Positions 1-64,000 are shown, counted from the stretch's first letter. The stretch is DNA of 64,000 bases from Rubripirellula sp. (GCA_965216875.1 OZ244207.1:896001-960000), one strand, 5' to 3'. The notes: generated by a model not told the origin, from the letters alone. A program made the numbers and translations.

Positions 1-177
1 GACTTTCGGTGGTGCCGCTTGTGCCGAAGCTTGTTTGGCGGCTGCCGAGATTGTCGCTTGGGCCGGGTTGTTGACGTTCCAAACGGTGCCGCAAGAGGGA
101 CAACGAACGCTGGTCATTGCGGCTGGCACATTGGCGACCGCTTGGCATCCGGGGCACTGAACGCTGCGAAGAGACAT
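1..177 (-). CDS. Zinc-ribbon (CxxC-x14-CxxC) N-terminal domain protein, partial (runs off window start)
   Basis: Not in the ORF track. Manual translation from ATG at 177: MSLRSVQCPGCQAVANVPAAMTSVRCPSCGTVWNVNNPAQATISAAAKQ..., open to position 1. Confidence 0.7.
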   Translation of the reverse strand, partial: MSLRSVQCPGCQAVANVPAAMTSVRCPSCGTVWNVNNPAQATISAAAKQASAQAAPPKV

Positions 178-245
178 GGATCTGTCGACCTTTCGGTCTC
201 AATAACTCGGAGAAGAAAACGCCTCTAAAAGTGTACTCGATCAAG

Positions 246-406
246 CCGTAGTGGACGAGGCAACGAGTCCCCCCGATCACTGATCGAGTCCTTCCCAACC
301 AGCCAACGACTCGCATTTTGCGGCCCCGAACGTTCAAGCTCGCATTTCTGGCACCAGCATTTGGGGGAACTTGCGAGTCCGGGATTCGTTGCCTCATCCA
401 CTACGG
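246..406. repeat. GTAG-type REP doublet, family A (inverted pair)
   Basis: CCGTAGTGGACGAGGCAACGAGTCCC at 246-271 and a near-perfect inverted copy at 381-406. Further copies at 19920-19944 and 44116-44141. Confidence 0.85.
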
Positions 407-1039
407 CGTGTTTGGTAGCCAACGATTGGCGGCCGCTGCAATCAAGACGGGAATGGCGACCGAAACTCCCAAAGCGAGCGGCAGCCATTGGTGCTGTTGG
501 GCAAAGTCGCCGAATGCGGAATAGGCGATGGCGATCCCAAGGTTGCTGAGCAGCACGGCAGGTAGGAATCGTCGCCAAGTCAAACGATGGATGCCCGCGA
601 TCAAGACGGTGGCTTCTGCAAAGACCGGCATGGCACGCGTGAGTACAAGCACAAGCGGTCCGTATCGCTGAGAGACCTCGTGCATTCGGTCGAGGTCTTC
701 GCCTTTGGAGAACCAGAGTGCAAAGGGTTTGCCCCACTTTCGCGCGAGTCCGAATCCAAGGATCGCGCCAAGGTTCATCCCGACCCAAGTCGCCAACGTG
801 CCGCGCCACCAACCAAGCTGCCAGCCACACAATGTGCTGATCACGCTTGACGGGATTGGCAACAGGATGTCGGTCGCCAGTAGCCCGATCACAAGTGCAG
901 CGGTCACCGGTGTCGCGGGCGGATCCTCGGCAATACCACGCAGCCAATCTTCAAGTTGTGCACCAAAGAAAAGGAAAGGCACGATTGGAACAAGAAGCAC
1001 CACGCACATCAGTGGCAGCGTTCGAAAGAGTTCTCGCAT
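401..1039 (-). CDS. DedA/TVP38 (VTT domain) membrane protein
   Basis: Hydrophobic 212 aa. DILLPIPSS, G.NLGA..GF.LAR and LTRAMPVFAE..AG motifs typical of the SNARE-associated/DedA family. Confidence 0.85.
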   Translation of the reverse strand: MRELFRTLPLMCVVLLVPIVPFLFFGAQLEDWLRGIAEDPPATPVTAALVIGLLATDILLPIPSSVISTLCGWQLGWWRGTLATWVGMNLGAILGFGLARKWGKPFALWFSKGEDLDRMHEVSQRYGPLVLVLTRAMPVFAEATVLIAGIHRLTWRRFLPAVLLSNLGIAIAYSAFGDFAQQHQWLPLALGVSVAIPVLIAAAANRWLPNTP

Positions 1040-1509
1040 CAGGCTGGTTCGGTGTCACCTTGATATGTCAGATCAACGTCGTGGTACTCAAGTGCCCATT
1101 CGCGCATGAAGCGGACGCGTTGTGGCTCGATGCGGTAGACGATCAGTTCTGGATTGTCGATCGAGACGAGGTATTGGCGAAGCAATGGGTTGTCGTCCCA
1201 AATCGTCTGTAGCAATTGGGAATCCGTTTCGACCTTGGCGATTCCGGTGATCCGAACTTGGTCGTGGGCTTTGCTGAGGTAGCAGAGTTCGACCTTGGGA
1301 TTGGCCTCGATCTCAACGGTTTTGTGATAGGCCCGCAAGTTCGCCACGTAGACAGTGAAGCGGTCGGTACGAACAGGGGAAACCGGACGCACGCGAGGCT
1401 GGTCGCCGTCAACCGAAGCAAGCACAGGAAAACGATCCTCACGAAGGACGTCTAACGCCAGTTGAGGAACATCGGCCGGCGCAATCGGTTTAGGTGTCGG
1501 CTTGGTCAT
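1039..1509 (-). CDS. Pyridoxamine 5'-phosphate oxidase-like FMN-binding split-barrel protein
   Basis: LASVDGDQPRVRPV...K..EIEANPKVEL...QVRITG motifs. Stop overlaps the next start by 1 bp. Confidence 0.85.
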   Translation of the reverse strand: MTKPTPKPIAPADVPQLALDVLREDRFPVLASVDGDQPRVRPVSPVRTDRFTVYVANLRAYHKTVEIEANPKVELCYLSKAHDQVRITGIAKVETDSQLLQTIWDDNPLLRQYLVSIDNPELIVYRIEPQRVRFMREWALEYHDVDLTYQGDTEPA

Positions 1510-1715
1510 GGGGTGATTCTAGCGAAATCCGTCGCCACGATGAGCTATCGGCGCTGTACAAGTGTTTTATTGGCGAGGACGAACGCAGGAGTTTTAGGGG
1601 AATTCGCTTGCTCAATTTAAAGCAACGCGAATGTCTTGAGGTATCCTGGAACCATCCAATTCACAAGTTCGTCCAGCGGCTCTACCTGGGGCCGGTTTCC
1701 GGTGGAGAATTCATC

Positions 1716-2957
1716 ATGCTTTTGCAGCGTGTCAGTAGTTGTTTTGCGCTTCTCTTGGTCGTCACCCTCTCCTCCGCAGAGGCTCAGTGGTACGACCACC
1801 ATCCACCGTACCAGGATCCGGTCTTCAACTTGGATGGCAGCCGACGTACCGCGGTTTACGAGGCTCATTACAGCGCAACATGCGGTTCCTGCGGGACGGG
1901 GCAATGCGGTTGTGGTGTGAGCGACGCATCATTTGATGGGAATGAGGGAGTCGCCGGAGCCAACGGTTCCAGTAGCCGTCTGCAGCCACGGACATGCCCC
2001 CAAACGACGACGGCGCGGTTGCAGGTTTGGGTCGACGACTCGGCTGAGGTGATGGTGAACAAACAGAAAACTCGTCGACAGGTGCTCGGCGGTGTCCACG
2101 CGGGAAGTCGTGTCTACACGTTAACGGGATTGAAGGTGGACGAAGGTTCTTTGACAGAAGTCACGGCCTCGCTTCCCGGAAAGACGCCTGTGACAAAAAC
2201 GGCTTGGGTGCAAGCTGGTGACAAAAAGGCGATACGGTTTACCGCTCAAGAGCTCGTCGCTTTTCAGGAACCAGCTGAGGAGGATATGCTCGATCCCGTC
2301 ACTTACGCGATTGACTTGGCCGAAAAGGCACAAAGAGCCGCCGAGGCTGCAAGGGAAGATGCGGCCAGAGCACAACGTGCGGCCGATGCAGCCAAGGACA
2401 AGGCTCAGAAAGCGATCGATGCCAAGGACGCTCTCGAAAAACGCGTGAAGGCCGCCGAAGCCAAGATCACGAATTACGATAAGCAGATTGCCGCTCTGAA
2501 GGCGAAGTTAAGCCTCGCGCTTCGAACCAATGACGAGACAATCAAAATCAATACTGCAGCTCTCGACGCGGGCGCAACCTATGAGCCTGGCAAGACAGAG
2601 GCCAAGAGTTTTGTGTTCGACACAGGTACTTCGACCACCATTGAGCTGGAAGCGACCAAAGGGGATGGCTTGATGCTAAGCGATGGGGTCGCTGTGCCTG
2701 TTACATTGAAATTCTCCGTCGCACTCGCAGCTGGCGGTACAAAGGAAGTCCTCACCGAGAAAACAATGCTTGTGTTCAACCAGGCAAAAGCGGAGATTTC
2801 GACCAAAGGCTTGGCCAGTGCCATCAAACCAAATTGGTCGCGAGCATTGGGAGATGGAACACTGACCGTCACCATTGAAGGTAAGTTGCCCAATGGAAAA
2901 CCGATTCCAATCACTGGAACGCCAATCACGATCACTGTGAAAGACATCAGCAAGTAA
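1716..2957 (+). CDS. Secreted protein: TIGR03000-like planctomycete domain + coiled coil + C-terminal beta-rich domain
   Basis: ATG 1716 after a GGAG RBS. Signal peptide MLLQRVSSCFALLLVVTLSSAEA, Cys/Gly patch, ARLQVWVDDSAEVMVNKQKT...SRVYTLTGL...TKTAWVQAGDKKAIRF (TIGR03000-like), then Ala/Lys heptads. Confidence 0.7.
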   Translation: MLLQRVSSCFALLLVVTLSSAEAQWYDHHPPYQDPVFNLDGSRRTAVYEAHYSATCGSCGTGQCGCGVSDASFDGNEGVAGANGSSSRLQPRTCPQTTTARLQVWVDDSAEVMVNKQKTRRQVLGGVHAGSRVYTLTGLKVDEGSLTEVTASLPGKTPVTKTAWVQAGDKKAIRFTAQELVAFQEPAEEDMLDPVTYAIDLAEKAQRAAEAAREDAARAQRAADAAKDKAQKAIDAKDALEKRVKAAEAKITNYDKQIAALKAKLSLALRTNDETIKINTAALDAGATYEPGKTEAKSFVFDTGTSTTIELEATKGDGLMLSDGVAVPVTLKFSVALAAGGTKEVLTEKTMLVFNQAKAEISTKGLASAIKPNWSRALGDGTLTVTIEGKLPNGKPIPITGTPITITVKDISK

Positions 2958-2995
2958 GATCGATTCGGCGAAGCGTTAGCCGCTGCCTTGCCTGT

Positions 2996-3196
2996 CTAGA
3001 GCTTGCAGGTGTAGCGGCCGTTGGATCCCATTTCACAAGAGTGAAAGAAGAGGAGGGTGTCCCAGCGGCTCATCGTTCGTTCGCGATCCTCTTCTTCCAT
3101 ATCTGCGACAACTGCCTCGCGCAATTGGAATGGCGTCATGCCTGGGCGGCAACGCTTTTTCATTAGTTTGAGAATTTCTGAGTCAGAGATTGCCAT
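2996..3196 (-). CDS. Small 66-aa hypothetical protein, paralog of 3223-3429
   Basis: MAISDSEILKLMKKRCRPGMTPFQLREAV...RWDTLLFFHSCEMGSNGRYTCKL. About 34/64 identities to its neighbour by manual alignment. GGGG RBS-like sequence upstream. Confidence 0.8.
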   Translation of the reverse strand: MAISDSEILKLMKKRCRPGMTPFQLREAVVADMEEEDRERTMSRWDTLLFFHSCEMGSNGRYTCKL

Positions 3197-3222
3197 CGTA
3201 TTGTCCCCATTTGAATTGCGGC

Positions 3223-3429
3223 TTACGGATCGCAATCGTATTGACCGTTTCCGTCAAGCTCGCATGCATTGAAAAAGAAAAGCAATTCATCCCAGCGTTT
3301 GCGAATGCGGCGTTTCTTTGGCTCGGACATGTACTTTAGTACTGCCTCACGCAACTCAAACGGAGTCATGCCGGTTTCGCACTTGTCGCTCATGCGGGCA
3401 AGGATGTCTTCGTCACTGATCGCTGGCAT
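3223..3429 (-). CDS. Small 68-aa hypothetical protein, paralog of 2996-3196
   Basis: MPAISDEDILARMSDKCETGMTPFELREAV...RWDELLFFFNACELDGNGQYDCDP. Overlaps the upstream lipoprotein ORF by 17 bp. Confidence 0.8.
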   Translation of the reverse strand: MPAISDEDILARMSDKCETGMTPFELREAVLKYMSEPKKRRIRKRWDELLFFFNACELDGNGQYDCDP

Positions 3430-4174
3430 TTTTTTTTCCCACGGACGATTTCGCCGCTTCGTAAACTTCTTTTACTTCGTCGAGCAGGGCAGAGGACGCC
3501 TCGTTATTTTGGCCATCAAGCTCTTGTCGGAACGCGTCCACGGCGGCGTCCAATTCTTCTCCCGTCAGGTCAGCCGACGTTTCAATCGACTCGCGGAGAC
3601 CACGATATTTTTCGAGGATGCTTGACCATTCGCCACGCCTCGAGTCGACAGTTCTCAGCAGTTCGCCCAAATCGGTGACCGGTGGTGGCGCGTTTTCACT
3701 GCGAGCGGTCTCGAGCATCTGAGAGACTTCAGCGACCGTTTCTTGCTCGGCTTCGGTCAGCCACTTGCTGCCTTCCCACTGAAGCACCATCGCCTCGAGT
3801 TTTCGGAACTGGTCGTTTTCGTAGAATTGTTTGCGGAAGACGTCCGATACTTCTGCATCGCCTGGCGCAAGCTTTTTGGACATCATTTCGTTGCGTGCAT
3901 CGTTGAACGCAGTGGAAAGGAGTTCAACATGCTGCTGAATCGATTGAGGCTCAGGGACCTTGGCCATCGCCGTCTCGATCTCAGCGAGCACGGGCGACTC
4001 GGGCAGTTTGATCTCAATCGTTTCCGTCCGATCGGTGACGTTGGACGCGTTGTCGGCTTCCGCCTGTGGCTGAGAGTTAACTGTCGCCTTTGGTGAAGCG
4101 GCTTGGCCACATCCGACGAGAAGAGGCAGCGCGAGAAGTGCTGCGGCTGCGATTGGTTGTGTCGTCTTGAACAT
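3413..4174 (-). CDS. Predicted alpha-helical lipoprotein, unknown function
   Basis: MFKTTQPIAAAALLALPLLVG|C lipobox, low-complexity linker, then an acidic helical body. Confidence 0.8.
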   Translation of the reverse strand: MFKTTQPIAAAALLALPLLVGCGQAASPKATVNSQPQAEADNASNVTDRTETIEIKLPESPVLAEIETAMAKVPEPQSIQQHVELLSTAFNDARNEMMSKKLAPGDAEVSDVFRKQFYENDQFRKLEAMVLQWEGSKWLTEAEQETVAEVSQMLETARSENAPPPVTDLGELLRTVDSRRGEWSSILEKYRGLRESIETSADLTGEELDAAVDAFRQELDGQNNEASSALLDEVKEVYEAAKSSVGKKNASDQ

Positions 4175-4290
4175 TATGGTTCGCCCAATGACTCGTTTGG
4201 TGATCATGGTATACCTCTGCGTTGGAGTCTACCATTCTGGACATCCGTCCACAAACGAGCCCATTGCCCATAACGATCTTCGCACTTTGC

Positions 4291-7200
4291 CTAACGCACG
4301 GGTGGCAATCGTTTTGTGCGCGGGACGCTTGGATGCATCTTTTCGTAGCTGGCGGGTACGACACTTTGCAGAGCGGCGCGACCCTGCGGTTGCACTGCAG
4401 TCGCACGCATCACTTGCGACGAGTGTGTCATAGCGCGCGCGGTCGGACTCGTTGCCTGCGCTGAGGGCCTTATGGCATAAGACCGGTCGACAGACTGGTT
4501 GGTATGCCATTGTTGTCTGCGAACGTTCGACGCTCCTGTGGTTGGCTGTGGAAGGTCCTCGACCTCAAGGGGCGCGTCGTTGATTGGAGCGATATGGACC
4601 GGCGCATGCGGAGGTGCCGGCACCTGTGGCACGATCTGCGAGGGAAGAGATTGCATCGGCTGGATCAGCTCCGGTTCTGTCCTCTCGCTTGGTTGATTCG
4701 GCATTGTGCGCCGCTGGCGATAAGGGGCGGAACGCCCGGGGATGTAGCTTGGACGCACCGCATCTTGAGGGATGGAGGTTTCGCGATTCACTTGTCCCGG
4801 TTGAGCCTGCAAGACACTCGGCGCACCGTATTGAGGTTCGATGATCTCTTCGGAATACATCGGTGCGATTCGTTGCTGCTGAGCCGGGTAATGCCGGTAT
4901 CGCTCGTAGGGAGGTTCCTGCATTTCAGGCGGGCGTCGGTCGAACCGTTCATAGCCATTTCCGGTTGGATCGGGACTGGCGTGCTTGTAGCTATAGCCGC
5001 TTGGGTGATGCGGCGACGCAAGCACTTGCGAGCGGTAGAAATCAGGGCGGTAGGATGACGGGGCCTTGTTTTCTACATCGAGAAAACGATCGACCCTCTC
5101 TGAAGCCACACGGAAGACGTAGTCACGCATCGATTTCTGGCGCCCACGAATCACATGCTCTGACTCGAGCAACGCGGTATGGTCGAGATCAACGACCTGC
5201 TGTGCCCAACGCAATCCCATCAAGTCGAAGAGCGTTGGGTAGAGGTTGGTTTGACCGAAAATGACGTTCTGTTGAAGCGACGATTCGGCACTCGGTGCGG
5301 GACGAAATGCAGCACCGACGATCGGAATGTCTTCCAGAAGTGGCACACCCCGGCTTGTTCTCGATACCTTTAACGCGACCTGGTACCGACTGATTTCACG
5401 CACCTCGAAGTTGCCCGTTTGAACGGCAGTGTGGACGAAGTGACGCTTGATGCGACCAATGTGTTTTTCATTCGCACGAACGGGTTCACGGATGTTCGTT
5501 GTGTACATGTAGTCAAAATCGTAAACACACGAATCGCCATCGGGCTGCATCACTGGTCGAATCTGAAAACCTGTTCCCGTTTCCAATTTGAAGATCGATG
5601 GTTCTGGAACGAGGCTTTGCAGTGCGGAACCAGGTGTTCCTTGACCGGTCGGCGGCGGCGCGTGACCCATGATGTGTTGGTCGAGCGTTTGCGATTGTCC
5701 CGGGACGAGATTCTTGACGACCGACGGATTGGTCCCGCCACCCATCATTTGGAACGCACTCAAGAAGGTTGGGTCGTTGATCAACGCGCCCGTGTCTTCG
5801 ACCAACGCTTTCGCCGCGTCAAACGCTTCTTTGATTGCGATTTGACGTTTCGGGAGGTCAAACTCCATCATCGCCTGAGGGTCGACTTTGGCAAAGTCGC
5901 GGTTGTTGGTCAGGATCGTGGTCCGTTCGACTTGACTCAGGTTGACCGCGCGTCCGCGAGCCGCTTCGCGAACGCGGACGAAGGCGGGGTCATAGAACTG
6001 CACTTTGAAATCGTCTTCGATCGCAATCGACAGCCGCTTCAAGTACTGGTCGATCACCGAAATATGCGATCGAGTACCCTCAACAAGTTCAATGAACTTG
6101 TCTTGCTGTTCGTCAATCAGTAGGTCAAGCAGCTTGCGATGATCCAGGTCGCCACGGGTTTCTTCAAGGAAGTCGTTGACAGTAGAGATCGCAACGCGTG
6201 CTGAGATACTGTCGCGTTTGGCCTTGTAGAGTTGATCCAGCAGGGATTTGACTGTTTCGACGAAATCGGTGGTCTCAAGCGAATTCAAGTACGAAAGGAA
6301 TTCATTGTACGCGTCGTTGAATTGCGAGGTGCCGACGTTTGAGTCTTCAACCAACGCAATGAAACTGTAGTAGCGATCACGTATTCCGATCGCGTCGGGC
6401 GCTCGATTCTTTAGCAACTCAAGTGCTTTGAGTGCATCGGTGATTTTTGGCGCCGCGAATTGTGCGCGTGTCTCTTTCATCGACTCAGCGGTTTTGTTAA
6501 TGAAGTCTCTTTCCTGTTCGGTCATCCATACCGCATTTGTCGAGGCTGCAATCAGGCTTTCCAGTTCGGTGTAGGGGGTATTTGGTGCGTAGAATCCCTT
6601 GCGGAACAGCGATTTGAGTTCTGGTGAATCAATCGTTATTCCCCTATCGCGGATCGCAGCTCGGGCTTGATTGAGTGTTTTTGTTTGCTGCTCTTGGAGT
6701 GCATCAACTTGAGTGTCATCAAAACGGGTGGCGGACTCCGCGTTGTTGAACGCGTCGGCAAGCGCTTGAGCAGCACTCTGGACGACTTTGTTGGCTTCGA
6801 GCTGTGTGAGATAAGTCGCTTCAAGCTCCTGCAACGCCTTTTTGTGGATCCTCTGCATCACCGCAAATTTCGCGTTGTCGTCATTTGACCGTTCTTCGAT
6901 CAACGCTCGCTCCATGACTCGTTGCTTCCATTCCATTTCGGCAACGAGTCTTGCTTTGAAGATCTGGGCAAGGCGAATGAACTCGCGTTGCATAGGATTC
7001 ATAGCGTCGGGGTTGGTGAAGCCGACGTCAAAGAAGCCTCGCAGGTTGCGGAAGTGGTAGCGTTGCTGGGCATTGCGATGGACAGCCTCGCAGACGACCA
7101 GTTCTTTTTTGTAGTTGTTCTTGATCGGAAGATGAGCTCGATTCCACGGCGGGAAGAATTTTTGAGTGCGGTGGGGCTTGAGTTCGCTTGAGCGTCGGAA

Positions 7201-9813
7201 ATCGTATTCCGCATCAGCGAGCTCCGTCTTGGCATCGACGACGAACCGACTGATGATCCGCTGGCGCACGTCATTCTTGGCAAGCGCGAGGATGAACATC
7301 GCTCGGTTGAAGCTGATCGTGTCCATGGCATGCAGGGACAGAAGTTTGTTTTCCGTTTTGAGGAACTCCGAATCCATTGCGAAGAGTTCGTCAATGAAAT
7401 CACGCCCAAAGAAGGCATACAAATAGCGGCGGTCACGGTCGACTTGGTAGTGTCCGTGAAGATCACATTGGGCAGCGATTTCCGCGGCTTCGGTTTGAAT
7501 CGCGCGGCGGAGCAGGTCGAGTGATCGATTGACGAGAAACCGCGAGAGATCGATGTTGCTCTCGGCGTTACCGAGCACCTTTTCCATCTTCTCGCCCTCT
7601 TCGCCGTTGATCTGAACGGTGAAGACACCGATCTTGATTTGGCCGACCGGTGAGTCGATTTGGTTGATCATGGTGCGGATTTTGTTGATGCCCTTGATGG
7701 GGCCGCGCAGCTGGATCAAGCCTTCGCCAATGACCGAGATGGAGCATTGGGTGACCGGGTCGACGGAGTTGAGATCGCCTGGCACATAAGTGTCTGGATC
7801 TGTTTCGGCCGCCGTGACTTCATCGCGAAACTGCCGTTCCTTCGCACGCGTTTCTTTCGCCTGCGCATCGTTCCACTCATCGCGGCGGTCGAGTTCGGCT
7901 TCGCGAAGTGTTGCGACGGATTGCTCGAGCGCCGCGACCTGTTGTTCAAGATTGGCTGTGTCTTCGACGTAATAAGGACTCGCTTGTGCATTGGCGATGC
8001 GAGTTTCGAGGTCCTTCTTTTTCGCAGTGTCCGCTTCGCTTAGATTCCCATCGCTGTCTGCGGGTAGGTTATTGAGTGCGATATTGTCCGATTTGATCGA
8101 AGTGTTCAGCTGCTGGGCGTTGGCCAGCGTTTGCTGGGCTTGAGCGAGACGTTGTTCTTCCGCACGCGTTCGGTCGGCTGCTCGCACGGCAGCACGCTCT
8201 TTCTCTCGTCGCGTGTCAGTCGCCGCATCGGCTTCATCGCGCGAGTTCTCCGCTCGCCGTTCGGCCTGCGTCACGGCGGCTTGGTTGTAGGATCGAATGT
8301 TTCGATTGATGATCTGTGCGACTCGATGGGCATCGCGATAGTAGTAGAGTCGAGCAACGCGTGTTTCTACGTAGTCGCCCGGGTTGAAGCCACTCTTGGG
8401 GATGTCCTGCGGTTTGGGAGGTGCATAGGGTGTGAATTCAACATGCTGGCCGAACTCGCGTTCAGGCAAGATCGAGACATACCATGCTTTTGATGTGCTC
8501 GCCGTGTTGCCGGCGCGGTCCGCAATGTTTGTCGTTGGCGTGATTTCGAATCGACCCGACGGCAGGGTACTGTAGACCAATCGAATGGTTCGGCCGTTGA
8601 CGGTCACATTGGGTTGGGCGGTCACGGTGGTGAATCCGCCTGTTTCTTGATGCTTGACTTCGAACAACGGTGTCCGGTTGGCAAGGTCGGAGGCAAAATC
8701 AGACGACTCGAAAACGAGATTGAGCGCAGGTGAGGTGCCGGTTGAACTTGGGACGGACAGAACTTCCGCCTGAACAATGCGTGGTTCAATCGTATCGAGG
8801 TAAACGCGGATTGGGGCCGTTTGAGCCGAAACCTTGTCGCCAACGCGGAACGCAATACTGACTTGGTTCGTGCCTTCCTTTTCTAGCGTGACGTTGTAGG
8901 CGTTCCCGAGTGTGATTGCGCCTTGCGCGACGCCGTTGACAAAGGGAATCACGTGGGTCGATCCTGTTGGGGATCCGTCGATGTCGAGCGCGATCTGGGG
9001 TTTGCTGCTGAGGTAGTAAGCACCTGCGACATCGGAGAGGCGTTGCACACCAGTCACTTGATCGATCGTGAACGCCACACCGTCGACGGACGTTGACGGT
9101 TCGGTGAATGGGATATTGACCGTTTTTGGGTACGTGATTGCGGTCGCTGCTTTCCCAAAGTCGTCTGTTAGTTTTGCCGTAAGGGCCAGTTCGTAGGCTC
9201 CAGGTGTGACCGCCGCTGGCGCCATACTCGCCGTGGTGTTGTCGGAAGAGAGCGCGAACGTTCCAGTAACAGCGTGAGTGCTGCCGCCGGTGAGTTTTTG
9301 TCGAACGATCAAGCCCTGCGCCAGCGAGCCTGCCTCCGTGTCGGTGTCCTTGAACTTAACAACGAAGGTGTTCTTTTCGCGGTAGAAGTCGACGACCTGG
9401 GGAGCTTGATTGTCGAAGGTGATTTGAAAGGTCCCTTTTGCGGTAGGGGATGCTTCACCTTCGGGTGTGTATTCGATGGAGAGAGACTGTGCGCCTGCGT
9501 CAAGCGGCTGGGAAACCGGCAAATCTTGATCCGTGTTGGTGCTTGTCACAGCGACGGTTTGAGGAGTGGAGTCGCCGATCTGGTATTTCAACGATCCCTT
9601 GTTGAAATTGTCACCGAACTGCAGTTTCAGCGTAGGCGTTTGCGAATTTGTCCGCAGCGCAACACCATCTGCTTTGACTGTTGCGGTTGCCTTTACAGTG
9701 ATCTTTTTCAGGCTGTCATCGGGGCGCCAGAACGCGACACTCTTTGTGGCGGCGAAGGCGGCCAGGCTGAGAGCGAGTCCGAACAGGATGATTTTGTCTG
9801 ACTTCCGTTTCAT
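4291..9813 (-). CDS. Giant (1840 aa) divergent secretin-family outer-membrane protein with N-terminal Ig-like domains and large helical inserts
   Basis: Signal peptide. Secretin motifs in order: ETRVARLYYYRDAHRVAQII; LIQLRGPIKGINKIRTMINQIDSPVGQIKIGVFTVQI; TTILTNNRDFAKV; ETGTGFQIRPVMQPDG; RHFVHTAVQTGN; GVPLLEDIPIVGAAFRP...QQNVIF. Pro/Gln-rich tail. Confidence 0.75.
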   Translation of the reverse strand: MKRKSDKIILFGLALSLAAFAATKSVAFWRPDDSLKKITVKATATVKADGVALRTNSQTPTLKLQFGDNFNKGSLKYQIGDSTPQTVAVTSTNTDQDLPVSQPLDAGAQSLSIEYTPEGEASPTAKGTFQITFDNQAPQVVDFYREKNTFVVKFKDTDTEAGSLAQGLIVRQKLTGGSTHAVTGTFALSSDNTTASMAPAAVTPGAYELALTAKLTDDFGKAATAITYPKTVNIPFTEPSTSVDGVAFTIDQVTGVQRLSDVAGAYYLSSKPQIALDIDGSPTGSTHVIPFVNGVAQGAITLGNAYNVTLEKEGTNQVSIAFRVGDKVSAQTAPIRVYLDTIEPRIVQAEVLSVPSSTGTSPALNLVFESSDFASDLANRTPLFEVKHQETGGFTTVTAQPNVTVNGRTIRLVYSTLPSGRFEITPTTNIADRAGNTASTSKAWYVSILPEREFGQHVEFTPYAPPKPQDIPKSGFNPGDYVETRVARLYYYRDAHRVAQIINRNIRSYNQAAVTQAERRAENSRDEADAATDTRREKERAAVRAADRTRAEEQRLAQAQQTLANAQQLNTSIKSDNIALNNLPADSDGNLSEADTAKKKDLETRIANAQASPYYVEDTANLEQQVAALEQSVATLREAELDRRDEWNDAQAKETRAKERQFRDEVTAAETDPDTYVPGDLNSVDPVTQCSISVIGEGLIQLRGPIKGINKIRTMINQIDSPVGQIKIGVFTVQINGEEGEKMEKVLGNAESNIDLSRFLVNRSLDLLRRAIQTEAAEIAAQCDLHGHYQVDRDRRYLYAFFGRDFIDELFAMDSEFLKTENKLLSLHAMDTISFNRAMFILALAKNDVRQRIISRFVVDAKTELADAEYDFRRSSELKPHRTQKFFPPWNRAHLPIKNNYKKELVVCEAVHRNAQQRYHFRNLRGFFDVGFTNPDAMNPMQREFIRLAQIFKARLVAEMEWKQRVMERALIEERSNDDNAKFAVMQRIHKKALQELEATYLTQLEANKVVQSAAQALADAFNNAESATRFDDTQVDALQEQQTKTLNQARAAIRDRGITIDSPELKSLFRKGFYAPNTPYTELESLIAASTNAVWMTEQERDFINKTAESMKETRAQFAAPKITDALKALELLKNRAPDAIGIRDRYYSFIALVEDSNVGTSQFNDAYNEFLSYLNSLETTDFVETVKSLLDQLYKAKRDSISARVAISTVNDFLEETRGDLDHRKLLDLLIDEQQDKFIELVEGTRSHISVIDQYLKRLSIAIEDDFKVQFYDPAFVRVREAARGRAVNLSQVERTTILTNNRDFAKVDPQAMMEFDLPKRQIAIKEAFDAAKALVEDTGALINDPTFLSAFQMMGGGTNPSVVKNLVPGQSQTLDQHIMGHAPPPTGQGTPGSALQSLVPEPSIFKLETGTGFQIRPVMQPDGDSCVYDFDYMYTTNIREPVRANEKHIGRIKRHFVHTAVQTGNFEVREISRYQVALKVSRTSRGVPLLEDIPIVGAAFRPAPSAESSLQQNVIFGQTNLYPTLFDLMGLRWAQQVVDLDHTALLESEHVIRGRQKSMRDYVFRVASERVDRFLDVENKAPSSYRPDFYRSQVLASPHHPSGYSYKHASPDPTGNGYERFDRRPPEMQEPPYERYRHYPAQQQRIAPMYSEEIIEPQYGAPSVLQAQPGQVNRETSIPQDAVRPSYIPGRSAPYRQRRTMPNQPSERTEPELIQPMQSLPSQIVPQVPAPPHAPVHIAPINDAPLEVEDLPQPTTGASNVRRQQWHTNQSVDRSYAIRPSAQATSPTARAMTHSSQVMRATAVQPQGRAALQSVVPASYEKMHPSVPRTKRLPPVR

Positions 9814-9883
9814 CGTTCAGTTCCTGGTATCCGTCGGTGGACCTGAATGTGTTTTGGGTAGGCACGAATGGCGCCCGAGCGGT

Positions 9884-10687
9884 TTAACGATTGGTGCGGA
9901 CGAAGGGGGTCTCTTGGCGGGCGGCTTTGGTGGCTGCTCGCTCGACCGTTGCTTCGTACTGCGTTTGCGGACCTTGGTCGCGGAGACTCTTGAGGTAAGT
10001 CACTCCGGGGATCAGATTACTGAGCGTCTTGACACTGTCCGATCCCTTCGAAGCCAACTTGCCTGCTCCCGTCTTGATGCCTCCCAAGAAGTCGGCACCG
10101 TCGGCGCAGACTTCTTTCATGGAGTTGATCGCAGTCGATGAGGCGAGTTTTTCGGAAACATGCTCGCGGCAATGTTCCTTTGCATCTCGCACAGCCACAC
10201 CAAAGCCTTTGCCACTATGGTGCTTGACGACTGCGACACAGGGATCAAACGGGAAGCCGCGAAACTTGATCTCGACTCGTTTGTCGCTGTAGATATAGAT
10301 GATCGAATGGGCCGTGTGTTTGACGCGCGGTGCACCGGCTGGTAACACCACGTCGACATACATCCGCTCGTTCGTCTTGGGATGATTGGCAACGACAACG
10401 GTCGGTCCGCCCTGGATGATGGGCGCTTGAAAGACCTTGTCGCCGCTGTAGTAGTAACGGTGGACATGAACCTTGGGCGGGATGTCAATCTTATGCCCCT
10501 GGCCTTGAATATGCTGAAGCTCGACGCCAGGTAATCCGCGCTCATGAACGCCCGGGTCCATGATGACAAGGTCGTTGAGTCCCGCCTCGGATGTGTATTG
10601 GGCGGTCGCCTGATCGGCGCGCATCGCCACCATCACTGCGATGAGCGCAGTGGTACCTAACAAGCCACGTCTGACACGGCGTGCCAT
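9884..10687 (-). CDS. Secreted hypothetical protein (beta-rich core, helical C-terminus)
   Basis: Signal-like MARRVRRGLLGTTALIAVMVAMRADQATA after a GGAG RBS. Core DIPPKVHVHRYYYSGDKVFQAPIIQGGPTVVVANHP. Confidence 0.75.
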   Translation of the reverse strand: MARRVRRGLLGTTALIAVMVAMRADQATAQYTSEAGLNDLVIMDPGVHERGLPGVELQHIQGQGHKIDIPPKVHVHRYYYSGDKVFQAPIIQGGPTVVVANHPKTNERMYVDVVLPAGAPRVKHTAHSIIYIYSDKRVEIKFRGFPFDPCVAVVKHHSGKGFGVAVRDAKEHCREHVSEKLASSTAINSMKEVCADGADFLGGIKTGAGKLASKGSDSVKTLSNLIPGVTYLKSLRDQGPQTQYEATVERAATKAARQETPFVRTNR

Positions 10688-10834
10688 CGATTGCTCTCCC
10701 CGGTTGGATGCGTCCACGCTACCTGCGATGCAGTGATGGACGGAGCAATCGGCCCCAAGATGCTAATGCGGGCAGTGCATTATCAATTGGAATACGCCGA
10801 TTGCGGGATGCCGTAATAATCGTTACATCCCGCT

Positions 10835-11545
10835 TTATCGGTCCTTCTGGTATTCCAGCTCTACCTCGATGTGGGTGATCTTACTGAATTGCACTGATAG
10901 GGGGTGGGCAATCTTCGCTGTGGAGGTGGGGGCGAGCAAGTTCACGGTAGTTGGCCCGCCGCGTGAAACCCAAAACCGGTTCTCGGCTTGCAGCACCATG
11001 TAGGCGTCGGCTGGAAGTCGATTGACTGAATTAGGTGTTGCGATGTCCGCTGAGGTCGTTTGTTCCTCGTCGCCCTCTCTGGGCGGCTGGTTGACCAACG
11101 TCAACTCGGGCGCGGATGCGGAAGTCGGGGCAACATAAAAGCGAAGTTTCACGCCAACGTGTCCGCCGATCAAACCACCGTCACCGCCGTCATGAGTGAA
11201 TCGCCCGGAAGCGAATAGGTTGCCATTCTTGTCGAGCAAGAGGCCAACATGATCGGCAGTGATGGGACCGATGGTGACCGAGTTGGCGCGAAAGTGAAAG
11301 GGTTTGCTCAGCTGTCCCTTGTCCGTTGGGTCGGTTGCGGCAACGGCCAACGTTGTTTGCGAGATCCCGCGGGGCTCGGTGAAAGGCCAAACGTTGTTGC
11401 CGTAGTTGTGGTCGGGTAACAAACATCGAGTCCGCGAGCGGCTTCGCTTGGCAAAGGGCAAGTCGCCAAGAGCAGGCATGCACTCGATGAGCGTCATCAT
11501 TGCAACGATGGCGGCACAAGCCGCAGGAACTGATCGCGCTCGCAT
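10835..11545 (-). CDS. Secreted hypothetical protein, beta-rich
   Basis: Long ORF co-oriented with the cluster. Hydrophobic N-terminus MRARSVPAACAAIVAMMTLI. Start uncertain (11545-11599). Confidence 0.65.
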   Translation of the reverse strand: MRARSVPAACAAIVAMMTLIECMPALGDLPFAKRSRSRTRCLLPDHNYGNNVWPFTEPRGISQTTLAVAATDPTDKGQLSKPFHFRANSVTIGPITADHVGLLLDKNGNLFASGRFTHDGGDGGLIGGHVGVKLRFYVAPTSASAPELTLVNQPPREGDEEQTTSADIATPNSVNRLPADAYMVLQAENRFWVSRGGPTTVNLLAPTSTAKIAHPLSVQFSKITHIEVELEYQKDR

Positions 11546-11719
11546 AGCACCCGTCCTATCAATGGGGTCGTATTGATTTGGCAGCATGCGCAAAACCAAG
11601 TGCGCACAGGGGCAGCTATCGGATTGAACGAGCGGCTAGGGTGACCGTTACGGTGGAGCAAACCGGAACGCTGAGAAAAAGTATGTTGGTCGTAGGGGCG
11701 TTTCCTGAGGTAGTGATTG

Positions 11720-11834
11720 TGTTGCCTTTCGCGGAGTCGACGGTAACGCGGTCGGAGAGCAAGAAGTGGGTGGACGCTACTTTCGCGGAGCGAAAGGCGA
11801 CATTCAAAAAACAATAGGAGCGAAAGGCGACGAT
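11720..11834. repeat. Degenerate REP cluster, family D (CTTTCGCGGAGCGAAAGGCGAC)
   Basis: Full copy at 11780-11802, partial copies at ~11722-11735 and ~11817-11832. Related copy at 18915-18937. Confidence 0.7.
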
Positions 11835-11915
11835 GGTGTGCCGTGCGCACGGCTGTCATGCGGAGCATGACCTACGATGGAGCGGCGGAGAGGGCGGGAG
11901 GCGGCGATTCGCGGC

Positions 11916-13031
11916 CTAACGCATGCCGACTTTGCGATGGAAGAGTTCGGGATCGAACGGGTTGGCAACGCGCGGCAGCCTTGAGGGAGTGTTCGTCGAG
12001 CGTCGCTGTTGGTCCCAAGGATTCTCGATGTCGGCGGTTTCATTGCCGGTGTGATCGTTCGTTGGCTCGTCGTCCGAATGCAATGCGGTCGGAGTTTTGG
12101 GAGACGAAGTGTCAATCGAACCGAAGGCAAGTAGCCAGCGCCGCAGCGTGAAGATCGCCTTTTCGTGTCGCGCGTCCAGTGGCGCTTTCTCGCCACCATG
12201 TGCGGTTGTGGCCTTGATGTAGAACTCGGATTGTTCGACGTTGCCCGGTTCGACAAATCGCAGGGTTGCAAGCAGGTTTTGTTTGGTCATCCGGCCCGAG
12301 GCACGCGTGCCATTGGTGGGCACAATCAAGCTCCAACGCACCTCCTCTTTGCCCAGTTGGTCGTGGCAGCGGGCGCAACGATTGATCAGCGTTGGTTGAA
12401 CATCGGCTGCGAAGGTTTGCAGCGCCAGTGGGCTGACGTTGGGCTCTTGGATTTCGTCCGTTTGAGCTTGAACGCCTGTCGGCTCGGTGTGTCCCACCGG
12501 TCGAATCGTTTGCGGGTCGCTGGTCGGCTTGTCGAACGTGGGGGCGATCAGGCGATTGATGCGCTCGTGCAGTCGCGTTGCTTCTTTGTGTTTGGGGTGG
12601 ATTGCAAGGACGAGTTCGAGTTGATCGTAGGCGAGATCAAAAAGCTCGTAACGGGTACACCATTTTGCGTCTTCAACAAGCTCATCGAGGCTGGCGGTAC
12701 GGCGGTGATCCACTCGGTATTGGTGCAGGTCGCGGAGCGAGTCGGCCCAACAGGCGACTTGGCGCCTTGGCAAGCGGATTTGGTTGCCCGGTCCCTTGCG
12801 AACGACAACGTAGTCGCCTTCCTGGACCGCAGTCCCAAACAAGACATTGTCATTGTGCAGCAGGACGCAGGGTTTCGATTGATCGAATTGCGTCGGGATC
12901 GCGCCCCAATCAATAGCGTCCCCACTAATGTTGCCAGGGGGCGGCGAATGGATCGGAGCTTGCGCAGCAACAGCGTTGGCCAGCAGGATCGCGAGCGCGC
13001 AAACAGCGGTAAGGTGGCGAGAACAACACAT
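11916..13031 (-). CDS. Secreted planctomycete protein with TPR-like segment and a single CxxCH (planctomycete cytochrome c-like) motif
   Basis: Signal peptide. AKWC..YELFDLAY..LE.VL...P.H.EA segment. FAADVQPTLINRCARCH plus a distal AHGG motif. Confidence 0.7.
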   Translation of the reverse strand: MCCSRHLTAVCALAILLANAVAAQAPIHSPPPGNISGDAIDWGAIPTQFDQSKPCVLLHNDNVLFGTAVQEGDYVVVRKGPGNQIRLPRRQVACWADSLRDLHQYRVDHRRTASLDELVEDAKWCTRYELFDLAYDQLELVLAIHPKHKEATRLHERINRLIAPTFDKPTSDPQTIRPVGHTEPTGVQAQTDEIQEPNVSPLALQTFAADVQPTLINRCARCHDQLGKEEVRWSLIVPTNGTRASGRMTKQNLLATLRFVEPGNVEQSEFYIKATTAHGGEKAPLDARHEKAIFTLRRWLLAFGSIDTSSPKTPTALHSDDEPTNDHTGNETADIENPWDQQRRSTNTPSRLPRVANPFDPELFHRKVGMR

Positions 13032-13207
13032 CGTGATGCTCTGCTATCACTTTATGCGGATCAACGTCAAGAGCGGACCTGGATCGATTCGAATCAGAGT
13101 GACTTCGTGAAACACGAACTCCGGGCGCAGCGATGCCAGGCGTGTACTGAGGTGGGAAGTGTGGGGAGGCGAGGTAGAGTGTGGCGGGTGCGTTGAGCGA
13201 ACCGCCC

Positions 13208-13837
13208 TTAGGTGTTTTCGGTAAGACGCGATTCGGTGACCATTCGCACCAGTTCGGCCAAAGAGTGGGTGTTGGTCTTTTCGAAGATTCGTTGCCGCCG
13301 CGATTCGACGGTGCGGATGCTGACGTCAACGCGACGAGCAATCACTTTGTTGGCGACGCCGTCGACCATCAACTCGAGGACTCGCTGTTCATCGGGCGAG
13401 AGCGCGGCGAGGCGTTTCTGGAAGTCGCGTTGTTCGTTCACACGCGAACGGTTGCGACGAGCCTGGGCGTCGGCGGCGAGTGCGTCGCGAATGGCGTCAA
13501 ACAACTCATAGTCGCGGCACGGTTTTTCCAGCACATTGACGGCACCCTTTTTGACCGCTTGGACGGTCAACGGGGTTTCCGCATGGGCGGTAATGATGAT
13601 GACTGGAAGGGTGACACCGTCGTCAACAAGTTTCTTTTGCAGCTCGATACCGCTCATCCCGTGCATGCGCAAGTCGGTGACAAGGCACCCGTGTTGGTTG
13701 GGATCAAACGCGGCCAAAAAGGATTCGGCTGATTCGAAGGTTTCGGCGTGGACGCCCATCGATCGGGTCACCGCTCGCAGTGATTGTCGAGCGCCTTCGT
13801 CGTCATCGACGATGTACACCGTTGCGTTTTCAGACAT
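13208..13837 (-). CDS. FixJ/TtrR-family response regulator (REC + LuxR HTH)
   Basis: VYIVDDD, CLVTDLRMHGMSG, VIIITAH, LEKP, then LSPDEQRVL..MVDG.ANKVIA...DVSIRTVE. Confidence 0.93.
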   Translation of the reverse strand: MSENATVYIVDDDEGARQSLRAVTRSMGVHAETFESAESFLAAFDPNQHGCLVTDLRMHGMSGIELQKKLVDDGVTLPVIIITAHAETPLTVQAVKKGAVNVLEKPCRDYELFDAIRDALAADAQARRNRSRVNEQRDFQKRLAALSPDEQRVLELMVDGVANKVIARRVDVSIRTVESRRQRIFEKTNTHSLAELVRMVTESRLTENT

Positions 13838-13848
13838 TGGTCTACCCC

Positions 13849-16800
13849 TCAAGTGTGCATGGTCGCCTCGCGGCGATATGGCAAAGTAACGTGGAAAGTG
13901 GCCCCGCCCTCATCGTTGACTGATCCCCACAGTCGGCCACCATGGTCTTCGATAATGGTTTGACTGATCGCCAATCCCATTCCCATCCCGCTGGTCTTGG
14001 TCGTGTAAAAGGCTTCAAAAAGTTTTCCGTGTTGATCGACTGGAATGCCTGGTCCGTTGTCTTCGATTTCGAGTTCGACGACGCCGTCGCCGCGGCGGAT
14101 ACGCACTGTCACCCTTCGTGCAACGTCCTGATCGGACAAGGCTTCGTAGGCGTTGTGTAACAGGTTGACCATCACCTGTTCGACCTGCACGCGGTCGGCA
14201 TAAACAGGAGGCAGGTCTTCTTCAAACAGGGTTTCGACTTGGACTTCGAAGCGGCGTGCTTCGAAGGCAACCAGCTCGATCGATTCGCCAACCACTTGAG
14301 CAATGTCGAGTCGATCTCGAGTGCTTTCGCGGCGCTGTGAGAATTCTCGCAACCGCTTGATGATTTCGCTTGCCCGTTTCGACGCCTGCCGCACACCTTG
14401 GTTCCATTCGGCAAGTTCGCCAATGGTGGATGCGTCGATGACGTTGTTTTCGAGATTGTCGAGTGTGACGCTGCTGGCGGTGGCAAAATTGGTGATGGCG
14501 TAGAGAGGTTGCTTCACTTCGTGAGCGATTCCGGCAACCATTTCGCCCATCGTGCTTAGGCGGGTGACATGCGCGAGCAGATCACGGTGTTTGCGGCTCT
14601 CTTCCTCGGCGTCGCGAAGTTCAGTGATGTCGTGCAGCGCGCCATGTAGGCGAACGACCTTGCCATCGATACGTTCGGCGACACCTTGAGCCCGAACCCA
14701 GCGGCGGTTGCCCTTGGCGGTGATCAACGGAAGTTCCAAATCCCAGCACGCGCCCGTCTTGACCGCGGCGTCAACGGCGTCGCTGATGACCGGTCGAGCT
14801 TCGGGGGCGTAAAAGTTGACTGCGGTGTCGAGGTCGGGGCGATAGTCGGGCGACACTTCATGAATGCGACAGGTTTGTGCGGACCAGCTCAGGACGCGCG
14901 TTTCCAGATCGAGTTCCCATCCACCGACACTTGCCAAGCGGTTGGTGACTTCGAGCAGCTCTTCGTTTTTACGCCGCGCATCCTCGGCTCGTTTTTGCGC
15001 CGTGATGACTCGGCCTTCGGGGACGAGCAACGTGACGCGGCCATCGTCGTCGAGGACTGGTTTGATGGAAAAGTCAATCGTTTCGACGCTGTTTGCGCCG
15101 CGCACTTCTTCGGTGTAGCGAACAAATTGTCCGTCGGCTGCTGCCTTGATCGCGTCTTGCAATCGCTGCATTCGTGGTGGGTCATCGCACCACCAAAAGG
15201 TCTCCCAAAAGGGCCGGCCCAAGACATCTTCCGGTTCGACGTTGCCAAATTGAAGTGCCGTTTCATTGGCTTCCAGAAGTCGGCCGTCGATGGTGAGCAG
15301 ACCGATGAACTGGAACGTTGAGTTGAAGATCGCGCGGAAACGCTTTTCACCATCGCGAAGTTTGATCTCGGCGTTGCGGCGTTCGGTGATGTCGGTCGCT
15401 TGAACCAGGATGAAACGCAATTCGCCTGTTTGTTTGCGAATGACCGAGTAGGCGGCCATTGCCACACCGAGTGATCCATCACCGCGCATGTAGGTGTCTT
15501 CTGTCAGCAGCGGTTCATCGGACTTCGGTGCATCAAGGACGCGCTGGCGAATGGTCTCGCGCCATTCCGGGAGTTTTTCCCAGGCCGGTGCGTCCCAAAA
15601 GTACTTTCCGATGTAGTCATCGCGACTGGCATTCTGCATTCGCAGGGGCAGGTCGTTGATTTCCACGACGCGACCGTCGGCATCAAGGATCGCCATGAAT
15701 TGAAACTGTTGATCAAAGGCCAAACGAAAGCGTTCTTCGTTTTCTCGCAGTGCGGTTTCGGCGCGGACTTGATCACTGATGTTGGTTAGGAATGCGAGAA
15801 CGTATTCCTGACCGTTGAATTCGAAATAGCTCGCACTCAGAAGGACGGGGACTTCGGTGTCGTCACCTCGGCGAGCCTTTGTTTGGTAGGTCACCGATTG
15901 GCGGTTCTTGACCTGTTGCCAGAAACTGTCGTTGTATCCGACTCCAAGATCGGCAGCGTTGAGTTCGAGCAGATCAGGCTCGGTGTAGCCAACGAGGTCA
16001 CAGGCAGCCTGATTGACGTAGGCAAATTCTCCTTTGGGCGTGATCCAAAAGATTGCCGTGTGAGAGTTGTCGACAGAATGTTGGGTGATTTGCAGCGCGT
16101 TTTCGAATCGCTTGCGTTCGGTGATGTCAAAGGCCATCGCGAGCACGGCCGACTTGCCTCCGAATTGAATCGGCGTCCCGATCGCTTCGATGTCGGCGAT
16201 TTGCCCGTCATCGCGCAGCAGCCGCATTTCGTTCGGCTCGACCGTTTCGCCGTGATCGGTGATGCGGCGAATCCGATTGGCGACGCGTTCGCGATCGGCT
16301 GGCACAAAGAGGTCGATGATGGATCGGCCCATCATCGATTGCAATTCACACCCGAACAATCGCGTTGCGGCCGGGTTGGCAAACACAATGCGTCCTTCGA
16401 CATGGACGATGATGACGCCAGGGGAAAGTTCGACCACGTTGCGGTACAGCTCTTCGCTCGCTCGCAACGCCTGCTCGACCGACATGCGTTCGAGTTCCGC
16501 AGCGGCACGATCGGCAAAGAGCTGCAGGATTTGTTGTTGGAAGTGGTGGTCGTCCATCGGTTTTCGGTCGATGGCAAACAGAACACCAATCGTGTCGCCC
16601 GACGAATTGATCAAGGGCGCACCGAGGTAGGATTGACCATCGAGCGCGCGAAGGACGTCGTCGGTGGGAAACGTCTTTTGGACGTCCGATGCGTAGAGGC
16701 ATTGCCCTTGCGAGATGACTTGTTCGCAAGGTGTCCCTTCGAGATCGTATTCGAAGTGATCTGCCATTTCGCCGTCGCTGCACACGGCAACCGCGGATGC

Positions 16801-18834
16801 CGTTTTCGGCTTGTTTCGTTCGACCGATGCAATGGCGACATGACGAAAGCCGGTCGCTTGGGCGAGGTGACGAACCAAACTTGCACAGTAGTCTCGGCCG
16901 GTGACACGTGAGGTGCCTTCGACCACCAAGTCCATCGCTTCTCGCGAGCGACGGAATTGACGCTCGGCTTGCACGCGGTCCGTGGCGTCAACGACCAGCA
17001 TGTAAAACCCGACTAGCGATCCCGCATCCGAAACGTGAGGTGCATAGGTGACGTGCCAATGTCGTTGTCCCGAAGGCGTATCGACCGTGGTCTCGAAATC
17101 GACCGTCTCGCCTTCCTGGACGCGTCGAATGTAGGGGACGAGTTCGTGGTAGTGTTCTTCAGTGACCGTTTCGGCAATCGTCTGGCCGTGTGCGTGTGGC
17201 GGCAATGAACTGAGCCCTCGGTGCCACCACGATTTGCAGGTTGCGTTGAGGTAGACGTACCGTTCATCCATGTCGACATAGGCGATCAGGACCGGTAACG
17301 AGTCGGCCATCACCTTCATCTGCTGTTCGCGTTTGCGTAGATTGGCCTCGGTCAGCTTCTTTTCATGGATGTCTTCAGTGATGCCGGTGATCCGTTGAAT
17401 GATTCCAACGTCATCCAAAAGCGGGACGAAGCAGGACCGAAAATGACGATTCGCGGACGTCTTGAACTCGAAAAAACTCGTTTCACCTTCGTAGGCTTGT
17501 TCGAGCAGGTCCGAGACACGCTGACGATCTTCGTCACAGACGGCCGAGAGGTATTTGACGCCGATAACTTCGGACTCGTTGGAAAGCCCGAGCATTTCGA
17601 GGCCGGTTTTGTTCATCGACGAAATCGTGCCATTCAGTTCGATTTCGTGAATGCAAAACGGAGCATTGTTGATCAGTCGTCGATACCGTTCCTCGCTTTC
17701 GGTCAACCGGCGGACGGTTTCTTTTTGCTCGGTGACATCGAGCGCTACGCCGATTGTCCCAATGATCTGTCCTTGGCTGTCGGTCAACGGTTCCATGTGG
17801 GCATGGAACACTCGATCCAACACTTCGTTTTCATACCCGCATGATTCACCACTGAGTGCCCGCAAATGTTGGGCATAGGGCATGTAGTTCGGATCGTCCG
17901 ACTGCAAAAAGTCCGAGACCTTTGTGCCGACCACCTGGTCGGGTTCCAAACCGAGGTCTGCGAGTCCACCACCGGCCGACAGGGTGAATTGCAAGTCGCA
18001 GTTGGTCGTCCAAAGAACTGCGGGGACCTGATCAACGAACATGCGAAGTCGCTCTTCGTTTTGTCGTAGCTCCTCGGCGACCTGTTTCCGTTCGCTGATG
18101 TTGTTGACGAAGGCGAAGACGAACTCTTCACCTTGGTACTCCATCAACGATGTGACGATTTCGACAGGGATCATCCGCCCGTCGAGATGTTGGATTTGTG
18201 TCTCAAAGTTGAGGCGTCTTTGCTGTTGCATCGACGCCCAATATTGTGGCCAAACCTCGGGCGGATAGGACGGGTCAATGTCGTGCACGTTCATCGTCAA
18301 CAACGTTTCACGTGGGTACCCGAATTCACGCGTCGTTTGGTCGTTGACGTAAAAGAAACTTGCGTCTTTGCGAATCCAAAAAACGGAGACGCTGCAACTG
18401 TCGACCGAGAACTTGGTGAATTGCAACTCTTCCTGGTTGCGTTTCTGCTCGGTGATGTCGTCCACAATCGCGATGTGTGTGGTCGGCGCGTCGCCAGGTT
18501 GCCACATTGCCGAGACGGACAAATTGATCCAGCGGTAGGTTCCGTTGCGATGACGCAAGCGTTTTTCGAGACTGAAGGATCGAATCTCGCCCGTCAGCAG
18601 GCGGTTCATTTGTTCCACGTCGGTCTCGAGATCGTCGGGATGGGTCAGGTCCATCCACGTCTTTCCGATCAATTCTTGTTGGGTCGTGTCGAGGATCTCG
18701 CAGTACCGCTGGTTGGCCCTCAGGATCTCGCCGGTGATGGAATCGAGCTGGCCGATTCCGACCGCGGCGTTTTCAAAGATCGCCTGGTACGGAGTGATCT
18801 CATCCGCTCGTTCATCCATCGACGTCGGAATCAA
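13849..18834 (-). CDS. Soluble multi-PAS/GAF sensor histidine kinase (FixL/NtrB-like transmitter)
   Basis: About 10 PAS/PAC repeats ending in D(I/V)TE. GAF with GTPCEQVI. H-box GEMVAGIAHEVKQPL, N-box QVMVNLLHNA, DNGPGI, FYTTKTSGMGMGL. TTG start after AGGAG. No TM segment seen. Confidence 0.93.
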   Translation of the reverse strand: MIPTSMDERADEITPYQAIFENAAVGIGQLDSITGEILRANQRYCEILDTTQQELIGKTWMDLTHPDDLETDVEQMNRLLTGEIRSFSLEKRLRHRNGTYRWINLSVSAMWQPGDAPTTHIAIVDDITEQKRNQEELQFTKFSVDSCSVSVFWIRKDASFFYVNDQTTREFGYPRETLLTMNVHDIDPSYPPEVWPQYWASMQQQRRLNFETQIQHLDGRMIPVEIVTSLMEYQGEEFVFAFVNNISERKQVAEELRQNEERLRMFVDQVPAVLWTTNCDLQFTLSAGGGLADLGLEPDQVVGTKVSDFLQSDDPNYMPYAQHLRALSGESCGYENEVLDRVFHAHMEPLTDSQGQIIGTIGVALDVTEQKETVRRLTESEERYRRLINNAPFCIHEIELNGTISSMNKTGLEMLGLSNESEVIGVKYLSAVCDEDRQRVSDLLEQAYEGETSFFEFKTSANRHFRSCFVPLLDDVGIIQRITGITEDIHEKKLTEANLRKREQQMKVMADSLPVLIAYVDMDERYVYLNATCKSWWHRGLSSLPPHAHGQTIAETVTEEHYHELVPYIRRVQEGETVDFETTVDTPSGQRHWHVTYAPHVSDAGSLVGFYMLVVDATDRVQAERQFRRSREAMDLVVEGTSRVTGRDYCASLVRHLAQATGFRHVAIASVERNKPKTASAVAVCSDGEMADHFEYDLEGTPCEQVISQGQCLYASDVQKTFPTDDVLRALDGQSYLGAPLINSSGDTIGVLFAIDRKPMDDHHFQQQILQLFADRAAAELERMSVEQALRASEELYRNVVELSPGVIIVHVEGRIVFANPAATRLFGCELQSMMGRSIIDLFVPADRERVANRIRRITDHGETVEPNEMRLLRDDGQIADIEAIGTPIQFGGKSAVLAMAFDITERKRFENALQITQHSVDNSHTAIFWITPKGEFAYVNQAACDLVGYTEPDLLELNAADLGVGYNDSFWQQVKNRQSVTYQTKARRGDDTEVPVLLSASYFEFNGQEYVLAFLTNISDQVRAETALRENEERFRLAFDQQFQFMAILDADGRVVEINDLPLRMQNASRDDYIGKYFWDAPAWEKLPEWRETIRQRVLDAPKSDEPLLTEDTYMRGDGSLGVAMAAYSVIRKQTGELRFILVQATDITERRNAEIKLRDGEKRFRAIFNSTFQFIGLLTIDGRLLEANETALQFGNVEPEDVLGRPFWETFWWCDDPPRMQRLQDAIKAAADGQFVRYTEEVRGANSVETIDFSIKPVLDDDGRVTLLVPEGRVITAQKRAEDARRKNEELLEVTNRLASVGGWELDLETRVLSWSAQTCRIHEVSPDYRPDLDTAVNFYAPEARPVISDAVDAAVKTGACWDLELPLITAKGNRRWVRAQGVAERIDGKVVRLHGALHDITELRDAEEESRKHRDLLAHVTRLSTMGEMVAGIAHEVKQPLYAITNFATASSVTLDNLENNVIDASTIGELAEWNQGVRQASKRASEIIKRLREFSQRRESTRDRLDIAQVVGESIELVAFEARRFEVQVETLFEEDLPPVYADRVQVEQVMVNLLHNAYEALSDQDVARRVTVRIRRGDGVVELEIEDNGPGIPVDQHGKLFEAFYTTKTSGMGMGLAISQTIIEDHGGRLWGSVNDEGGATFHVTLPYRREATMHT

Positions 18835-18883
18835 GAGACGACTCCTTTCGTGACCGGCGCAATGCCTTGGAATCGTTGCGCAT

Positions 18884-18937
18884 CACTCCGCGAAAGATGT
18901 GGATGCGGGCGCTGCTTTCGCGGAGCGCAAGGCGACA
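18884..18937. repeat. REP family D inverted pair
   Basis: CTCCGCGAAAG (18886-18896) inverted to CTTTCGCGGAGCGCAAGGCGACA (18915-18937). Confidence 0.65.
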
Positions 18938-19229
18938 TTGCAAGTCTCGGGAGAGAACGCCAGCAGCCGGCATTCATTGCTGGCAGCAGCATCAGATGGC
19001 ATCGATGCGCGGTCATTGCGACTCAAATCCCCCAAGGTCGTACCCGGTGCAACCGTCGCAATCTTCGTTCGAGGGCGCGCGCCGTTGCCAGACAGATATC
19101 CGAATTGACTTGCGGGTAGCCGCAGGCTGTTTTTGGGATTCGGTCCAGTGACAGTCTTAACGGGGGGAAACGTCCTCGGAAAGCCGCACCCCCCCATCTA
19201 TCGGCGTCGAATACTCGCCACGTGCAGCA

Positions 19230-19880
19230 CTAGCGTGCTGATTCGACACTGGATGGTAGAGGGCGGCCGTGCTGGGCCGTTTCTTCGTCGGGTTCCGGCG
19301 CGGCAAAGCTTGTATGGACGGGCATCACGCCGGCCCAGATGTCTTGCCCGTAGTCCTCGGCCTCATCGACAGGTGGTCCGGTGCGAATTTTTGCGGAGGC
19401 CGATTCGATCTTCATCTCGAGCACCGAGGTTGCCTTGAGTTCCTGCGGATTGGGCGCCCGAACTTCTTCCCAGCGTCCTTTGAGGACTTGGTCGGAAATC
19501 ACCTTGAGTGCATCCGTTTTCTTGTCGTCCCCTTCGATCAGCTGAGCGGTTCCAAACAGGACTGCGGAACGATAATTCATCGAGTGATGAAAAGCCGATC
19601 GGGCGAGAACGAGTCCGTCAAAGTGAGTGACGCAGACACTGACATCTACACCATCGCTAAGCCGCTTGACCATTCGGCTGACCGTCGCCCCGTGAAAGAA
19701 GAGCGAGTCGTCACTGCGGCCATAGATCGTCGGGATCACAAAGGGCTGGCCTTGAGCATCCGAAAAGCCGACATGGCAGACTGAGCCCGCATCGAGGATG
19801 TCGAAAACGGTCTTGCGATCGTAGTGTCCTCGATTCGGGACACGTTTGACCTGGTTGCGTGGCGTTTTTTCGAATGACAA
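19230..19880 (-). CDS. Pyridoxamine 5'-phosphate oxidase family / flavin-nucleotide-binding (NimA-like) protein
   Basis: R..YDR...ILD...CHVGF, PFVIPT.Y, HG...SRM, DGLVLARSAFHHSMNYRS, SAKIRTGPP, WAGV.P. Confidence 0.9.
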   Translation of the reverse strand: MSFEKTPRNQVKRVPNRGHYDRKTVFDILDAGSVCHVGFSDAQGQPFVIPTIYGRSDDSLFFHGATVSRMVKRLSDGVDVSVCVTHFDGLVLARSAFHHSMNYRSAVLFGTAQLIEGDDKKTDALKVISDQVLKGRWEEVRAPNPQELKATSVLEMKIESASAKIRTGPPVDEAEDYGQDIWAGVMPVHTSFAAPEPDEETAQHGRPLPSSVESAR

Positions 19881-19919
19881 ACCGGCGGCTCCAAGGGGTG
19901 TGTGTCGTGGGTGAGTTTA

Positions 19920-19944
19920 GGGACTCGTGGCCTCGTCCACTACC
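19920..19944 (-). repeat. REP family A singlet
   Basis: Reverse complement GGTAGTGGACGAGGCCACGAGTCCC. Confidence 0.8.
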
Positions 19945-20010
19945 GACACTGGTTGGGGAACCGGGTTCGCCTGGGAGCGCGCATAAAAAATCGGCCCTAA
20001 CCTGATGAGA

Positions 20011-20058
20011 GAAAACCCGGTCCGAGCGTGCGAGGCGGACGCACACTCGGAAACCGGG
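20011..20058 (-). terminator. Probable intrinsic terminator downstream of amt
   Basis: Imperfect stem CCCGGTCCGAGCGTGCG...CGCACACTCGGAAACCGGG followed by TTTT on the minus strand. Confidence 0.55.
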
Positions 20059-20156
20059 ACCTCTGGCCCAGGCAAGAGCCGAGAAGTACAGATCAAAAAA
20101 CAAGAGTGGTTCAGGGCTGCGTATGTCAGACAGCCCTGAAGCTCACTCCTGATTTC

Positions 20157-21650
20157 TTAAGCCGAGGTTGGAGGTGCAGCGGTGACACCTTCAGGAACGG
20201 CATCGTGTGGGTAGGCGTGCATCCCGTGTTCGGAGATGTCCAAGCCAACCGTTTCTTCTTCGACACTGACACGGACTCCGAAGACTGCCTTCAAGGCACC
20301 GAAGACGATCAGCGAGAAGACGAATGCGAATGCACTGATGGCCAGTGTTCCAACAAGTTGTGTCATGACACTGTGCTCGGGGTCGAGCGAGAAGATGCCG
20401 ACAGCGAGCGTACCCCAGATACCACAAACACCGTGGACCGAGATCGCACCGACAGGGTCGTCAATCTTGCAGCGATCGATTGCGATGATCGAAACCACAA
20501 CCAAAGCACCAGCGATGGCACCGATCAAGATCGAAGAACCTTCACCGACGGTGTCAGCACCAGCGGTGATACCGACCAAGCCGGCCAGGATACCATTGAG
20601 AGCCATGGTCACATCATGCTTGGACAACAGTGCCCAAGAAACGATGATCGAAGTGACAGCACCGGCACAAGCAGCGAGGCTCGTGGTAGCGAATACGTAC
20701 GAGACAGCTTTCGGGTCAGCAGCGAGAGCCGAACCACCATTGAAGCCGAACCAACCGAACCAAAGCAGGAAGACGCCGATCGCAGCAAGTGGCATGCTGT
20801 GACCTGGAATCGCGGTGATACCCGAAGGCATGTACTTACCAGTACGAGGCCCAAGGATGATGGCACATGCCAGAGCAGCGAAACCACCGAAGGCGTGCAC
20901 GATGCTCGAACCAGCGAAGTCGTAGAAGCCAGCTTGGTCGAGCCATCCGCCGCCCCACTTCCAGCTACCAGTGACTGGGTAAGCGAAGCCAACCAACAAG
21001 GTTGCGAAGAGCATGAAGACAGGAAGTTTGACGCGTTCTGCAACGGCACCCGAAACGATCGTCGCGGCAGTTGCACAGAACATGGCTTGGAAGATGAAGT
21101 CACCCCACCAAGTGTAGCCAGCGTTGTACTCGTGAGTGGTCAAGGCAGTGTCGTTGAGCGAACCGCCGAACCAGCTGCCGGTGGCGAACACGCCATCGAT
21201 CAAGAACTCACCGGGGTACATCGCGTTGAAACCCCATGCGGCGTAAAGCAGCAAGCCGGTACAAACGATCCATACGTTCTTGAAGATAATGTTGACGGCA
21301 TTCTTCTTTTGCGTCAGACCTGCTTCGAGTGTCGTGAAGCCAAGGTGCATGATGAACACCAAAGCAGCCGAGATACAAATCCACAGGTTGTTGACCGTGA
21401 AGACCGCGTATTCGGGGGAAGCGATGTACTCGTCGCTCGAGTAAGCGCTTTCGGGAGTGGCGGCGGCCTCTTCTGCTTCTTCCTCAGCGGGCTCTTCGGC
21501 AGGCGCTTCGGTTTCCGCCACTTCGGCGGCTGTGTCGGTTTCAGCGTCTTGAGCAAAGACAGCTGGAGTGGTGATCAAACCGAGGGCTAAAACCCCCAAC
21601 ATGATCCATGGGATGTGGGCGCGAGTTCGCGCCAGACTGATCAATTGCAT
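20157..21650 (-). CDS. amt: Ammonium transporter (Amt family)
   Basis: FIMHLGF..LEAG, FQAMFCATAATIVSGAVAER, DFAGSSIVH, LWFGWFGFNGGS, NGILAGLVGITAG, DDPVGAISVHG. Both pore His present. Signal peptide and acidic N-extension. AGAGGG RBS before ATG 21650. Confidence 0.96.
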   Translation of the reverse strand: MQLISLARTRAHIPWIMLGVLALGLITTPAVFAQDAETDTAAEVAETEAPAEEPAEEEAEEAAATPESAYSSDEYIASPEYAVFTVNNLWICISAALVFIMHLGFTTLEAGLTQKKNAVNIIFKNVWIVCTGLLLYAAWGFNAMYPGEFLIDGVFATGSWFGGSLNDTALTTHEYNAGYTWWGDFIFQAMFCATAATIVSGAVAERVKLPVFMLFATLLVGFAYPVTGSWKWGGGWLDQAGFYDFAGSSIVHAFGGFAALACAIILGPRTGKYMPSGITAIPGHSMPLAAIGVFLLWFGWFGFNGGSALAADPKAVSYVFATTSLAACAGAVTSIIVSWALLSKHDVTMALNGILAGLVGITAGADTVGEGSSILIGAIAGALVVVSIIAIDRCKIDDPVGAISVHGVCGIWGTLAVGIFSLDPEHSVMTQLVGTLAISAFAFVFSLIVFGALKAVFGVRVSVEEETVGLDISEHGMHAYPHDAVPEGVTAAPPTSA

Positions 21651-21825
21651 TGAACCCTCTACGGTGGGAAACGGGATGGGGACCGTGCGACGTTTCACAC
21701 GGTCGAACTCATTCGTTGAGCCAAACGCGTTACACCACCAACTCCTGCCCGGGCCATCTTCAAATCGCTCGTGAGCCGATTGCGGTGCTCAAAAAGTAAC
21801 GTCCGCTCGTTGACGGGCAGCTGTT

Positions 21826-21841
21826 AGCAACCAGCGAGCCA
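21826..21841 (-). promoter_or_regulatory. Sigma54 (-24/-12) promoter of amt
   Basis: Minus strand TGGCTCGCTGGTTGCT matches TGGCACG-N4-TTGCW with exact GG-N10-GC spacing. Confidence 0.8.
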
Positions 21842-21939
21842 AAGAGTGTGCGGGGCACCGCATAGGTCACGTTAAGTACATGCGAGATAACAACTTAAAT
21901 AAATTGCGAGATTTTTTGATTAAGCCGGTTTTGGGGCCG

Positions 21940-22022
21940 TGCCTAGGAAATGTGCATGGTAAACATGCAGATCCAGCGTGGCCTGCCTGCTTGCCGTGCA
22001 GGCATCGCCTGTTTTTGATGCA
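21940..22022. promoter_or_regulatory. Three NtrC-like enhancer boxes
   Basis: TGCCT-N7-GTGCA at 21940-21956 and 21984-22000, CGCCT-N7-ATGCA at 22006-22022. They resemble TGCAC-N7-GTGCA and lie ~100-180 bp upstream of the sigma54 site, with an AT-rich spacer between. Confidence 0.65.
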
Positions 22023-22269
22023 GTGGGGGAATCGGCACTCTTAGCATTTCCTTAACGCAGGACGGTTTCCCTTATGTTTCACGAAACCGGCCACAATGGG
22101 GGCCGCGCCAGGCGAGCCGTTGCATGGTTTGCTAGCAAGCGTTCAGCGGGCGGGCGCGGGGTTGGACGGCGGGCGGGCGCGGCGTTGGAGAGCTGTTTGG
22201 GAAGAGGCCGCTGAGCGGCAAAGAGCGTGTTCCCACGGGGACCGTCGGAACAAGGTTCGGCGCCGCGTT

Positions 22270-22378
22270 TCACTCTCCCTTGGGAGAGTCGGGCTCTCAG
22301 GCCCGGAGAGGGTTTGTTCTTTAAGCGTCGTTCCCTCCCCGGACTTTGCGTCCGACCCTCCCGCAAGCGGGAGGGTGA
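22270..22378. repeat. Palindromic repeat element, family E (CCCTCCC..GGGAGGG type)
   Basis: TCACTCTCCCTTGGGAGAGTCGG...CCGACCCTCCCGCAAGCGGGAGGGTGA. Related element at 48639-48740. Confidence 0.75.
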
Positions 22379-22446
22379 TTTTTGGGAGCGCGCGTTAACC
22401 TGGGCAAACACTTCCCCTCATGGCACCGCAACTACAATCCGCGGCA

Positions 22447-25400
22447 CTACTTTCCGGCGGTACTGTTGCTGATGACGTTCAGGTCATAGCTATGGCTGGA
22501 GAGTCCGAACTGTAGCGGCCGCAGGTTGGCTTGGTGGATCGACGAGAGCACTTGGCTTGGTGCATCCTGCATCACGCTTTGCACAGTCGGTCGGGGTGAG
22601 AAGAACATGCTCGGGTGCAACGCCGGTTGGAAGTAGCGGCGGGTGTTGTATTGGCCGTCTTCGCCGAGGGTGTGAATGGCGCCGATCGCTTCGGCCGTCA
22701 TCGCATGAGGATGCTCCCAGATCACCGCACCTGGGAAGGTCGCGATCCAGTTGCCGCCTTGGTCGGCAATGACCGTGCGGGTTCCGACAACGTTTCCGGT
22801 GTCGTCGTAGATTCGCAACACAAGCGTCGTGCCGGGTTCGGCCAAGCCGCTGTAGATCGGATCGACCGGAAGCGGCTTTGTGTGACGAAGCGGGTCTTCG
22901 CGGTAGGCGTACCACTCGATGTCGTCGTCAAATCCGGTGCGTTGCATGAAGTCGTTGGTCGAGTCGAATGCATACTGCAGCAACTCGCGACCATCGACGT
23001 CGGTGTTGTTGGAAAGGATCAAGTCTGGCCCGTTGGCTCCGTCGTCGAAGATGATCGATGTGAACTCGATGAGGTTGGCCAGGGGATCGTCGGTCACGAT
23101 CGGGATCGATGCCATCACCGTGAGCGTTCGAATGTCGGTGCCACGTCCGGCGACCGTGCCAAGGTCCCATTCGATCGTTCCGTTGGTTGCGTTGAAGCTT
23201 GCCGCAGGATCCATCAACACGATCGAGCTCGGGTCGATCAATGTCATCGGCAGCGAGGTGATCACTTCCACGTTGTCACCACCCTGGCTGCCGAGGTTGC
23301 CGGCCGTGATCGTGAATGAAATCTTGTCCGATGGGCTGAACGTGTGATCGGGCGCGGCATCGATTTCGATGTCGACAAAGAACTCGGGCGTCGCATTCAG
23401 GATCGTGAAGGCTTCGGCGTGGTTGTTGTCCAGTGGCCCGTCATTGTCATCGGTCGGGTCCTCGCCGTTTGTGCCGTCGTCGCAGGCGATGACGTCAATT
23501 TCGAAATTGGTTTTCAGCGAAGCGACGGGGTCGAGCACATCGGCGCGGATGATCAGCGTCGAACTGTCGCCAGAAACCATGGCGCCGGCGTCCCAGGTAA
23601 TGTCGCCTGTGAGTGGGTTGAAATTGATGGACCCTGGCGGGATCGGATTGCCGAGTGTGTCTTCGAAGACAACGCTGGCGGGATCGATGACCGTGATGTC
23701 GATGTTGATCTTGCCTTCGACACCGGTCGCTTCTTGATCGCCATCATTGTGGATTGTGACGTCGTAGACGACCGAGTCGCCTGGTTCAACGACGGGTGGC
23801 GTTCGATTGACGATCGTTCGAAGGTCGGGCACCGCATCGACAATGTCGGTGTCGGTATTCGCGTTGTTGGTCAAGTTGTCGTCGACGCCGTGAAGTCCAT
23901 CGTCGGTGATCGTGGCAACGACATCGACGTCGTCAATCCCGGCATCGAGAGCGCCAAGGACATCGGCGGTGACGGTGCGCGTGAGCATTCCGCCCTCGGG
24001 GATGTTGCCGATGTTAAAGGTGATCGTTCCTGCTGCGACGTTGATGACGGCGGTCGGGTCGGTCGACGCGATGTTTTCGAGCACATTGGTTGGCAGGTTG
24101 ACGACCAGTTGGCTGCCACTGGCCCGGCTCGTGCCAAGGTTTTCGATGTCGATCGTGTAGGTCACGGCTTGGCCGGTGCCAACCACGGTAACGTTGTCGG
24201 TGATTGTCACTGACAGATCGGGAGAACCGTGGTAACCAAAGTCTTGTCCAACGACGTTTGCGCCGGCACCCAAAGCGACTTCGGCCGTGTCGGGCGTTGC
24301 GACGTGCCCATTGGGATCGAACGTCGGTTTGTCACCGATCGAGTCGGGTAGCGTTGCCGGGTCGACAGTGATCGTGTGTGTGCCTGCAAACAGGTTCGTG
24401 AACGAGTACGAACCGTCGGCGGCGGTGGTGACCGTTTGGGTGAAGTCGTCATTGCCGTCTCCATCGAGGTCGACGTCGATCGTGACCTCGACTCCGCCTT
24501 GCCGGCGATCCCCCAAGTTCTCGACACCGTCATCGTTGACGTCATAGACCAACACGCCCGTGATGCTGCCGGTTCCAGTGAATCCGAGGTCGACATCGGT
24601 TCGATTGGCTGACGTGGCGAGCGTGACTTCAGCGGTGTCGGCGACGACCCCCACGCCGTCATCCGGAGCAGCGGTGTTGATCGATCCGGCTGGCGGTGCG
24701 ACCACACTGACGCGATAGTCACCGGCAAGCAGATTGGCGATCGAGTAGTTTCCGGTCAGGTTGGTTGTGGTCGTGTAGGTCATGTCGTCGCCTGTCCCGA
24801 ACGTGCCGTCGAGACCTGCGAAGATCACTTGAACGGTTTGATTGGCGATTCCGACTTCACCAAGGTCTTGTGTGCCATTGGCGTTGGCGTCGTACCAGAC
24901 GCGATCAGAAATCGAACCGTTGCCACGGTAGCCAAAGTCGACGTTGTTTTGCGTGCCGGTCAGTGCAAAGTCGCCGCGACTATTGAGCGTGCCATCGATG
25001 TCGTAGGTTTGGATCGGTGCGTCAGGAACGTCGGCGGTATCGACGGTGACTCGGTAAAGGCCGTCGAAGAGTCCGGTGAAGTCGAAGTTGCCTCCTGCGG
25101 TGGTGTCGACAACAAGCGAGACATCGTCGCCGGTACCGAACAAACCATCTTGCCCAGCACCTTGCAGCGTCATCGTCGTGCCGACAAAGCCATCTTCGTT
25201 GCTAGCCGCTTGCACTCCATTTGCGTCGCCGTCAAAGAAGACGATACCGTCGGCCGAGCCAGTGCCGCGAAGTCCAAAGTCGGTCGTCGTGTTCGTGATC
25301 CCGACGCCAAGGTTGACCAGGGTCGAGGCGCCAACGGATTGTGGCGAACTGAACGAAGTCAAACCGGTCGGTAGGTCAATGTCGGCCGTGTCGATGGAAA

Positions 25401-28400
25401 CTTCAAAGGTGCCAGCGGGCAGGTTTTCGAAGACGTATCGCCCCAGCGTTCCGGCAAGGTCTTCGCTGTCAACGACAAGCGTGAATTCTTCAGCGTCGCC
25501 ATCAACGATTCCGTCGGCGCCTGTGTAAACCAGCGTGACTTCGATATCGGCAAGGCCAACGGTGCCGACGTTTTGAAGGCCGTCGCCGTCGTGGTCAAAC
25601 CAAACCAAGTCGCTGATCGTCGAAGAGCCGACGTAGCCGAGGTTTTGGTTGGCCGGATTCGCACCCGTGACATTGAAATCGACGATACCATCGGGAACGA
25701 TTCCGCCCGAGGTGGGTGTGAGTCCGACGGGCAGCCCCGCGATGCTCGTGACGCGGTAGTCACCATCGGCAAGGTTGTTGAATCCGTAGTTGCCCGATGC
25801 GTCCGTGATGGTGGTCACGACGTAGTTGTCGGCCGTGGTCGCAAAGTTTCCATCGGTTCCGGCGAAGGTCAGCTCGACGATGACGCCCCCGAGTCCTGGT
25901 TCGTTCGTTTCACCGTTGGTGTCGTTTGAATTGCGGTCAAGCCAAACCTGTCCTTGCATGGAACGCGTTCCCGCGAAACCGAAGTCGACGTCCGTTCGTG
26001 AGGCCGACCCGGCAAGCGTCAAGTTGGCAACGCCGTTCGCTGTGCCATCAACATCAAACGTAGCCACCGTACTCGACGGGAGGTCGGCGGTGTCGACGGT
26101 GACGCGGTAGTCGCCATCGGCCAGGTGGTCGAAGGAATACAAACCGCTGGCGTCGGTGTCGGTGGTGAAGACCAAGTCGTCGGCATTGCCAAAGACGCCG
26201 TCGTCACCGGCAAACTCGAGTGTGAGCGTGACGCCGGCCAAACCAGGTTCACCTCCGTCTTGGATTCCATCGTTGTCGACGTCAAGCCAAACGCGATCCG
26301 AAATCACTCCGTCGCCCGTGTAGCCAAAGTCGATGTCGTTGCGGTTTGCACCAGCGATCGAGAACTCGGCGGTGTCGGCGATCGCGTTGACCACGTCGTT
26401 GACTTCGAACGTCGATCGCATCGCATCGGGTAACGAGGCGGTGTCGACTGCAAGCCGGTACTCGCCGGCGGCAGCATTCGAAAAGCTGTACGCGCCGGCC
26501 GCACCCGTCGTGGTGGTGAAGGTCATGTCGTCGGCAGTCCCGAACGTGCCGTCCTGGCCGGCGAACGTGAGTGTCAAGTCGACGCCGACCAATCCTGGTT
26601 CGCCCAAGTCGTCGACGCCATTGTCGTTTCGATCGAACCAGGCTCGGTCGCCAATTGCACGCGTTCCCGCAAACGCAAAGTCGAGGCTGTTGTTGGCGGC
26701 ACCGGCGGCCAAGGTGATTTGTTCGGAGGCTCCGATTGCGCCGCCAACCCCGTCGGCAAGAATCGCGATGTCGGCGGGCAGGTCCGCGTCGCCGGTATCG
26801 ACGCTGACAACAAAGTTGCCGCCTGGTAGGAAGTCGAAAAGGTAACTCCCGAGCACGCCGCTCGTTGTCGACAGTGAAAACTCGCTTCCGTCGCCGTTGG
26901 CAATTCCATCGAGACCTAGGTAAGTGAGCGAGACGGTGATGTCCGTCAGTCCGCGGTCTTGGCCGGTTTGCAATCCATCGGCTTCGCCGTCGAGGTAAAC
27001 GAGGTCGCCGATTGAACTTGAACCGCGGAAGCCAAAGTTGACTGCCGAGTTTCCGCCGCCTGACAGTGAAAGCAGAGCGTTGTTGTCGGTCGAGCCGTCC
27101 AGTTCATGCGTTTGCGTTAGCCCCGTCGGTAGGTCGGACGCATCGATCGAAACGGCATAGTTTCCGTTTGCGAGCGAGCCGATGCTGTAGTTTCCGGCGG
27201 CATCGGTGGTTGTCGTGATCGTGACGTTGTCGCCGGTGGTGGCGAGGTTGTTGTCAAAGCCTGCCCACACGACGGTGACGTCGACGTCGCCCAAGCCCAC
27301 TTCGTTTCCATCGACGATCCCATCGGCATCAAGGTCAAGCCAAACGCGGCTTCCGATGGTTTGGTTGCCCGTCAAGCCGAAATCGATGTCGGTGCGAACC
27401 GCTGGGTCGATCGCGTTGATCCGCACGTGCGCGACGTTGTTCGCGAGAACGTTGAAGTCATCGGTCTCTTCGGTGATCACCGTCATGCCAGCGGGCAGGT
27501 CGGCGGTATCGAGCGTAATGTCATAGTCGCCATCAAACAGACCGTCGATTGACCAGATTCCGTTAACACCTGTCGTGACGTTGAAGGTCAGGTTGTCGGT
27601 CGTGGTTGCACGGTTACCGTCGGCGCCGTAGTAGACGATCGTCAAATCAACGTTCGCGATGCCGGGTTCGCCAGCATCCTGGACTCCGTCGCCATCGACG
27701 TCGTACCAGACGCGGTCGCCAATCGTGCGTGTTCCGACGTAGCCGAGGTCTTGGTCGTTGACATTTGCGCCGGCGATGGTGAAATCGACAATGCCATCGG
27801 GAATCGCGCCGCCACTGGTGGGCGAGGATCCGGCGGGTAGGTTGGCGATGGCGGTAACGCGGTAGTCACCATCGGCCAACGAGTTGAAGGTGTAGTTACC
27901 CAGGTTGTCGGTGATCGTGGTGAGCGTCAGGTCGTCGGCGCTGCCGAAGATGCCATCGGCACCGGCGTAGGTCAGTTCCACCGTGACGCCGCCAATTCCA
28001 GGTTCGTTGGGTTCGGCATTGACGTCGTTCGAGTTGCGGTCGATCCAGACTTGGCCGCTTGCCGATCGGATGCCTGTGTAGCCAAAGTCGATGTTGGTGC
28101 GGTCTTGGTCGGCAACCAAGGAAATCTCCGAGACTTCGGCAATCACGCCACCGATGTCGTCGCGATGGAACGTTTGAGTCAACGCACCCGGCAAACCCGA
28201 AACGGCAACGCGATAGTCGCCGGCGAACAGGTTCGTCAGCGCGTATTGGCCGTTGACGTCAGTCGTGTCGGTGACTTGCAAGTCGTCGAGGTTTCCGAAG
28301 ATGCCATCGGCACCGGCGAAGGTCACGGTCACCGTTGCTCCTTCGATGCCCGGTTCGCCTGCGTCTTGCACACCGTCATTGTCGTGGTCGTACCAAACGA

Positions 28401-31400
28401 AATCGCTAATCGTTCCGCCATCGGTTCCGCTGCCGCGATAACCAAAGTCGATGTCATCGCGGTTGGTGGCGCCGATGGTGAATGAACCGACGCCGTCGTC
28501 CGTTCCGTCGACGTCGTGGGTTGGGGTCGCGTCAACCGGCAGACCCGCGATCGCAGTGACGCTATAGCTGCCTTCGGCGAGTCGGGCGAAACTGTAGGAA
28601 CCGTCGGCGGCGGTCGTTGTGGTGGTCGTGTAAGCGCCATTGGGGCCAATCCGCGTCAGTTGCACGGTGACTCCGCCCAGGCCAGGTTCGCCGGCGTCTT
28701 GGATTCCGTCGCCATCGATGTCGAACCAAAGCGTGTCGCCAATGGAACGCTGGCCAACAAAGGCAAAGTCGATGTCGTCGGCAATGCGGTCGGCAGCATT
28801 GAGTGTCACGTTGACTGTGCCAAAGTTGCTGTCGCCAATGGTCACTTCGGCGATGCCATCGGGCAGGTCGGTGTCGGCGGTATCAACCGCGATGCGATAG
28901 TTGCCGTCGGGCAGGTTGGCAAAGGTGTACGTGCCGTCGGAGCCCGTTACGTCACTCCACGCCATGTCGTCGCTGGTTCCAAAGATGCCATCGTCGCCTG
29001 CGAACGAAATGTTGACGGTGATGTTGGCAAGTCCCGGTTCGGTGCCGGATTGAAAGACACCGTCACCATTCACGTCGAGCCAAAGTTGATTCCCGATCAA
29101 CCCGGCTCCGAGATATCCAAAGTCTTCGTTGGTGATGTCGGCGCCGCCGATGGTAAGAAGCGATTGGCTCGGCACGCCACCGTCGGGGTCGACGTTGTTG
29201 GTGACGCCTTCGGGCAAGTCGATGGTGTCGATGTCGACGTGGTAGTTGCCGTTGAAAAGCTCGGTAAACGAGTAATCGCCATTGCTGTCGGTCGTTGTCA
29301 TGAAGACTTGGTTGTCGCCGGCGGTGGCCAGGTTCCCGTCGGCACCCGCATAGGTCAACGTGACGGTGACGGCATCGAATCCATGTTCGGCAACGTCGTT
29401 GTCGCCAGCAGCATCACGGTCGAACCAAACGCGGCCGCTAAGATCCCAGAGTGCTTCGCCAAAATTGTTGCCGGTGTTGTCGACGCCGGTGACAAGTGTG
29501 ATGTTGCGAGCATTCGTGTCGGCCGCAGGACTGCTCGTGTATTGAGTCGGTTGGACTTGGCGAACCACATAGTCGCCCGCTGCAAGATTGCCAAAGGTGT
29601 ACAACCCGCTTGCCGCTGTCGTGGTGGTGGTGATCAGCGTCGTGCCGTCCGATTCGTACAGCTCAACCGTGATTCCGGCGATGCCCGGTTCGCCACCATC
29701 AAGCACTCCGTCGCGATCATCATCGCGGTAGACGGTCCCCGAAATCGAGGATCCGGATTCGGCAAAGTTGTAACCTGTGCCGTCGTCGTCACTCGTGACC
29801 ACGATCGCCGAGATCACGTCGTTGACGGCGGTGCTTCCACCGAGTGTTCCGGCCGTGTCGATGCCGTCGGTGTAAGCCGTCGGGTGCGTTTGGGTGATGA
29901 TGTACGTGCCCGGACGAAGGTTCACAAACGAATACGAACCGTCCGCGGCCGTGTTGACGATGATGGGTGTGATTGCGGCGCTGGAACCGTCGGCCAATTG
30001 CTGCGTGCCAGACAATGTCAGCGTGACGCCGGCGATGCCAACCTCAAGACCGTTCATCACTCCGTTGGCATCGAAGTCGTTAAAGACAGTTCCGGCGAGC
30101 GTTGCGGCAACGAGTTCACCGAACAGGTTGTCGGTGCTGTCTTCGTTGTCACTGAGGACGATGCCGGCGATCAGGTCGTTGGTGAGTGTGTTTGCGGCAG
30201 GGTCGCCGGCGGTGTCGCGTCCGTCGATGTGACCGACAGGTGCCACGATCTGCTGGACGCTGTACGTGCCGGGAAGCAGGCTGGTGAACTCATAGAAACC
30301 GGCTGCGTCGGTCGTGTCGATCACCGCCGTGATCGTGTCTCCTTCGAAAGTCGTTCCGGTCAGACGCACTTGTGAATTGGCGAGTCCTAGTTCCGCAACA
30401 TCTTTTACGCCATCGTTGTCGGCGTCGTGATAGACAAAGCCTGAGATGGATCCAGGCAGGTTGAAACCGAACCATTTGTCATCTTCGACTTCGCCATGCG
30501 AAAGGGTGAAGGCCCCAATTGCAAAATCGGTCGCGCTATCGACGCTGTTGTGGTCGTCTCGTTCGATGCCATCGAGGTAACCGGTCAAGTCGACATCGCC
30601 CGAGTCGACCGTGATCGTGTACGAGCCTGGTCGCAGGTCATCGAAAACGAACCGTCCGTTGGCATCGGTGGTGACGTTTTGCACCGCGCCAACGCTGCGA
30701 TCATCGGTGTAGGTGATGGTCACGGTGACATCTTGCAGGCCACCGGTGCCGTTGTAGTCGCCATCAAGGTCCGCATCGTGATGCACGTAACCCACGATTT
30801 GACCCTTGGCGATTTCACCAAAGTGATTGCCGGTCGAATCGGTTTCGGCGCCGGTCGCAAAGGTAAAGTTGATCGCATCGTGGACAGGTGCCGCCCCGGC
30901 GATCGTTGCAGCGGCGCCCGCGGTTTCTTCGCCATCCAAATGCGATGTCGGTTGTGTCTGGGTGACGGTGTAGGTGCCCGCGGCAAGTCCCGTGAACTCG
31001 TAGTAGCCGATCGGATCGGGGCCGGTTCCGTCCGCTGACACGATCACGACTGGCGTGATCGCGTTGCCGAGGTGGTCGGTTCCGGTCAACGTGAGCGTCA
31101 CGCCAGCGAGGCCAGTGTCGCCAGCATCGAAGGCGTCGCTCATGTCCGCGTCGAAGTAGACGTAACCGGCAATTGTGTTCTCACGCACCGAGAATGTGGC
31201 GGTGTCGTCCAGGTCCGTGTCGTCGACCGCATTGGTGTCGCCGTAGGTGCGTCCGCCGGGTTCGCCTGGGTGACCATCGGGCAAGGTGTTCGAAGTGGTG
31301 ATGGTGGCAAGGTTCGTGACATCGCCGCCGGGCGTCGCGCCATCGGCGACATTGACGGTGAAGGTGAACGTTGCGATTTCGCCCGCATCAAGTTGCCCCA

Positions 31401-34400
31401 TCTCGTAGGTCAACGTTCCGGTGGCAGCCACGTAGGTTGCCGCAAAATCGGCGGGGTAGTCGACGCCAGCAGTGCCAATGTTGACGCTCGTTCGATCAAA
31501 ACCGGCTGCCGACAAGATGTCTTCGATTTCAACTTGGTAGGCCGAAGCGTTGCCATTGTTGGTTGCGGTAAGGGTGACCGTGACCGTTTCGCCTGTGTCG
31601 ACGAGCGTTCGGTCAAACGATTTGGTCAGGCTCAAGTCGGGGGTGACGACTTCGGCTTCGACCGTTTGAAGGGTCGAGGTGTAGGTTGTTCCGTTGTTCG
31701 GATTTCGGACGGTGTACCAGCCATTGTTTTCGACGTGCTGTGGTGTCGCTGCCGAATCGTTTTGGTTTCCGGCGACATCGGCAACTCGGGCAATGACATC
31801 GATGACAATTTGGTCGTTGGGGTTGATCAATCCATCGGATGCATTGCTCAAGTCACCCAGGTCGGCGATGAAGGTGTCGTTGATCCCGTCGCCGTAGAGT
31901 GCGTCCGAGATCGTCAGTCGCACGTTGTTGGTGTCGGTGGCACCAGTGAAGTTGAGCGGCGAGCCACCGTTGTCGGCAAAGGTCAAGTTGGCGCCGATCG
32001 AAACGACCGAAGCGGACAGGATTTCCAGTCGCTGCGTTGAATTGTCGAGGGCTTGATCGGTGATGACCAAGTCGTCCGAGACGCCTTCGGCAGCGGTGTA
32101 AACGAGTCGGTAGGTGATGTATTCGCCAATCGCAACATCTTCAAGTAGCGGGTCATCACCTGCGGCGGCGCCGCCAGGTCGCGTAAGCCCTGTTTCGGGG
32201 ACATCGGTTGCGAAGATCTGTTTGATGAAACTCGAATAGTTGATGCTGATCGAGTCGGTCGAATGGTGCGCATAGTCATCGAGGGCACCTGCTGGTCCGT
32301 CGTCACCTGTGCGCTCGCGGCTGTCGGCGTGATAGACCGACCGAATGGTTGGCGGTTCGTCACTCGTGACGTTGTCATCGATGCTGGTCCAACGCACTCG
32401 CGCATCGTCGCTTAGGATTTCGCCAGTGCGGACGTCCTCGCTAAGAGTGCCCGAGATGGTGATGGTGAGTGTTCGGCCCGCAAGCAGGTCGATGTCTGCT
32501 GTCGGCACCTCCTCGAGTTCCCAGCCGTTGATGTCGCTGCTGGAAGCGGTCCATTGGAAATCGGCGACCGACGCGCCCGAGTTTCCGGTGATGGTGAAGT
32601 TTGGCGCGAGAACCGCTGATCCGGCGACAAGTGATGGCAGGACATCGGAAAAAGCTAGGTCGGACGCGTCGACGCCTGAGGCGTTGGTCAACGTCACAAC
32701 GTAGGTCACCGTGTCGCCAGCGTCGCCCGTGGTGATGCCCGAGACGCCAATGTAGGCATCCCGCGCGACCGAGATGGTTGGCTCGACGATCGTCACGACT
32801 TGGTCGGTCGTGTGATCGGTGGTGTTGAACGAATTCAGCGAGACGCCGCCGCTCCAGTTGTTGTTGTCGATCCCGTCGTCGTCCCAGGTCAGCGTGGCGC
32901 GGTCGGTCGGCGACTCGCCCAATTGCGTGCCCGCTTGGTTTGCCACGACGTCAAGAACGACGGCGCGATACACCACGGTTAACTGGTCATCGGTCGGGTT
33001 GGTCGGATCGTTGGTGATGTCGCCAAAGTTCCACGATAGGTTGTTCGCGCCGAGCGTTTGGGACACCGGAGCGTGCGACGTGCTGACCACATCATGCAGC
33101 GCCATTCCGGCATCGATCACATCCGTTAGGGCGACGTTGTGCGTGATCCCTTGAGTCAAGTCGACGGTGAGCGTGTAGGTGACAAGTTCGCCGATGACCG
33201 CGCGGGTGTGATCATTTGCCGCCGAGTTGATTTCAGTCGTGGTGAGCGATTTGTCGAGTGTTGGATTGGGTGTTGAAAGGAATTCGCTGCGACTGGCTCG
33301 ATAGTCATCAGGAACCCACAACGGATCGAACTCACGTTCCTGGGCACGTTCGGTGACGTCATTGTTGAATGTCGATCGATCAACGTCGTCGAGACCGTTC
33401 ATGCTGGTCCAGTCGACTTCGTGCCAGCTTCGGAATTGGTCACTCGCGGCGACGTCGTCGATCACCGTACCGGTCACGGTGATGGTGATCGTTCGCCCAG
33501 CGATTGGGTCAAGGTCGATGTCGACCGTGTTGCCGGCGCCGATGCGTTGGCCAGTCGGTCCGGCGGCGACGAGATCAAAGAAGGCACCTGGTGTCGATTC
33601 GTTTCCGGCGTCGTCGTAAACATCGATCGAATCGTCGACAACGAACGAGATGTTCCGCAGCAGCGACGACTCGGCGGCAACGTCGTCGATGTAGAACGGT
33701 AGCGTTAACAGAATGTCGGTGTCGTAGGCAGCAACCGTTCCTGTGTTTTCGATCGTCATGGTGTAGGTAACGATCTCGCCCGCTTCGGCGATCTGGTCGC
33801 CGCCCACACTTGTCGTCATCGAGCTGGTGACGGTGATCTCGGGTTCGACGAGCGTGACCACTTGGTCGGTTGTGTCATCCGATTTTTGAGCACCGGCGCT
33901 GCCGTCGGGGAGTTCAAAGTCGAGCAGGGCGGCGCTTGCGGTTGACTCGCCAATCTGCGTTCCCGCGTTGTTGGCGGCGTTGTCGAGCACGACGGCTTGG
34001 TACACAAAGGTGATCGTGTCGTCGGTGCCGATCGCAGGATCGTTGGTCAAGTCACCCAGATTCCAGGTCAACACCTTGCCATCGGCAGTGACGGCATCGG
34101 GTGCCGAACCGCTGACCATACCAACGTAGGCAAGTCCCGGGTCGAGATTGTCCGTCAAGACGACGTCGTTGGTGATCCCTTGTGGAAGCGTAATCACGAC
34201 GGTGTAAGTGACCAGTTCACCGATGGTCGCTTGCGTGTGGTCGTTGCCGGCAAGGTTGATTTCGGTGGTTGTCAGTGTCTTGGTCACTGACGGTTCGGCC
34301 ATCGTGATGCTGGAGCTTGACGATGCCAAGTAGTCGTCGTGCAGCCGCGTCATTGTCGGGTCGTACGAGCGTTCATCCGACTCGGTGTTGTAGGTCGAAC

Positions 34401-37400
34401 GGTCGGCGACGTTTCCATCAAGACTTGTGAACGTCGCTCCGGCATCGGTGGTGTAAGTTTCTCCGGCCGCGATGTCAATCGACGCCGTGCCGGTCACGGT
34501 GAAGGTGATCGTGCGTGCGGGATCGGCGCCGCTGAGGTCAAAACCATCGGGGTTGATGATTTGCAGACGCCATCCCTGTGCGTCGCTGCCCGGGTTGGCT
34601 GTGTTGTCGGGGTCGACCCACTCGAAATCACTCGCATCGTAAACGCCAGCGGTGTCGACAACGGTAAGTGTTGGTGCAAGGCCGGGTGTGGTGGTGTGCT
34701 GGATGGCCGTCGATCCGTCATCCAATCGAATCAAATCGAGGTAGCTGTAGACATCGAAAGCATCAACGCCACTCGCATTGCTGAGTGTGAATTCGACGGT
34801 CAGAGCTTCCCCCGCTTCGATCAGCGTATCGCCGGGACCACCATCACCATACACGTCGAGTGTCGTGGTCAATTCCGGTTCGATCACTTCGATGTTGATC
34901 GCACTCCGAGTCACATCGGTGCCGCCGTCATATGACAGGACGGCCGAGTTGTTCAGCAGCGTGTTGGTTTCCGACGGACCGCCTTGGTTGACCGCATCGT
35001 TGACCACCACAGCCTGATAACGAATCGTAAAACTGTCTGAATCGTTGGATGTCAACGGAGTTGGGTCAAAGATGTCGCCAATATCGAAGGTGACCGTTTG
35101 ACCGCCGGGGCTAACCGTTGTGGTGATGTTGGCTTGATTGATGGCTGCACCACCGACGAGAGCCAAGTCGTCCGTTGTCGTGATGCTGGTGATTCCAACA
35201 AAGGCGAGGCCCGGATCGAGTGTGTCAACGACGAGGACGTTGTTCGCGCGACTTTCGGGGACGTCAACGTACAATTCGTACGTCACCAATTCGCCGATCA
35301 CGACCTGGTCGTCAATGCCGTCGACGTCGATGTCGTTTGCAAACTCGGTGCCGATTAAGGTCTTGGTCAAGTCGAGCGCGCGGCCGGACAGGTTGTCGCT
35401 GTCGAGGTTGCGGTAGTCGTTCTGCGAAAGCGGTACGGGATCGCCGGTTCGTTCGCCATTGATGTCACCCGGTGATCCGGGCGGGTCACTGTCGGTTGGA
35501 TCGCTGCCGCTGGTGTCGCCTTGGTCACCTGCAAGGCTGGTCCACGTCAGGTCGCTCGCGAAAGGATGGCTGCCAGCAGGTGGTAAGTCGTCATCCGCAA
35601 CCACTTGGTAAGTGATCGTGATCGTGTCCCCTTCGGGCAGGTCATCAAACGCCAGATTGACTGACGAACTGGTGCTCGAATCGCTGAATGAAGTCGAATG
35701 CGAGCCACCCAAGGTGATCGAGCCGGTACGCGTGAATCCCGTCGGAATCGACTCGTCGAAAACAAGATCGTATGCATCACTGAAGTTGGTACCCGACGCA
35801 GCTTGAAGCGTCACGGTGACCGAAAAGATGTCGCCGCCGTCGACTTGAGAGAGTGAAAAGACTCGCGAAGCAACGCTGAGCTGTGGTTCAACGACTCGGA
35901 CTTGGTCATTCGCATTGATCGACGTCGTTAGTATTGACGCATCGTTGATAAAAAGCCGTGACCGATGCGATCGGATGTCACCGGCATCGTTAGAGCTGTG
36001 GTTGTCAACAAGGGCGTTGAATTCGATCACCACGTATTCGACATTGGCGTCGTTGTCGGCGTTGATGACATTGCCGAGTTTGAAGTAAACGTCGGTGCCA
36101 CTGTTGTAGGTGTCGGATGTTCCGTTGAGTGAGTTGGCGATGTCTTCATCACCAAATTCACCGTCGGGATCGATGGTTGCCAGCGTCGTTTCATTCCCGA
36201 TGACAAAGGCCGACCCGTCAGAGATATCGGTTGACGTGATGGCGTCGTTGTCGCTGACAAAGGCGATCGTTGCGGTGTCGTCGTCGATGAAGGTCAGGCC
36301 CGTCGGCAACAGCTCGCGAAGGGTGAGGTCGTTGTAGGTTCCTTCGGCCAATTCGACTTCCACTCGGTAACGGACGATTTCGCCGATCGTTGCGTCAACG
36401 ATGCTGCCTGTCACCCCGGTGTGCGATTCGCTTGTGTCGACGATGAACGTGTCGATTGCCGATTCGAACGGAAGGATCGATGCCGATTCGGTCGGTGGCG
36501 TTCCGGTCAAGAAACTCGTGCCACCGTCGCGCGCGGTGTAATCGGTGAGCGTCACATCGTTGGTGTAAGTCGTGTTGGGCTCGGCCGAATCAGCAAGCTG
36601 GACGTCGTAGGTGACGATCAGCGTGTCGTTGGCGGCTCCGGCCGAACCAATCGCGCCGGCATGGTTCGGGTTGAACGCAACAAAGGCTTCAAAGTCGCCG
36701 CCAGCACCGATTCCGCGGCGCTCAGAAACATCGCCAGTCGCTTTGTCGATTTGAAACAGTGAGCTGTCGAACGAGCTGGAATCATTCGAGCCGGTTGTGC
36801 CCCAGAGCCGTCCCCATTGATCGATGCTCAATCCTTGCAGGTCATCGAGCGAAACGCCGCCGTCAGCATAGTCAAACGCGCCAATCACGGAACGTGTTGC
36901 CGTTCCAGCCGACTCGTTGACCATGATCTCGATCAGATTGTCGGATGTGGTCGCAAACACACGACCCGAGAAGTCGATCGCGATATCGTCGATGCGCGAT
37001 CCCGAGACGGTGATGTAGTCGGCTGTTCCACCTGCAAAGGCGTTTTCGATGATTCGGCCGGTCGTCGTGTCGATTTTGAACAGACGGTCGGTCGGTCCGT
37101 CGAGCCCCCACAGTTCGTTGGTGATGGGATTGAACGCAAGGGAGTCCACGTTGTTGAGCGTGTAGCCCACCGCAGCGTCGAATTGGCTGCCGAGTGCTGT
37201 GAATGCGCCGGTTGCCGTGTTGATCGTGCCCAAACGTCCCGGTTCAGCAGCGAAGACGGTACCAGTCACCCAATCACGCGCCATCGCTTCGAGCGACGAG
37301 GTTCCGTAGCTGCCGACGACGGACGCATTGCTGCCCGTGTCGAAGTTGTCGACGCTCTCCATACGGATCAATTGGTGGAATCCGGTGTTGGCACCGAGCA

Positions 37401-40400
37401 ACATGCTGATTGAATCGTTGATTCGGATCCCGTCGGCCAACGGGTCGGCTCCGAGAGCGGTCCAGGTCAATTCGTTGCCGTCGGTATCGTAGACACGGAG
37501 GTTGAGTCCACCGGCAGCCGCTTCGAGCCCAGCGGGAAGCAGGTCGGTGAGCGAAATGTCATACGCTTCGGCGCCGCCCACGTTGCGAATGGTGATGGCA
37601 TACTTGACTTGGTCGCGCCCATCGAGGCCGTCCACGTCCGCATCAAGCGGCAGCGCAGCAATGGTTGCCGCGTCGATTTGCGCGGTGTTGGCACCTGCAC
37701 CGGGCAGGCCCCAAACCGAGGCTCGGGATGATTCGGTGATTGCGCTGCCACCGGCAAACAACTCGGTTGCCGTCAGTCCGCCGTTGTTCGCGGTGAACGT
37801 CACATCGGTCGCAGCCAAGCTGCCGACAAATGCGATCCGCATCGATCCGCTTCCGATCGGACCGCCCGAGACAATCACATCACCCTGTTCGACACCCGAG
37901 AGTGCTTCGAGCGCATGGCGGATGTCCGTAGCATCGGCCGTTGAACTCACAGCGGCTGTGGTTTGCCCCTGAAGCGTCATGGTGAACGCGCCCGAAGCCG
38001 TTCCCGTGATCTGCTGTAGCTCGTTGGCAACCGATGAGGTTGAGTAGGCCGCCGTCGCATCGACCGAAGTGCTTGCGATGCCTTTGATGATTTCGAGCTC
38101 AGGGGCGGACAGCGAAATCTGCACAAGGTCGACGTTGCTGCTAGGTGCACCGCCCGTACTCGCTTCGGACGCCTGAGCCATGTTGGTCAGAAAGAGCCCA
38201 TCGGCAAAATCGGTGTCGCCCACGGTGACCGTGACCAACAAATCGATTTGCGATTGGCTGTTGGTCGTGCCGTCAAACGTTCCAAAGTTGATGGCAAGTG
38301 AATTGCTGTCGACATCGACCGACAAGGTGGGTGCTTGGGAATCATCAAGCCCACCATCGGCCAGGTCCCAAATATCATAAAAGGTGTCGGTGGTCAGGAT
38401 CTCGACCACGCCGGCGCCCATGTTGGTGCTCGTCGTGTCGGCGTCAAACACCCAAGCATCATTCGGATCGGCAGGCACGAAGCCGTCACCGTCAGGGTCA
38501 GCGACAGAAAAGACCGGCAATGGGAAGAAGTCGGTAAGGACCAGATCTTCAAAGTCGGTCGTGGGGAGGTCATAGGTCAACCGGTAGGTGATTCGATCAC
38601 CAGTGGTGATGTTGAGGTTGCTACCGAGCGAGGTGTTGCCGTTGATGGCGTAAAGCTGTTTGGTGAGTGCGCCGACGGGAATGGCAATCGAGGCGGCAGC
38701 GTCATCCGTTTCAGTGTGCCCGGACGCGGGCATCAGTGGATTGAGGAATCGATTGACGTGGTTGTCCGCGGTGAGCGTTGCCGTGTTTGAGATGACATCG
38801 CCTTGGTCGACACTGCGGTCTTCGCTCGAGAGCGGATCAACAAAATCCTCTTGGACTTCGGTGTAGAACGTGATCGTTCCGGTTGCGGTCTCGGAGTCAA
38901 AGATGCCGTCGTCCGCGAGATCGCCTTCCAAAATGCCGTCATCGCCCAAAGCGATCAGGGCTTCGGAAAGGAAAATGCGAATTGCGGTTTGCCCGTCGCT
39001 GGTTGGATTGTCGATTTCGCCAGCTGTTGAATCACCTGGACCACCGTCGGTTGTATCGAGCCGCGACTGGTCGACAACAAACGTGTTGGTTCCATCAAAG
39101 GCAGCGGCAACCGAACCCAAGGTGAACGCGAAATCGCCGGCGCGTGTGATCCCACGATCGGTGACCGAGAAGCGTGCTCGGTTGATCGCGTCACTGAAAT
39201 ACGATTGCCCGTCACTGAGCAGATCATCGATGATCAAATTGCCGTAGGTGTAGTAGTCACTCAGTTGGAACGACAACGTCCATTCGAGCAAACGTCCGGG
39301 CGCGGCAACGCCTCCGCCAACGACTGAGACCGCTTTTTGGATGGCAACGGAACGAACATCAAGCGTGCTCGTCGCGTTTTCGGCAATGGCTCCCCCTGGA
39401 TCGCGCGCATCGGCGGCAGCAAGCGAACCGGAGGCCGTTACCGTGTTCGAAATCTCGGGGCTATTGGGATCGTCTTCGCCCCGATCAGAATCCGCATGGT
39501 TTCCGCCCACCACATAGTCGCTGTTGGCGTCCGTTTCTGGAACGAAGTAGGTGATGGTGACGGTGATGTCGTCGCCGTCGTAGCCGGTAATGTCACTGTC
39601 AGCAACGATCGCGAGTGTATTGCCTGTTTGAGGTCCGCTCGGGTCGACGGTTCCGTAGCTACCAACAAGCCCTGCGTCGTAGGTGACGCCCGCGCCGACT
39701 CCGATCTCGTCTTGGCCAAAGAAATTGCGCAGCCCATCGGTATCGTTGACGTTCGTTGTGAAGTTAACGCCAGCGTTTGCGGCGCCACCCACCGAAACTC
39801 CTGTGATTTGCCCGAGCGCGATGTTGTCGGGTAATGCATCCGTCAACACAAAGTTGCTCAGCACTTGGCCGGTCGGGATATCGACGTTGATCGTGAATGT
39901 CCGCAGCCAATTTGGCCCCGTGACCCCTTCGCCGTTGTCGTCGGTCGTTTGAGTGACGATCAGGCTGGTTGGCGTGACACTTGCCGATTGAGCCCATGAG
40001 GTTGCGTTTGTCCCAACATCGCTCAGCAATGACGGGTCGGTCACGGGGTTGTCCAGTGCATCGTTGCCGTAACGGAATCCTCCGCGAGCGAAGACCGTGA
40101 GTGGAGTTCCGATGTCGGCAAGCGGGCTAATGGGCGCGTCGATGGTCAAGTCGACTTGAGGTTGATCGGTAGCGAACGAGCCGAACGGCAACTCGATGAC
40201 CAGCAGTTGATCGCCAGCTTGTCCAACGACGCTCAACGGCGCCCCTGTGTTGTCGACAGCAAATGGGTGAGCAATCGTCCCGGTCGTGCCTGGACCAGCG
40301 CCATCGTCGTCACCAAAGGTCAACAGGTACGAGGTCAGTTCCAGACCCTGGTAGGTGACTGTCATCCCCGGGGGCAGAATCAATCCATCGGGTTCGCCGT

Positions 40401-41802
40401 CGGCTTGGCCATCGGCGGGGGCGACGTCAAAGAGGTTGTACAGCGAACCATCGCCCGTCGTGTCACCGTCATAGATTCCGTCAGCACCCAACTTTGGAAT
40501 CAGCACATCGATGAATGGGCCGAACCCAGTGTCACCCGGCAGCCCCGCGTTGTTGAATGACAGATTGATCGTCGCGTTCTGGCCAGGTTGTGCGCTTCCA
40601 GTGATCGCAACGGTGACGCTTGGCGCGGCGTTCCCGAGCAACGCGACGAACTCGGCCTGAGCAGAGGGCGCAATGGCGACGATCGTTTCGACTTCGCCGG
40701 TTGTGTATTCCAGTACCCAGTCACCGCCCAACGACGCGTGCCCCGTTTGATTGTCACTCGCGGCGACATCAGCACCGGTGAGTTCGGCAAGTTCCTCAAG
40801 GAGTGCTTCGCCCGCGGAGGTCTCCGCGATGTTGCACCCATAGATCAACAGGTCGCCGTCTTCGGTGAAGGCATCGCGCCAAGATTCGAAATTGGCTGAG
40901 TATTGATCAAGCGATTCGAGATCAATCAGCGCATCACCCAACGCGAGTTTGCCAGCGGTTCCGTGGCTGACCAAATGAATCGCCGAAAGATTGGATTGTG
41001 AACCAAGAAACGCATCGATCTGCGCGAAAGGATCGGCGTCATCGGTCAGCTCCAAGACCAAACGTTCGCGGGTCGTATCGAAGGTGTCGATGTCGGCGAG
41101 GATCGCGTCAAGATCGGTAACCGACGAATCGACGATCACAAGTTCACGAGGGAGCGTTGATCCTGCGATCGAGTGGAGTTGGGGCTCAGGGTGATCGTAT
41201 TCTGCGTCCTCTTCCTGAGGTGGCGCAATCCAACTCATGGTGTCGTCTTGCACATCTCCGTCGGGCAAACCATGCGCGGGCAGTCCACCCTGGCCATGAT
41301 TGGCTAGGGTCGCACCGACAAGGTGTTGGTCACCGATTGGAAGCGGCAGTGCGTCCACCTGGACTTCGATCGGGTTGTGCTCGAAGTGCGCGTCTTCCTC
41401 ATTTGGCGCTTCGATCCAACTCATCGTGTCGTCGGACACACCTTGGTCATCCGCGACGTCGTAGGGCAAACTCTGAAAGCGAATTAGCGGCGCAGGGTCA
41501 TCGTTCAACCCGGTTGAGTTTTCTTCGCCACCGCCAACGATCCATTCGGTGGTGCCTTGATCATCAGCCTCGTCAACCCGCCAAACCTCGCTGGAACTCG
41601 ACCCGTCGTTGGTGGTTTGCTCGCTTGAGGCCCCTTCGGCGTCGCCTTGAGGTTGGTTTGGATCGATTGCATCACCTGCGACGGCTGCATCGATGTCGCC
41701 AGCCATTTCAGGTGGCAAGAAGGGGACGGCTGTGAAAAGGAGCCGTTGCTCGAGTTGTCGGAGCAACAAACGGCGTTTTCGCCTGGAGGTTTGGAAACGC
41801 AT
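22447..41802 (-). CDS. Giant (~6451 aa) surface adhesin: LEPR-xLL leader, DUF4347, isopeptide-type fimbrial/DUF11 repeats, beta-propeller insert, ~20 SdrD-B-like repeats, DUF11 repeats, C-terminal Ig-like domain
   Basis: Start MRFQTSRRKRRLLLRQLEQRLLFTA. DUF4347 motifs HLVSHG, DLLIYGC, TGADVAAS..TG....GGDW.LE. Repeated K.......IGE.VTY and IGD.VW.D.DGDG.QD.GEPG...DFG. Confidence 0.9.
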   Translation of the reverse strand: MRFQTSRRKRRLLLRQLEQRLLFTAVPFLPPEMAGDIDAAVAGDAIDPNQPQGDAEGASSEQTTNDGSSSSEVWRVDEADDQGTTEWIVGGGEENSTGLNDDPAPLIRFQSLPYDVADDQGVSDDTMSWIEAPNEEDAHFEHNPIEVQVDALPLPIGDQHLVGATLANHGQGGLPAHGLPDGDVQDDTMSWIAPPQEEDAEYDHPEPQLHSIAGSTLPRELVIVDSSVTDLDAILADIDTFDTTRERLVLELTDDADPFAQIDAFLGSQSNLSAIHLVSHGTAGKLALGDALIDLESLDQYSANFESWRDAFTEDGDLLIYGCNIAETSAGEALLEELAELTGADVAASDNQTGHASLGGDWVLEYTTGEVETIVAIAPSAQAEFVALLGNAAPSVTVAITGSAQPGQNATINLSFNNAGLPGDTGFGPFIDVLIPKLGADGIYDGDTTGDGSLYNLFDVAPADGQADGEPDGLILPPGMTVTYQGLELTSYLLTFGDDDGAGPGTTGTIAHPFAVDNTGAPLSVVGQAGDQLLVIELPFGSFATDQPQVDLTIDAPISPLADIGTPLTVFARGGFRYGNDALDNPVTDPSLLSDVGTNATSWAQSASVTPTSLIVTQTTDDNGEGVTGPNWLRTFTINVDIPTGQVLSNFVLTDALPDNIALGQITGVSVGGAANAGVNFTTNVNDTDGLRNFFGQDEIGVGAGVTYDAGLVGSYGTVDPSGPQTGNTLAIVADSDITGYDGDDITVTITYFVPETDANSDYVVGGNHADSDRGEDDPNSPEISNTVTASGSLAAADARDPGGAIAENATSTLDVRSVAIQKAVSVVGGGVAAPGRLLEWTLSFQLSDYYTYGNLIIDDLLSDGQSYFSDAINRARFSVTDRGITRAGDFAFTLGSVAAAFDGTNTFVVDQSRLDTTDGGPGDSTAGEIDNPTSDGQTAIRIFLSEALIALGDDGILEGDLADDGIFDSETATGTITFYTEVQEDFVDPLSSEDRSVDQGDVISNTATLTADNHVNRFLNPLMPASGHTETDDAAASIAIPVGALTKQLYAINGNTSLGSNLNITTGDRITYRLTYDLPTTDFEDLVLTDFFPLPVFSVADPDGDGFVPADPNDAWVFDADTTSTNMGAGVVEILTTDTFYDIWDLADGGLDDSQAPTLSVDVDSNSLAINFGTFDGTTNSQSQIDLLVTVTVGDTDFADGLFLTNMAQASEASTGGAPSSNVDLVQISLSAPELEIIKGIASTSVDATAAYSTSSVANELQQITGTASGAFTMTLQGQTTAAVSSTADATDIRHALEALSGVEQGDVIVSGGPIGSGSMRIAFVGSLAATDVTFTANNGGLTATELFAGGSAITESSRASVWGLPGAGANTAQIDAATIAALPLDADVDGLDGRDQVKYAITIRNVGGAEAYDISLTDLLPAGLEAAAGGLNLRVYDTDGNELTWTALGADPLADGIRINDSISMLLGANTGFHQLIRMESVDNFDTGSNASVVGSYGTSSLEAMARDWVTGTVFAAEPGRLGTINTATGAFTALGSQFDAAVGYTLNNVDSLAFNPITNELWGLDGPTDRLFKIDTTTGRIIENAFAGGTADYITVSGSRIDDIAIDFSGRVFATTSDNLIEIMVNESAGTATRSVIGAFDYADGGVSLDDLQGLSIDQWGRLWGTTGSNDSSSFDSSLFQIDKATGDVSERRGIGAGGDFEAFVAFNPNHAGAIGSAGAANDTLIVTYDVQLADSAEPNTTYTNDVTLTDYTARDGGTSFLTGTPPTESASILPFESAIDTFIVDTSESHTGVTGSIVDATIGEIVRYRVEVELAEGTYNDLTLRELLPTGLTFIDDDTATIAFVSDNDAITSTDISDGSAFVIGNETTLATIDPDGEFGDEDIANSLNGTSDTYNSGTDVYFKLGNVINADNDANVEYVVIEFNALVDNHSSNDAGDIRSHRSRLFINDASILTTSINANDQVRVVEPQLSVASRVFSLSQVDGGDIFSVTVTLQAASGTNFSDAYDLVFDESIPTGFTRTGSITLGGSHSTSFSDSSTSSSVNLAFDDLPEGDTITITYQVVADDDLPPAGSHPFASDLTWTSLAGDQGDTSGSDPTDSDPPGSPGDINGERTGDPVPLSQNDYRNLDSDNLSGRALDLTKTLIGTEFANDIDVDGIDDQVVIGELVTYELYVDVPESRANNVLVVDTLDPGLAFVGITSITTTDDLALVGGAAINQANITTTVSPGGQTVTFDIGDIFDPTPLTSNDSDSFTIRYQAVVVNDAVNQGGPSETNTLLNNSAVLSYDGGTDVTRSAINIEVIEPELTTTLDVYGDGGPGDTLIEAGEALTVEFTLSNASGVDAFDVYSYLDLIRLDDGSTAIQHTTTPGLAPTLTVVDTAGVYDASDFEWVDPDNTANPGSDAQGWRLQIINPDGFDLSGADPARTITFTVTGTASIDIAAGETYTTDAGATFTSLDGNVADRSTYNTESDERSYDPTMTRLHDDYLASSSSSITMAEPSVTKTLTTTEINLAGNDHTQATIGELVTYTVVITLPQGITNDVVLTDNLDPGLAYVGMVSGSAPDAVTADGKVLTWNLGDLTNDPAIGTDDTITFVYQAVVLDNAANNAGTQIGESTASAALLDFELPDGSAGAQKSDDTTDQVVTLVEPEITVTSSMTTSVGGDQIAEAGEIVTYTMTIENTGTVAAYDTDILLTLPFYIDDVAAESSLLRNISFVVDDSIDVYDDAGNESTPGAFFDLVAAGPTGQRIGAGNTVDIDLDPIAGRTITITVTGTVIDDVAASDQFRSWHEVDWTSMNGLDDVDRSTFNNDVTERAQEREFDPLWVPDDYRASRSEFLSTPNPTLDKSLTTTEINSAANDHTRAVIGELVTYTLTVDLTQGITHNVALTDVIDAGMALHDVVSTSHAPVSQTLGANNLSWNFGDITNDPTNPTDDQLTVVYRAVVLDVVANQAGTQLGESPTDRATLTWDDDGIDNNNWSGGVSLNSFNTTDHTTDQVVTIVEPTISVARDAYIGVSGITTGDAGDTVTYVVTLTNASGVDASDLAFSDVLPSLVAGSAVLAPNFTITGNSGASVADFQWTASSSDINGWELEEVPTADIDLLAGRTLTITISGTLSEDVRTGEILSDDARVRWTSIDDNVTSDEPPTIRSVYHADSRERTGDDGPAGALDDYAHHSTDSISINYSSFIKQIFATDVPETGLTRPGGAAAGDDPLLEDVAIGEYITYRLVYTAAEGVSDDLVITDQALDNSTQRLEILSASVVSIGANLTFADNGGSPLNFTGATDTNNVRLTISDALYGDGINDTFIADLGDLSNASDGLINPNDQIVIDVIARVADVAGNQNDSAATPQHVENNGWYTVRNPNNGTTYTSTLQTVEAEVVTPDLSLTKSFDRTLVDTGETVTVTLTATNNGNASAYQVEIEDILSAAGFDRTSVNIGTAGVDYPADFAATYVAATGTLTYEMGQLDAGEIATFTFTVNVADGATPGGDVTNLATITTSNTLPDGHPGEPGGRTYGDTNAVDDTDLDDTATFSVRENTIAGYVYFDADMSDAFDAGDTGLAGVTLTLTGTDHLGNAITPVVIVSADGTGPDPIGYYEFTGLAAGTYTVTQTQPTSHLDGEETAGAAATIAGAAPVHDAINFTFATGAETDSTGNHFGEIAKGQIVGYVHHDADLDGDYNGTGGLQDVTVTITYTDDRSVGAVQNVTTDANGRFVFDDLRPGSYTITVDSGDVDLTGYLDGIERDDHNSVDSATDFAIGAFTLSHGEVEDDKWFGFNLPGSISGFVYHDADNDGVKDVAELGLANSQVRLTGTTFEGDTITAVIDTTDAAGFYEFTSLLPGTYSVQQIVAPVGHIDGRDTAGDPAANTLTNDLIAGIVLSDNEDSTDNLFGELVAATLAGTVFNDFDANGVMNGLEVGIAGVTLTLSGTQQLADGSSAAITPIIVNTAADGSYSFVNLRPGTYIITQTHPTAYTDGIDTAGTLGGSTAVNDVISAIVVTSDDDGTGYNFAESGSSISGTVYRDDDRDGVLDGGEPGIAGITVELYESDGTTLITTTTTAASGLYTFGNLAAGDYVVRQVQPTQYTSSPAADTNARNITLVTGVDNTGNNFGEALWDLSGRVWFDRDAAGDNDVAEHGFDAVTVTLTYAGADGNLATAGDNQVFMTTTDSNGDYSFTELFNGNYHVDIDTIDLPEGVTNNVDPDGGVPSQSLLTIGGADITNEDFGYLGAGLIGNQLWLDVNGDGVFQSGTEPGLANITVNISFAGDDGIFGTSDDMAWSDVTGSDGTYTFANLPDGNYRIAVDTADTDLPDGIAEVTIGDSNFGTVNVTLNAADRIADDIDFAFVGQRSIGDTLWFDIDGDGIQDAGEPGLGGVTVQLTRIGPNGAYTTTTTTAADGSYSFARLAEGSYSVTAIAGLPVDATPTHDVDGTDDGVGSFTIGATNRDDIDFGYRGSGTDGGTISDFVWYDHDNDGVQDAGEPGIEGATVTVTFAGADGIFGNLDDLQVTDTTDVNGQYALTNLFAGDYRVAVSGLPGALTQTFHRDDIGGVIAEVSEISLVADQDRTNIDFGYTGIRSASGQVWIDRNSNDVNAEPNEPGIGGVTVELTYAGADGIFGSADDLTLTTITDNLGNYTFNSLADGDYRVTAIANLPAGSSPTSGGAIPDGIVDFTIAGANVNDQDLGYVGTRTIGDRVWYDVDGDGVQDAGEPGIANVDLTIVYYGADGNRATTTDNLTFNVTTGVNGIWSIDGLFDGDYDITLDTADLPAGMTVITEETDDFNVLANNVAHVRINAIDPAVRTDIDFGLTGNQTIGSRVWLDLDADGIVDGNEVGLGDVDVTVVWAGFDNNLATTGDNVTITTTTDAAGNYSIGSLANGNYAVSIDASDLPTGLTQTHELDGSTDNNALLSLSGGGNSAVNFGFRGSSSIGDLVYLDGEADGLQTGQDRGLTDITVSLTYLGLDGIANGDGSEFSLSTTSGVLGSYLFDFLPGGNFVVSVDTGDADLPADIAILADGVGGAIGASEQITLAAGAANNSLDFAFAGTRAIGDRAWFDRNDNGVDDLGEPGLVGVDLTLTFAGQDGTFGTADDMTFTTTTGAAGAYSFSNAAAGEYRLAVDTASLPDAMRSTFEVNDVVNAIADTAEFSIAGANRNDIDFGYTGDGVISDRVWLDVDNDGIQDGGEPGLAGVTLTLEFAGDDGVFGNADDLVFTTDTDASGLYSFDHLADGDYRVTVDTADLPSSTVATFDVDGTANGVANLTLAGSASRTDVDFGFAGTRSMQGQVWLDRNSNDTNGETNEPGLGGVIVELTFAGTDGNFATTADNYVVTTITDASGNYGFNNLADGDYRVTSIAGLPVGLTPTSGGIVPDGIVDFNVTGANPANQNLGYVGSSTISDLVWFDHDGDGLQNVGTVGLADIEVTLVYTGADGIVDGDAEEFTLVVDSEDLAGTLGRYVFENLPAGTFEVSIDTADIDLPTGLTSFSSPQSVGASTLVNLGVGITNTTTDFGLRGTGSADGIVFFDGDANGVQAASNEDGFVGTTMTLQGAGQDGLFGTGDDVSLVVDTTAGGNFDFTGLFDGLYRVTVDTADVPDAPIQTYDIDGTLNSRGDFALTGTQNNVDFGYRGNGSISDRVWYDANANGTQDLGEVGIANQTVQVIFAGLDGTFGTGDDMTYTTTTNLTGNYSIANLLAGDYRVSVVAPPAGSINTAAPDDGVGVVADTAEVTLATSANRTDVDLGFTGTGSITGVLVYDVNDDGVENLGDRRQGGVEVTIDVDLDGDGNDDFTQTVTTAADGSYSFTNLFAGTHTITVDPATLPDSIGDKPTFDPNGHVATPDTAEVALGAGANVVGQDFGYHGSPDLSVTITDNVTVVGTGQAVTYTIDIENLGTSRASGSQLVVNLPTNVLENIASTDPTAVINVAAGTITFNIGNIPEGGMLTRTVTADVLGALDAGIDDVDVVATITDDGLHGVDDNLTNNANTDTDIVDAVPDLRTIVNRTPPVVEPGDSVVYDVTIHNDGDQEATGVEGKINIDITVIDPASVVFEDTLGNPIPPGSINFNPLTGDITWDAGAMVSGDSSTLIIRADVLDPVASLKTNFEIDVIACDDGTNGEDPTDDNDGPLDNNHAEAFTILNATPEFFVDIEIDAAPDHTFSPSDKISFTITAGNLGSQGGDNVEVITSLPMTLIDPSSIVLMDPAASFNATNGTIEWDLGTVAGRGTDIRTLTVMASIPIVTDDPLANLIEFTSIIFDDGANGPDLILSNNTDVDGRELLQYAFDSTNDFMQRTGFDDDIEWYAYREDPLRHTKPLPVDPIYSGLAEPGTTLVLRIYDDTGNVVGTRTVIADQGGNWIATFPGAVIWEHPHAMTAEAIGAIHTLGEDGQYNTRRYFQPALHPSMFFSPRPTVQSVMQDAPSQVLSSIHQANLRPLQFGLSSHSYDLNVISNSTAGK

Positions 41803-42220
41803 TGCTTTGTCTAGCCAGCAGGAGGTCGAAGGGGCGACCCCACATCCATGTACGTCTGGACCCGTCCTGATTGGATGGGACAGGTCCGTGTACGTCTGCG
41901 GTCCGCGCACGCACTTTGCGCGCAGCATGCCATCCGTTGGCATGCAAGGGACCAAAAGTGTTGACGTTGTGAATGGGGGTTCGTCGGTTTCTTCGACCGG
42001 TCCACTCGCACGCCGCAAATTTTCTCGGATCAGAAATCGTTCACTGATCGGTTTGCTAACCGACAATCACAACAAACGCCGTGATCGCTACAACCCGGTG
42101 CACGAAAACCACTCCACGGATGGAAACGGTGACCTAGATTTGATGTGAACCGGCTCGCCATCGGTCTGTCATCGAATGGCCGGAGCCGCGCGCAGTCCTC
42201 GTTGATAGACGCACAACACG

Positions 42221-44104
42221 ATGGGTTACACGGGTCATACAAGCACGCCACCTCGATCAATTTTGGTCATTGTCGGGGGAATGTTGGCGTGGGCGGGTCT
42301 AGTGGGGGGCGTTTTGATCGCGTCTCCTCAGTACCACCTCGCCCAGACGGTCAAGGAAGATCCGGTCGAGATGACCTGGGAAGAACTCGTCGAAAACGGG
42401 CTGACCGACAATTCACACGTGCGACTAGTCAACGTGGCGGTCGAACAGGCCGATCCAACCACTTTCCTCGAAGAGATGGTTGAGTTTGATCCTGAGGCGC
42501 CCGTCGAAGAGCAACAAGCCGCGTTTGCGGCGATGGCCGAAAACCTCGACTTCGAACAAGTCGTCGATACGATGTTTCAGCCATTGAAGGTCTATCCGGC
42601 CGGTGGCAATCCGGATGACTACCCTGCCGCGATTGTGATTCCGATTTCGGATTGGGCGACCGAACAAGCACTCAACGAAATCGAAGAATCGGGGACACTG
42701 ACCGGTCGATTCTGTCTCGGGAAGGACGCCGACCTCTACGGTCAAATGGCCAAGCTGATGGTCACCGCTGCAGCGGCAAACGCAGAGGCCGAAATTGCAG
42801 CCGCCAAGCAAGCTGAAGCCGATGCGTTTGGCGATCTCGGAATATCTGGACTCGCTGCACTTCAGGAATCGTCCGAACAAACGCCGAACGCTGCCGACGT
42901 GGCGACGGAGGATTCCGAAGCCAACCAACAAGTCGACGCGGCTGACGCGAACACCAAAGCGACGGACGGCGATGTGACGCTTGCTGAGAATGCCGCAAGC
43001 GATGAGCAAACGGAAGGCGAGCCGGTCGCTGCCGAACCCGATCAACAGTATGTGTTCGAGCCGATCGGGTACATTCCACCGGTCAACGAAGCACAGCAGT
43101 GGTTTTGGCTCTCGGGAATGGCGGTCGCGATCGGACTGGTGATTTGCGGCGCTGGCGGTCCATCCATTCCCTGCTGCATCTTCTTTCAAGTTCCGTCAAT
43201 CTTGAGCCTGTTTGGCTTTCCGCTTCGCTACGGACGCGGCAACAAGGTTAGCCGGCTCGTTTATGGTGTGGCCGGCGTCATGATGATCGGCTACGGCTAC
43301 GATTTGATGGTAACCAAAGGGAGCTTCGGGCAAGTCGACGGCAGTATTGTTTACGCTTCACTCGGTTTCGCGCCTCTTTTCGTCGGCGTCGCTGCGGTGT
43401 TTGGCGCGACGACCAACTTGGTTGCGTCGCGATTGAATATCTGCCTCGATCCATCTGAGAAGAATCCGAAAAAGAACGAGCCGAAGATCTCGATGACTGA
43501 GGCGTGTTCCCTTGAACCATTGGAAGTCGATTTCGCAGAAGAGTTCACGGACCGATACCTGATGGAAGCGACCGAGCCTCTTTCCCAGGAGCTTGAGTCG
43601 GTGGCGTCGGCGCTTTCGTCGGTTGGCTTTGAAGAGCCAGTTGCAATGTCGTGCCAAGATGGCTTTGACAATTTGCCCGTGCTGATTCAGTTGGGATGCC
43701 AGGACATGGTGGTTGCGGATGTTGAATGGATCAACGGTCAACTACAAAGCCGACTGGTCAGTATCCTGCACGACGGACTCGCCATCATCACGCTGTCGTC
43801 CAATATCGATGTCGAGCAAGAATCGAGACTTGGAACCAACGGCCAGTACCTGCGTAGCAATCACGACGATCCCATCGAAATGTTCTCTGCGCACTTGGAA
43901 CAGACGATCGCAATGGCCGAGAAACGAGACACCGCCGTGGTGACGATCGATCCGTCCGAATCGATCGATGCAACGGCCTATGGCCGCCGAGTGCTCGCTG
44001 ACATTCGCAACCAGTACGGCGAAGAACACGCGGAGATCGGGTCCGCACGTTACGGTCGCTTTGCCTACCCACCCAAGCCAGTGCCCAACTACGCCGACGC
44101 CTAG
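42221..44104 (+). CDS. Hypothetical multi-pass membrane protein
   Basis: 627-aa ORF with an N-terminal TM, acidic extracytoplasmic region, ~4 central TM segments and a soluble C-terminal domain. Confidence 0.75.
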   Translation: MGYTGHTSTPPRSILVIVGGMLAWAGLVGGVLIASPQYHLAQTVKEDPVEMTWEELVENGLTDNSHVRLVNVAVEQADPTTFLEEMVEFDPEAPVEEQQAAFAAMAENLDFEQVVDTMFQPLKVYPAGGNPDDYPAAIVIPISDWATEQALNEIEESGTLTGRFCLGKDADLYGQMAKLMVTAAAANAEAEIAAAKQAEADAFGDLGISGLAALQESSEQTPNAADVATEDSEANQQVDAADANTKATDGDVTLAENAASDEQTEGEPVAAEPDQQYVFEPIGYIPPVNEAQQWFWLSGMAVAIGLVICGAGGPSIPCCIFFQVPSILSLFGFPLRYGRGNKVSRLVYGVAGVMMIGYGYDLMVTKGSFGQVDGSIVYASLGFAPLFVGVAAVFGATTNLVASRLNICLDPSEKNPKKNEPKISMTEACSLEPLEVDFAEEFTDRYLMEATEPLSQELESVASALSSVGFEEPVAMSCQDGFDNLPVLIQLGCQDMVVADVEWINGQLQSRLVSILHDGLAIITLSSNIDVEQESRLGTNGQYLRSNHDDPIEMFSAHLEQTIAMAEKRDTAVVTIDPSESIDATAYGRRVLADIRNQYGEEHAEIGSARYGRFAYPPKPVPNYADA

Positions 44105-44115
44105 CCGGCACCTAA

Positions 44116-44248
44116 CCGTAGTGGACGAGGCAACGAGTCCCTCCTGAAGGGAGCCTTTCGATTCACTATCGACGCTACATTCGCCAGAAGGTGGTCCTCG
44201 CTGGTCGTCTGTTCTCCGCTAGCTCCACGCTCTGGCGAGCGTAGCCAC
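44116..44248. repeat. REP cluster between convergent genes: family A copy plus family B inverted pair
   Basis: Family A at 44116-44141. Family B GCTACATTCGCCAGAAGGTGG (~44174-44194) and TCCACGCTCTGGCGAGCGTAGCCAC (~44224-44248). Confidence 0.8.
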
Positions 44249-44277
44249 GGCGAATAAAGCGTCTCGGCTCACCAACT

Positions 44278-46308
44278 CTAACTTCGCGCGGGCCGCTTAG
44301 AGCCCGAATGACGCGTGCCGCGTTGGCGGTATTGATTTGGATTGTCTGCTTTGCCGGTGATCTCATACAAGAATCGGCTTGGTGTTGTCGGAACCGCTTT
44401 GCCCCATTTGCGGCGCGTCAGCGCCATCGACATGGTGAGATTCTCTTGCGCACGCGTGATACCGACATAGCAGAGCCGACGTTCTTCGGCGATGTCTTCC
44501 TCGGCGCCACTCTTCACGCTGCGGCTATGCGGCAGGATGCCATCCTCCATTCCGACCATGAAGACGACCGGAAATTCGAGCCCCTTGGCGGCGTGAAGGG
44601 TCAACAACCAAACGGCGTTTTGCTGAGCGAGCTTGTCTTTCTCGTTACCCATCTCCTTGCCACTCAGGGCGATGTCCGCGAGGAAACCGGTCAGGTCGGG
44701 CTCTCCCTTGGCATTCTCTTCGTAGGCGTTGACCGCATTGGTCAATTCGTTGACCGATGCCGTTCGGGCGTCACGCTCGAGCGGTTCTTCGTACAGTCGG
44801 TTGATCTCGTCGAGGTACGCTGAACGTTCCAGCAGCGTTCGCATTGCATCGGTAAGTGTTTCGTTTTCGGCACGTTTGCGAACATCGTTGGCAAGCATCG
44901 TTAGCTGGGCGATGCCCCGCTGCGCCGCCGGGGTCATGTCTTGCGTTAGGGACGGATCTTGCATCACCTTCCAAACCGACACCCCTTTTTCGACCGCGCG
45001 CTGCACAAGGGTTTTCACACTCTTGTCGCTCAATCCACGAGCGGGTGTGTTGATGATGCGTAGCAGCGAGACTTCGTCATCGGGCTGGTCGATCCATTTC
45101 AGGTAGGCGACCAAGTCACGCACTTCACGACGATCAAAGAAGGACTGCGTCCCCAGCATGACGTAGGGAACGTTTGCTTTGCGCAATTCGGTTTCAAACA
45201 ATCGCGGCTGTTCGTTGGTGCGAAAGAGAATCGCAATGTTGCGAGGTTGGACATGTTCGTTTTCAATCAGTTGATTGATTTCGCGGACCACCGTTTTCGC
45301 TTCGGTGATTTCGTCCTTGTACTGTTCAATGCGCGGCCGTGGGCCGTTGGGACGACTCGCGATCAGCGTCTTGTCGTGGCGTTGTGAGTTAAACTCGATC
45401 AACCGGTTGGCCATCGCAAGGATCTCGGCCGTGCTGCGATAGTTGTTTTCGAGACACACGACTTTCGCATCGGGCCAGTCATTCTTGAAGTTCAAGATGT
45501 GCGTGACGTCGGCGCCGCGCCATGCATAAATCGACTGGTCATCGTCGCCAACGACGCAAAGATTTCGGTGACGCATCGTCAGGTGTTTGGTGATGCGATA
45601 CTGGCTGCCGTTGGTGTCTTGGTATTCGTCAACAAGGACGTGGTCGTACTTTGACGCTTCTTCGTCTCGAATGGCTGGGTGTTCGTTGAACAGCGTTTCG
45701 GTGTGCAGAAGAAGGTCGTCAAAGTCCATTGCACCGCGCGCTCGCAATCCCGCTTGGTACCGACGGTAACCGGCGGCGGCGAAATGTTCTTTGTCGGTTC
45801 CCGCGACCATGACCGCTTCATCAGGGTGGACCGAGGCGTTTTTCCAACCACCGATGATCGCCAACATGTCCGAGGGGCGCAGCGCGGTACCGGGCAAACG
45901 CAATTCACGTAGGATGCCGCGCGCAAGTGATTCCTGGTCGCCGCGATCATAGATCGAGAATTTCTTGGGGAAACCCAATGCCGTCGCGTGGCGTCGCAAG
46001 ATCTGCACACACTGGGCATGAAAGGTGCTGATCATCGGTTTGGGCGGGCCTTTTTTCCCACGGCCGCGGCCCTTCGATTTTCCTTTGTTGATCAGCTCAC
46101 CAACACGTTCCTGCATTTCTCCTGCAGCTTTGTTGGTGAAGGTGACGGCAAGGATTCGGTCGGGCGCTGTGCCGTGTCGAATCAGGTTGGCGATACGAAA
46201 CGTCACCACACGCGTCTTGCCCGTTCCTGCACCGGCAAGCACCAGCATGGGGCCCGAAAGAGTTTCGACCGCAGCCGCCTGGGCTGGGTTCAATCCGTGA
46301 ACGTTCAA
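44278..46308 (-). CDS. ATP-dependent DNA helicase, UvrD/PcrA/Rep family (SF1A)
   Basis: LNPAQ, VLAGAGTGKT, AVTFTNKAA, STFHA, VDEYQDTN, VVGDDDQSIYAWRGA, NYRS, TLHAAKGLEF, EERRLCYVGITRA. Confidence 0.96.
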   Translation of the reverse strand: MNVHGLNPAQAAAVETLSGPMLVLAGAGTGKTRVVTFRIANLIRHGTAPDRILAVTFTNKAAGEMQERVGELINKGKSKGRGRGKKGPPKPMISTFHAQCVQILRRHATALGFPKKFSIYDRGDQESLARGILRELRLPGTALRPSDMLAIIGGWKNASVHPDEAVMVAGTDKEHFAAAGYRRYQAGLRARGAMDFDDLLLHTETLFNEHPAIRDEEASKYDHVLVDEYQDTNGSQYRITKHLTMRHRNLCVVGDDDQSIYAWRGADVTHILNFKNDWPDAKVVCLENNYRSTAEILAMANRLIEFNSQRHDKTLIASRPNGPRPRIEQYKDEITEAKTVVREINQLIENEHVQPRNIAILFRTNEQPRLFETELRKANVPYVMLGTQSFFDRREVRDLVAYLKWIDQPDDEVSLLRIINTPARGLSDKSVKTLVQRAVEKGVSVWKVMQDPSLTQDMTPAAQRGIAQLTMLANDVRKRAENETLTDAMRTLLERSAYLDEINRLYEEPLERDARTASVNELTNAVNAYEENAKGEPDLTGFLADIALSGKEMGNEKDKLAQQNAVWLLTLHAAKGLEFPVVFMVGMEDGILPHSRSVKSGAEEDIAEERRLCYVGITRAQENLTMSMALTRRKWGKAVPTTPSRFLYEITGKADNPNQYRQRGTRHSGSKRPARS

Positions 46309-46398
46309 AGAAGCACTTCGTGAGTTTCAACAAACTTGCATGTCAGTTTGCTCAGTCCATCGATGACGACAGAAAAACGATTCGCCCAAACAAGCCAA

Positions 46399-46428
46399 TC
46401 GCCTCGTCAATGCAAAATGACGAGGCGA
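46399..46428 (-). terminator. Hairpin, probable terminator of 46526-47158
   Basis: TCGCCTCGTCA-N8-TGACGAGGCGA perfect 11-bp stem. A second 12-bp inverted repeat lies at 46464-46475/46502-46513. Confidence 0.55.
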
Positions 46429-46525
46429 CGTGAAAGCGTTTGTCTATGGATCGAGCTGAGCACGAAAAGTGGTTTGCTTCTGGCGTGATTGCTCAACAAC
46501 AAAACCACTTTTCTGGGGCAGCACC

Positions 46526-47158
46526 TTATCGCAAATTATCGCGATCGATAAGCGGGTTAGCCGTTCCTTGGTGCAACAACACCATTGCGCCACTTTGAGG
46601 ACGATTTGAATTCAGGAGTTGGCGGTTGAAGGGAATCCCGTAGGCCGCATAGTTGCCAGTGCCGGTGTCCATCACGTAGATAATGCACGATGCGGCTGGG
46701 TTGGCACTCGACGAGGGAAAGTCTGTCTGCCCCGTCACCATGATGTACTCGCCACCCTTGCCGCCGGTCCCCAAGCCTTCGGCAACATTCGTCTTGAATT
46801 CACCCAAAAAACGGGCGACACGTGGGTAGATCACGTTGCATTGAAGCAGTCCCGAGTTGTGGTCCAAAACAAACAGGCCTTCGGCGTCGGGGCTGACCAA
46901 GCCAGTCGCAATCGAGAATTTTTCGCTGCTGGCCGATGCCGTGGCATCAATTTGCGGCAGGTTCCATCGAATCGAGTTCTCAGTCGGTTCTTGGTTGGAT
47001 TGGCCAGCAAAATAGGCGGCCGTCATCATCGAAGCGAGCGCGACGACTGCCAAGAAAGGCGTCAGTAGTTTGGACTTTTGGCAGCAAGCCACCGAGGTTG
47101 GCTCGGATTGCTCGGCGGAAATGGGAAGAGTTGATTCAGACTGGGCGGGACGAGACAT
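46526..47158 (-). CDS. Hypothetical membrane-anchored protein
   Basis: One TM, then beta-rich KFSIATG...EGLFVLDH.SG.LQC...YIMVTG...IYVMDTGTG..AAYGIPF. Confidence 0.75.
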   Translation of the reverse strand: MSRPAQSESTLPISAEQSEPTSVACCQKSKLLTPFLAVVALASMMTAAYFAGQSNQEPTENSIRWNLPQIDATASASSEKFSIATGLVSPDAEGLFVLDHNSGLLQCNVIYPRVARFLGEFKTNVAEGLGTGGKGGEYIMVTGQTDFPSSSANPAASCIIYVMDTGTGNYAAYGIPFNRQLLNSNRPQSGAMVLLHQGTANPLIDRDNLR

Positions 47159-47416
47159 CAATGCGACTCCGTGCGGCGACGAGTTGAGTTTTGGGGAATT
47201 TGCGAAACCAAGCGGGCCAGATTGCCCGTTCGGCTCCATTTTCACATCCGTTGTTGTTTCAAATTCAAAATCTGCCAGCCAGCGTTCGTTTTTTTGCGGC
47301 TGACGGGGGGCAAGCAGGCTCCTACCGCCCTACAGGTAATTGTACGCTTTTGGTTTGAACTTTACGATTGCGATCCACGAAAACTGCACAACGCACGCCA
47401 AGAGGAAGAAATAGAC

Positions 47417-48613
47417 ATGGGCATCAACGCACCGCTGAATCGTAAACTACGCATGGGATTGGTCGGCGGAGGCGCGGGATCCTTTATCGGCCGCGTGCAC
47501 TCGATCGCCGCCTGCCTCGATAATCGTGCGGTCGTCACCGCTGGGGCCCTGTCGAGTAACCCTGAACGCAGTAAGGCTTCGGCCCCCGATTACGACATCT
47601 GTGAATCGCGTGCTTATGGCAGCTACGAAGCGATGATGGATGCCGAATCGAAGCTGCCCGAGGACGAGCGAATCGACTTCGTCAGCGTGACCACGCCAAA
47701 CCACACCCACTACGAAATCGCTCGTGCCGCCGTCGAAGCTGGCTTCAATGTCGTCTGCGACAAACCACTGACGTTTGACTACGACCAGGCCGAACAACTG
47801 CTCGACACCGTCGCCAACTCGGATGTCGTTTTCGCTGTCACGCACAACTACACCGGTTACCCGCTGGTTCGCCAAGCTCGCGAAATGATTCTCAGCGGTG
47901 AACTTGGTGAGATCAATGCGATCCGTTCACAGTACATCCAAGGTTGGTTGCGAACCCCGCTCGAAAACGAAGAGCAAAAACAGGCCGCTTGGCGAACCGA
48001 CCCGTCCAAGAGTGGTGCCGCAGGAGCCTTTGGCGACATTGGGACTCACGCCTACAACCTCGGCCGTTTCATGACCGGCCTGTTGCCAGAATCGGTTTCG
48101 TGCAGTCTGCGCACCTTCGTCGAAGGACGCCGCCTCGACGATTACGGGACGGCATTGATCCGCTACGAAAACGGCGGCCTCGGAACGGTCACCGCATCGC
48201 AAATCAGTCACGGCCGTGAAAACGATCTCGAGATTGAAATCGATGGCACGAAGGGATCGCTTCGCTGGCGACAAGAGAACCCGAACGAATTGATCGTTCG
48301 CCACAACGGCAAAGCTCACCAAATTTACACACGTGACCCGAACGCCCCGTTCATGAACGAGTCGGGCGCGGGTGCCTGCCGCTTGCCATCGGGCCACCCC
48401 GAAGCCTTCTTCGAAGCATTCGGCAACGTCTACGCGTCTGCGTTTGATGCGATGACCAAGCGTGCTTCGGGCGAATCGTTCGAAAAACGTGACACGGTTT
48501 ATCCGAACATTTACGACGGCGTCGAAGGGATGTTCTTCATCCAGCAATGCGTCGCAAGTAGCAGCGAAGGTGGTGCATGGTTGCCGCTGAAGCATGAAAA
48601 AGCACGCCGCTAG
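47417..48613 (+). CDS. Gfo/Idh/MocA family oxidoreductase
   Basis: LRMGLVGGGAGSFIG.VH, TPNHTH, VCDKPL, WRTDP..SG..GAFGDIGTH. Start after a GAGGA RBS. Confidence 0.93.
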   Translation: MGINAPLNRKLRMGLVGGGAGSFIGRVHSIAACLDNRAVVTAGALSSNPERSKASAPDYDICESRAYGSYEAMMDAESKLPEDERIDFVSVTTPNHTHYEIARAAVEAGFNVVCDKPLTFDYDQAEQLLDTVANSDVVFAVTHNYTGYPLVRQAREMILSGELGEINAIRSQYIQGWLRTPLENEEQKQAAWRTDPSKSGAAGAFGDIGTHAYNLGRFMTGLLPESVSCSLRTFVEGRRLDDYGTALIRYENGGLGTVTASQISHGRENDLEIEIDGTKGSLRWRQENPNELIVRHNGKAHQIYTRDPNAPFMNESGAGACRLPSGHPEAFFEAFGNVYASAFDAMTKRASGESFEKRDTVYPNIYDGVEGMFFIQQCVASSSEGGAWLPLKHEKARR

Positions 48614-48638
48614 TAGCACTCGCAACTGAGTGCGTAAG

Positions 48639-48740
48639 CACCTTCCCCCCGGGAGGGTCGCGAGGAACGAGCGGGGAGGATTAGGCAACGAAACCTCCCC
48701 GGGGTTTAGCGCCCGACCCTCCTTGGAAAGGAGGGGGTGA
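48639..48740. repeat. Palindromic repeat element, family E
   Basis: CACCTTCCCCCCGGGAGGGTCG...CCGACCCTCCTTGGAAAGGAGGGGGTGA, similar to 22270-22378. Confidence 0.7.
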
Positions 48741-48770
48741 TCGTCAGTTATAGCGCAGCCACACGGTTAC

Positions 48771-49514
48771 ATGATCCAGCCTGATCGTTCCACATCGCCA
48801 ACTGGCCAAGACTCGCTTGCCGATGGCTGTGTCGCTGCCGTAATCCCGGCGGCGGGCAGTGGAAGACGCTTTGGTGATGAGCGAAACAAGTTGTTCGCCA
48901 CGTTGGGCGGCAAGCCACTTTGGGTTCACGCCGTCTCACGGCTCGCAGCTCGCCCCGAAGTTGGCCGAATCATCATGGCGGTGGCCGATGGCGACCGCGA
49001 CGTGTTCGAAGGCGAACAATCGAACCTTGTGAATCAATATGGCGTCGAATTGGTTGCCGGGGGTGCCGAAAGGACCGACAGCGTCGAAGCGGGCTTGGCT
49101 GCCGTCGGCGATGACCCGGCAATTGCGCTTGTCGCGATTCACGATGCGGCTCGACCCTTGATCGCTGGGGAAGACTTGGCCAGCGTTTTCGTGGCGGCAA
49201 ACCAAACGGGGGCGGCGCTGTTGGCGACGCCCGTCGCGGGCACGGTCAAACGCGACCGAAGCGATGCTGGTTGCGAAACGGTTGACCGTCGCGACCTCTG
49301 GATCGCGTTGACGCCACAAGTCTTTCGCATCGACGTTTTACGGGCCGCCTACGAAAAGCACCGTGGACGTGCGGCCACCGATGACGCTCAACTTGTTGAA
49401 CGCATGGGACATGCCGTGAAATTGGTTCCCGGTTCCGCAGACAATCTGAAAATCACACTTCCCGAAGACCTCGCGATCGCCGAGGCAATGCTCGAGCGAC
49501 AAACGAAATCATGA
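48771..49514 (+). CDS. ispD: 2-C-methyl-D-erythritol 4-phosphate cytidylyltransferase
   Basis: VIPAAGSGRRFG..NK, GGAERTDSV..GL, IHDAARP, TPQVF, TDDAQLVE, NLKIT.PEDL. Confidence 0.95.
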   Translation: MIQPDRSTSPTGQDSLADGCVAAVIPAAGSGRRFGDERNKLFATLGGKPLWVHAVSRLAARPEVGRIIMAVADGDRDVFEGEQSNLVNQYGVELVAGGAERTDSVEAGLAAVGDDPAIALVAIHDAARPLIAGEDLASVFVAANQTGAALLATPVAGTVKRDRSDAGCETVDRRDLWIALTPQVFRIDVLRAAYEKHRGRAATDDAQLVERMGHAVKLVPGSADNLKITLPEDLAIAEAMLERQTKS

Positions 49515-50794
49515 GTGACAACGCACTGCTAGAAGAACTCTCTTGGCGTGGATTGATCCACCAATGCACCGACCAGGAAGGGCTTGCCAAAGAACTTTCC
49601 AAGCCGCAAACCGTTTACATCGGGTTCGATCCAACCGCCGACAGTCTGCATGTTGGCAGCATGATGCAGTTGATGATGTTGCGACGGTTCCAAAAGGCCG
49701 GCCACCGACCGATCGCCTTGGTTGGCGGCGCGACCGGGATGATCGGTGACCCGAGCGGCAAGAGCGAAGAACGCAATCTGCTTTCACCCGAGCAGCTTCA
49801 AAAGAACGTTGACGGTGTTGCGGCTCAAATGCGTCGCTTCCTCGACTTTGATGGCGACAACGGCGCATTGTTGCTGAACAACTTTGCCTGGATGGAAAAC
49901 TACTCTTACCTCGAATTCTTGCGTGACGTCGGCAAGAGTTTTCCGATCGGCGCGATGCTCGGCAAAGACTCGGTGCGCTCGCGGCTCGATAGTGCCGCCG
50001 GATTGAGCTACACCGAATTCAGCTACATGTTGCTGCAGGCGTACGACTTCGTTCACCTTGCCAAAGAACATGGTTGTGTTGTGCAAGCGGGTGGTAGCGA
50101 CCAATGGGGGAACATCACCGCAGGCATCGAACTCTCGCGACGCATGTTGGGCAAGCAGCTCTACGGCATCACCGCACCGCTGTTGACCACGAGCGACGGC
50201 AAGAAAATGGGCAAAACTGAATCGGGTGCGATTTGGCTGGATGCCGAGCGAACCTCGCCCTTCGATTTTTACCAGTACTGGGTGCGAGTGAAGGACGCCG
50301 ACGTGATGCGCTGCATCGCCTACCTGACCGAAATCGAACGCGACGAGTACAACGACCTGGCCGAACAGACTGAGAAGCAGCCCGAGAAGCTGGCGGCGCA
50401 AAACCGACTTGGCGAGTGGATGACACGGCTTGTTCATGGTGACGAGGCGCTCGAGTCGGCGCTGGCTGCAACAAAAAAGCTTTTTAGCAATAAGGGCCTC
50501 GAAGGTGCGACCGACGAGAGTCTCGGTGAAAGCTTTGCCGATGTGCCTAGCAAAGAGCTTCAGCGCACTGCACTAGATGGCGAGGGTCTTTGGATCGTCG
50601 ATGCGCTTCAGCAGTCGGGCCTTTGTTCCTCCGGTGGCGATGCACGCCGCACGATCAAGGAAGGTGCGTGTTACGTTAGCGATAACCGGATTACTGACCA
50701 GCAGTATCGTTTGACGCCAAGCGATTTGACCAGCGAAACGATCATGGTCGTGCGACGCGGCAAGAAAAAACACGCGTTGCTGCGGTTTGTCTAG
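49511..50794 (+). CDS. tyrS: Tyrosine--tRNA ligase
   Basis: YIGFDPTADSLHVG, GGATGMIGDPSG, EFSYMLLQAYDF, GGSDQWGNI, KMGKT, C-terminal S4 domain RRGKK. ATGA overlap with ispD. Confidence 0.98.
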   Translation: MSDNALLEELSWRGLIHQCTDQEGLAKELSKPQTVYIGFDPTADSLHVGSMMQLMMLRRFQKAGHRPIALVGGATGMIGDPSGKSEERNLLSPEQLQKNVDGVAAQMRRFLDFDGDNGALLLNNFAWMENYSYLEFLRDVGKSFPIGAMLGKDSVRSRLDSAAGLSYTEFSYMLLQAYDFVHLAKEHGCVVQAGGSDQWGNITAGIELSRRMLGKQLYGITAPLLTTSDGKKMGKTESGAIWLDAERTSPFDFYQYWVRVKDADVMRCIAYLTEIERDEYNDLAEQTEKQPEKLAAQNRLGEWMTRLVHGDEALESALAATKKLFSNKGLEGATDESLGESFADVPSKELQRTALDGEGLWIVDALQQSGLCSSGGDARRTIKEGACYVSDNRITDQQYRLTPSDLTSETIMVVRRGKKKHALLRFV

Positions 50795-50843
50795 GCTTCG
50801 CGACGGTCGTTCGATTAGGGTCTGACAGCGGAGGAAAAAACCG

Positions 50844-51686
50844 ATGATTCGATTTGCCGGATTCTGTCTGCTCGTTCTATCGCTCGCCGCGTCAACCCAT
50901 GCCAAACCGCCGCGGTTGATTGTTCGTGGCGACGACATGGGGTTCTCGCATTCGGGCAACCAAGCGCTGATCAAGTGTTTTACCGATGGGATCGAAACCT
51001 CGATCGAAGTGATCGTTCCGTCGCCCTGGTTTCCGGAAGCGGTTGAGTTGCTGGCGGAGCATCCAGATGTGGATGTCGGAATTCACCTAGCGCTCACCGC
51101 CGAATGGGATAACGTCAAATGGCGTCCTGTCACGCACGCACCGAGTTTGTGCGACGACGACGGTTACTTCTTTCCCATGATCTATCCGAATCGAAACTAT
51201 CCTGATCGTTCACTCAAGGATCACGATTGGCAGTTGGCGGAGATTGCGAAGGAGGTACGCGCACAGATCGAGCTAGCCAAACGCAAGATTCCTCGCGTCA
51301 GTCACGTGTCGTGTCATATGGGATTCAATTCGATGGACCCACGCGTCGACGCGCTCGTTCGTCAACTTGCCGCGGAATACGGAATCGACGTTGACCTGAA
51401 GGAGCATGATGTTGCCCGCGCCCAGTTGGTCGGTCCGAGGGAAACGGCCGAGCAAAAAGTGGTTGCCTTTATGAAAATGCTTGACCGTCTCGAAGAGGAC
51501 AAGACGTACATGTTTGTCGAACACCCTGGTTTCGACACGCCCGAGCTGCGGGCGATTCATCATGTCGGTTACGAAAACGTTGCCGAAGATCGTCAGGGTG
51601 TGACCACCATGTGGACCGATCCCCGCGTTGTGCGGCACGTCAAAGAGCTCGGGATCGAATTGATCGATTACCGCGACCTCAAGTAG
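50844..51686 (+). CDS. YdjC/ChbG/HpnK-family carbohydrate deacetylase, secreted
   Basis: Signal peptide. LIVRGDDMG, GIHLALTAEW, SCHMG, HPG motifs. Confidence 0.88.
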   Translation: MIRFAGFCLLVLSLAASTHAKPPRLIVRGDDMGFSHSGNQALIKCFTDGIETSIEVIVPSPWFPEAVELLAEHPDVDVGIHLALTAEWDNVKWRPVTHAPSLCDDDGYFFPMIYPNRNYPDRSLKDHDWQLAEIAKEVRAQIELAKRKIPRVSHVSCHMGFNSMDPRVDALVRQLAAEYGIDVDLKEHDVARAQLVGPRETAEQKVVAFMKMLDRLEEDKTYMFVEHPGFDTPELRAIHHVGYENVAEDRQGVTTMWTDPRVVRHVKELGIELIDYRDLK

Positions 51687-51705
51687 GCGCGTCGCCTTTC
51701 GGCGG

Positions 51706-52015
51706 AATGCCAACCTCGTTACCCCGCTCCGCGTGGTAACGCACTCTTCGGACGCTCCGCGTCCCCTGCCCGTGAGCCGCACGCGCTAGCGTCGGGCCTC
51801 TTCGAGATGCGCAAGACGAGTGTAAGGCCCGACGCTAGCGCGTTCGGCTCACATGTTTTTTCTGCAAAATGCCAACCTCGTTACCTCGCTCCGCGTGGTA
51901 ACGCACCCTTCGGACGCTCTGCGTCCCCTGCCCGTGAGCCGCACGCGCTAGCGTCGAGCCTCTTCGAGATGTGCAAGGCGAGTGTAGGGCCCGACGCTAG
52001 CGCGTTCGGCTCACA
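51706..52015. repeat. Tandem duplication (2 x ~148 bp, period 162) of a composite palindromic element, family C
   Basis: Units 51706-51853 and 51868-52015. Each carries the inverted arms GTGAGCCGCACGCGCTAGCGTCG(G/A)GCC / GGCCCGACGCTAGCGCGTTCGGCTCAC. Confidence 0.9.
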
Positions 52016-52050
52016 AAAACCACTGCCTCTCGCAGGCCATTACGTCCACG

Positions 52051-53976
52051 CTACGCCAGTGACTCGTCGAGCTCTCTTGGGTTCTGCGCGGTTGCATTGG
52101 GAGCGGGCCAAGTGAACCAGAACATCGCGCCTTCGCCCTCGGTCGATTCGACTCCAATTTCGCCGCCTGATTGTTCAACGAGTTTTTGCACGAGTGCCAG
52201 CCCCATTCCGCTGCCTTCGATTTGGCTCTGGCTGTGCAGACGTTTGAACATCACGAAGATGCGATCGTGAAATTTGGGGGCGATCCCGATTCCGTTATCT
52301 TTGACTTCGAAGCGGACGAGGCCTCCTTGCAACTCACACCGACAATCGATCCTCAGTGGATCGTCGCCTCGGTACTTGATCGCGTTGGAAAACAGATTCA
52401 AGACAACGCGTGCGAGCGAGCCGCGATCGGTCTTGATCGTCGGCATGTTCTCTTGAGTATGAACGGTCGCGTCGGCCGGCATGTCGACCAATTGAACGAC
52501 TTCGGCAACGAGGTCGTTGAGATTGGTGTTCGTTTTGTGGATCTGCTCGCGACCCACTCGTGAGTATTCCAGCAGCTCACTAAGCAATTGCTCCATGCGC
52601 CGAACGCGTCGTTTCAGCTCGTGAAGCAGCGATCGTGATTCTTCCGAGACGGTCTCACCAACGTCTTCTTCGAGCCAAGTCGCGATGTTGTCGATGGCGC
52701 GGAGCGGACTGCGGAGGTCGTGCGAGGCAACATAGGCGAACGAGTTCAAGTCGGCGTTGCTTCGTTCGAGCTCGTTCGCTTTCACGTCGAGTTCTGTGGC
52801 GAGGCGTCGAGATTCGGCGAGCAATTCTTCGGTTTGTTGATTCCGGTGTCGGAACAGGTCGGCAGCTCGTGCCATATCGCCGATCTCGTCTTGGCGGTTC
52901 AGGCCCGGGATCTTTGCGTCGTTATCGCCATCCATCAATCGTTTGAAGGTGCTCGTCATCGCGGCAATGGGGTTAACGATTCCTCGCACTGCCAGAGTCG
53001 TGACCAACGCTGAGGCGAGGATACCAACAACGGCGAACATGACCACACCGAAGGCCGAGTTGGTGGCGAGCGAGAGTGTGTCGGCCGAAAGTTGGTCGGC
53101 TTGAGCGGTGGTTTGCAGCCGAATCTGCTTGCTTTGATACAGGAACTCCGACGCCTCGCCGGCCATCACCACGTTCACGAGGTACAGGTAACCCGCGGTC
53201 GCTTGGACCGATCGAACAAATTCCGTCTCGTAGGTGCGTAGGTGATGACGAATGTTCTCGGCCTGTCGCCGAATGCTCGAGTTTTCGCTCTCGAGTAATT
53301 CGGAAAGCGACTCATGCGCATCGCCAATCAATCGTTCCGTTTCGGAGGCGTAGGACGATCTTGGATCGTTGAAGTAGCGGAGCGCGGCGATTTGGGCCGC
53401 CGAGACTTCACTCATCACCCGTTCGGCCGTGGCGACGTCTTGGGCTGGTGTGTCATTGGATTCGTTGTAGACGAAGTCACGGAGCGAGGTGAACGCGGGC
53501 TTCATGCTCTCTTCGAGCCCACGCAGCTTTTCGTTCACCCCTTTTTCACGTTTTTCGCGTTCGGCAACAACTTCCGGGAAACGTTGCATGAACGCGGCCA
53601 GGCGTTCGTGCATGACGCCCAACCGATAAAGCGTGTCGTCGTCGTTGGTGAACGATTTGGCGACGTCGATCTGTTCTTCGAGTTCGGTGCTTAGCAGTTG
53701 GATACGGGCGGGAGCGGCAGGGTCGCCGTTGTAGGAATAGGCCGAAGCGTTCCTTTGTAGTTCCAGGACGTCGCGGTCGATGGCGTCAATCATGTTTGCG
53801 AAGGAGCGAGCCCTGGCGTGGCGGTCAACGTTGCTTCGCAAGTTCAATAGGCCAAAGCATGCAAGCAACACGGCGAGCAGAAACAATGTCAACAGCGCAG
53901 CGATACTGGCGTAGATGCGCGTGCTGATCCGCATCCGCTGAAACAGCGATGTCGATGCTTCAGATGATTCGACCAC
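52051..53976 (-). CDS. Membrane sensor histidine kinase (large periplasmic helical domain, HAMP, Cph1-like HisKA, HATPase)
   Basis: Two TMs, HAMP PI..MT....RQDEIGDMARA, FAYVASHDLRSPLRAI, NLFSNAIKY, DNGIGI, GSGMGL. Start uncertain (53934-53976). Confidence 0.9.
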   Translation of the reverse strand: MVESSEASTSLFQRMRISTRIYASIAALLTLFLLAVLLACFGLLNLRSNVDRHARARSFANMIDAIDRDVLELQRNASAYSYNGDPAAPARIQLLSTELEEQIDVAKSFTNDDDTLYRLGVMHERLAAFMQRFPEVVAEREKREKGVNEKLRGLEESMKPAFTSLRDFVYNESNDTPAQDVATAERVMSEVSAAQIAALRYFNDPRSSYASETERLIGDAHESLSELLESENSSIRRQAENIRHHLRTYETEFVRSVQATAGYLYLVNVVMAGEASEFLYQSKQIRLQTTAQADQLSADTLSLATNSAFGVVMFAVVGILASALVTTLAVRGIVNPIAAMTSTFKRLMDGDNDAKIPGLNRQDEIGDMARAADLFRHRNQQTEELLAESRRLATELDVKANELERSNADLNSFAYVASHDLRSPLRAIDNIATWLEEDVGETVSEESRSLLHELKRRVRRMEQLLSELLEYSRVGREQIHKTNTNLNDLVAEVVQLVDMPADATVHTQENMPTIKTDRGSLARVVLNLFSNAIKYRGDDPLRIDCRCELQGGLVRFEVKDNGIGIAPKFHDRIFVMFKRLHSQSQIEGSGMGLALVQKLVEQSGGEIGVESTEGEGAMFWFTWPAPNATAQNPRELDESLA

Positions 53977-54006
53977 GTTCGTCTGCCTGGTTGATGGTGT
54001 GCATGT

Positions 54007-55263
54007 CTATGCCAAAAGAAAATCGTGCCAGCGAGGCAGACTGTACTCGTAGGTGTCCATCACCGTGTTCCAAACGGCGATGTTGCTCAAGCGTTCGATG
54101 TAGGAGCCCCCGCGCCGCCGCGCTCCTTTGCGGACACTGATTTTGTCATCCGTGCCTCGCAGGTCTTCAGCAGCCGGTTTGCCGCCGTACCAATAGTCCC
54201 ATTCGCTCGGTTTAAGGTGTTCGCGTGATCGTTCGGGATTGGAAATGTAGTAGCCTTGCCGAGCGATGAAGGCGCCTGGCCAACCCGAGAGCCACCAGTT
54301 CATGTATTCGTAGGCTGCGTCTCGATTCGGTCCCGTCGTTGCGCTCGACAAGCACATGACGCCGTGCCATGCCCGATAGCCTTCGCGCGGTGCCGCATAG
54401 ATGCAGGGAATGCCCTTGCCGTTGGCGCTACTGACACCTGGCGAAAACATACTTTGGATGACCGTATCGCCACTTGCCATCAGTTCGACCGACTGGGGAA
54501 CCGAAGTCCAGAAACCACGGAAATGACCGTTGCGTTTCAGGTCGAGTAGGATTCGGAAGAGTTCGTCGATCTCAGGACGAGAGATGTTTCCGAGATCATC
54601 GAATTCCATCAAGCCGCGAGCTTGGGCGGCCAACGCAGCGTCGAAGAGTCCGATCGTTGGTGCGTTGACCAAGGCCACGCGCCCCGACCAGTCTGGATCA
54701 AGCAACCAGCCCCAACTCTCGGTGTCGTAGGGCTTGCCTTCAGGAACGATGTCGGCGTTGTAGCCAAACGAATCGACGTTGTGCACGTAGGGAAGGAAGC
54801 TGACGTTTGAGGTTGGGTTGCGTCCGAGCGTTCCTTTGTCTTGCACGTAAAGCAGTTTCGCTGGCGCGTCTCCGAGTCCTTCACGCGCCGAGGAAACAAG
54901 CTTGCCCGTTTTGGTGAGCGAGTTGACTTCATCCCAGTAGCGAATGCGCGTTGTGTCGATCGGTTGAATCGCACTCGCTCGCCACAAGACTTGTAGGCTG
55001 TTGGACCATTGTTCGTAGAGGTCGAACGAGCCAGGGTTGGTCGAAGCCTTGTGTAAGACTTGTGCGCTGCCTCCGGGGTTGAACGTCAGTTTGATACCGA
55101 GTTCTTTTTCGGCTCGCTTCCGCAGCGGCTCTTGTAGCGTCACGTGGGTGCCCAGGACACGAACGTGGAATTCACGTTTTGTGTAGGCATACGGGATGTT
55201 TGCGCATGCGACGTTTGCGGCAATTCCGCCCACGGCCCCTTTTAGCAATGCACGACGGTGCAT
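54007..55263 (-). CDS. Tat-exported extracellular solute-binding protein (PotD/PotF-like)
   Basis: MHRRALLKG Tat motif. DSFGYN, SWGWLLDP.W.GRVAL, PREGYRAW, AAYEYMNWWL. Confidence 0.85.
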   Translation of the reverse strand: MHRRALLKGAVGGIAANVACANIPYAYTKREFHVRVLGTHVTLQEPLRKRAEKELGIKLTFNPGGSAQVLHKASTNPGSFDLYEQWSNSLQVLWRASAIQPIDTTRIRYWDEVNSLTKTGKLVSSAREGLGDAPAKLLYVQDKGTLGRNPTSNVSFLPYVHNVDSFGYNADIVPEGKPYDTESWGWLLDPDWSGRVALVNAPTIGLFDAALAAQARGLMEFDDLGNISRPEIDELFRILLDLKRNGHFRGFWTSVPQSVELMASGDTVIQSMFSPGVSSANGKGIPCIYAAPREGYRAWHGVMCLSSATTGPNRDAAYEYMNWWLSGWPGAFIARQGYYISNPERSREHLKPSEWDYWYGGKPAAEDLRGTDDKISVRKGARRRGGSYIERLSNIAVWNTVMDTYEYSLPRWHDFLLA

Positions 55264-55614
55264 TTCTTTCCCCTCCAAATTGGTGAGACAATCTCATCCT
55301 TGCTGCCGCCGGTTGACACCCTAAGCTTCACGCATGACCTATGCGGAAATCCAAAGAAAATCGGGCGGGCTTTGGATATGGGACAATTGTCACGATTGTT
55401 TGCAGGTTGCCGCAACCCGTACGCCAGATCGCGCAAAGTGGCTGAGTCCTGGACGTTTTTGGGGTGTACAATCAACTAACCCCTCGCATTTTGGCCTTAC
55501 GTAGATTCCACCTTCACAACACAATTAGACGGGAAGTTCACACAGTCTTTCAATCCAGATCTGTGCGAAAATATCGTCGTCCGCTCTCCCTTGCTTACCT
55601 TAGACCCCAAGCCG

Positions 55615-56061
55615 GTGAACCACGTGCAAGCTTTGCAGATTTTGCTTGTCGAGGACGATGATATCGACGCAATGGCATTTGAACGCCATTTGGGCAATTC
55701 AGATCTCAGCGTTTGCATTCATCGAGTGATTGACGGCACGGCCGCGTTGGACCTGTTGCGCGATTCTGCAAAAATCGGCAACGATGCCCCGTTCGTGATC
55801 GTGTTGGACTTGAACATGCCTCGCATGACGGGCATCGAGTTTCTGGAAGAGATGCGTGGCGATCCCGAGCTGAAGCACCATATTGTCTTTGTGTTCACCA
55901 CTTCGGACGCGGCCAAAGATCGAAAGGCCTGCTTCAATCACAACGTAGCGGGCTATGTCTTGAAGAGTCGCGCGGGTGAACGGTTCCGGAATCTCGTCCA
56001 GCTGATCGAAAGCTACGTCAACGTTGCCGAATTCCCCCCCTATTCGTCGATCGAATCGTAG
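55615..56061 (+). CDS. Single-domain response regulator (Rcp1-like)
   Basis: ILLVEDDDID, IVLDLNMPRMTGIEFL..MR.DP.LK, VFTTSD..KD, VAGYVLK. Start uncertain. Confidence 0.9.
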   Translation: MNHVQALQILLVEDDDIDAMAFERHLGNSDLSVCIHRVIDGTAALDLLRDSAKIGNDAPFVIVLDLNMPRMTGIEFLEEMRGDPELKHHIVFVFTTSDAAKDRKACFNHNVAGYVLKSRAGERFRNLVQLIESYVNVAEFPPYSSIES

Positions 56062-56084
56062 TCGAAGTGGGTAAGGCGAACTTC

Positions 56085-56181
56085 GTAGCTACGCTCGCCA
56101 GAGCGTGGAGCGATGGAGACCGGCTTGCTAATGTCACCACCTTCTGGCGAAGGTAGCTACACCCTTGCGCGTTCGGCTCAC
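56085..56181. repeat. REP family B inverted pair plus a family C half-arm
   Basis: GTAGCTACGCTCGCCAGAGCGTGG (56085-56108) / CCACCTTCTGGCGAAGGTAGCTAC (56137-56160), then GCGCGTTCGGCTCAC. Confidence 0.85.
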
Positions 56182-56218
56182 GCGTGAAGGGCGTGTGAAT
56201 CATCTGCGAGCCGCTCGC

Positions 56219-56929
56219 TCACGATTCTGGACTGAATCGATAGCCGACCCCGTAGACCGTTTGAATGATTCGCGGCTGTTTCGGATCGAGTTCGATTCTT
56301 TTTCGCAGTTGGCTGATCGTCTGGTCGAGAGTGCGGCTATTGGGAAGGTGTCCTGCGCCCCACGCGCTTCGAAACAGGTCGCGGCGATCAACAACTTCGC
56401 CAGGGCGATTGGCCAACGCCTGAAGGATCTTGATTTCGCGCAGCGTCAGCTCGATCATCGTGCCCTCGCGTTTTGCACGCAGCTGTTTGGGCACGACCAA
56501 CAAGTCATCCATCTGGAATTCGTCGTCAAGGCAATCGCTTTCGTTTGACGATGGCGAATCGGGTAAACAACGCCGAGTGACCGCACGAATCCTGGCAATG
56601 ACTTCCTTTCCACCGAATGGTTTGACGATGTAGTCGTCGGCCCCGAGTTCCAGACCGACCACCTTGTCGATCTCTTCTGCCTTGGCCGTGATGAACAGGA
56701 TTGGCATCCGGGGGCTGGCACTTCGAAACTCGCGGCAAAGGTCATAGCCACTCAAGCCCGGCAGCATCACATCGAGGCAGGCAAGGTCAGGACGATGTTG
56801 CTGAAAGAGATGCTGCGCTTGTCGGCCGTCGGCGGCAGCGACCACGTGATACCCTTCCCTTTGCAACAGCTCAACGAGTGCGCTTCGCGTATTGGGGTCG
56901 TCTTCAGCGACGAGGATTTTGTGTGTCAT
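56219..56929 (-). CDS. OmpR/PhoB-family response regulator
   Basis: ILVAEDD, CLDVMLPG, GLELGADDYIVKPF, LTLRE..IL, RTLDQ.I..LRKRIE, I.TVYGVGYRF. Confidence 0.95.
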   Translation of the reverse strand: MTHKILVAEDDPNTRSALVELLQREGYHVVAAADGRQAQHLFQQHRPDLACLDVMLPGLSGYDLCREFRSASPRMPILFITAKAEEIDKVVGLELGADDYIVKPFGGKEVIARIRAVTRRCLPDSPSSNESDCLDDEFQMDDLLVVPKQLRAKREGTMIELTLREIKILQALANRPGEVVDRRDLFRSAWGAGHLPNSRTLDQTISQLRKRIELDPKQPRIIQTVYGVGYRFSPES

Positions 56930-58536
56930 GAAGTCACCGGAAGAGTCAACACGAACAGAGCGCCTTGCGAGGTTGGTTCAAGGACGAGTTCGCCGCCATG
57001 TCGCCTTGCCGCACTGCGGGCAATGGTGAGTCCAATCCCCGTTCCGCTCGGCGCTTTGATGGAATCGTCTAAGCGTGTGAAGGCTCGAAAGATGGCCCGT
57101 CGTTTTCGACTTGGGATCCCCGGTCCATGATCTCGCACCGAGACCCGCAGCAGCGACTTATCTACTACGCTGGAAACTTCGACACGGTTTCCTTCGGCAG
57201 CGTACTTTTCGACGTTGCTTAGCAGGTTCACCAAAACCATTTCAAGGATGTCGGGATCGAACGAAACCATCGTGTTCGCGTCGAGGTTCCGGTCGATTTC
57301 GACGTCGGCATTCTCGAAACTCGGGCCGAATTGCTGAAGCACAAGTTCGATCGTTTCGTCGGGGTTGCCAGGGATGATTTTGGGACCACGTTGTCGCCGG
57401 TCGTCTCGAATCATCTCAAGCACGCCCGAAACCAAACGCCCGAGCCGGCGGCTTTCGGAATCGATCACGCCAAGACGCTGGGCAAGTTTCTGACGCGACT
57501 CGCTTTCAGGCAATCCATCGAGATCCGATTCGGCCAGTTCGGCGTAAAGGCGAATGTTTGTCAGTGGTGTGCGAAGTTCATGAGAGACCTGTCCCGCAAA
57601 GCTAACTCGGTTTCGTGCGGTCCTCATTTGACGGCCCACGCTGGTCAACACGAACGTGCCCAGAGCCAACAGGATCACACCGATTCCACCGAGCGACGTG
57701 TACAGTCCAATGGAAGTTTCTGGAATGATCAAGTCGACCGGTGTGTGGTATTCGAGCTTCCAGCTGCTGAGCGGGGCCGAGAGATTGATCTCGGCAAAGG
57801 GTGTGTCGACACAATCACCTTCATCCCCCCAGCGATAAACGATTTGGCGTGATTCATCGACCAACGCCGTGAAGCCGGGCGTTGTTTTTTTATTGCCATC
57901 GATCGATGCATCAGGCAAAGCAGCCGTCAGTTCCGATATCCAATGGACACGTTCAAGTAGAACGCCGATCTTTGATCCGTCGCTGCGATCAATCCACAGG
58001 ATCAACTGCGAACCTTCGTCCATGAACCAGACTTGCCAATAGGGTTGTCCCTTGATGGAGATCGGTGGGCTGCTGCGTGTCATTCTTGACATGCGACGCG
58101 TCGTTGATTGTGTAGCCGTATTCCCTTGATCGTCCTGTGAGTCGCTGTCGGGTCGCGCGTCGACCATAGCGGTCAGTGCAGCGTAGACCGCGATGTCATC
58201 GGGTTGGTCGGCGGTCGGACGGGGCGGATAAACCATCACCCCTCGCTGCGTGATGACGATGCCTTCGCGGACGGCGGGATCGGAGAGTTTGAGGTCGCGT
58301 AACATCTCCGCCGCGACGCGATTGCTCGAAAGAGACTTGCTGATTCGAATCGAATAGCCGTCAATCACATCCTGAAGCGATCGGTCGATTTCGCGGAGAC
58401 GTGTCTGCAGGATGCTGCGCAAGCGGTCGCGTGATAGTTGCCGCTGTTGCTGCATGGAATTGGCTGAAAGCCACCCCAGCAATAGCAATGGGGCTGCGAC
58501 AAGAGCGAGGATTGCGAAAAGGAGTTGACGCGGCAT
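56926..58536 (-). CDS. Membrane sensor histidine kinase
   Basis: Two TMs, VSHELRTPLTNIRLYAE, NLLSNVEKY, DHGPGI, GTGIGL. ATGA overlap with the response regulator. Confidence 0.92.
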   Translation of the reverse strand: MPRQLLFAILALVAAPLLLLGWLSANSMQQQRQLSRDRLRSILQTRLREIDRSLQDVIDGYSIRISKSLSSNRVAAEMLRDLKLSDPAVREGIVITQRGVMVYPPRPTADQPDDIAVYAALTAMVDARPDSDSQDDQGNTATQSTTRRMSRMTRSSPPISIKGQPYWQVWFMDEGSQLILWIDRSDGSKIGVLLERVHWISELTAALPDASIDGNKKTTPGFTALVDESRQIVYRWGDEGDCVDTPFAEINLSAPLSSWKLEYHTPVDLIIPETSIGLYTSLGGIGVILLALGTFVLTSVGRQMRTARNRVSFAGQVSHELRTPLTNIRLYAELAESDLDGLPESESRQKLAQRLGVIDSESRRLGRLVSGVLEMIRDDRRQRGPKIIPGNPDETIELVLQQFGPSFENADVEIDRNLDANTMVSFDPDILEMVLVNLLSNVEKYAAEGNRVEVSSVVDKSLLRVSVRDHGPGIPSRKRRAIFRAFTRLDDSIKAPSGTGIGLTIARSAARRHGGELVLEPTSQGALFVLTLPVTS

Positions 58537-58552
58537 TGGCGAGCAGAACGAT

Positions 58553-58590
58553 CAAAAACGCGGCGGCGCCCCCAAACCTGCGGCGCCGCC
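58553..58590 (-). terminator. Probable intrinsic terminator between the VWA gene and the kinase
   Basis: GGCGGCGCC-N11-GGCGCCGCC stem followed by GCGTTTTT on the minus strand. Confidence 0.6.
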
Positions 58591-58614
58591 ATTGCGTTTC
58601 AATTCTAACAGGAT

Positions 58615-60003
58615 TTAGCGGCTCACCTTGGCGGGGACCTGCTTCGCAGTGTCGCCACGGTAAGTCTGCTGGGACTGATTGCCCAGTTGTTCCGCACGCA
58701 TCGCTTTGCGCGTTTTCTGCCATTCCGGCTCGGCGATCCCTTTGTACTGCAACTTGTTCAAGCCAATGTTCCGATTCAACTCAGGAATCACCTTCTCGGC
58801 ATCGGTTCCTTCACAGAAAGTGGCGCATTTATAGAGCTCGATCTGGTTGGTCATCAGCAGCTTTTGAGCAGCTTCGACTTGGCCTGCATCACGAAGTGCC
58901 GTGGCGCGAATGTTTCGCTCGTTTGCGATCTGGACGGCACAATAAGCGTAGGTAACCGGATCACGATCGGTTTGTACCTGCTCGCTCGATTCCGAAAAGC
59001 GGACACCGACACTGCTACTGAGTTTGTCAGTCGTTTCCGTGATCATGTTCTTGTATTCGACAGCGACGCTAACGAGGTCGTGAGTCGAATCGGCCTCCTG
59101 TGCGTCCACTTCGACTTCCAAAACGAAGTAGCGATTTTGACGCGAGTAAAGCTGGGTCAGTGGAATTCGGACGCTTTGGCCTGAGATGTCGGCTTTGGTT
59201 CCGAGGACTCGTACAGGTCGGACGCCCTTGGCGACGGTCGCTTCGATCTTGAAACTGCCAGCCACGACGCTCATCAAGTCGTTGAACTCAGAATTAAAGA
59301 CCGCGATCAGGTCATCGGCCTGTTCAATAAAGATGTGGTTGCCACTTCCCGCGAGCGCCAGACTACTCATTAGGTCTTCGTTGTAGTTCAAGCCGAGCCC
59401 CAACGTGCTGACGCTGATGCCCTGCTTGACCAGGGAGGCCCCGAGACGTTCAAGCTCTCGAGGTGATGAGGGGCCAACGTTCGCTTTGCCATCCGACAAA
59501 AGAATCACGCGGTTGACCGATTCGTCATCCAAGAATTTGCGTACTTCGGCGGCTCCCTTGCTGACTCCAGCAAACAACGCCGTGTTTCCATTGGCGGTGA
59601 CCGACTCGATTTTGCTGATGATGTCTTTTCGATCGGTCGCTTTCGTTGCCGGAACGAGCACCGTTGCTGATGAGTTGTAGAGAATCACCGACACGATGTC
59701 CGTGTCTCGCAGTCGATCGACTGCGGTGATGGCGGCTTTCCTCGCCTGAGCGATCTTCTGGCCCCGCATCGATCCACTGGTATCAATCACAATCGCCACG
59801 TTCACCGGCGGTCGGTCCTGGCTTTCGGGCAAGTCGAAACCCTCGAGCGCGATTCGCACGTAGTTGGTTTCTTTCGAGCCCGCCAGCATCGTCGGATGCG
59901 AAACGCCAACTTGAAGGCCAACTTGGCTCGCCGATGCCTGCGGCATCGATGGAGGCAGCGCGCCGGCCAACGCCAAACAGATGATCAATATCCCCAAACG
60001 CAT
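58615..60003 (-). CDS. Secreted von Willebrand factor type A (YfbK-like) domain protein
   Basis: Signal peptide after a GAGGAG RBS. MIDAS DTSGSM, GNTALF.G, ILLSDGKANVG, STLGLG..YNEDLM. Confidence 0.9.
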   Translation of the reverse strand: MRLGILIICLALAGALPPSMPQASASQVGLQVGVSHPTMLAGSKETNYVRIALEGFDLPESQDRPPVNVAIVIDTSGSMRGQKIAQARKAAITAVDRLRDTDIVSVILYNSSATVLVPATKATDRKDIISKIESVTANGNTALFAGVSKGAAEVRKFLDDESVNRVILLSDGKANVGPSSPRELERLGASLVKQGISVSTLGLGLNYNEDLMSSLALAGSGNHIFIEQADDLIAVFNSEFNDLMSVVAGSFKIEATVAKGVRPVRVLGTKADISGQSVRIPLTQLYSRQNRYFVLEVEVDAQEADSTHDLVSVAVEYKNMITETTDKLSSSVGVRFSESSEQVQTDRDPVTYAYCAVQIANERNIRATALRDAGQVEAAQKLLMTNQIELYKCATFCEGTDAEKVIPELNRNIGLNKLQYKGIAEPEWQKTRKAMRAEQLGNQSQQTYRGDTAKQVPAKVSR

Positions 60004-60343
60004 GTTCCCACTCCTCATTCGTTGGTATAGCCGATGGTTGTCGGCTGTCGTCGTTAATCCTTCCCGCATCATTCAGGATTGGCCGCTTCGAATGGTCGGA
60101 TTGGTGTCAGCAGATTGTAAAAACATTGTTGGGGCAGCTAGCAGCGAGCGATTTGAACGTTCTGACCATTCGAAATCCCATTGCGAAATACCCCAACAGA
60201 CTGGAATTGGACCCGCGCATCACTGGCGGGTACACTAGTTGTCCCAGCACAGGATTGTTGGTCCCACCTCCCTCTGCCGTTGGCTGCGAACCGATCCCGA
60301 TTGGCTCGTCGCGAGCGTCACCCACCTAAAGGCCGAACGTTTG

Positions 60344-62590
60344 ATGATGGCCGAATCGAATCGAATTGCATCGTTGCCAATCATGGTGTTGGCACTCGTT
60401 CTTGCTTTTGGCGGGCAGGCGATCGCTGTCGAACCGAGTGTCGCCACCAGCAGCGTTAGTTTTGAGAACGATGTTGTACCTGTACTGACCAAAGCAGGCT
60501 GCAATACCGGCGTCTGTCACGCAAAAGCTGGCGGTGGACAGAACGGTTTCTACCTTTCGTTGCTGGGGTTTGAACCGGACGAGGATTACGAACACCTGAC
60601 CCGGGGTGGTCGTGGTCGCCGACTCTTTCCAGCAGCTCCGGATGAAAGTTTGTTACTGCTCAAGGCGACGGGTCGCGTCGCGCACGGTGGTGGCGTGCGA
60701 CTGTCATCCGATTCCAAAGCCTACGCGACGCTGCGGACGTGGATCGCCAGCGGGACGCCACGGCGATTGGTCGATGAGCCAAAACTGACTTCGCTCGAAG
60801 TCTTGCCCCATCGCGGCAATCTCGCGATGTCTGAGTCGATCCAGCTCAAGGCGATCGCCCACTACGACGATGGTGCAACGCGCGATGTGACGGAGCTTGC
60901 ACTCTTCGAAACCAACGATGTGGCCATGGCCGAGGTCGACCCGCGCGGGCATGTCACCGCGAGCGATGTGCCCGGCAAGGTGGCGATCATGGTTCGTTTC
61001 CAGGGAAAGGTTTCCGTCTATTCGGCGGCGATCCCCCTCGGTGCGCCGATCAAGGATTTGCCGCTTGCAAACAACTTTGTCGATGAGCATCTGTTCGCAA
61101 ACTTGCAGCGGATTGGGATTCCACCTTCAGAGGTTTGCGATGACGCGACGTTCCTGCGTCGTGTTTCACTCGATATCGCAGGACGCTTGCCGACCGAAAA
61201 GGAAACGGCTGACTTTTTTGGGAACGAATCGCCCGATCGCCGCGAGCAGGTGGTCGATCGATTGCTGCGGAGTCCGAACTATGCTGACTACTTCGCCAAC
61301 AAGTGGACGGCGCTGCTAAAGAATCGGCGTGATGACGCGAGCGATATCACCTCCAACTTTGCGTTTCACGCTTGGGTTCGCGACAGTCTGCTTGCCAACA
61401 CGCCGTATGATCAAATCGTCCGCGAGCTTTTGGCCGCCACGGGAACGGTGATCAGCAATCCACCGGTCGCTTGGTACAAACGAGTGAAGGAGCCGAAACA
61501 ACAGATCGAAGACGTCGCGCAACTCTTCCTCGGCGTGAGGCTGCAATGTGCCCAGTGCCACCATCATCCGTTTGAACGTTGGAGCCAGGACGACTACTAC
61601 AGCCTCGCCGCTTTCTTTAGTCAGGTCGGACGCAAACCAACGGGCACACGTGGCGAGGATCTGATTTTTCACAAGCGCGGTTTGGCCACGGCAAAGAACA
61701 TCAAGACCGGCGTCGCACTTCGACCCGCCGCACTCGGAGACACGGTTGGCGAGATCGACGCGGATCATGATCCTCGGTTGAAACTGGCCGATTGGATGGC
61801 GGGAAAAGACAACCCGTTTTTCGCTCGTGCGCTCGTCAATCGCTATTGGAAACACTTTTTCAAACGCGGTCTGATTGAGCCCGAAGACGACATTCGCGAT
61901 ACGAATCCACCCACCAATCCCGAGTTGCTCGCGGCCCTCGAGACGCACTTCGTCGAAAGCGGCTACGACCTCAAGTCTCTCATCCGGGTGATCACAACAT
62001 CGAAGGCGTATCAGCTAAGTAGTGTTCCCAACGAACACAATTTGGTCGACCGGCAAAACTATTCGCGGTACTACCCCAAGCGACTGCAGGCCGAGGTGAT
62101 GCTCGATGCGATCGATGACCTAACAGGAGCCGAAACGAGGTTCGCGAACCTTCCCCAGGGCACCCGAGCGATCGCTTTGCCCGACAACAGCTACAACAAA
62201 GCGTCGCCGTTCCTGAAGGTCTTTGGTCGACCCGAAAGCCAGAGCGTCTGTGAGTGCGAACGCGTTCAGTCGGCGAGCCTCGCACAGAGTCTGCATCTGA
62301 TCAACGCCTCGGACATCAAAGGAAAGTTGCGAGTCGCTAACGGAAGGGCGAGCGAACTCGCGAAAACCGTTGAAGGTGTCGACGACGAAGAAAAGATTCG
62401 CCGCCTCTACCTGGCCGCCTTTTCAAGGTTGCCCAGTGATGACGAAATGCGCGTCGCGATCGACTATTTGAACGAGCCATTGACGGACAAGAATGGAAAA
62501 GCGATCAGCAAGGCAGCGGCCGCAAAAGAGAATTTTGAAGACTTGCTTTGGGCACTGATCAATTCGAAAGAGTTCCTGTTTAATCACTGA
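60344..62590 (+). CDS. DUF1549/DUF1553 (PSD1) planctomycete protein with Big_2 Ig domain
   Basis: SFENDVVPVLTKAGCNTGVCH, NNFVD, DD.TFLRRVSLDI.GRLPT, FLGVRLQCAQCHHHP, VNRYW.HF..RG, EDLLWALINSKEFLFNH. Confidence 0.92.
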   Translation: MMAESNRIASLPIMVLALVLAFGGQAIAVEPSVATSSVSFENDVVPVLTKAGCNTGVCHAKAGGGQNGFYLSLLGFEPDEDYEHLTRGGRGRRLFPAAPDESLLLLKATGRVAHGGGVRLSSDSKAYATLRTWIASGTPRRLVDEPKLTSLEVLPHRGNLAMSESIQLKAIAHYDDGATRDVTELALFETNDVAMAEVDPRGHVTASDVPGKVAIMVRFQGKVSVYSAAIPLGAPIKDLPLANNFVDEHLFANLQRIGIPPSEVCDDATFLRRVSLDIAGRLPTEKETADFFGNESPDRREQVVDRLLRSPNYADYFANKWTALLKNRRDDASDITSNFAFHAWVRDSLLANTPYDQIVRELLAATGTVISNPPVAWYKRVKEPKQQIEDVAQLFLGVRLQCAQCHHHPFERWSQDDYYSLAAFFSQVGRKPTGTRGEDLIFHKRGLATAKNIKTGVALRPAALGDTVGEIDADHDPRLKLADWMAGKDNPFFARALVNRYWKHFFKRGLIEPEDDIRDTNPPTNPELLAALETHFVESGYDLKSLIRVITTSKAYQLSSVPNEHNLVDRQNYSRYYPKRLQAEVMLDAIDDLTGAETRFANLPQGTRAIALPDNSYNKASPFLKVFGRPESQSVCECERVQSASLAQSLHLINASDIKGKLRVANGRASELAKTVEGVDDEEKIRRLYLAAFSRLPSDDEMRVAIDYLNEPLTDKNGKAISKAAAAKENFEDLLWALINSKEFLFNH

Positions 62591-62595
62591 TTGAC

Positions 62596-64000
62596 ATGAT
62601 GTGTACACGTACCTTGGCGAGAATCGCGGTTGGGTTGACGACATGCCTGCTCTTGGCCGGCAATCTGCTCGCACAGTCGGTTTGCTTGCCTGCACCTCGT
62701 TTGTTGACGACGCTTCCGATGGGCGGGCAAGTTGGAAGTGAGTTCGATGTTACGATCACGGGGCAAGATATCGACGGCACAGAGGCGTTGCTGTTTTCGA
62801 ATCCCAAGATCTCGGCGACCGCAGTTATTGGCGAGGATGGTTTGCCGGTTGCCAACAAATTTCGAATCACCATTGCGTCTGACTGTGACGTTGGCATCTA
62901 TGAAGCACGCGTGATGACGCGTCTGGGACTCTCGTCGGCTCGCGTGTTTAGTGTCGGTGACTTGCCGGAAGTGACTCAGGTCAAGCCGAACACGTCGCTC
63001 GAGAAGGCGATGAAACTTGAGGTGAATTCGATTTGCAACGGCGCTCTGACAACGCAAGCAGTTGATCACTACCAATTCGACGCCAAAGCGGGCCAGCGCA
63101 TTGCCGTCGACTGTTCCGCACGCGGGATCGATTCAAAAACCAACCCGGTTGTGATTGTGGCGGACGCCGACGGTAACGACTTGGTCGTCGAGCGGCGTGG
63201 TGGTGCGATCGATTTCGAAGCACCCAATACGGGGACCTACACGGTCAAGGTGCATGAACTGACCTTCAAAGGTGGAGCCCACTACTTTTACCGCCTTGCG
63301 TTGAGGGAACTTGACGCTGACGCATTGCTCACTCGCATGCCCGGCACGCAATCGGTCAGTTCGTTTTCCTGGCCGCCTGCGGGTTTGGCCAAACAGGCTG
63401 CACTTAGCGAGAACGACGAGGACCAACCGCAACGCGTCGAATTGCCCTGCGACGTTTCAGGACGGTTTTTCCCAGCGGCGGATGTCGACAGCTATGAGTT
63501 CGTCGCCAAGAAGGGTGACGTCTGGTGGGTGGAAGTCGCCTCGGAGCGTCTGGGTTTGCCGACCGATCCTTCTGTCCTGATTCAGCATGTCGTGATGGTC
63601 GATGGCAAAGAGACACTGACTGACGTTGCAGAAATGTCAGACATCGCCAGTCCGGTGAAGGTCTCGAGCAACGGATATTCCTACGACGGCCCGCCCTACA
63701 ATGCCGGCAGCGCCGATGTGCTCGCCAAACTTGAAATCAAACAGGATGGGCTGCACCGACTCAAAATCACCGATTTGTTTGGTGGGACGCGTACCGATCC
63801 TCGCAACAAGTACCGCCTGGTGATTCGAAAGGCCGAACCCGACTTTGCACTCGTTGCTTGGGCTCTGCACATGAACCTACGCAACGGCGATCGCAATGCT
63901 CTTTCCAAACCGATGGCACTGCGACGTGGCGCGACCATGCCGATTGAAGTGGTCGTCGTTCGCCGCGATGGCTTCCAGGGCGAAATTGAACTGTCGATGG
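62596..64000 (+). CDS. Planctomycete PPC (pre-peptidase C-terminal) repeat protein, partial (runs off window end)
   Basis: Not in the ORF track. MMCTRTLARIAVGLTTCLLLAGNLLAQSVCLPAPRLLTTLPMGGQVG..., later VDHYQFDAKAGQRIAVD and DVDSYEFVAKKGDVWWVEV motifs. Starts 5 bp after the DUF1549/1553 gene. Confidence 0.85.
   Translation, partial: MMCTRTLARIAVGLTTCLLLAGNLLAQSVCLPAPRLLTTLPMGGQVGSEFDVTITGQDIDGTEALLFSNPKISATAVIGEDGLPVANKFRITIASDCDVGIYEARVMTRLGLSSARVFSVGDLPEVTQVKPNTSLEKAMKLEVNSICNGALTTQAVDHYQFDAKAGQRIAVDCSARGIDSKTNPVVIVADADGNDLVVERRGGAIDFEAPNTGTYTVKVHELTFKGGAHYFYRLALRELDADALLTRMPGTQSVSSFSWPPAGLAKQAALSENDEDQPQRVELPCDVSGRFFPAADVDSYEFVAKKGDVWWVEVASERLGLPTDPSVLIQHVVMVDGKETLTDVAEMSDIASPVKVSSNGYSYDGPPYNAGSADVLAKLEIKQDGLHRLKITDLFGGTRTDPRNKYRLVIRKAEPDFALVAWALHMNLRNGDRNALSKPMALRRGATMPIEVVVVRRDGFQGEIELSM

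Follow-up and report, generated by a model that had tools for sequence, protein, structure and literature searches.

Secretins are the outer-membrane parts of motor-driven machines: type II and type III secretion systems (T2SS and T3SS), type IV pili, Tad pili and filamentous phage. In Rubripirellula sp. (GCA_965216875.1 OZ244207.1), a 64-kb stretch of DNA (G000:C1:896001-960000, analyzed whole and called the window here) contains a gene for a giant secretin-like protein amid smaller genes, raising the question of whether the locus encodes a machine of its own or parts of one that is encoded elsewhere. A sequence-only reading had grouped six genes of the locus into one co-oriented cluster, and the ORF listing agrees in placing all six on the minus strand:

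10835–11545, minus strand: gene A, 236 aa; the longest ORF is 10835–11599 and starts with TTG at 11599, with an ATG at 11545
9884–10687, minus strand: gene B, 267 aa; ORF 9884–10717, ATG at 10687
4291–9813, minus strand: gene S, ORF and translation of an exported giant secretin-like protein of 1840 aa
3413–4207, minus strand: lipoprotein L264, 264 aa, with an LLVGC lipobox in its translation
3223–3429, minus strand: p68, an ORF of 68 aa
2996–3235, minus strand: p79, an ORF of 79 aa
1494–2957, convergent to the cluster: convergent gene

The coordinates give intergenic gaps of 147 bp (A–B), 70 bp (B–S) and 83 bp (S–L264); L264 and p68 overlap by 17 bp, and p68 and p79 overlap by 13 bp or, with an inner ATG of p79 as its start, are separated by 26 bp. 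Signal-peptide-like N-termini were read by eye from the translations of A, B and S. GC content falls to 0.499 at 6001–7000, a segment that includes the variable helical module of S (6172–6888). Promoter and terminator scans gave counts at or below shuffle expectation.

Relationship of the Giant Protein to Secretins

The claim that the 1840-aa protein is secretin-like holds in structure searches and profile–profile comparison, but not at the level of the family models. PF00263 matched the whole of S with E 0.012 and 15.6 bits, short of the gathering score of 27.5, and on S 1215–1640 it reached 17.6 bits (cut-off 27.5) while spanning only profile positions 127–149. S was also missing from a PF00263 scan of its own genome at E ≤ 0.001, and PF03958 (Secretin_N) had no match in 53 members of the S family. 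Across those members PF00263 was found at E ≤ 0.1 in 51 of 53, with a best E of 1.2e-5. Sequence searches against the PDB returned no secretin: a whole-S profile led to coiled-coil and helical proteins, the single sequence to nothing, and a profile of the C-terminal part to nothing meaningful. When shorter proteins with the S C-terminal domain were sought by profile, most matches were fragments from the S family, and none bridged it to canonical secretins.

Other comparisons point the other way. The C-terminal alignment of S matched that of eight canonical secretins from its own genome over 107 columns (hhalign, 88.9%, E 2.4e-6). The AlphaFold2 (AF2) model of S 1215–1640 is of moderate confidence only (pLDDT 62.5, pTM 0.40); searched against the PDB with Foldseek, all 25 matches listed, down to rank 34, were secretins. 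These included ExeD (6i1x, E 6e-4), PulD, EpsD, GspD, InvG, PilQ (6w6m, 6ve2) and RcpA, with the T2SS secretins GspD/PulD/ExeD/EpsD (6i1x, 6hcg, 6i1y, 5wq7) as the best matches (E 6e-4 to 2e-3). With VIA-align, run against 48,161 representative chains, the best 12 matches were likewise all secretins (Z 8.0–6.4, 117–146 residues aligned, rmsd 5.0–8.0 Å), headed by phage pIV (7ofh; Z 8.0, rmsd 5.0, 117 aligned) and with RcpA in complex with the pilotin TadD (8odn; Z 7.6, 146 aligned) as the longest, at Z values of 8 or below for which the tool warns that only a common arrangement may be shared. At the level of fold, the C-terminal domain of S thus matches the secretin barrel subunit, on a model with a pLDDT of 62.5 and over 117–146 aligned residues.

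The beta domain of S carries the motif ..GVPLLEDIPIVGAAFRP.., and a ..GVPxL.diPxxGxLF.. pattern is common to S and the T2SS secretins; we take this pattern to be the secretin motif, and its conservation was computed in alignment A1 of the S family, where G1489, V1490, P1497, G1500, F1503 and P1505 are near-invariant. Near-invariance of these hallmark positions suggests that the barrel function of S has been kept. By its sequence profile and its model, S is a secretin relative, though a distant one.

Architecture of the Giant Protein

S can be divided into six parts:

8452–9813, minus strand: S residues 1–454, a signal-peptide-like start followed by a beta-rich part that differs among relatives
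7594–8451, minus strand: S residues 455–740, a conserved segment (478–515), a long charged helical/coiled-coil stretch and a junction (~690–740)
6889–7593, minus strand: S residues 741–975, the helical module with the highest conservation in the S family
6172–6888, minus strand: S residues 976–1214, a variable helical module
5212–6171, minus strand: S residues 1215–1534, conserved helices (1215–1288), then the secretin-like beta domain (~1289–1534)
4294–5211, minus strand: S residues 1535–1840, conserved post-barrel helices to ~1640, then a variable Pro/Gln-rich tail

In alignment A1, residues 1–454 show no consensus over matching columns. Ig-like Pfam domains (PF13205, PF17957, PF19077, PF17936) occur on four relatives among the 120 matches listed, and the N-terminal region of the Rubripirellula copy itself has no Pfam match. 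The junction at ~690–740, ending ..INQIDSPVGQIKIGVFTVQING, resembles the end of the N-domains and the start of the barrel: hhalign places it on the 'LD.P..QV.I' segment of canonical secretins, with a weak match of residues 669–754 to the eight from the same genome (52%, E 1.5e-4, 68 columns), and NCBIfam gives a weak TIGR02515 (PilQ) match at 708–738. Residues 455–524 alone had no hhalign match to the same canonical secretins. Residues 455–740 may represent a split N-type domain.

The module at 741–975 has a mean column identity of 42% and 23 invariant columns (alignment A6), with no PDB match at E ≤ 0.1 and no consistent Pfam match among 53 members. Its neighbor at 976–1214 shows no consensus in alignment A1, and its PDB matches are only to coiled-coil or helical-bundle proteins. 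Behind the beta domain, the AF2 model places helices at model positions 331–379, and D1575, R1589, H1603, P1604, G1606 and D1615 are conserved (alignment A1); the tail again lacks a consensus.

Compared with the T2SS secretins, S falls under the PF00263 cut-off and has no match to the PF03958 N-domains, and its junction aligns with theirs only weakly. In addition it has ~450 variable N-terminal residues, a Pro-rich tail of 200–300 residues, and ~550 residues of helical modules whose predicted place is within the barrel domain. The barrel domain would thus be split by helices at 741–1288, comprising two modules of which one is highly conserved and the other variable. Among secretins, pIV and RcpA are compact ones, and S resembles them in having a short beta part.

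Such an architecture also invites a different explanation, in which S does not conduct and its secretin-like ring serves only to anchor or support a structure at the surface or in the periplasm. The N-terminal Ig-like region and the variable helical module would be its exposed portions, and A and B would be additional components. The strong variability of residues 1–454 and 976–1214, the Ig-like domains on some relatives, the long Pro-rich tail and a helical insert at the place where the barrel of canonical secretins is compact would all suit a scaffold. However, the hallmark secretin motifs are near-invariant in the family, and Pfam and NCBIfam detected no adhesin, S-layer or anchor family on S; we consider a non-conducting S distinctly improbable.

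A Conserved Three-Gene Module

Relatives of S number 358 at E ≤ 0.001, and among the 120 matches listed almost all are annotated 'hypothetical' and all with a taxon name belong to Planctomycetota. A relative is encoded at 133 genome loci; 42 loci with enough flank are the base for adjacency counts, and 80 related loci are the base for tblastn and flank counts. B adjoins S in 41 of the 42 loci, an A-family gene is present in 38, and both are present in 37. The module occurs in two gene orders, A-B-S and c3-S-A-B, one locus (L036) carries a natural A–B fusion, and the flanks outside the module vary from locus to locus. Homologous loci include those of the cultured planctomycetes Blastopirellula marina DSM 3645 (L009) and Stieleria species (L001, L011).

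Within the Rubripirellula genome, B and S are each single copy. In a sample of 200 genomes of the taxonomic family, S is present in 25, and B in all 19 genomes with a long-form S and in 2 of 175 without any S match, both of them fragmented assemblies; in a phylum sample, S is present in 7 of 400 genomes, one of these being marginal. A shorter form, mini-S (750–860 aa; L089–L091, from the same taxonomic family), keeps the core of S, namely junction, conserved helical module and secretin-like beta domain, with HMM matches at E 1e-41 to 3e-60. Its PF00263 match covers profile positions 50–163 of 169 (E 2e-4). Missing from mini-S, by comparison with S, are the N-terminal variable part and the coiled-coil stretch as well as the variable helical module and tail. 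The mini-S loci have no A, B or c3 gene nearby, and B was found in none of six mini-S genomes.

In the sequence-only reading, the six genes together encode a self-contained machine in which the lipoprotein may be the pilotin and both small paralogs are components. Co-orientation and the short gaps or overlaps fit a six-gene unit, as do the lipobox of L264 and its paralogy to a module of S: BLASTP aligned L264 with S 1047–1208 (37/166 identical, E 5e-11), and S at ~1047–1208 was the only non-self match of L264 in the whole genome. The two small genes are paralogs as described (p68 and p79, 34/64 identical, 53%, E 7e-24). Among the related loci compared, co-occurrence is nevertheless confined to A, B and S. 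By tblastn in the 80 loci, L264 had a counterpart beside S in one, that match lying inside another S gene, and p68 and p79 each in none, which leaves a role of the small genes as machine components unsupported. In close relatives the genes downstream of S are unrelated and differ among themselves. Moreover, neither small paralog has a signal peptide by eye or a further copy in the genome.

Conserved synteny therefore places the arrangement beyond chance for A, B and S alone, and, as far as sequence comparison reaches, these three are the only conserved unit among the six; a machine made of all six is very improbable. Since L264 is not conserved beside S in relatives, its proposed role as a pilotin is left without comparative support, lipobox or no. 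L264 is better described as a lineage-specific lipoprotein, a free-standing paralog of the variable helical module of S that stands outside the conserved module, and given its lipobox and this paralogy some link to S in its own lineage is plausible. Similarly, the convergent gene at 1494–2957, thought to be TIGR03000-like and possibly associated, has no TIGR03000 match at E ≤ 0.1 in NCBIfam, and its relatives lie near S in only 4–6 of the 80 loci, all close kin. Neither PHROGs nor PADLOC matched any of the six proteins of the cluster.

The Putative Exported Partners A and B

Members of the A family conserve a Cys-x-x-P-x-x-x-Y sequence after the signal segment and a C-terminal strand (..ITHLEVELEY..DR). 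Between the two gene orders, the form that lies upstream (c4) is a homolog of the one that lies downstream (c2), with an hhalign probability of 99.2% and E 7e-20. None of 45 members had a Pfam match at E ≤ 0.01, A had no PDB sequence match and nothing meaningful in a PDB profile search, and its ESM Atlas scores were all below 0.8.

B, exported or membrane-anchored, consists of an N-terminal hydrophobic helix, a strongly conserved beta-sandwich (~40–158) and a helical hairpin (162–259), with a conserved C-terminal ..PTNR; its AF2 model has a pLDDT of 81.8. No Pfam match was found in 52 family members, and a PDB profile search gave nothing meaningful. The model had no fold match in the PDB by Foldseek (best E 0.38) or in BFVD (best E 0.12), nor by VIA (best Z 5.1, helix only), a search in which helices occupied the match list and the beta domain was hence hardly probed. 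The ESM Atlas clusters retrieved for B were all unnamed ones from Planctomycetota, and a search for B fusions of 665–2000 aa found none, which is weak evidence. A complex prediction for S 1215–1640 with B 30–267 scored 0.00 and speaks neither for nor against binding. Judged by their sequences, A and B appear to be exported proteins of families without known relatives, whose function we infer from the company they keep.

At about even confidence, we read A, B and S as a conserved planctomycete module in which S forms an outer-membrane secretin-type ring with A and B as its dedicated partners. By analogy with other secretins, S would oligomerize in the outer membrane. A and B would then be structural or gating partners and not cargo, as suggested by the conservation of the B beta domain, the C-terminal motifs of both proteins and the natural A–B fusion. 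L264 may join the same assembly in its own lineage, as a lipid-anchored copy of the variable helical module.

Linkage to Motor Genes

As had been noted from the sequence, the 64-kb window holds no match for a secretion ATPase (PF00437), an inner-membrane platform (PF00482) or a prepilin motif (PF07963); the nearest PF00437 match lies ~105 kb away. Genome-wide there are 12 PF00263, 16 PF00437, 21 PF00482 and 64 prepilin-motif matches. Of the PF00263 matches, only 3 have a PF00437 match within 20 kb and 9 do not; about ten of the ATPase loci, in turn, lack a secretin over that distance. Unlinked secretins are thus the rule in this genome, and the absence of a motor from 64 kb says little.

A T2SS-type ATPase or canonical secretin was found in the flanks of S at one of the 80 loci, L006, where both lie 3.7 kb from S; the remaining 79 are without such a neighbor, in line with the view that S homologs are not embedded in T2SS, type IV pilus or Tad loci. 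For pIV the working partner is the ATPase of phage assembly, and RcpA relies on the Tad motor together with a TPR lipoprotein as its pilotin; in contrast to both, S has neither a motor nor a TPR lipoprotein pilotin nearby. PilQ depends on dedicated partners that are not motors (TsaP, PilP and PilF), encoded beside it or elsewhere. A and B are unlike these accessory proteins, in having no Pfam match and, for B, no structural match.

These observations bear on the proposal that S is the outer-membrane pore of a T4P-, T2SS- or Tad-like machine with motor and pilins encoded elsewhere, A and B being secretin-side accessories with roles perhaps analogous to those of PilP, GspC, TsaP or pilotins. The stock of ATPase, platform and prepilin genes in the genome, where secretins are mostly unlinked, could supply such a machine, and L006 provides a case of proximity. 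Conversely, the 79 loci without a motor neighbor, the lack of a match of A and B to any Pfam family, those of T2SS and T4P accessories included, and flanks that differ from locus to locus speak against it, and we regard this proposal as rather unlikely. Still bolder, and in our judgment unlikely, is the idea that A, B and S constitute an unrecognized machine without a motor, such as a capped or caged outer-membrane pore or an envelope-spanning stud, present as an accessory organelle in a minority of planctomycetes. The conserved helical module would then interrupt the barrel, and A and B, as new folds, would provide a gate, a dock or the subunits of an exported fiber.

Implications for Planctomycete Envelopes

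Planctomycete envelopes bear large surface complexes. The S family keeps a secretin core, adds more than 1,000 residues of new modules, is accompanied by two exported proteins whose fold matches none known, and lacks motor genes alongside. A literature full-text search found no description of the family. In the passages devoted to them by Boedeker (2017; PMC5394234) and by a 2025 review (PMC12673574), crateriform structures are treated as uncharacterized and no protein is named; the former presents them as a planctomycete hallmark (Boedeker, 2017). We considered S as the ring of these structures and down-weighted the idea, because S occurs in 25 of the 200 genomes sampled from the family and in 7 of the 400 from the phylum, which contrasts with a hallmark in the terms of that account. 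Such a patchy distribution makes the module unlikely as a universal envelope component.

The conserved planctomycete module formed by A, B and S is instead a concrete candidate for a lineage-specific surface structure. If the module serves an unlinked motor, A and B would make up a novel accessory set. If it is autonomous, it would represent a new way to use a secretin, and, were the motor-less reading true, the module could underlie a surface structure that has been seen by electron microscopy and whose proteins are unknown.

Relationship of S to Secretins

Pfam's own threshold for PF00263 is not reached by S: the match (E 0.012, 15.6 bits vs. a cut-off of 27.5) covers 23 residues (1483-1505), and a PilQ model, TIGR02515, matches residues 708-738 (E 0.017). 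Neither a phmmer search of PDB sequences with S, which gave no match, nor a search with an S profile recovered a secretin. In total, S has 358 relatives at E <= 0.001; among the 120 listed, nearly all are annotated 'hypothetical,' and those named by taxon belong to Stieleria, Blastopirellula, Tautonia, and other Planctomycetota. Loci encoding S relatives number 133 in species-representative genomes. Aligning 30 relatives delimited conserved cores at about 475-560, 650-970, and 1220-1630, with variable stretches at 1-470, 970-1220, and the tail. In an alignment of the C-terminal core (S residues 1215-1640, 53 sequences), 51 members match PF00263 at E <= 0.1 (best 1.2e-5), and this core aligns with eight canonical secretins of the source genome (L081-L088; hhalign 88.9%, E 2.4e-6) over the stretch 'ETGTGFEIRPVIQPDG ... 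GVPLLEDIP.vG.LFRP'.

An AF2 model of the core, of moderate confidence (pLDDT 62.5), gave only secretins among the 25 Foldseek matches listed down to rank 34 (ExeD, PulD, EpsD, GspD, InvG, PilQ, and RcpA; best E 6e-4). With VIA-align, searched against 48,161 representative chains, the first 12 matches were secretins, from pIV (Z 8.0) through XcpQ, InvG, ExeD, PulD, GspD, RcpA, PilQ, and BfpB, down to Z 6.4; the alignments comprise 117-146 residues at rmsd 5-8 A, and the tool treats Z at or below 8 as ambiguous. They cover model residues of about 75-320, corresponding to S 1289-1534, for which we take a secretin fold as well supported. The secretin-like identity proposed in the sequence-only reading was not upheld at the PF00263 cut-off, but is backed by the sub-threshold PF00263 matches, hhalign, and both structural searches.

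A Possible Split in the Secretin Domain

S 669-754 aligns weakly (hhalign 52%, E 1.5e-4) to the region of canonical secretins in which the last N-domain ends and the first barrel strand follows ('..i.v.G......i..lI.qLD.P..QV.I.a.i..v'); the TIGR02515 match falls at this junction as well. If the junction match is real, the secretin domain of S would be split, with about 550 residues inside it.

Modules between the junction and the beta domain (S 1289-1534)
S 741-975, helical module, highly conserved (42% mean column identity in its alignment)
S 976-1214, variable helical module
S 1215-1288, conserved helices

For the conserved helical module no relatives were found in PDB or Pfam. The GC content dips to 0.499 at window 6001-7000, vs. 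0.53-0.59 around it, in the same place as the variable helical module. Because S 455-524 has no match and PF03958, a domain suggested for checking at the outset, matches 0/53 family members, a second split, within an N-type domain, is a by-eye idea only.

Shorter relatives of 750-860 aa (mini-S) occur in six of 200 genomes sampled from the taxonomic family of the source genome.

Examples of mini-S
L089:9221-11791, minus strand
L090:7908-10481, plus strand
L091:1033-3288, minus strand

The variable parts of S are missing from them, whereas the beta domain is kept along with the junction and the conserved helical module; their PF00263 match spans profile positions 50-163 (E 2e-4). Its retention in mini-S makes the conserved helical module an intrinsic part of the core of the family. 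None has A, B, or c3 (a third exported family) next to it; their neighbors are unrelated housekeeping or PSCyt/DUF1501-type genes.

Genes That Belong With S

The window sits in one 8.26-Mb contig, and the six cluster genes first described as co-oriented do all lie on the minus strand.

Genes in and around the cluster (the first six confirmed by ORF listing)
10835-11545 (longest ORF from 11599), minus strand, A
9884-10687 (longest ORF from 10717), minus strand, B
4291-9813, minus strand, S (1840 aa, P0001)
3413-4207, minus strand, lipoprotein with LLVGC lipobox
3223-3429, minus strand, small protein p68
2996-3235, minus strand, small protein p79
1494-2957, plus strand, 487-aa gene convergent to the cluster
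11916-13031, minus strand, exported 371-aa protein upstream of the cluster
13208-18834, minus strand, PAS-rich histidine kinase (1661 aa), then 214-aa response regulator, both upstream

ORFs from 80 related loci and the window were clustered, after which all six frames were searched with family HMMs; adjacency was counted over the 42 loci in which S is flanked by 2.5 kb or more on each side. B adjoins S in 41/42, an A-family gene does so in 38/42, and both do in 37/42. Two gene orders occur, A-B-S (the window, Stieleria, Blastopirellula, and others) and c3-S-A-B, and the upstream and downstream forms of A are homologous (hhalign 99.2%, E 7e-20). The exported protein c3 lies 5' of S in 23/42 loci, always in the second order.

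Examples of c3
L025:8073-9095
L032:3372-5267
L035:4908-7616

Its N-terminus is variable, in some cases with Ig-like or coiled-coil parts, while the C-terminal domain, about 130 aa long, is conserved and perhaps a distant relative of A (hhalign 58%). At one locus, A and B are naturally fused in a single 540-aa ORF (L036:15110-16732, plus strand); A- and B-family sequences also share one open frame at L067:14592-15647.

The 200 family genomes were searched with the S C-terminal profile, which found 25 (19/96 genera), 19 with the long form and six with mini-S, and with B, which found 21. B is present in 19/19 long-S genomes and 0/6 mini-S genomes; the two further genomes with B are assembled only in fragments (650-670 contigs). 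The source genome has one copy each of S and B.

Pfam is matched by 0/45 A members and 0/52 B members, and A and B have no match in NCBIfam, PHROGs, PADLOC, or PDB sequences. In A, a Cys/Pro/Tyr motif downstream of the signal segment is conserved, as is a C-terminal strand. The confident AF2 model of B (pLDDT 81.8) predicts a beta-sandwich (40-158) preceded by an N-terminal helix and followed by a helical hairpin (162-259); its C-terminal end is conserved (..PTNR), and structure searches found no relatives.

Of the proposed six-gene unit, A, B, and S hold together across loci, but the lipoprotein, p68, and p79 do not (1, 0, and 0 of 80 loci by tblastn). The single lipoprotein match lies inside another S gene, and a conserved pilotin, the possible role suggested for this protein, is not supported. 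Lipoprotein residues 101-261 align with S 1047-1208 (37/166 identical, 51% positives, E 5e-11), encoded at window 6190-6675; this S module is its sole non-self match in the whole source genome (tblastn E 1.9e-7), and the same module in the S protein of a related locus, L005, is also matched (E 8e-17). By these alignments, we consider the lipoprotein a free-standing, lipid-anchored, lineage-specific copy of the variable helical module. The small proteins p68 and p79 are paralogs (53% identical, 34/64, E 7e-24). Genes 3' of S in close relatives are mutually unrelated; one ORF in this position, L005:7171-7731 (plus strand), resembles p79 faintly (31% over 73 aa, E 0.027, small database), so the small paralog family may reach the nearest relatives.

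The convergent gene, taken initially as TIGR03000-like, has no TIGR03000 match. Its middle is an Ala/Lys/Glu-rich coiled coil, and its sole matches are weak and of coiled-coil type (a PHROG major head match, E 5e-5, falls on the coiled coil); tblastn matches it in 4/80 loci, and it has relatives in the neighborhood of S at 4-6 loci, close ones only. The 371-aa exported protein has a CARCH motif (CxxCH-like), no Pfam or NCBIfam match, and no counterpart in the 80 loci. Neither the histidine kinase, which carries eight or more PAS folds plus GAF, nor the response regulator is conserved next to S in relatives.

Is a Motor Encoded Elsewhere?

As noted from the sequence alone, ATPase, platform, and pilin genes are absent from the 64 kb: the source genome has 16 PF00437 (ATPase), 21 PF00482 (platform), and 64 PF07963 (prepilin motif) matches, none inside the window. 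Nor are S homologs consistently embedded in canonical loci, as tblastn with T2SS-type ATPases (13), platform proteins (10), and canonical secretins (8) of the source genome located both kinds of gene, an ATPase and a canonical secretin, in the vicinity of S at only one of the 80 loci (L006). This says little for a module that works on its own, because secretins in the source genome are normally unlinked to motors: only 3/12 secretin matches (PF00263) have an ATPase match within 20 kb. Such an arrangement fits the main rival explanation, that the secretin-like ring works for a motor encoded elsewhere, which we regard as less likely. We rank first, with about even confidence, the reading that S forms a secretin-type outer-membrane ring and has A and B as its dedicated exported partners. 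The initial interpretation had the kind of system right and its extent wrong, with three genes instead of six and no support for a conserved pilotin.

Distribution and Significance

Full-text literature searching, with terms checked in PMC5287468 and PMC3422733, turned up no account of the S family, and excerpts of PMC5394234 and PMC12673574 name no protein for crateriform pits. As far as observed, the family occurs in Planctomycetota alone and is patchy, with 7/400 genomes, one of them marginal, in a phylum-wide sample. Such patchy occurrence argues against identifying the S module with a structure shared by all planctomycetes, for instance the crateriform pits; the module is an accessory, not a core, component of the envelope.
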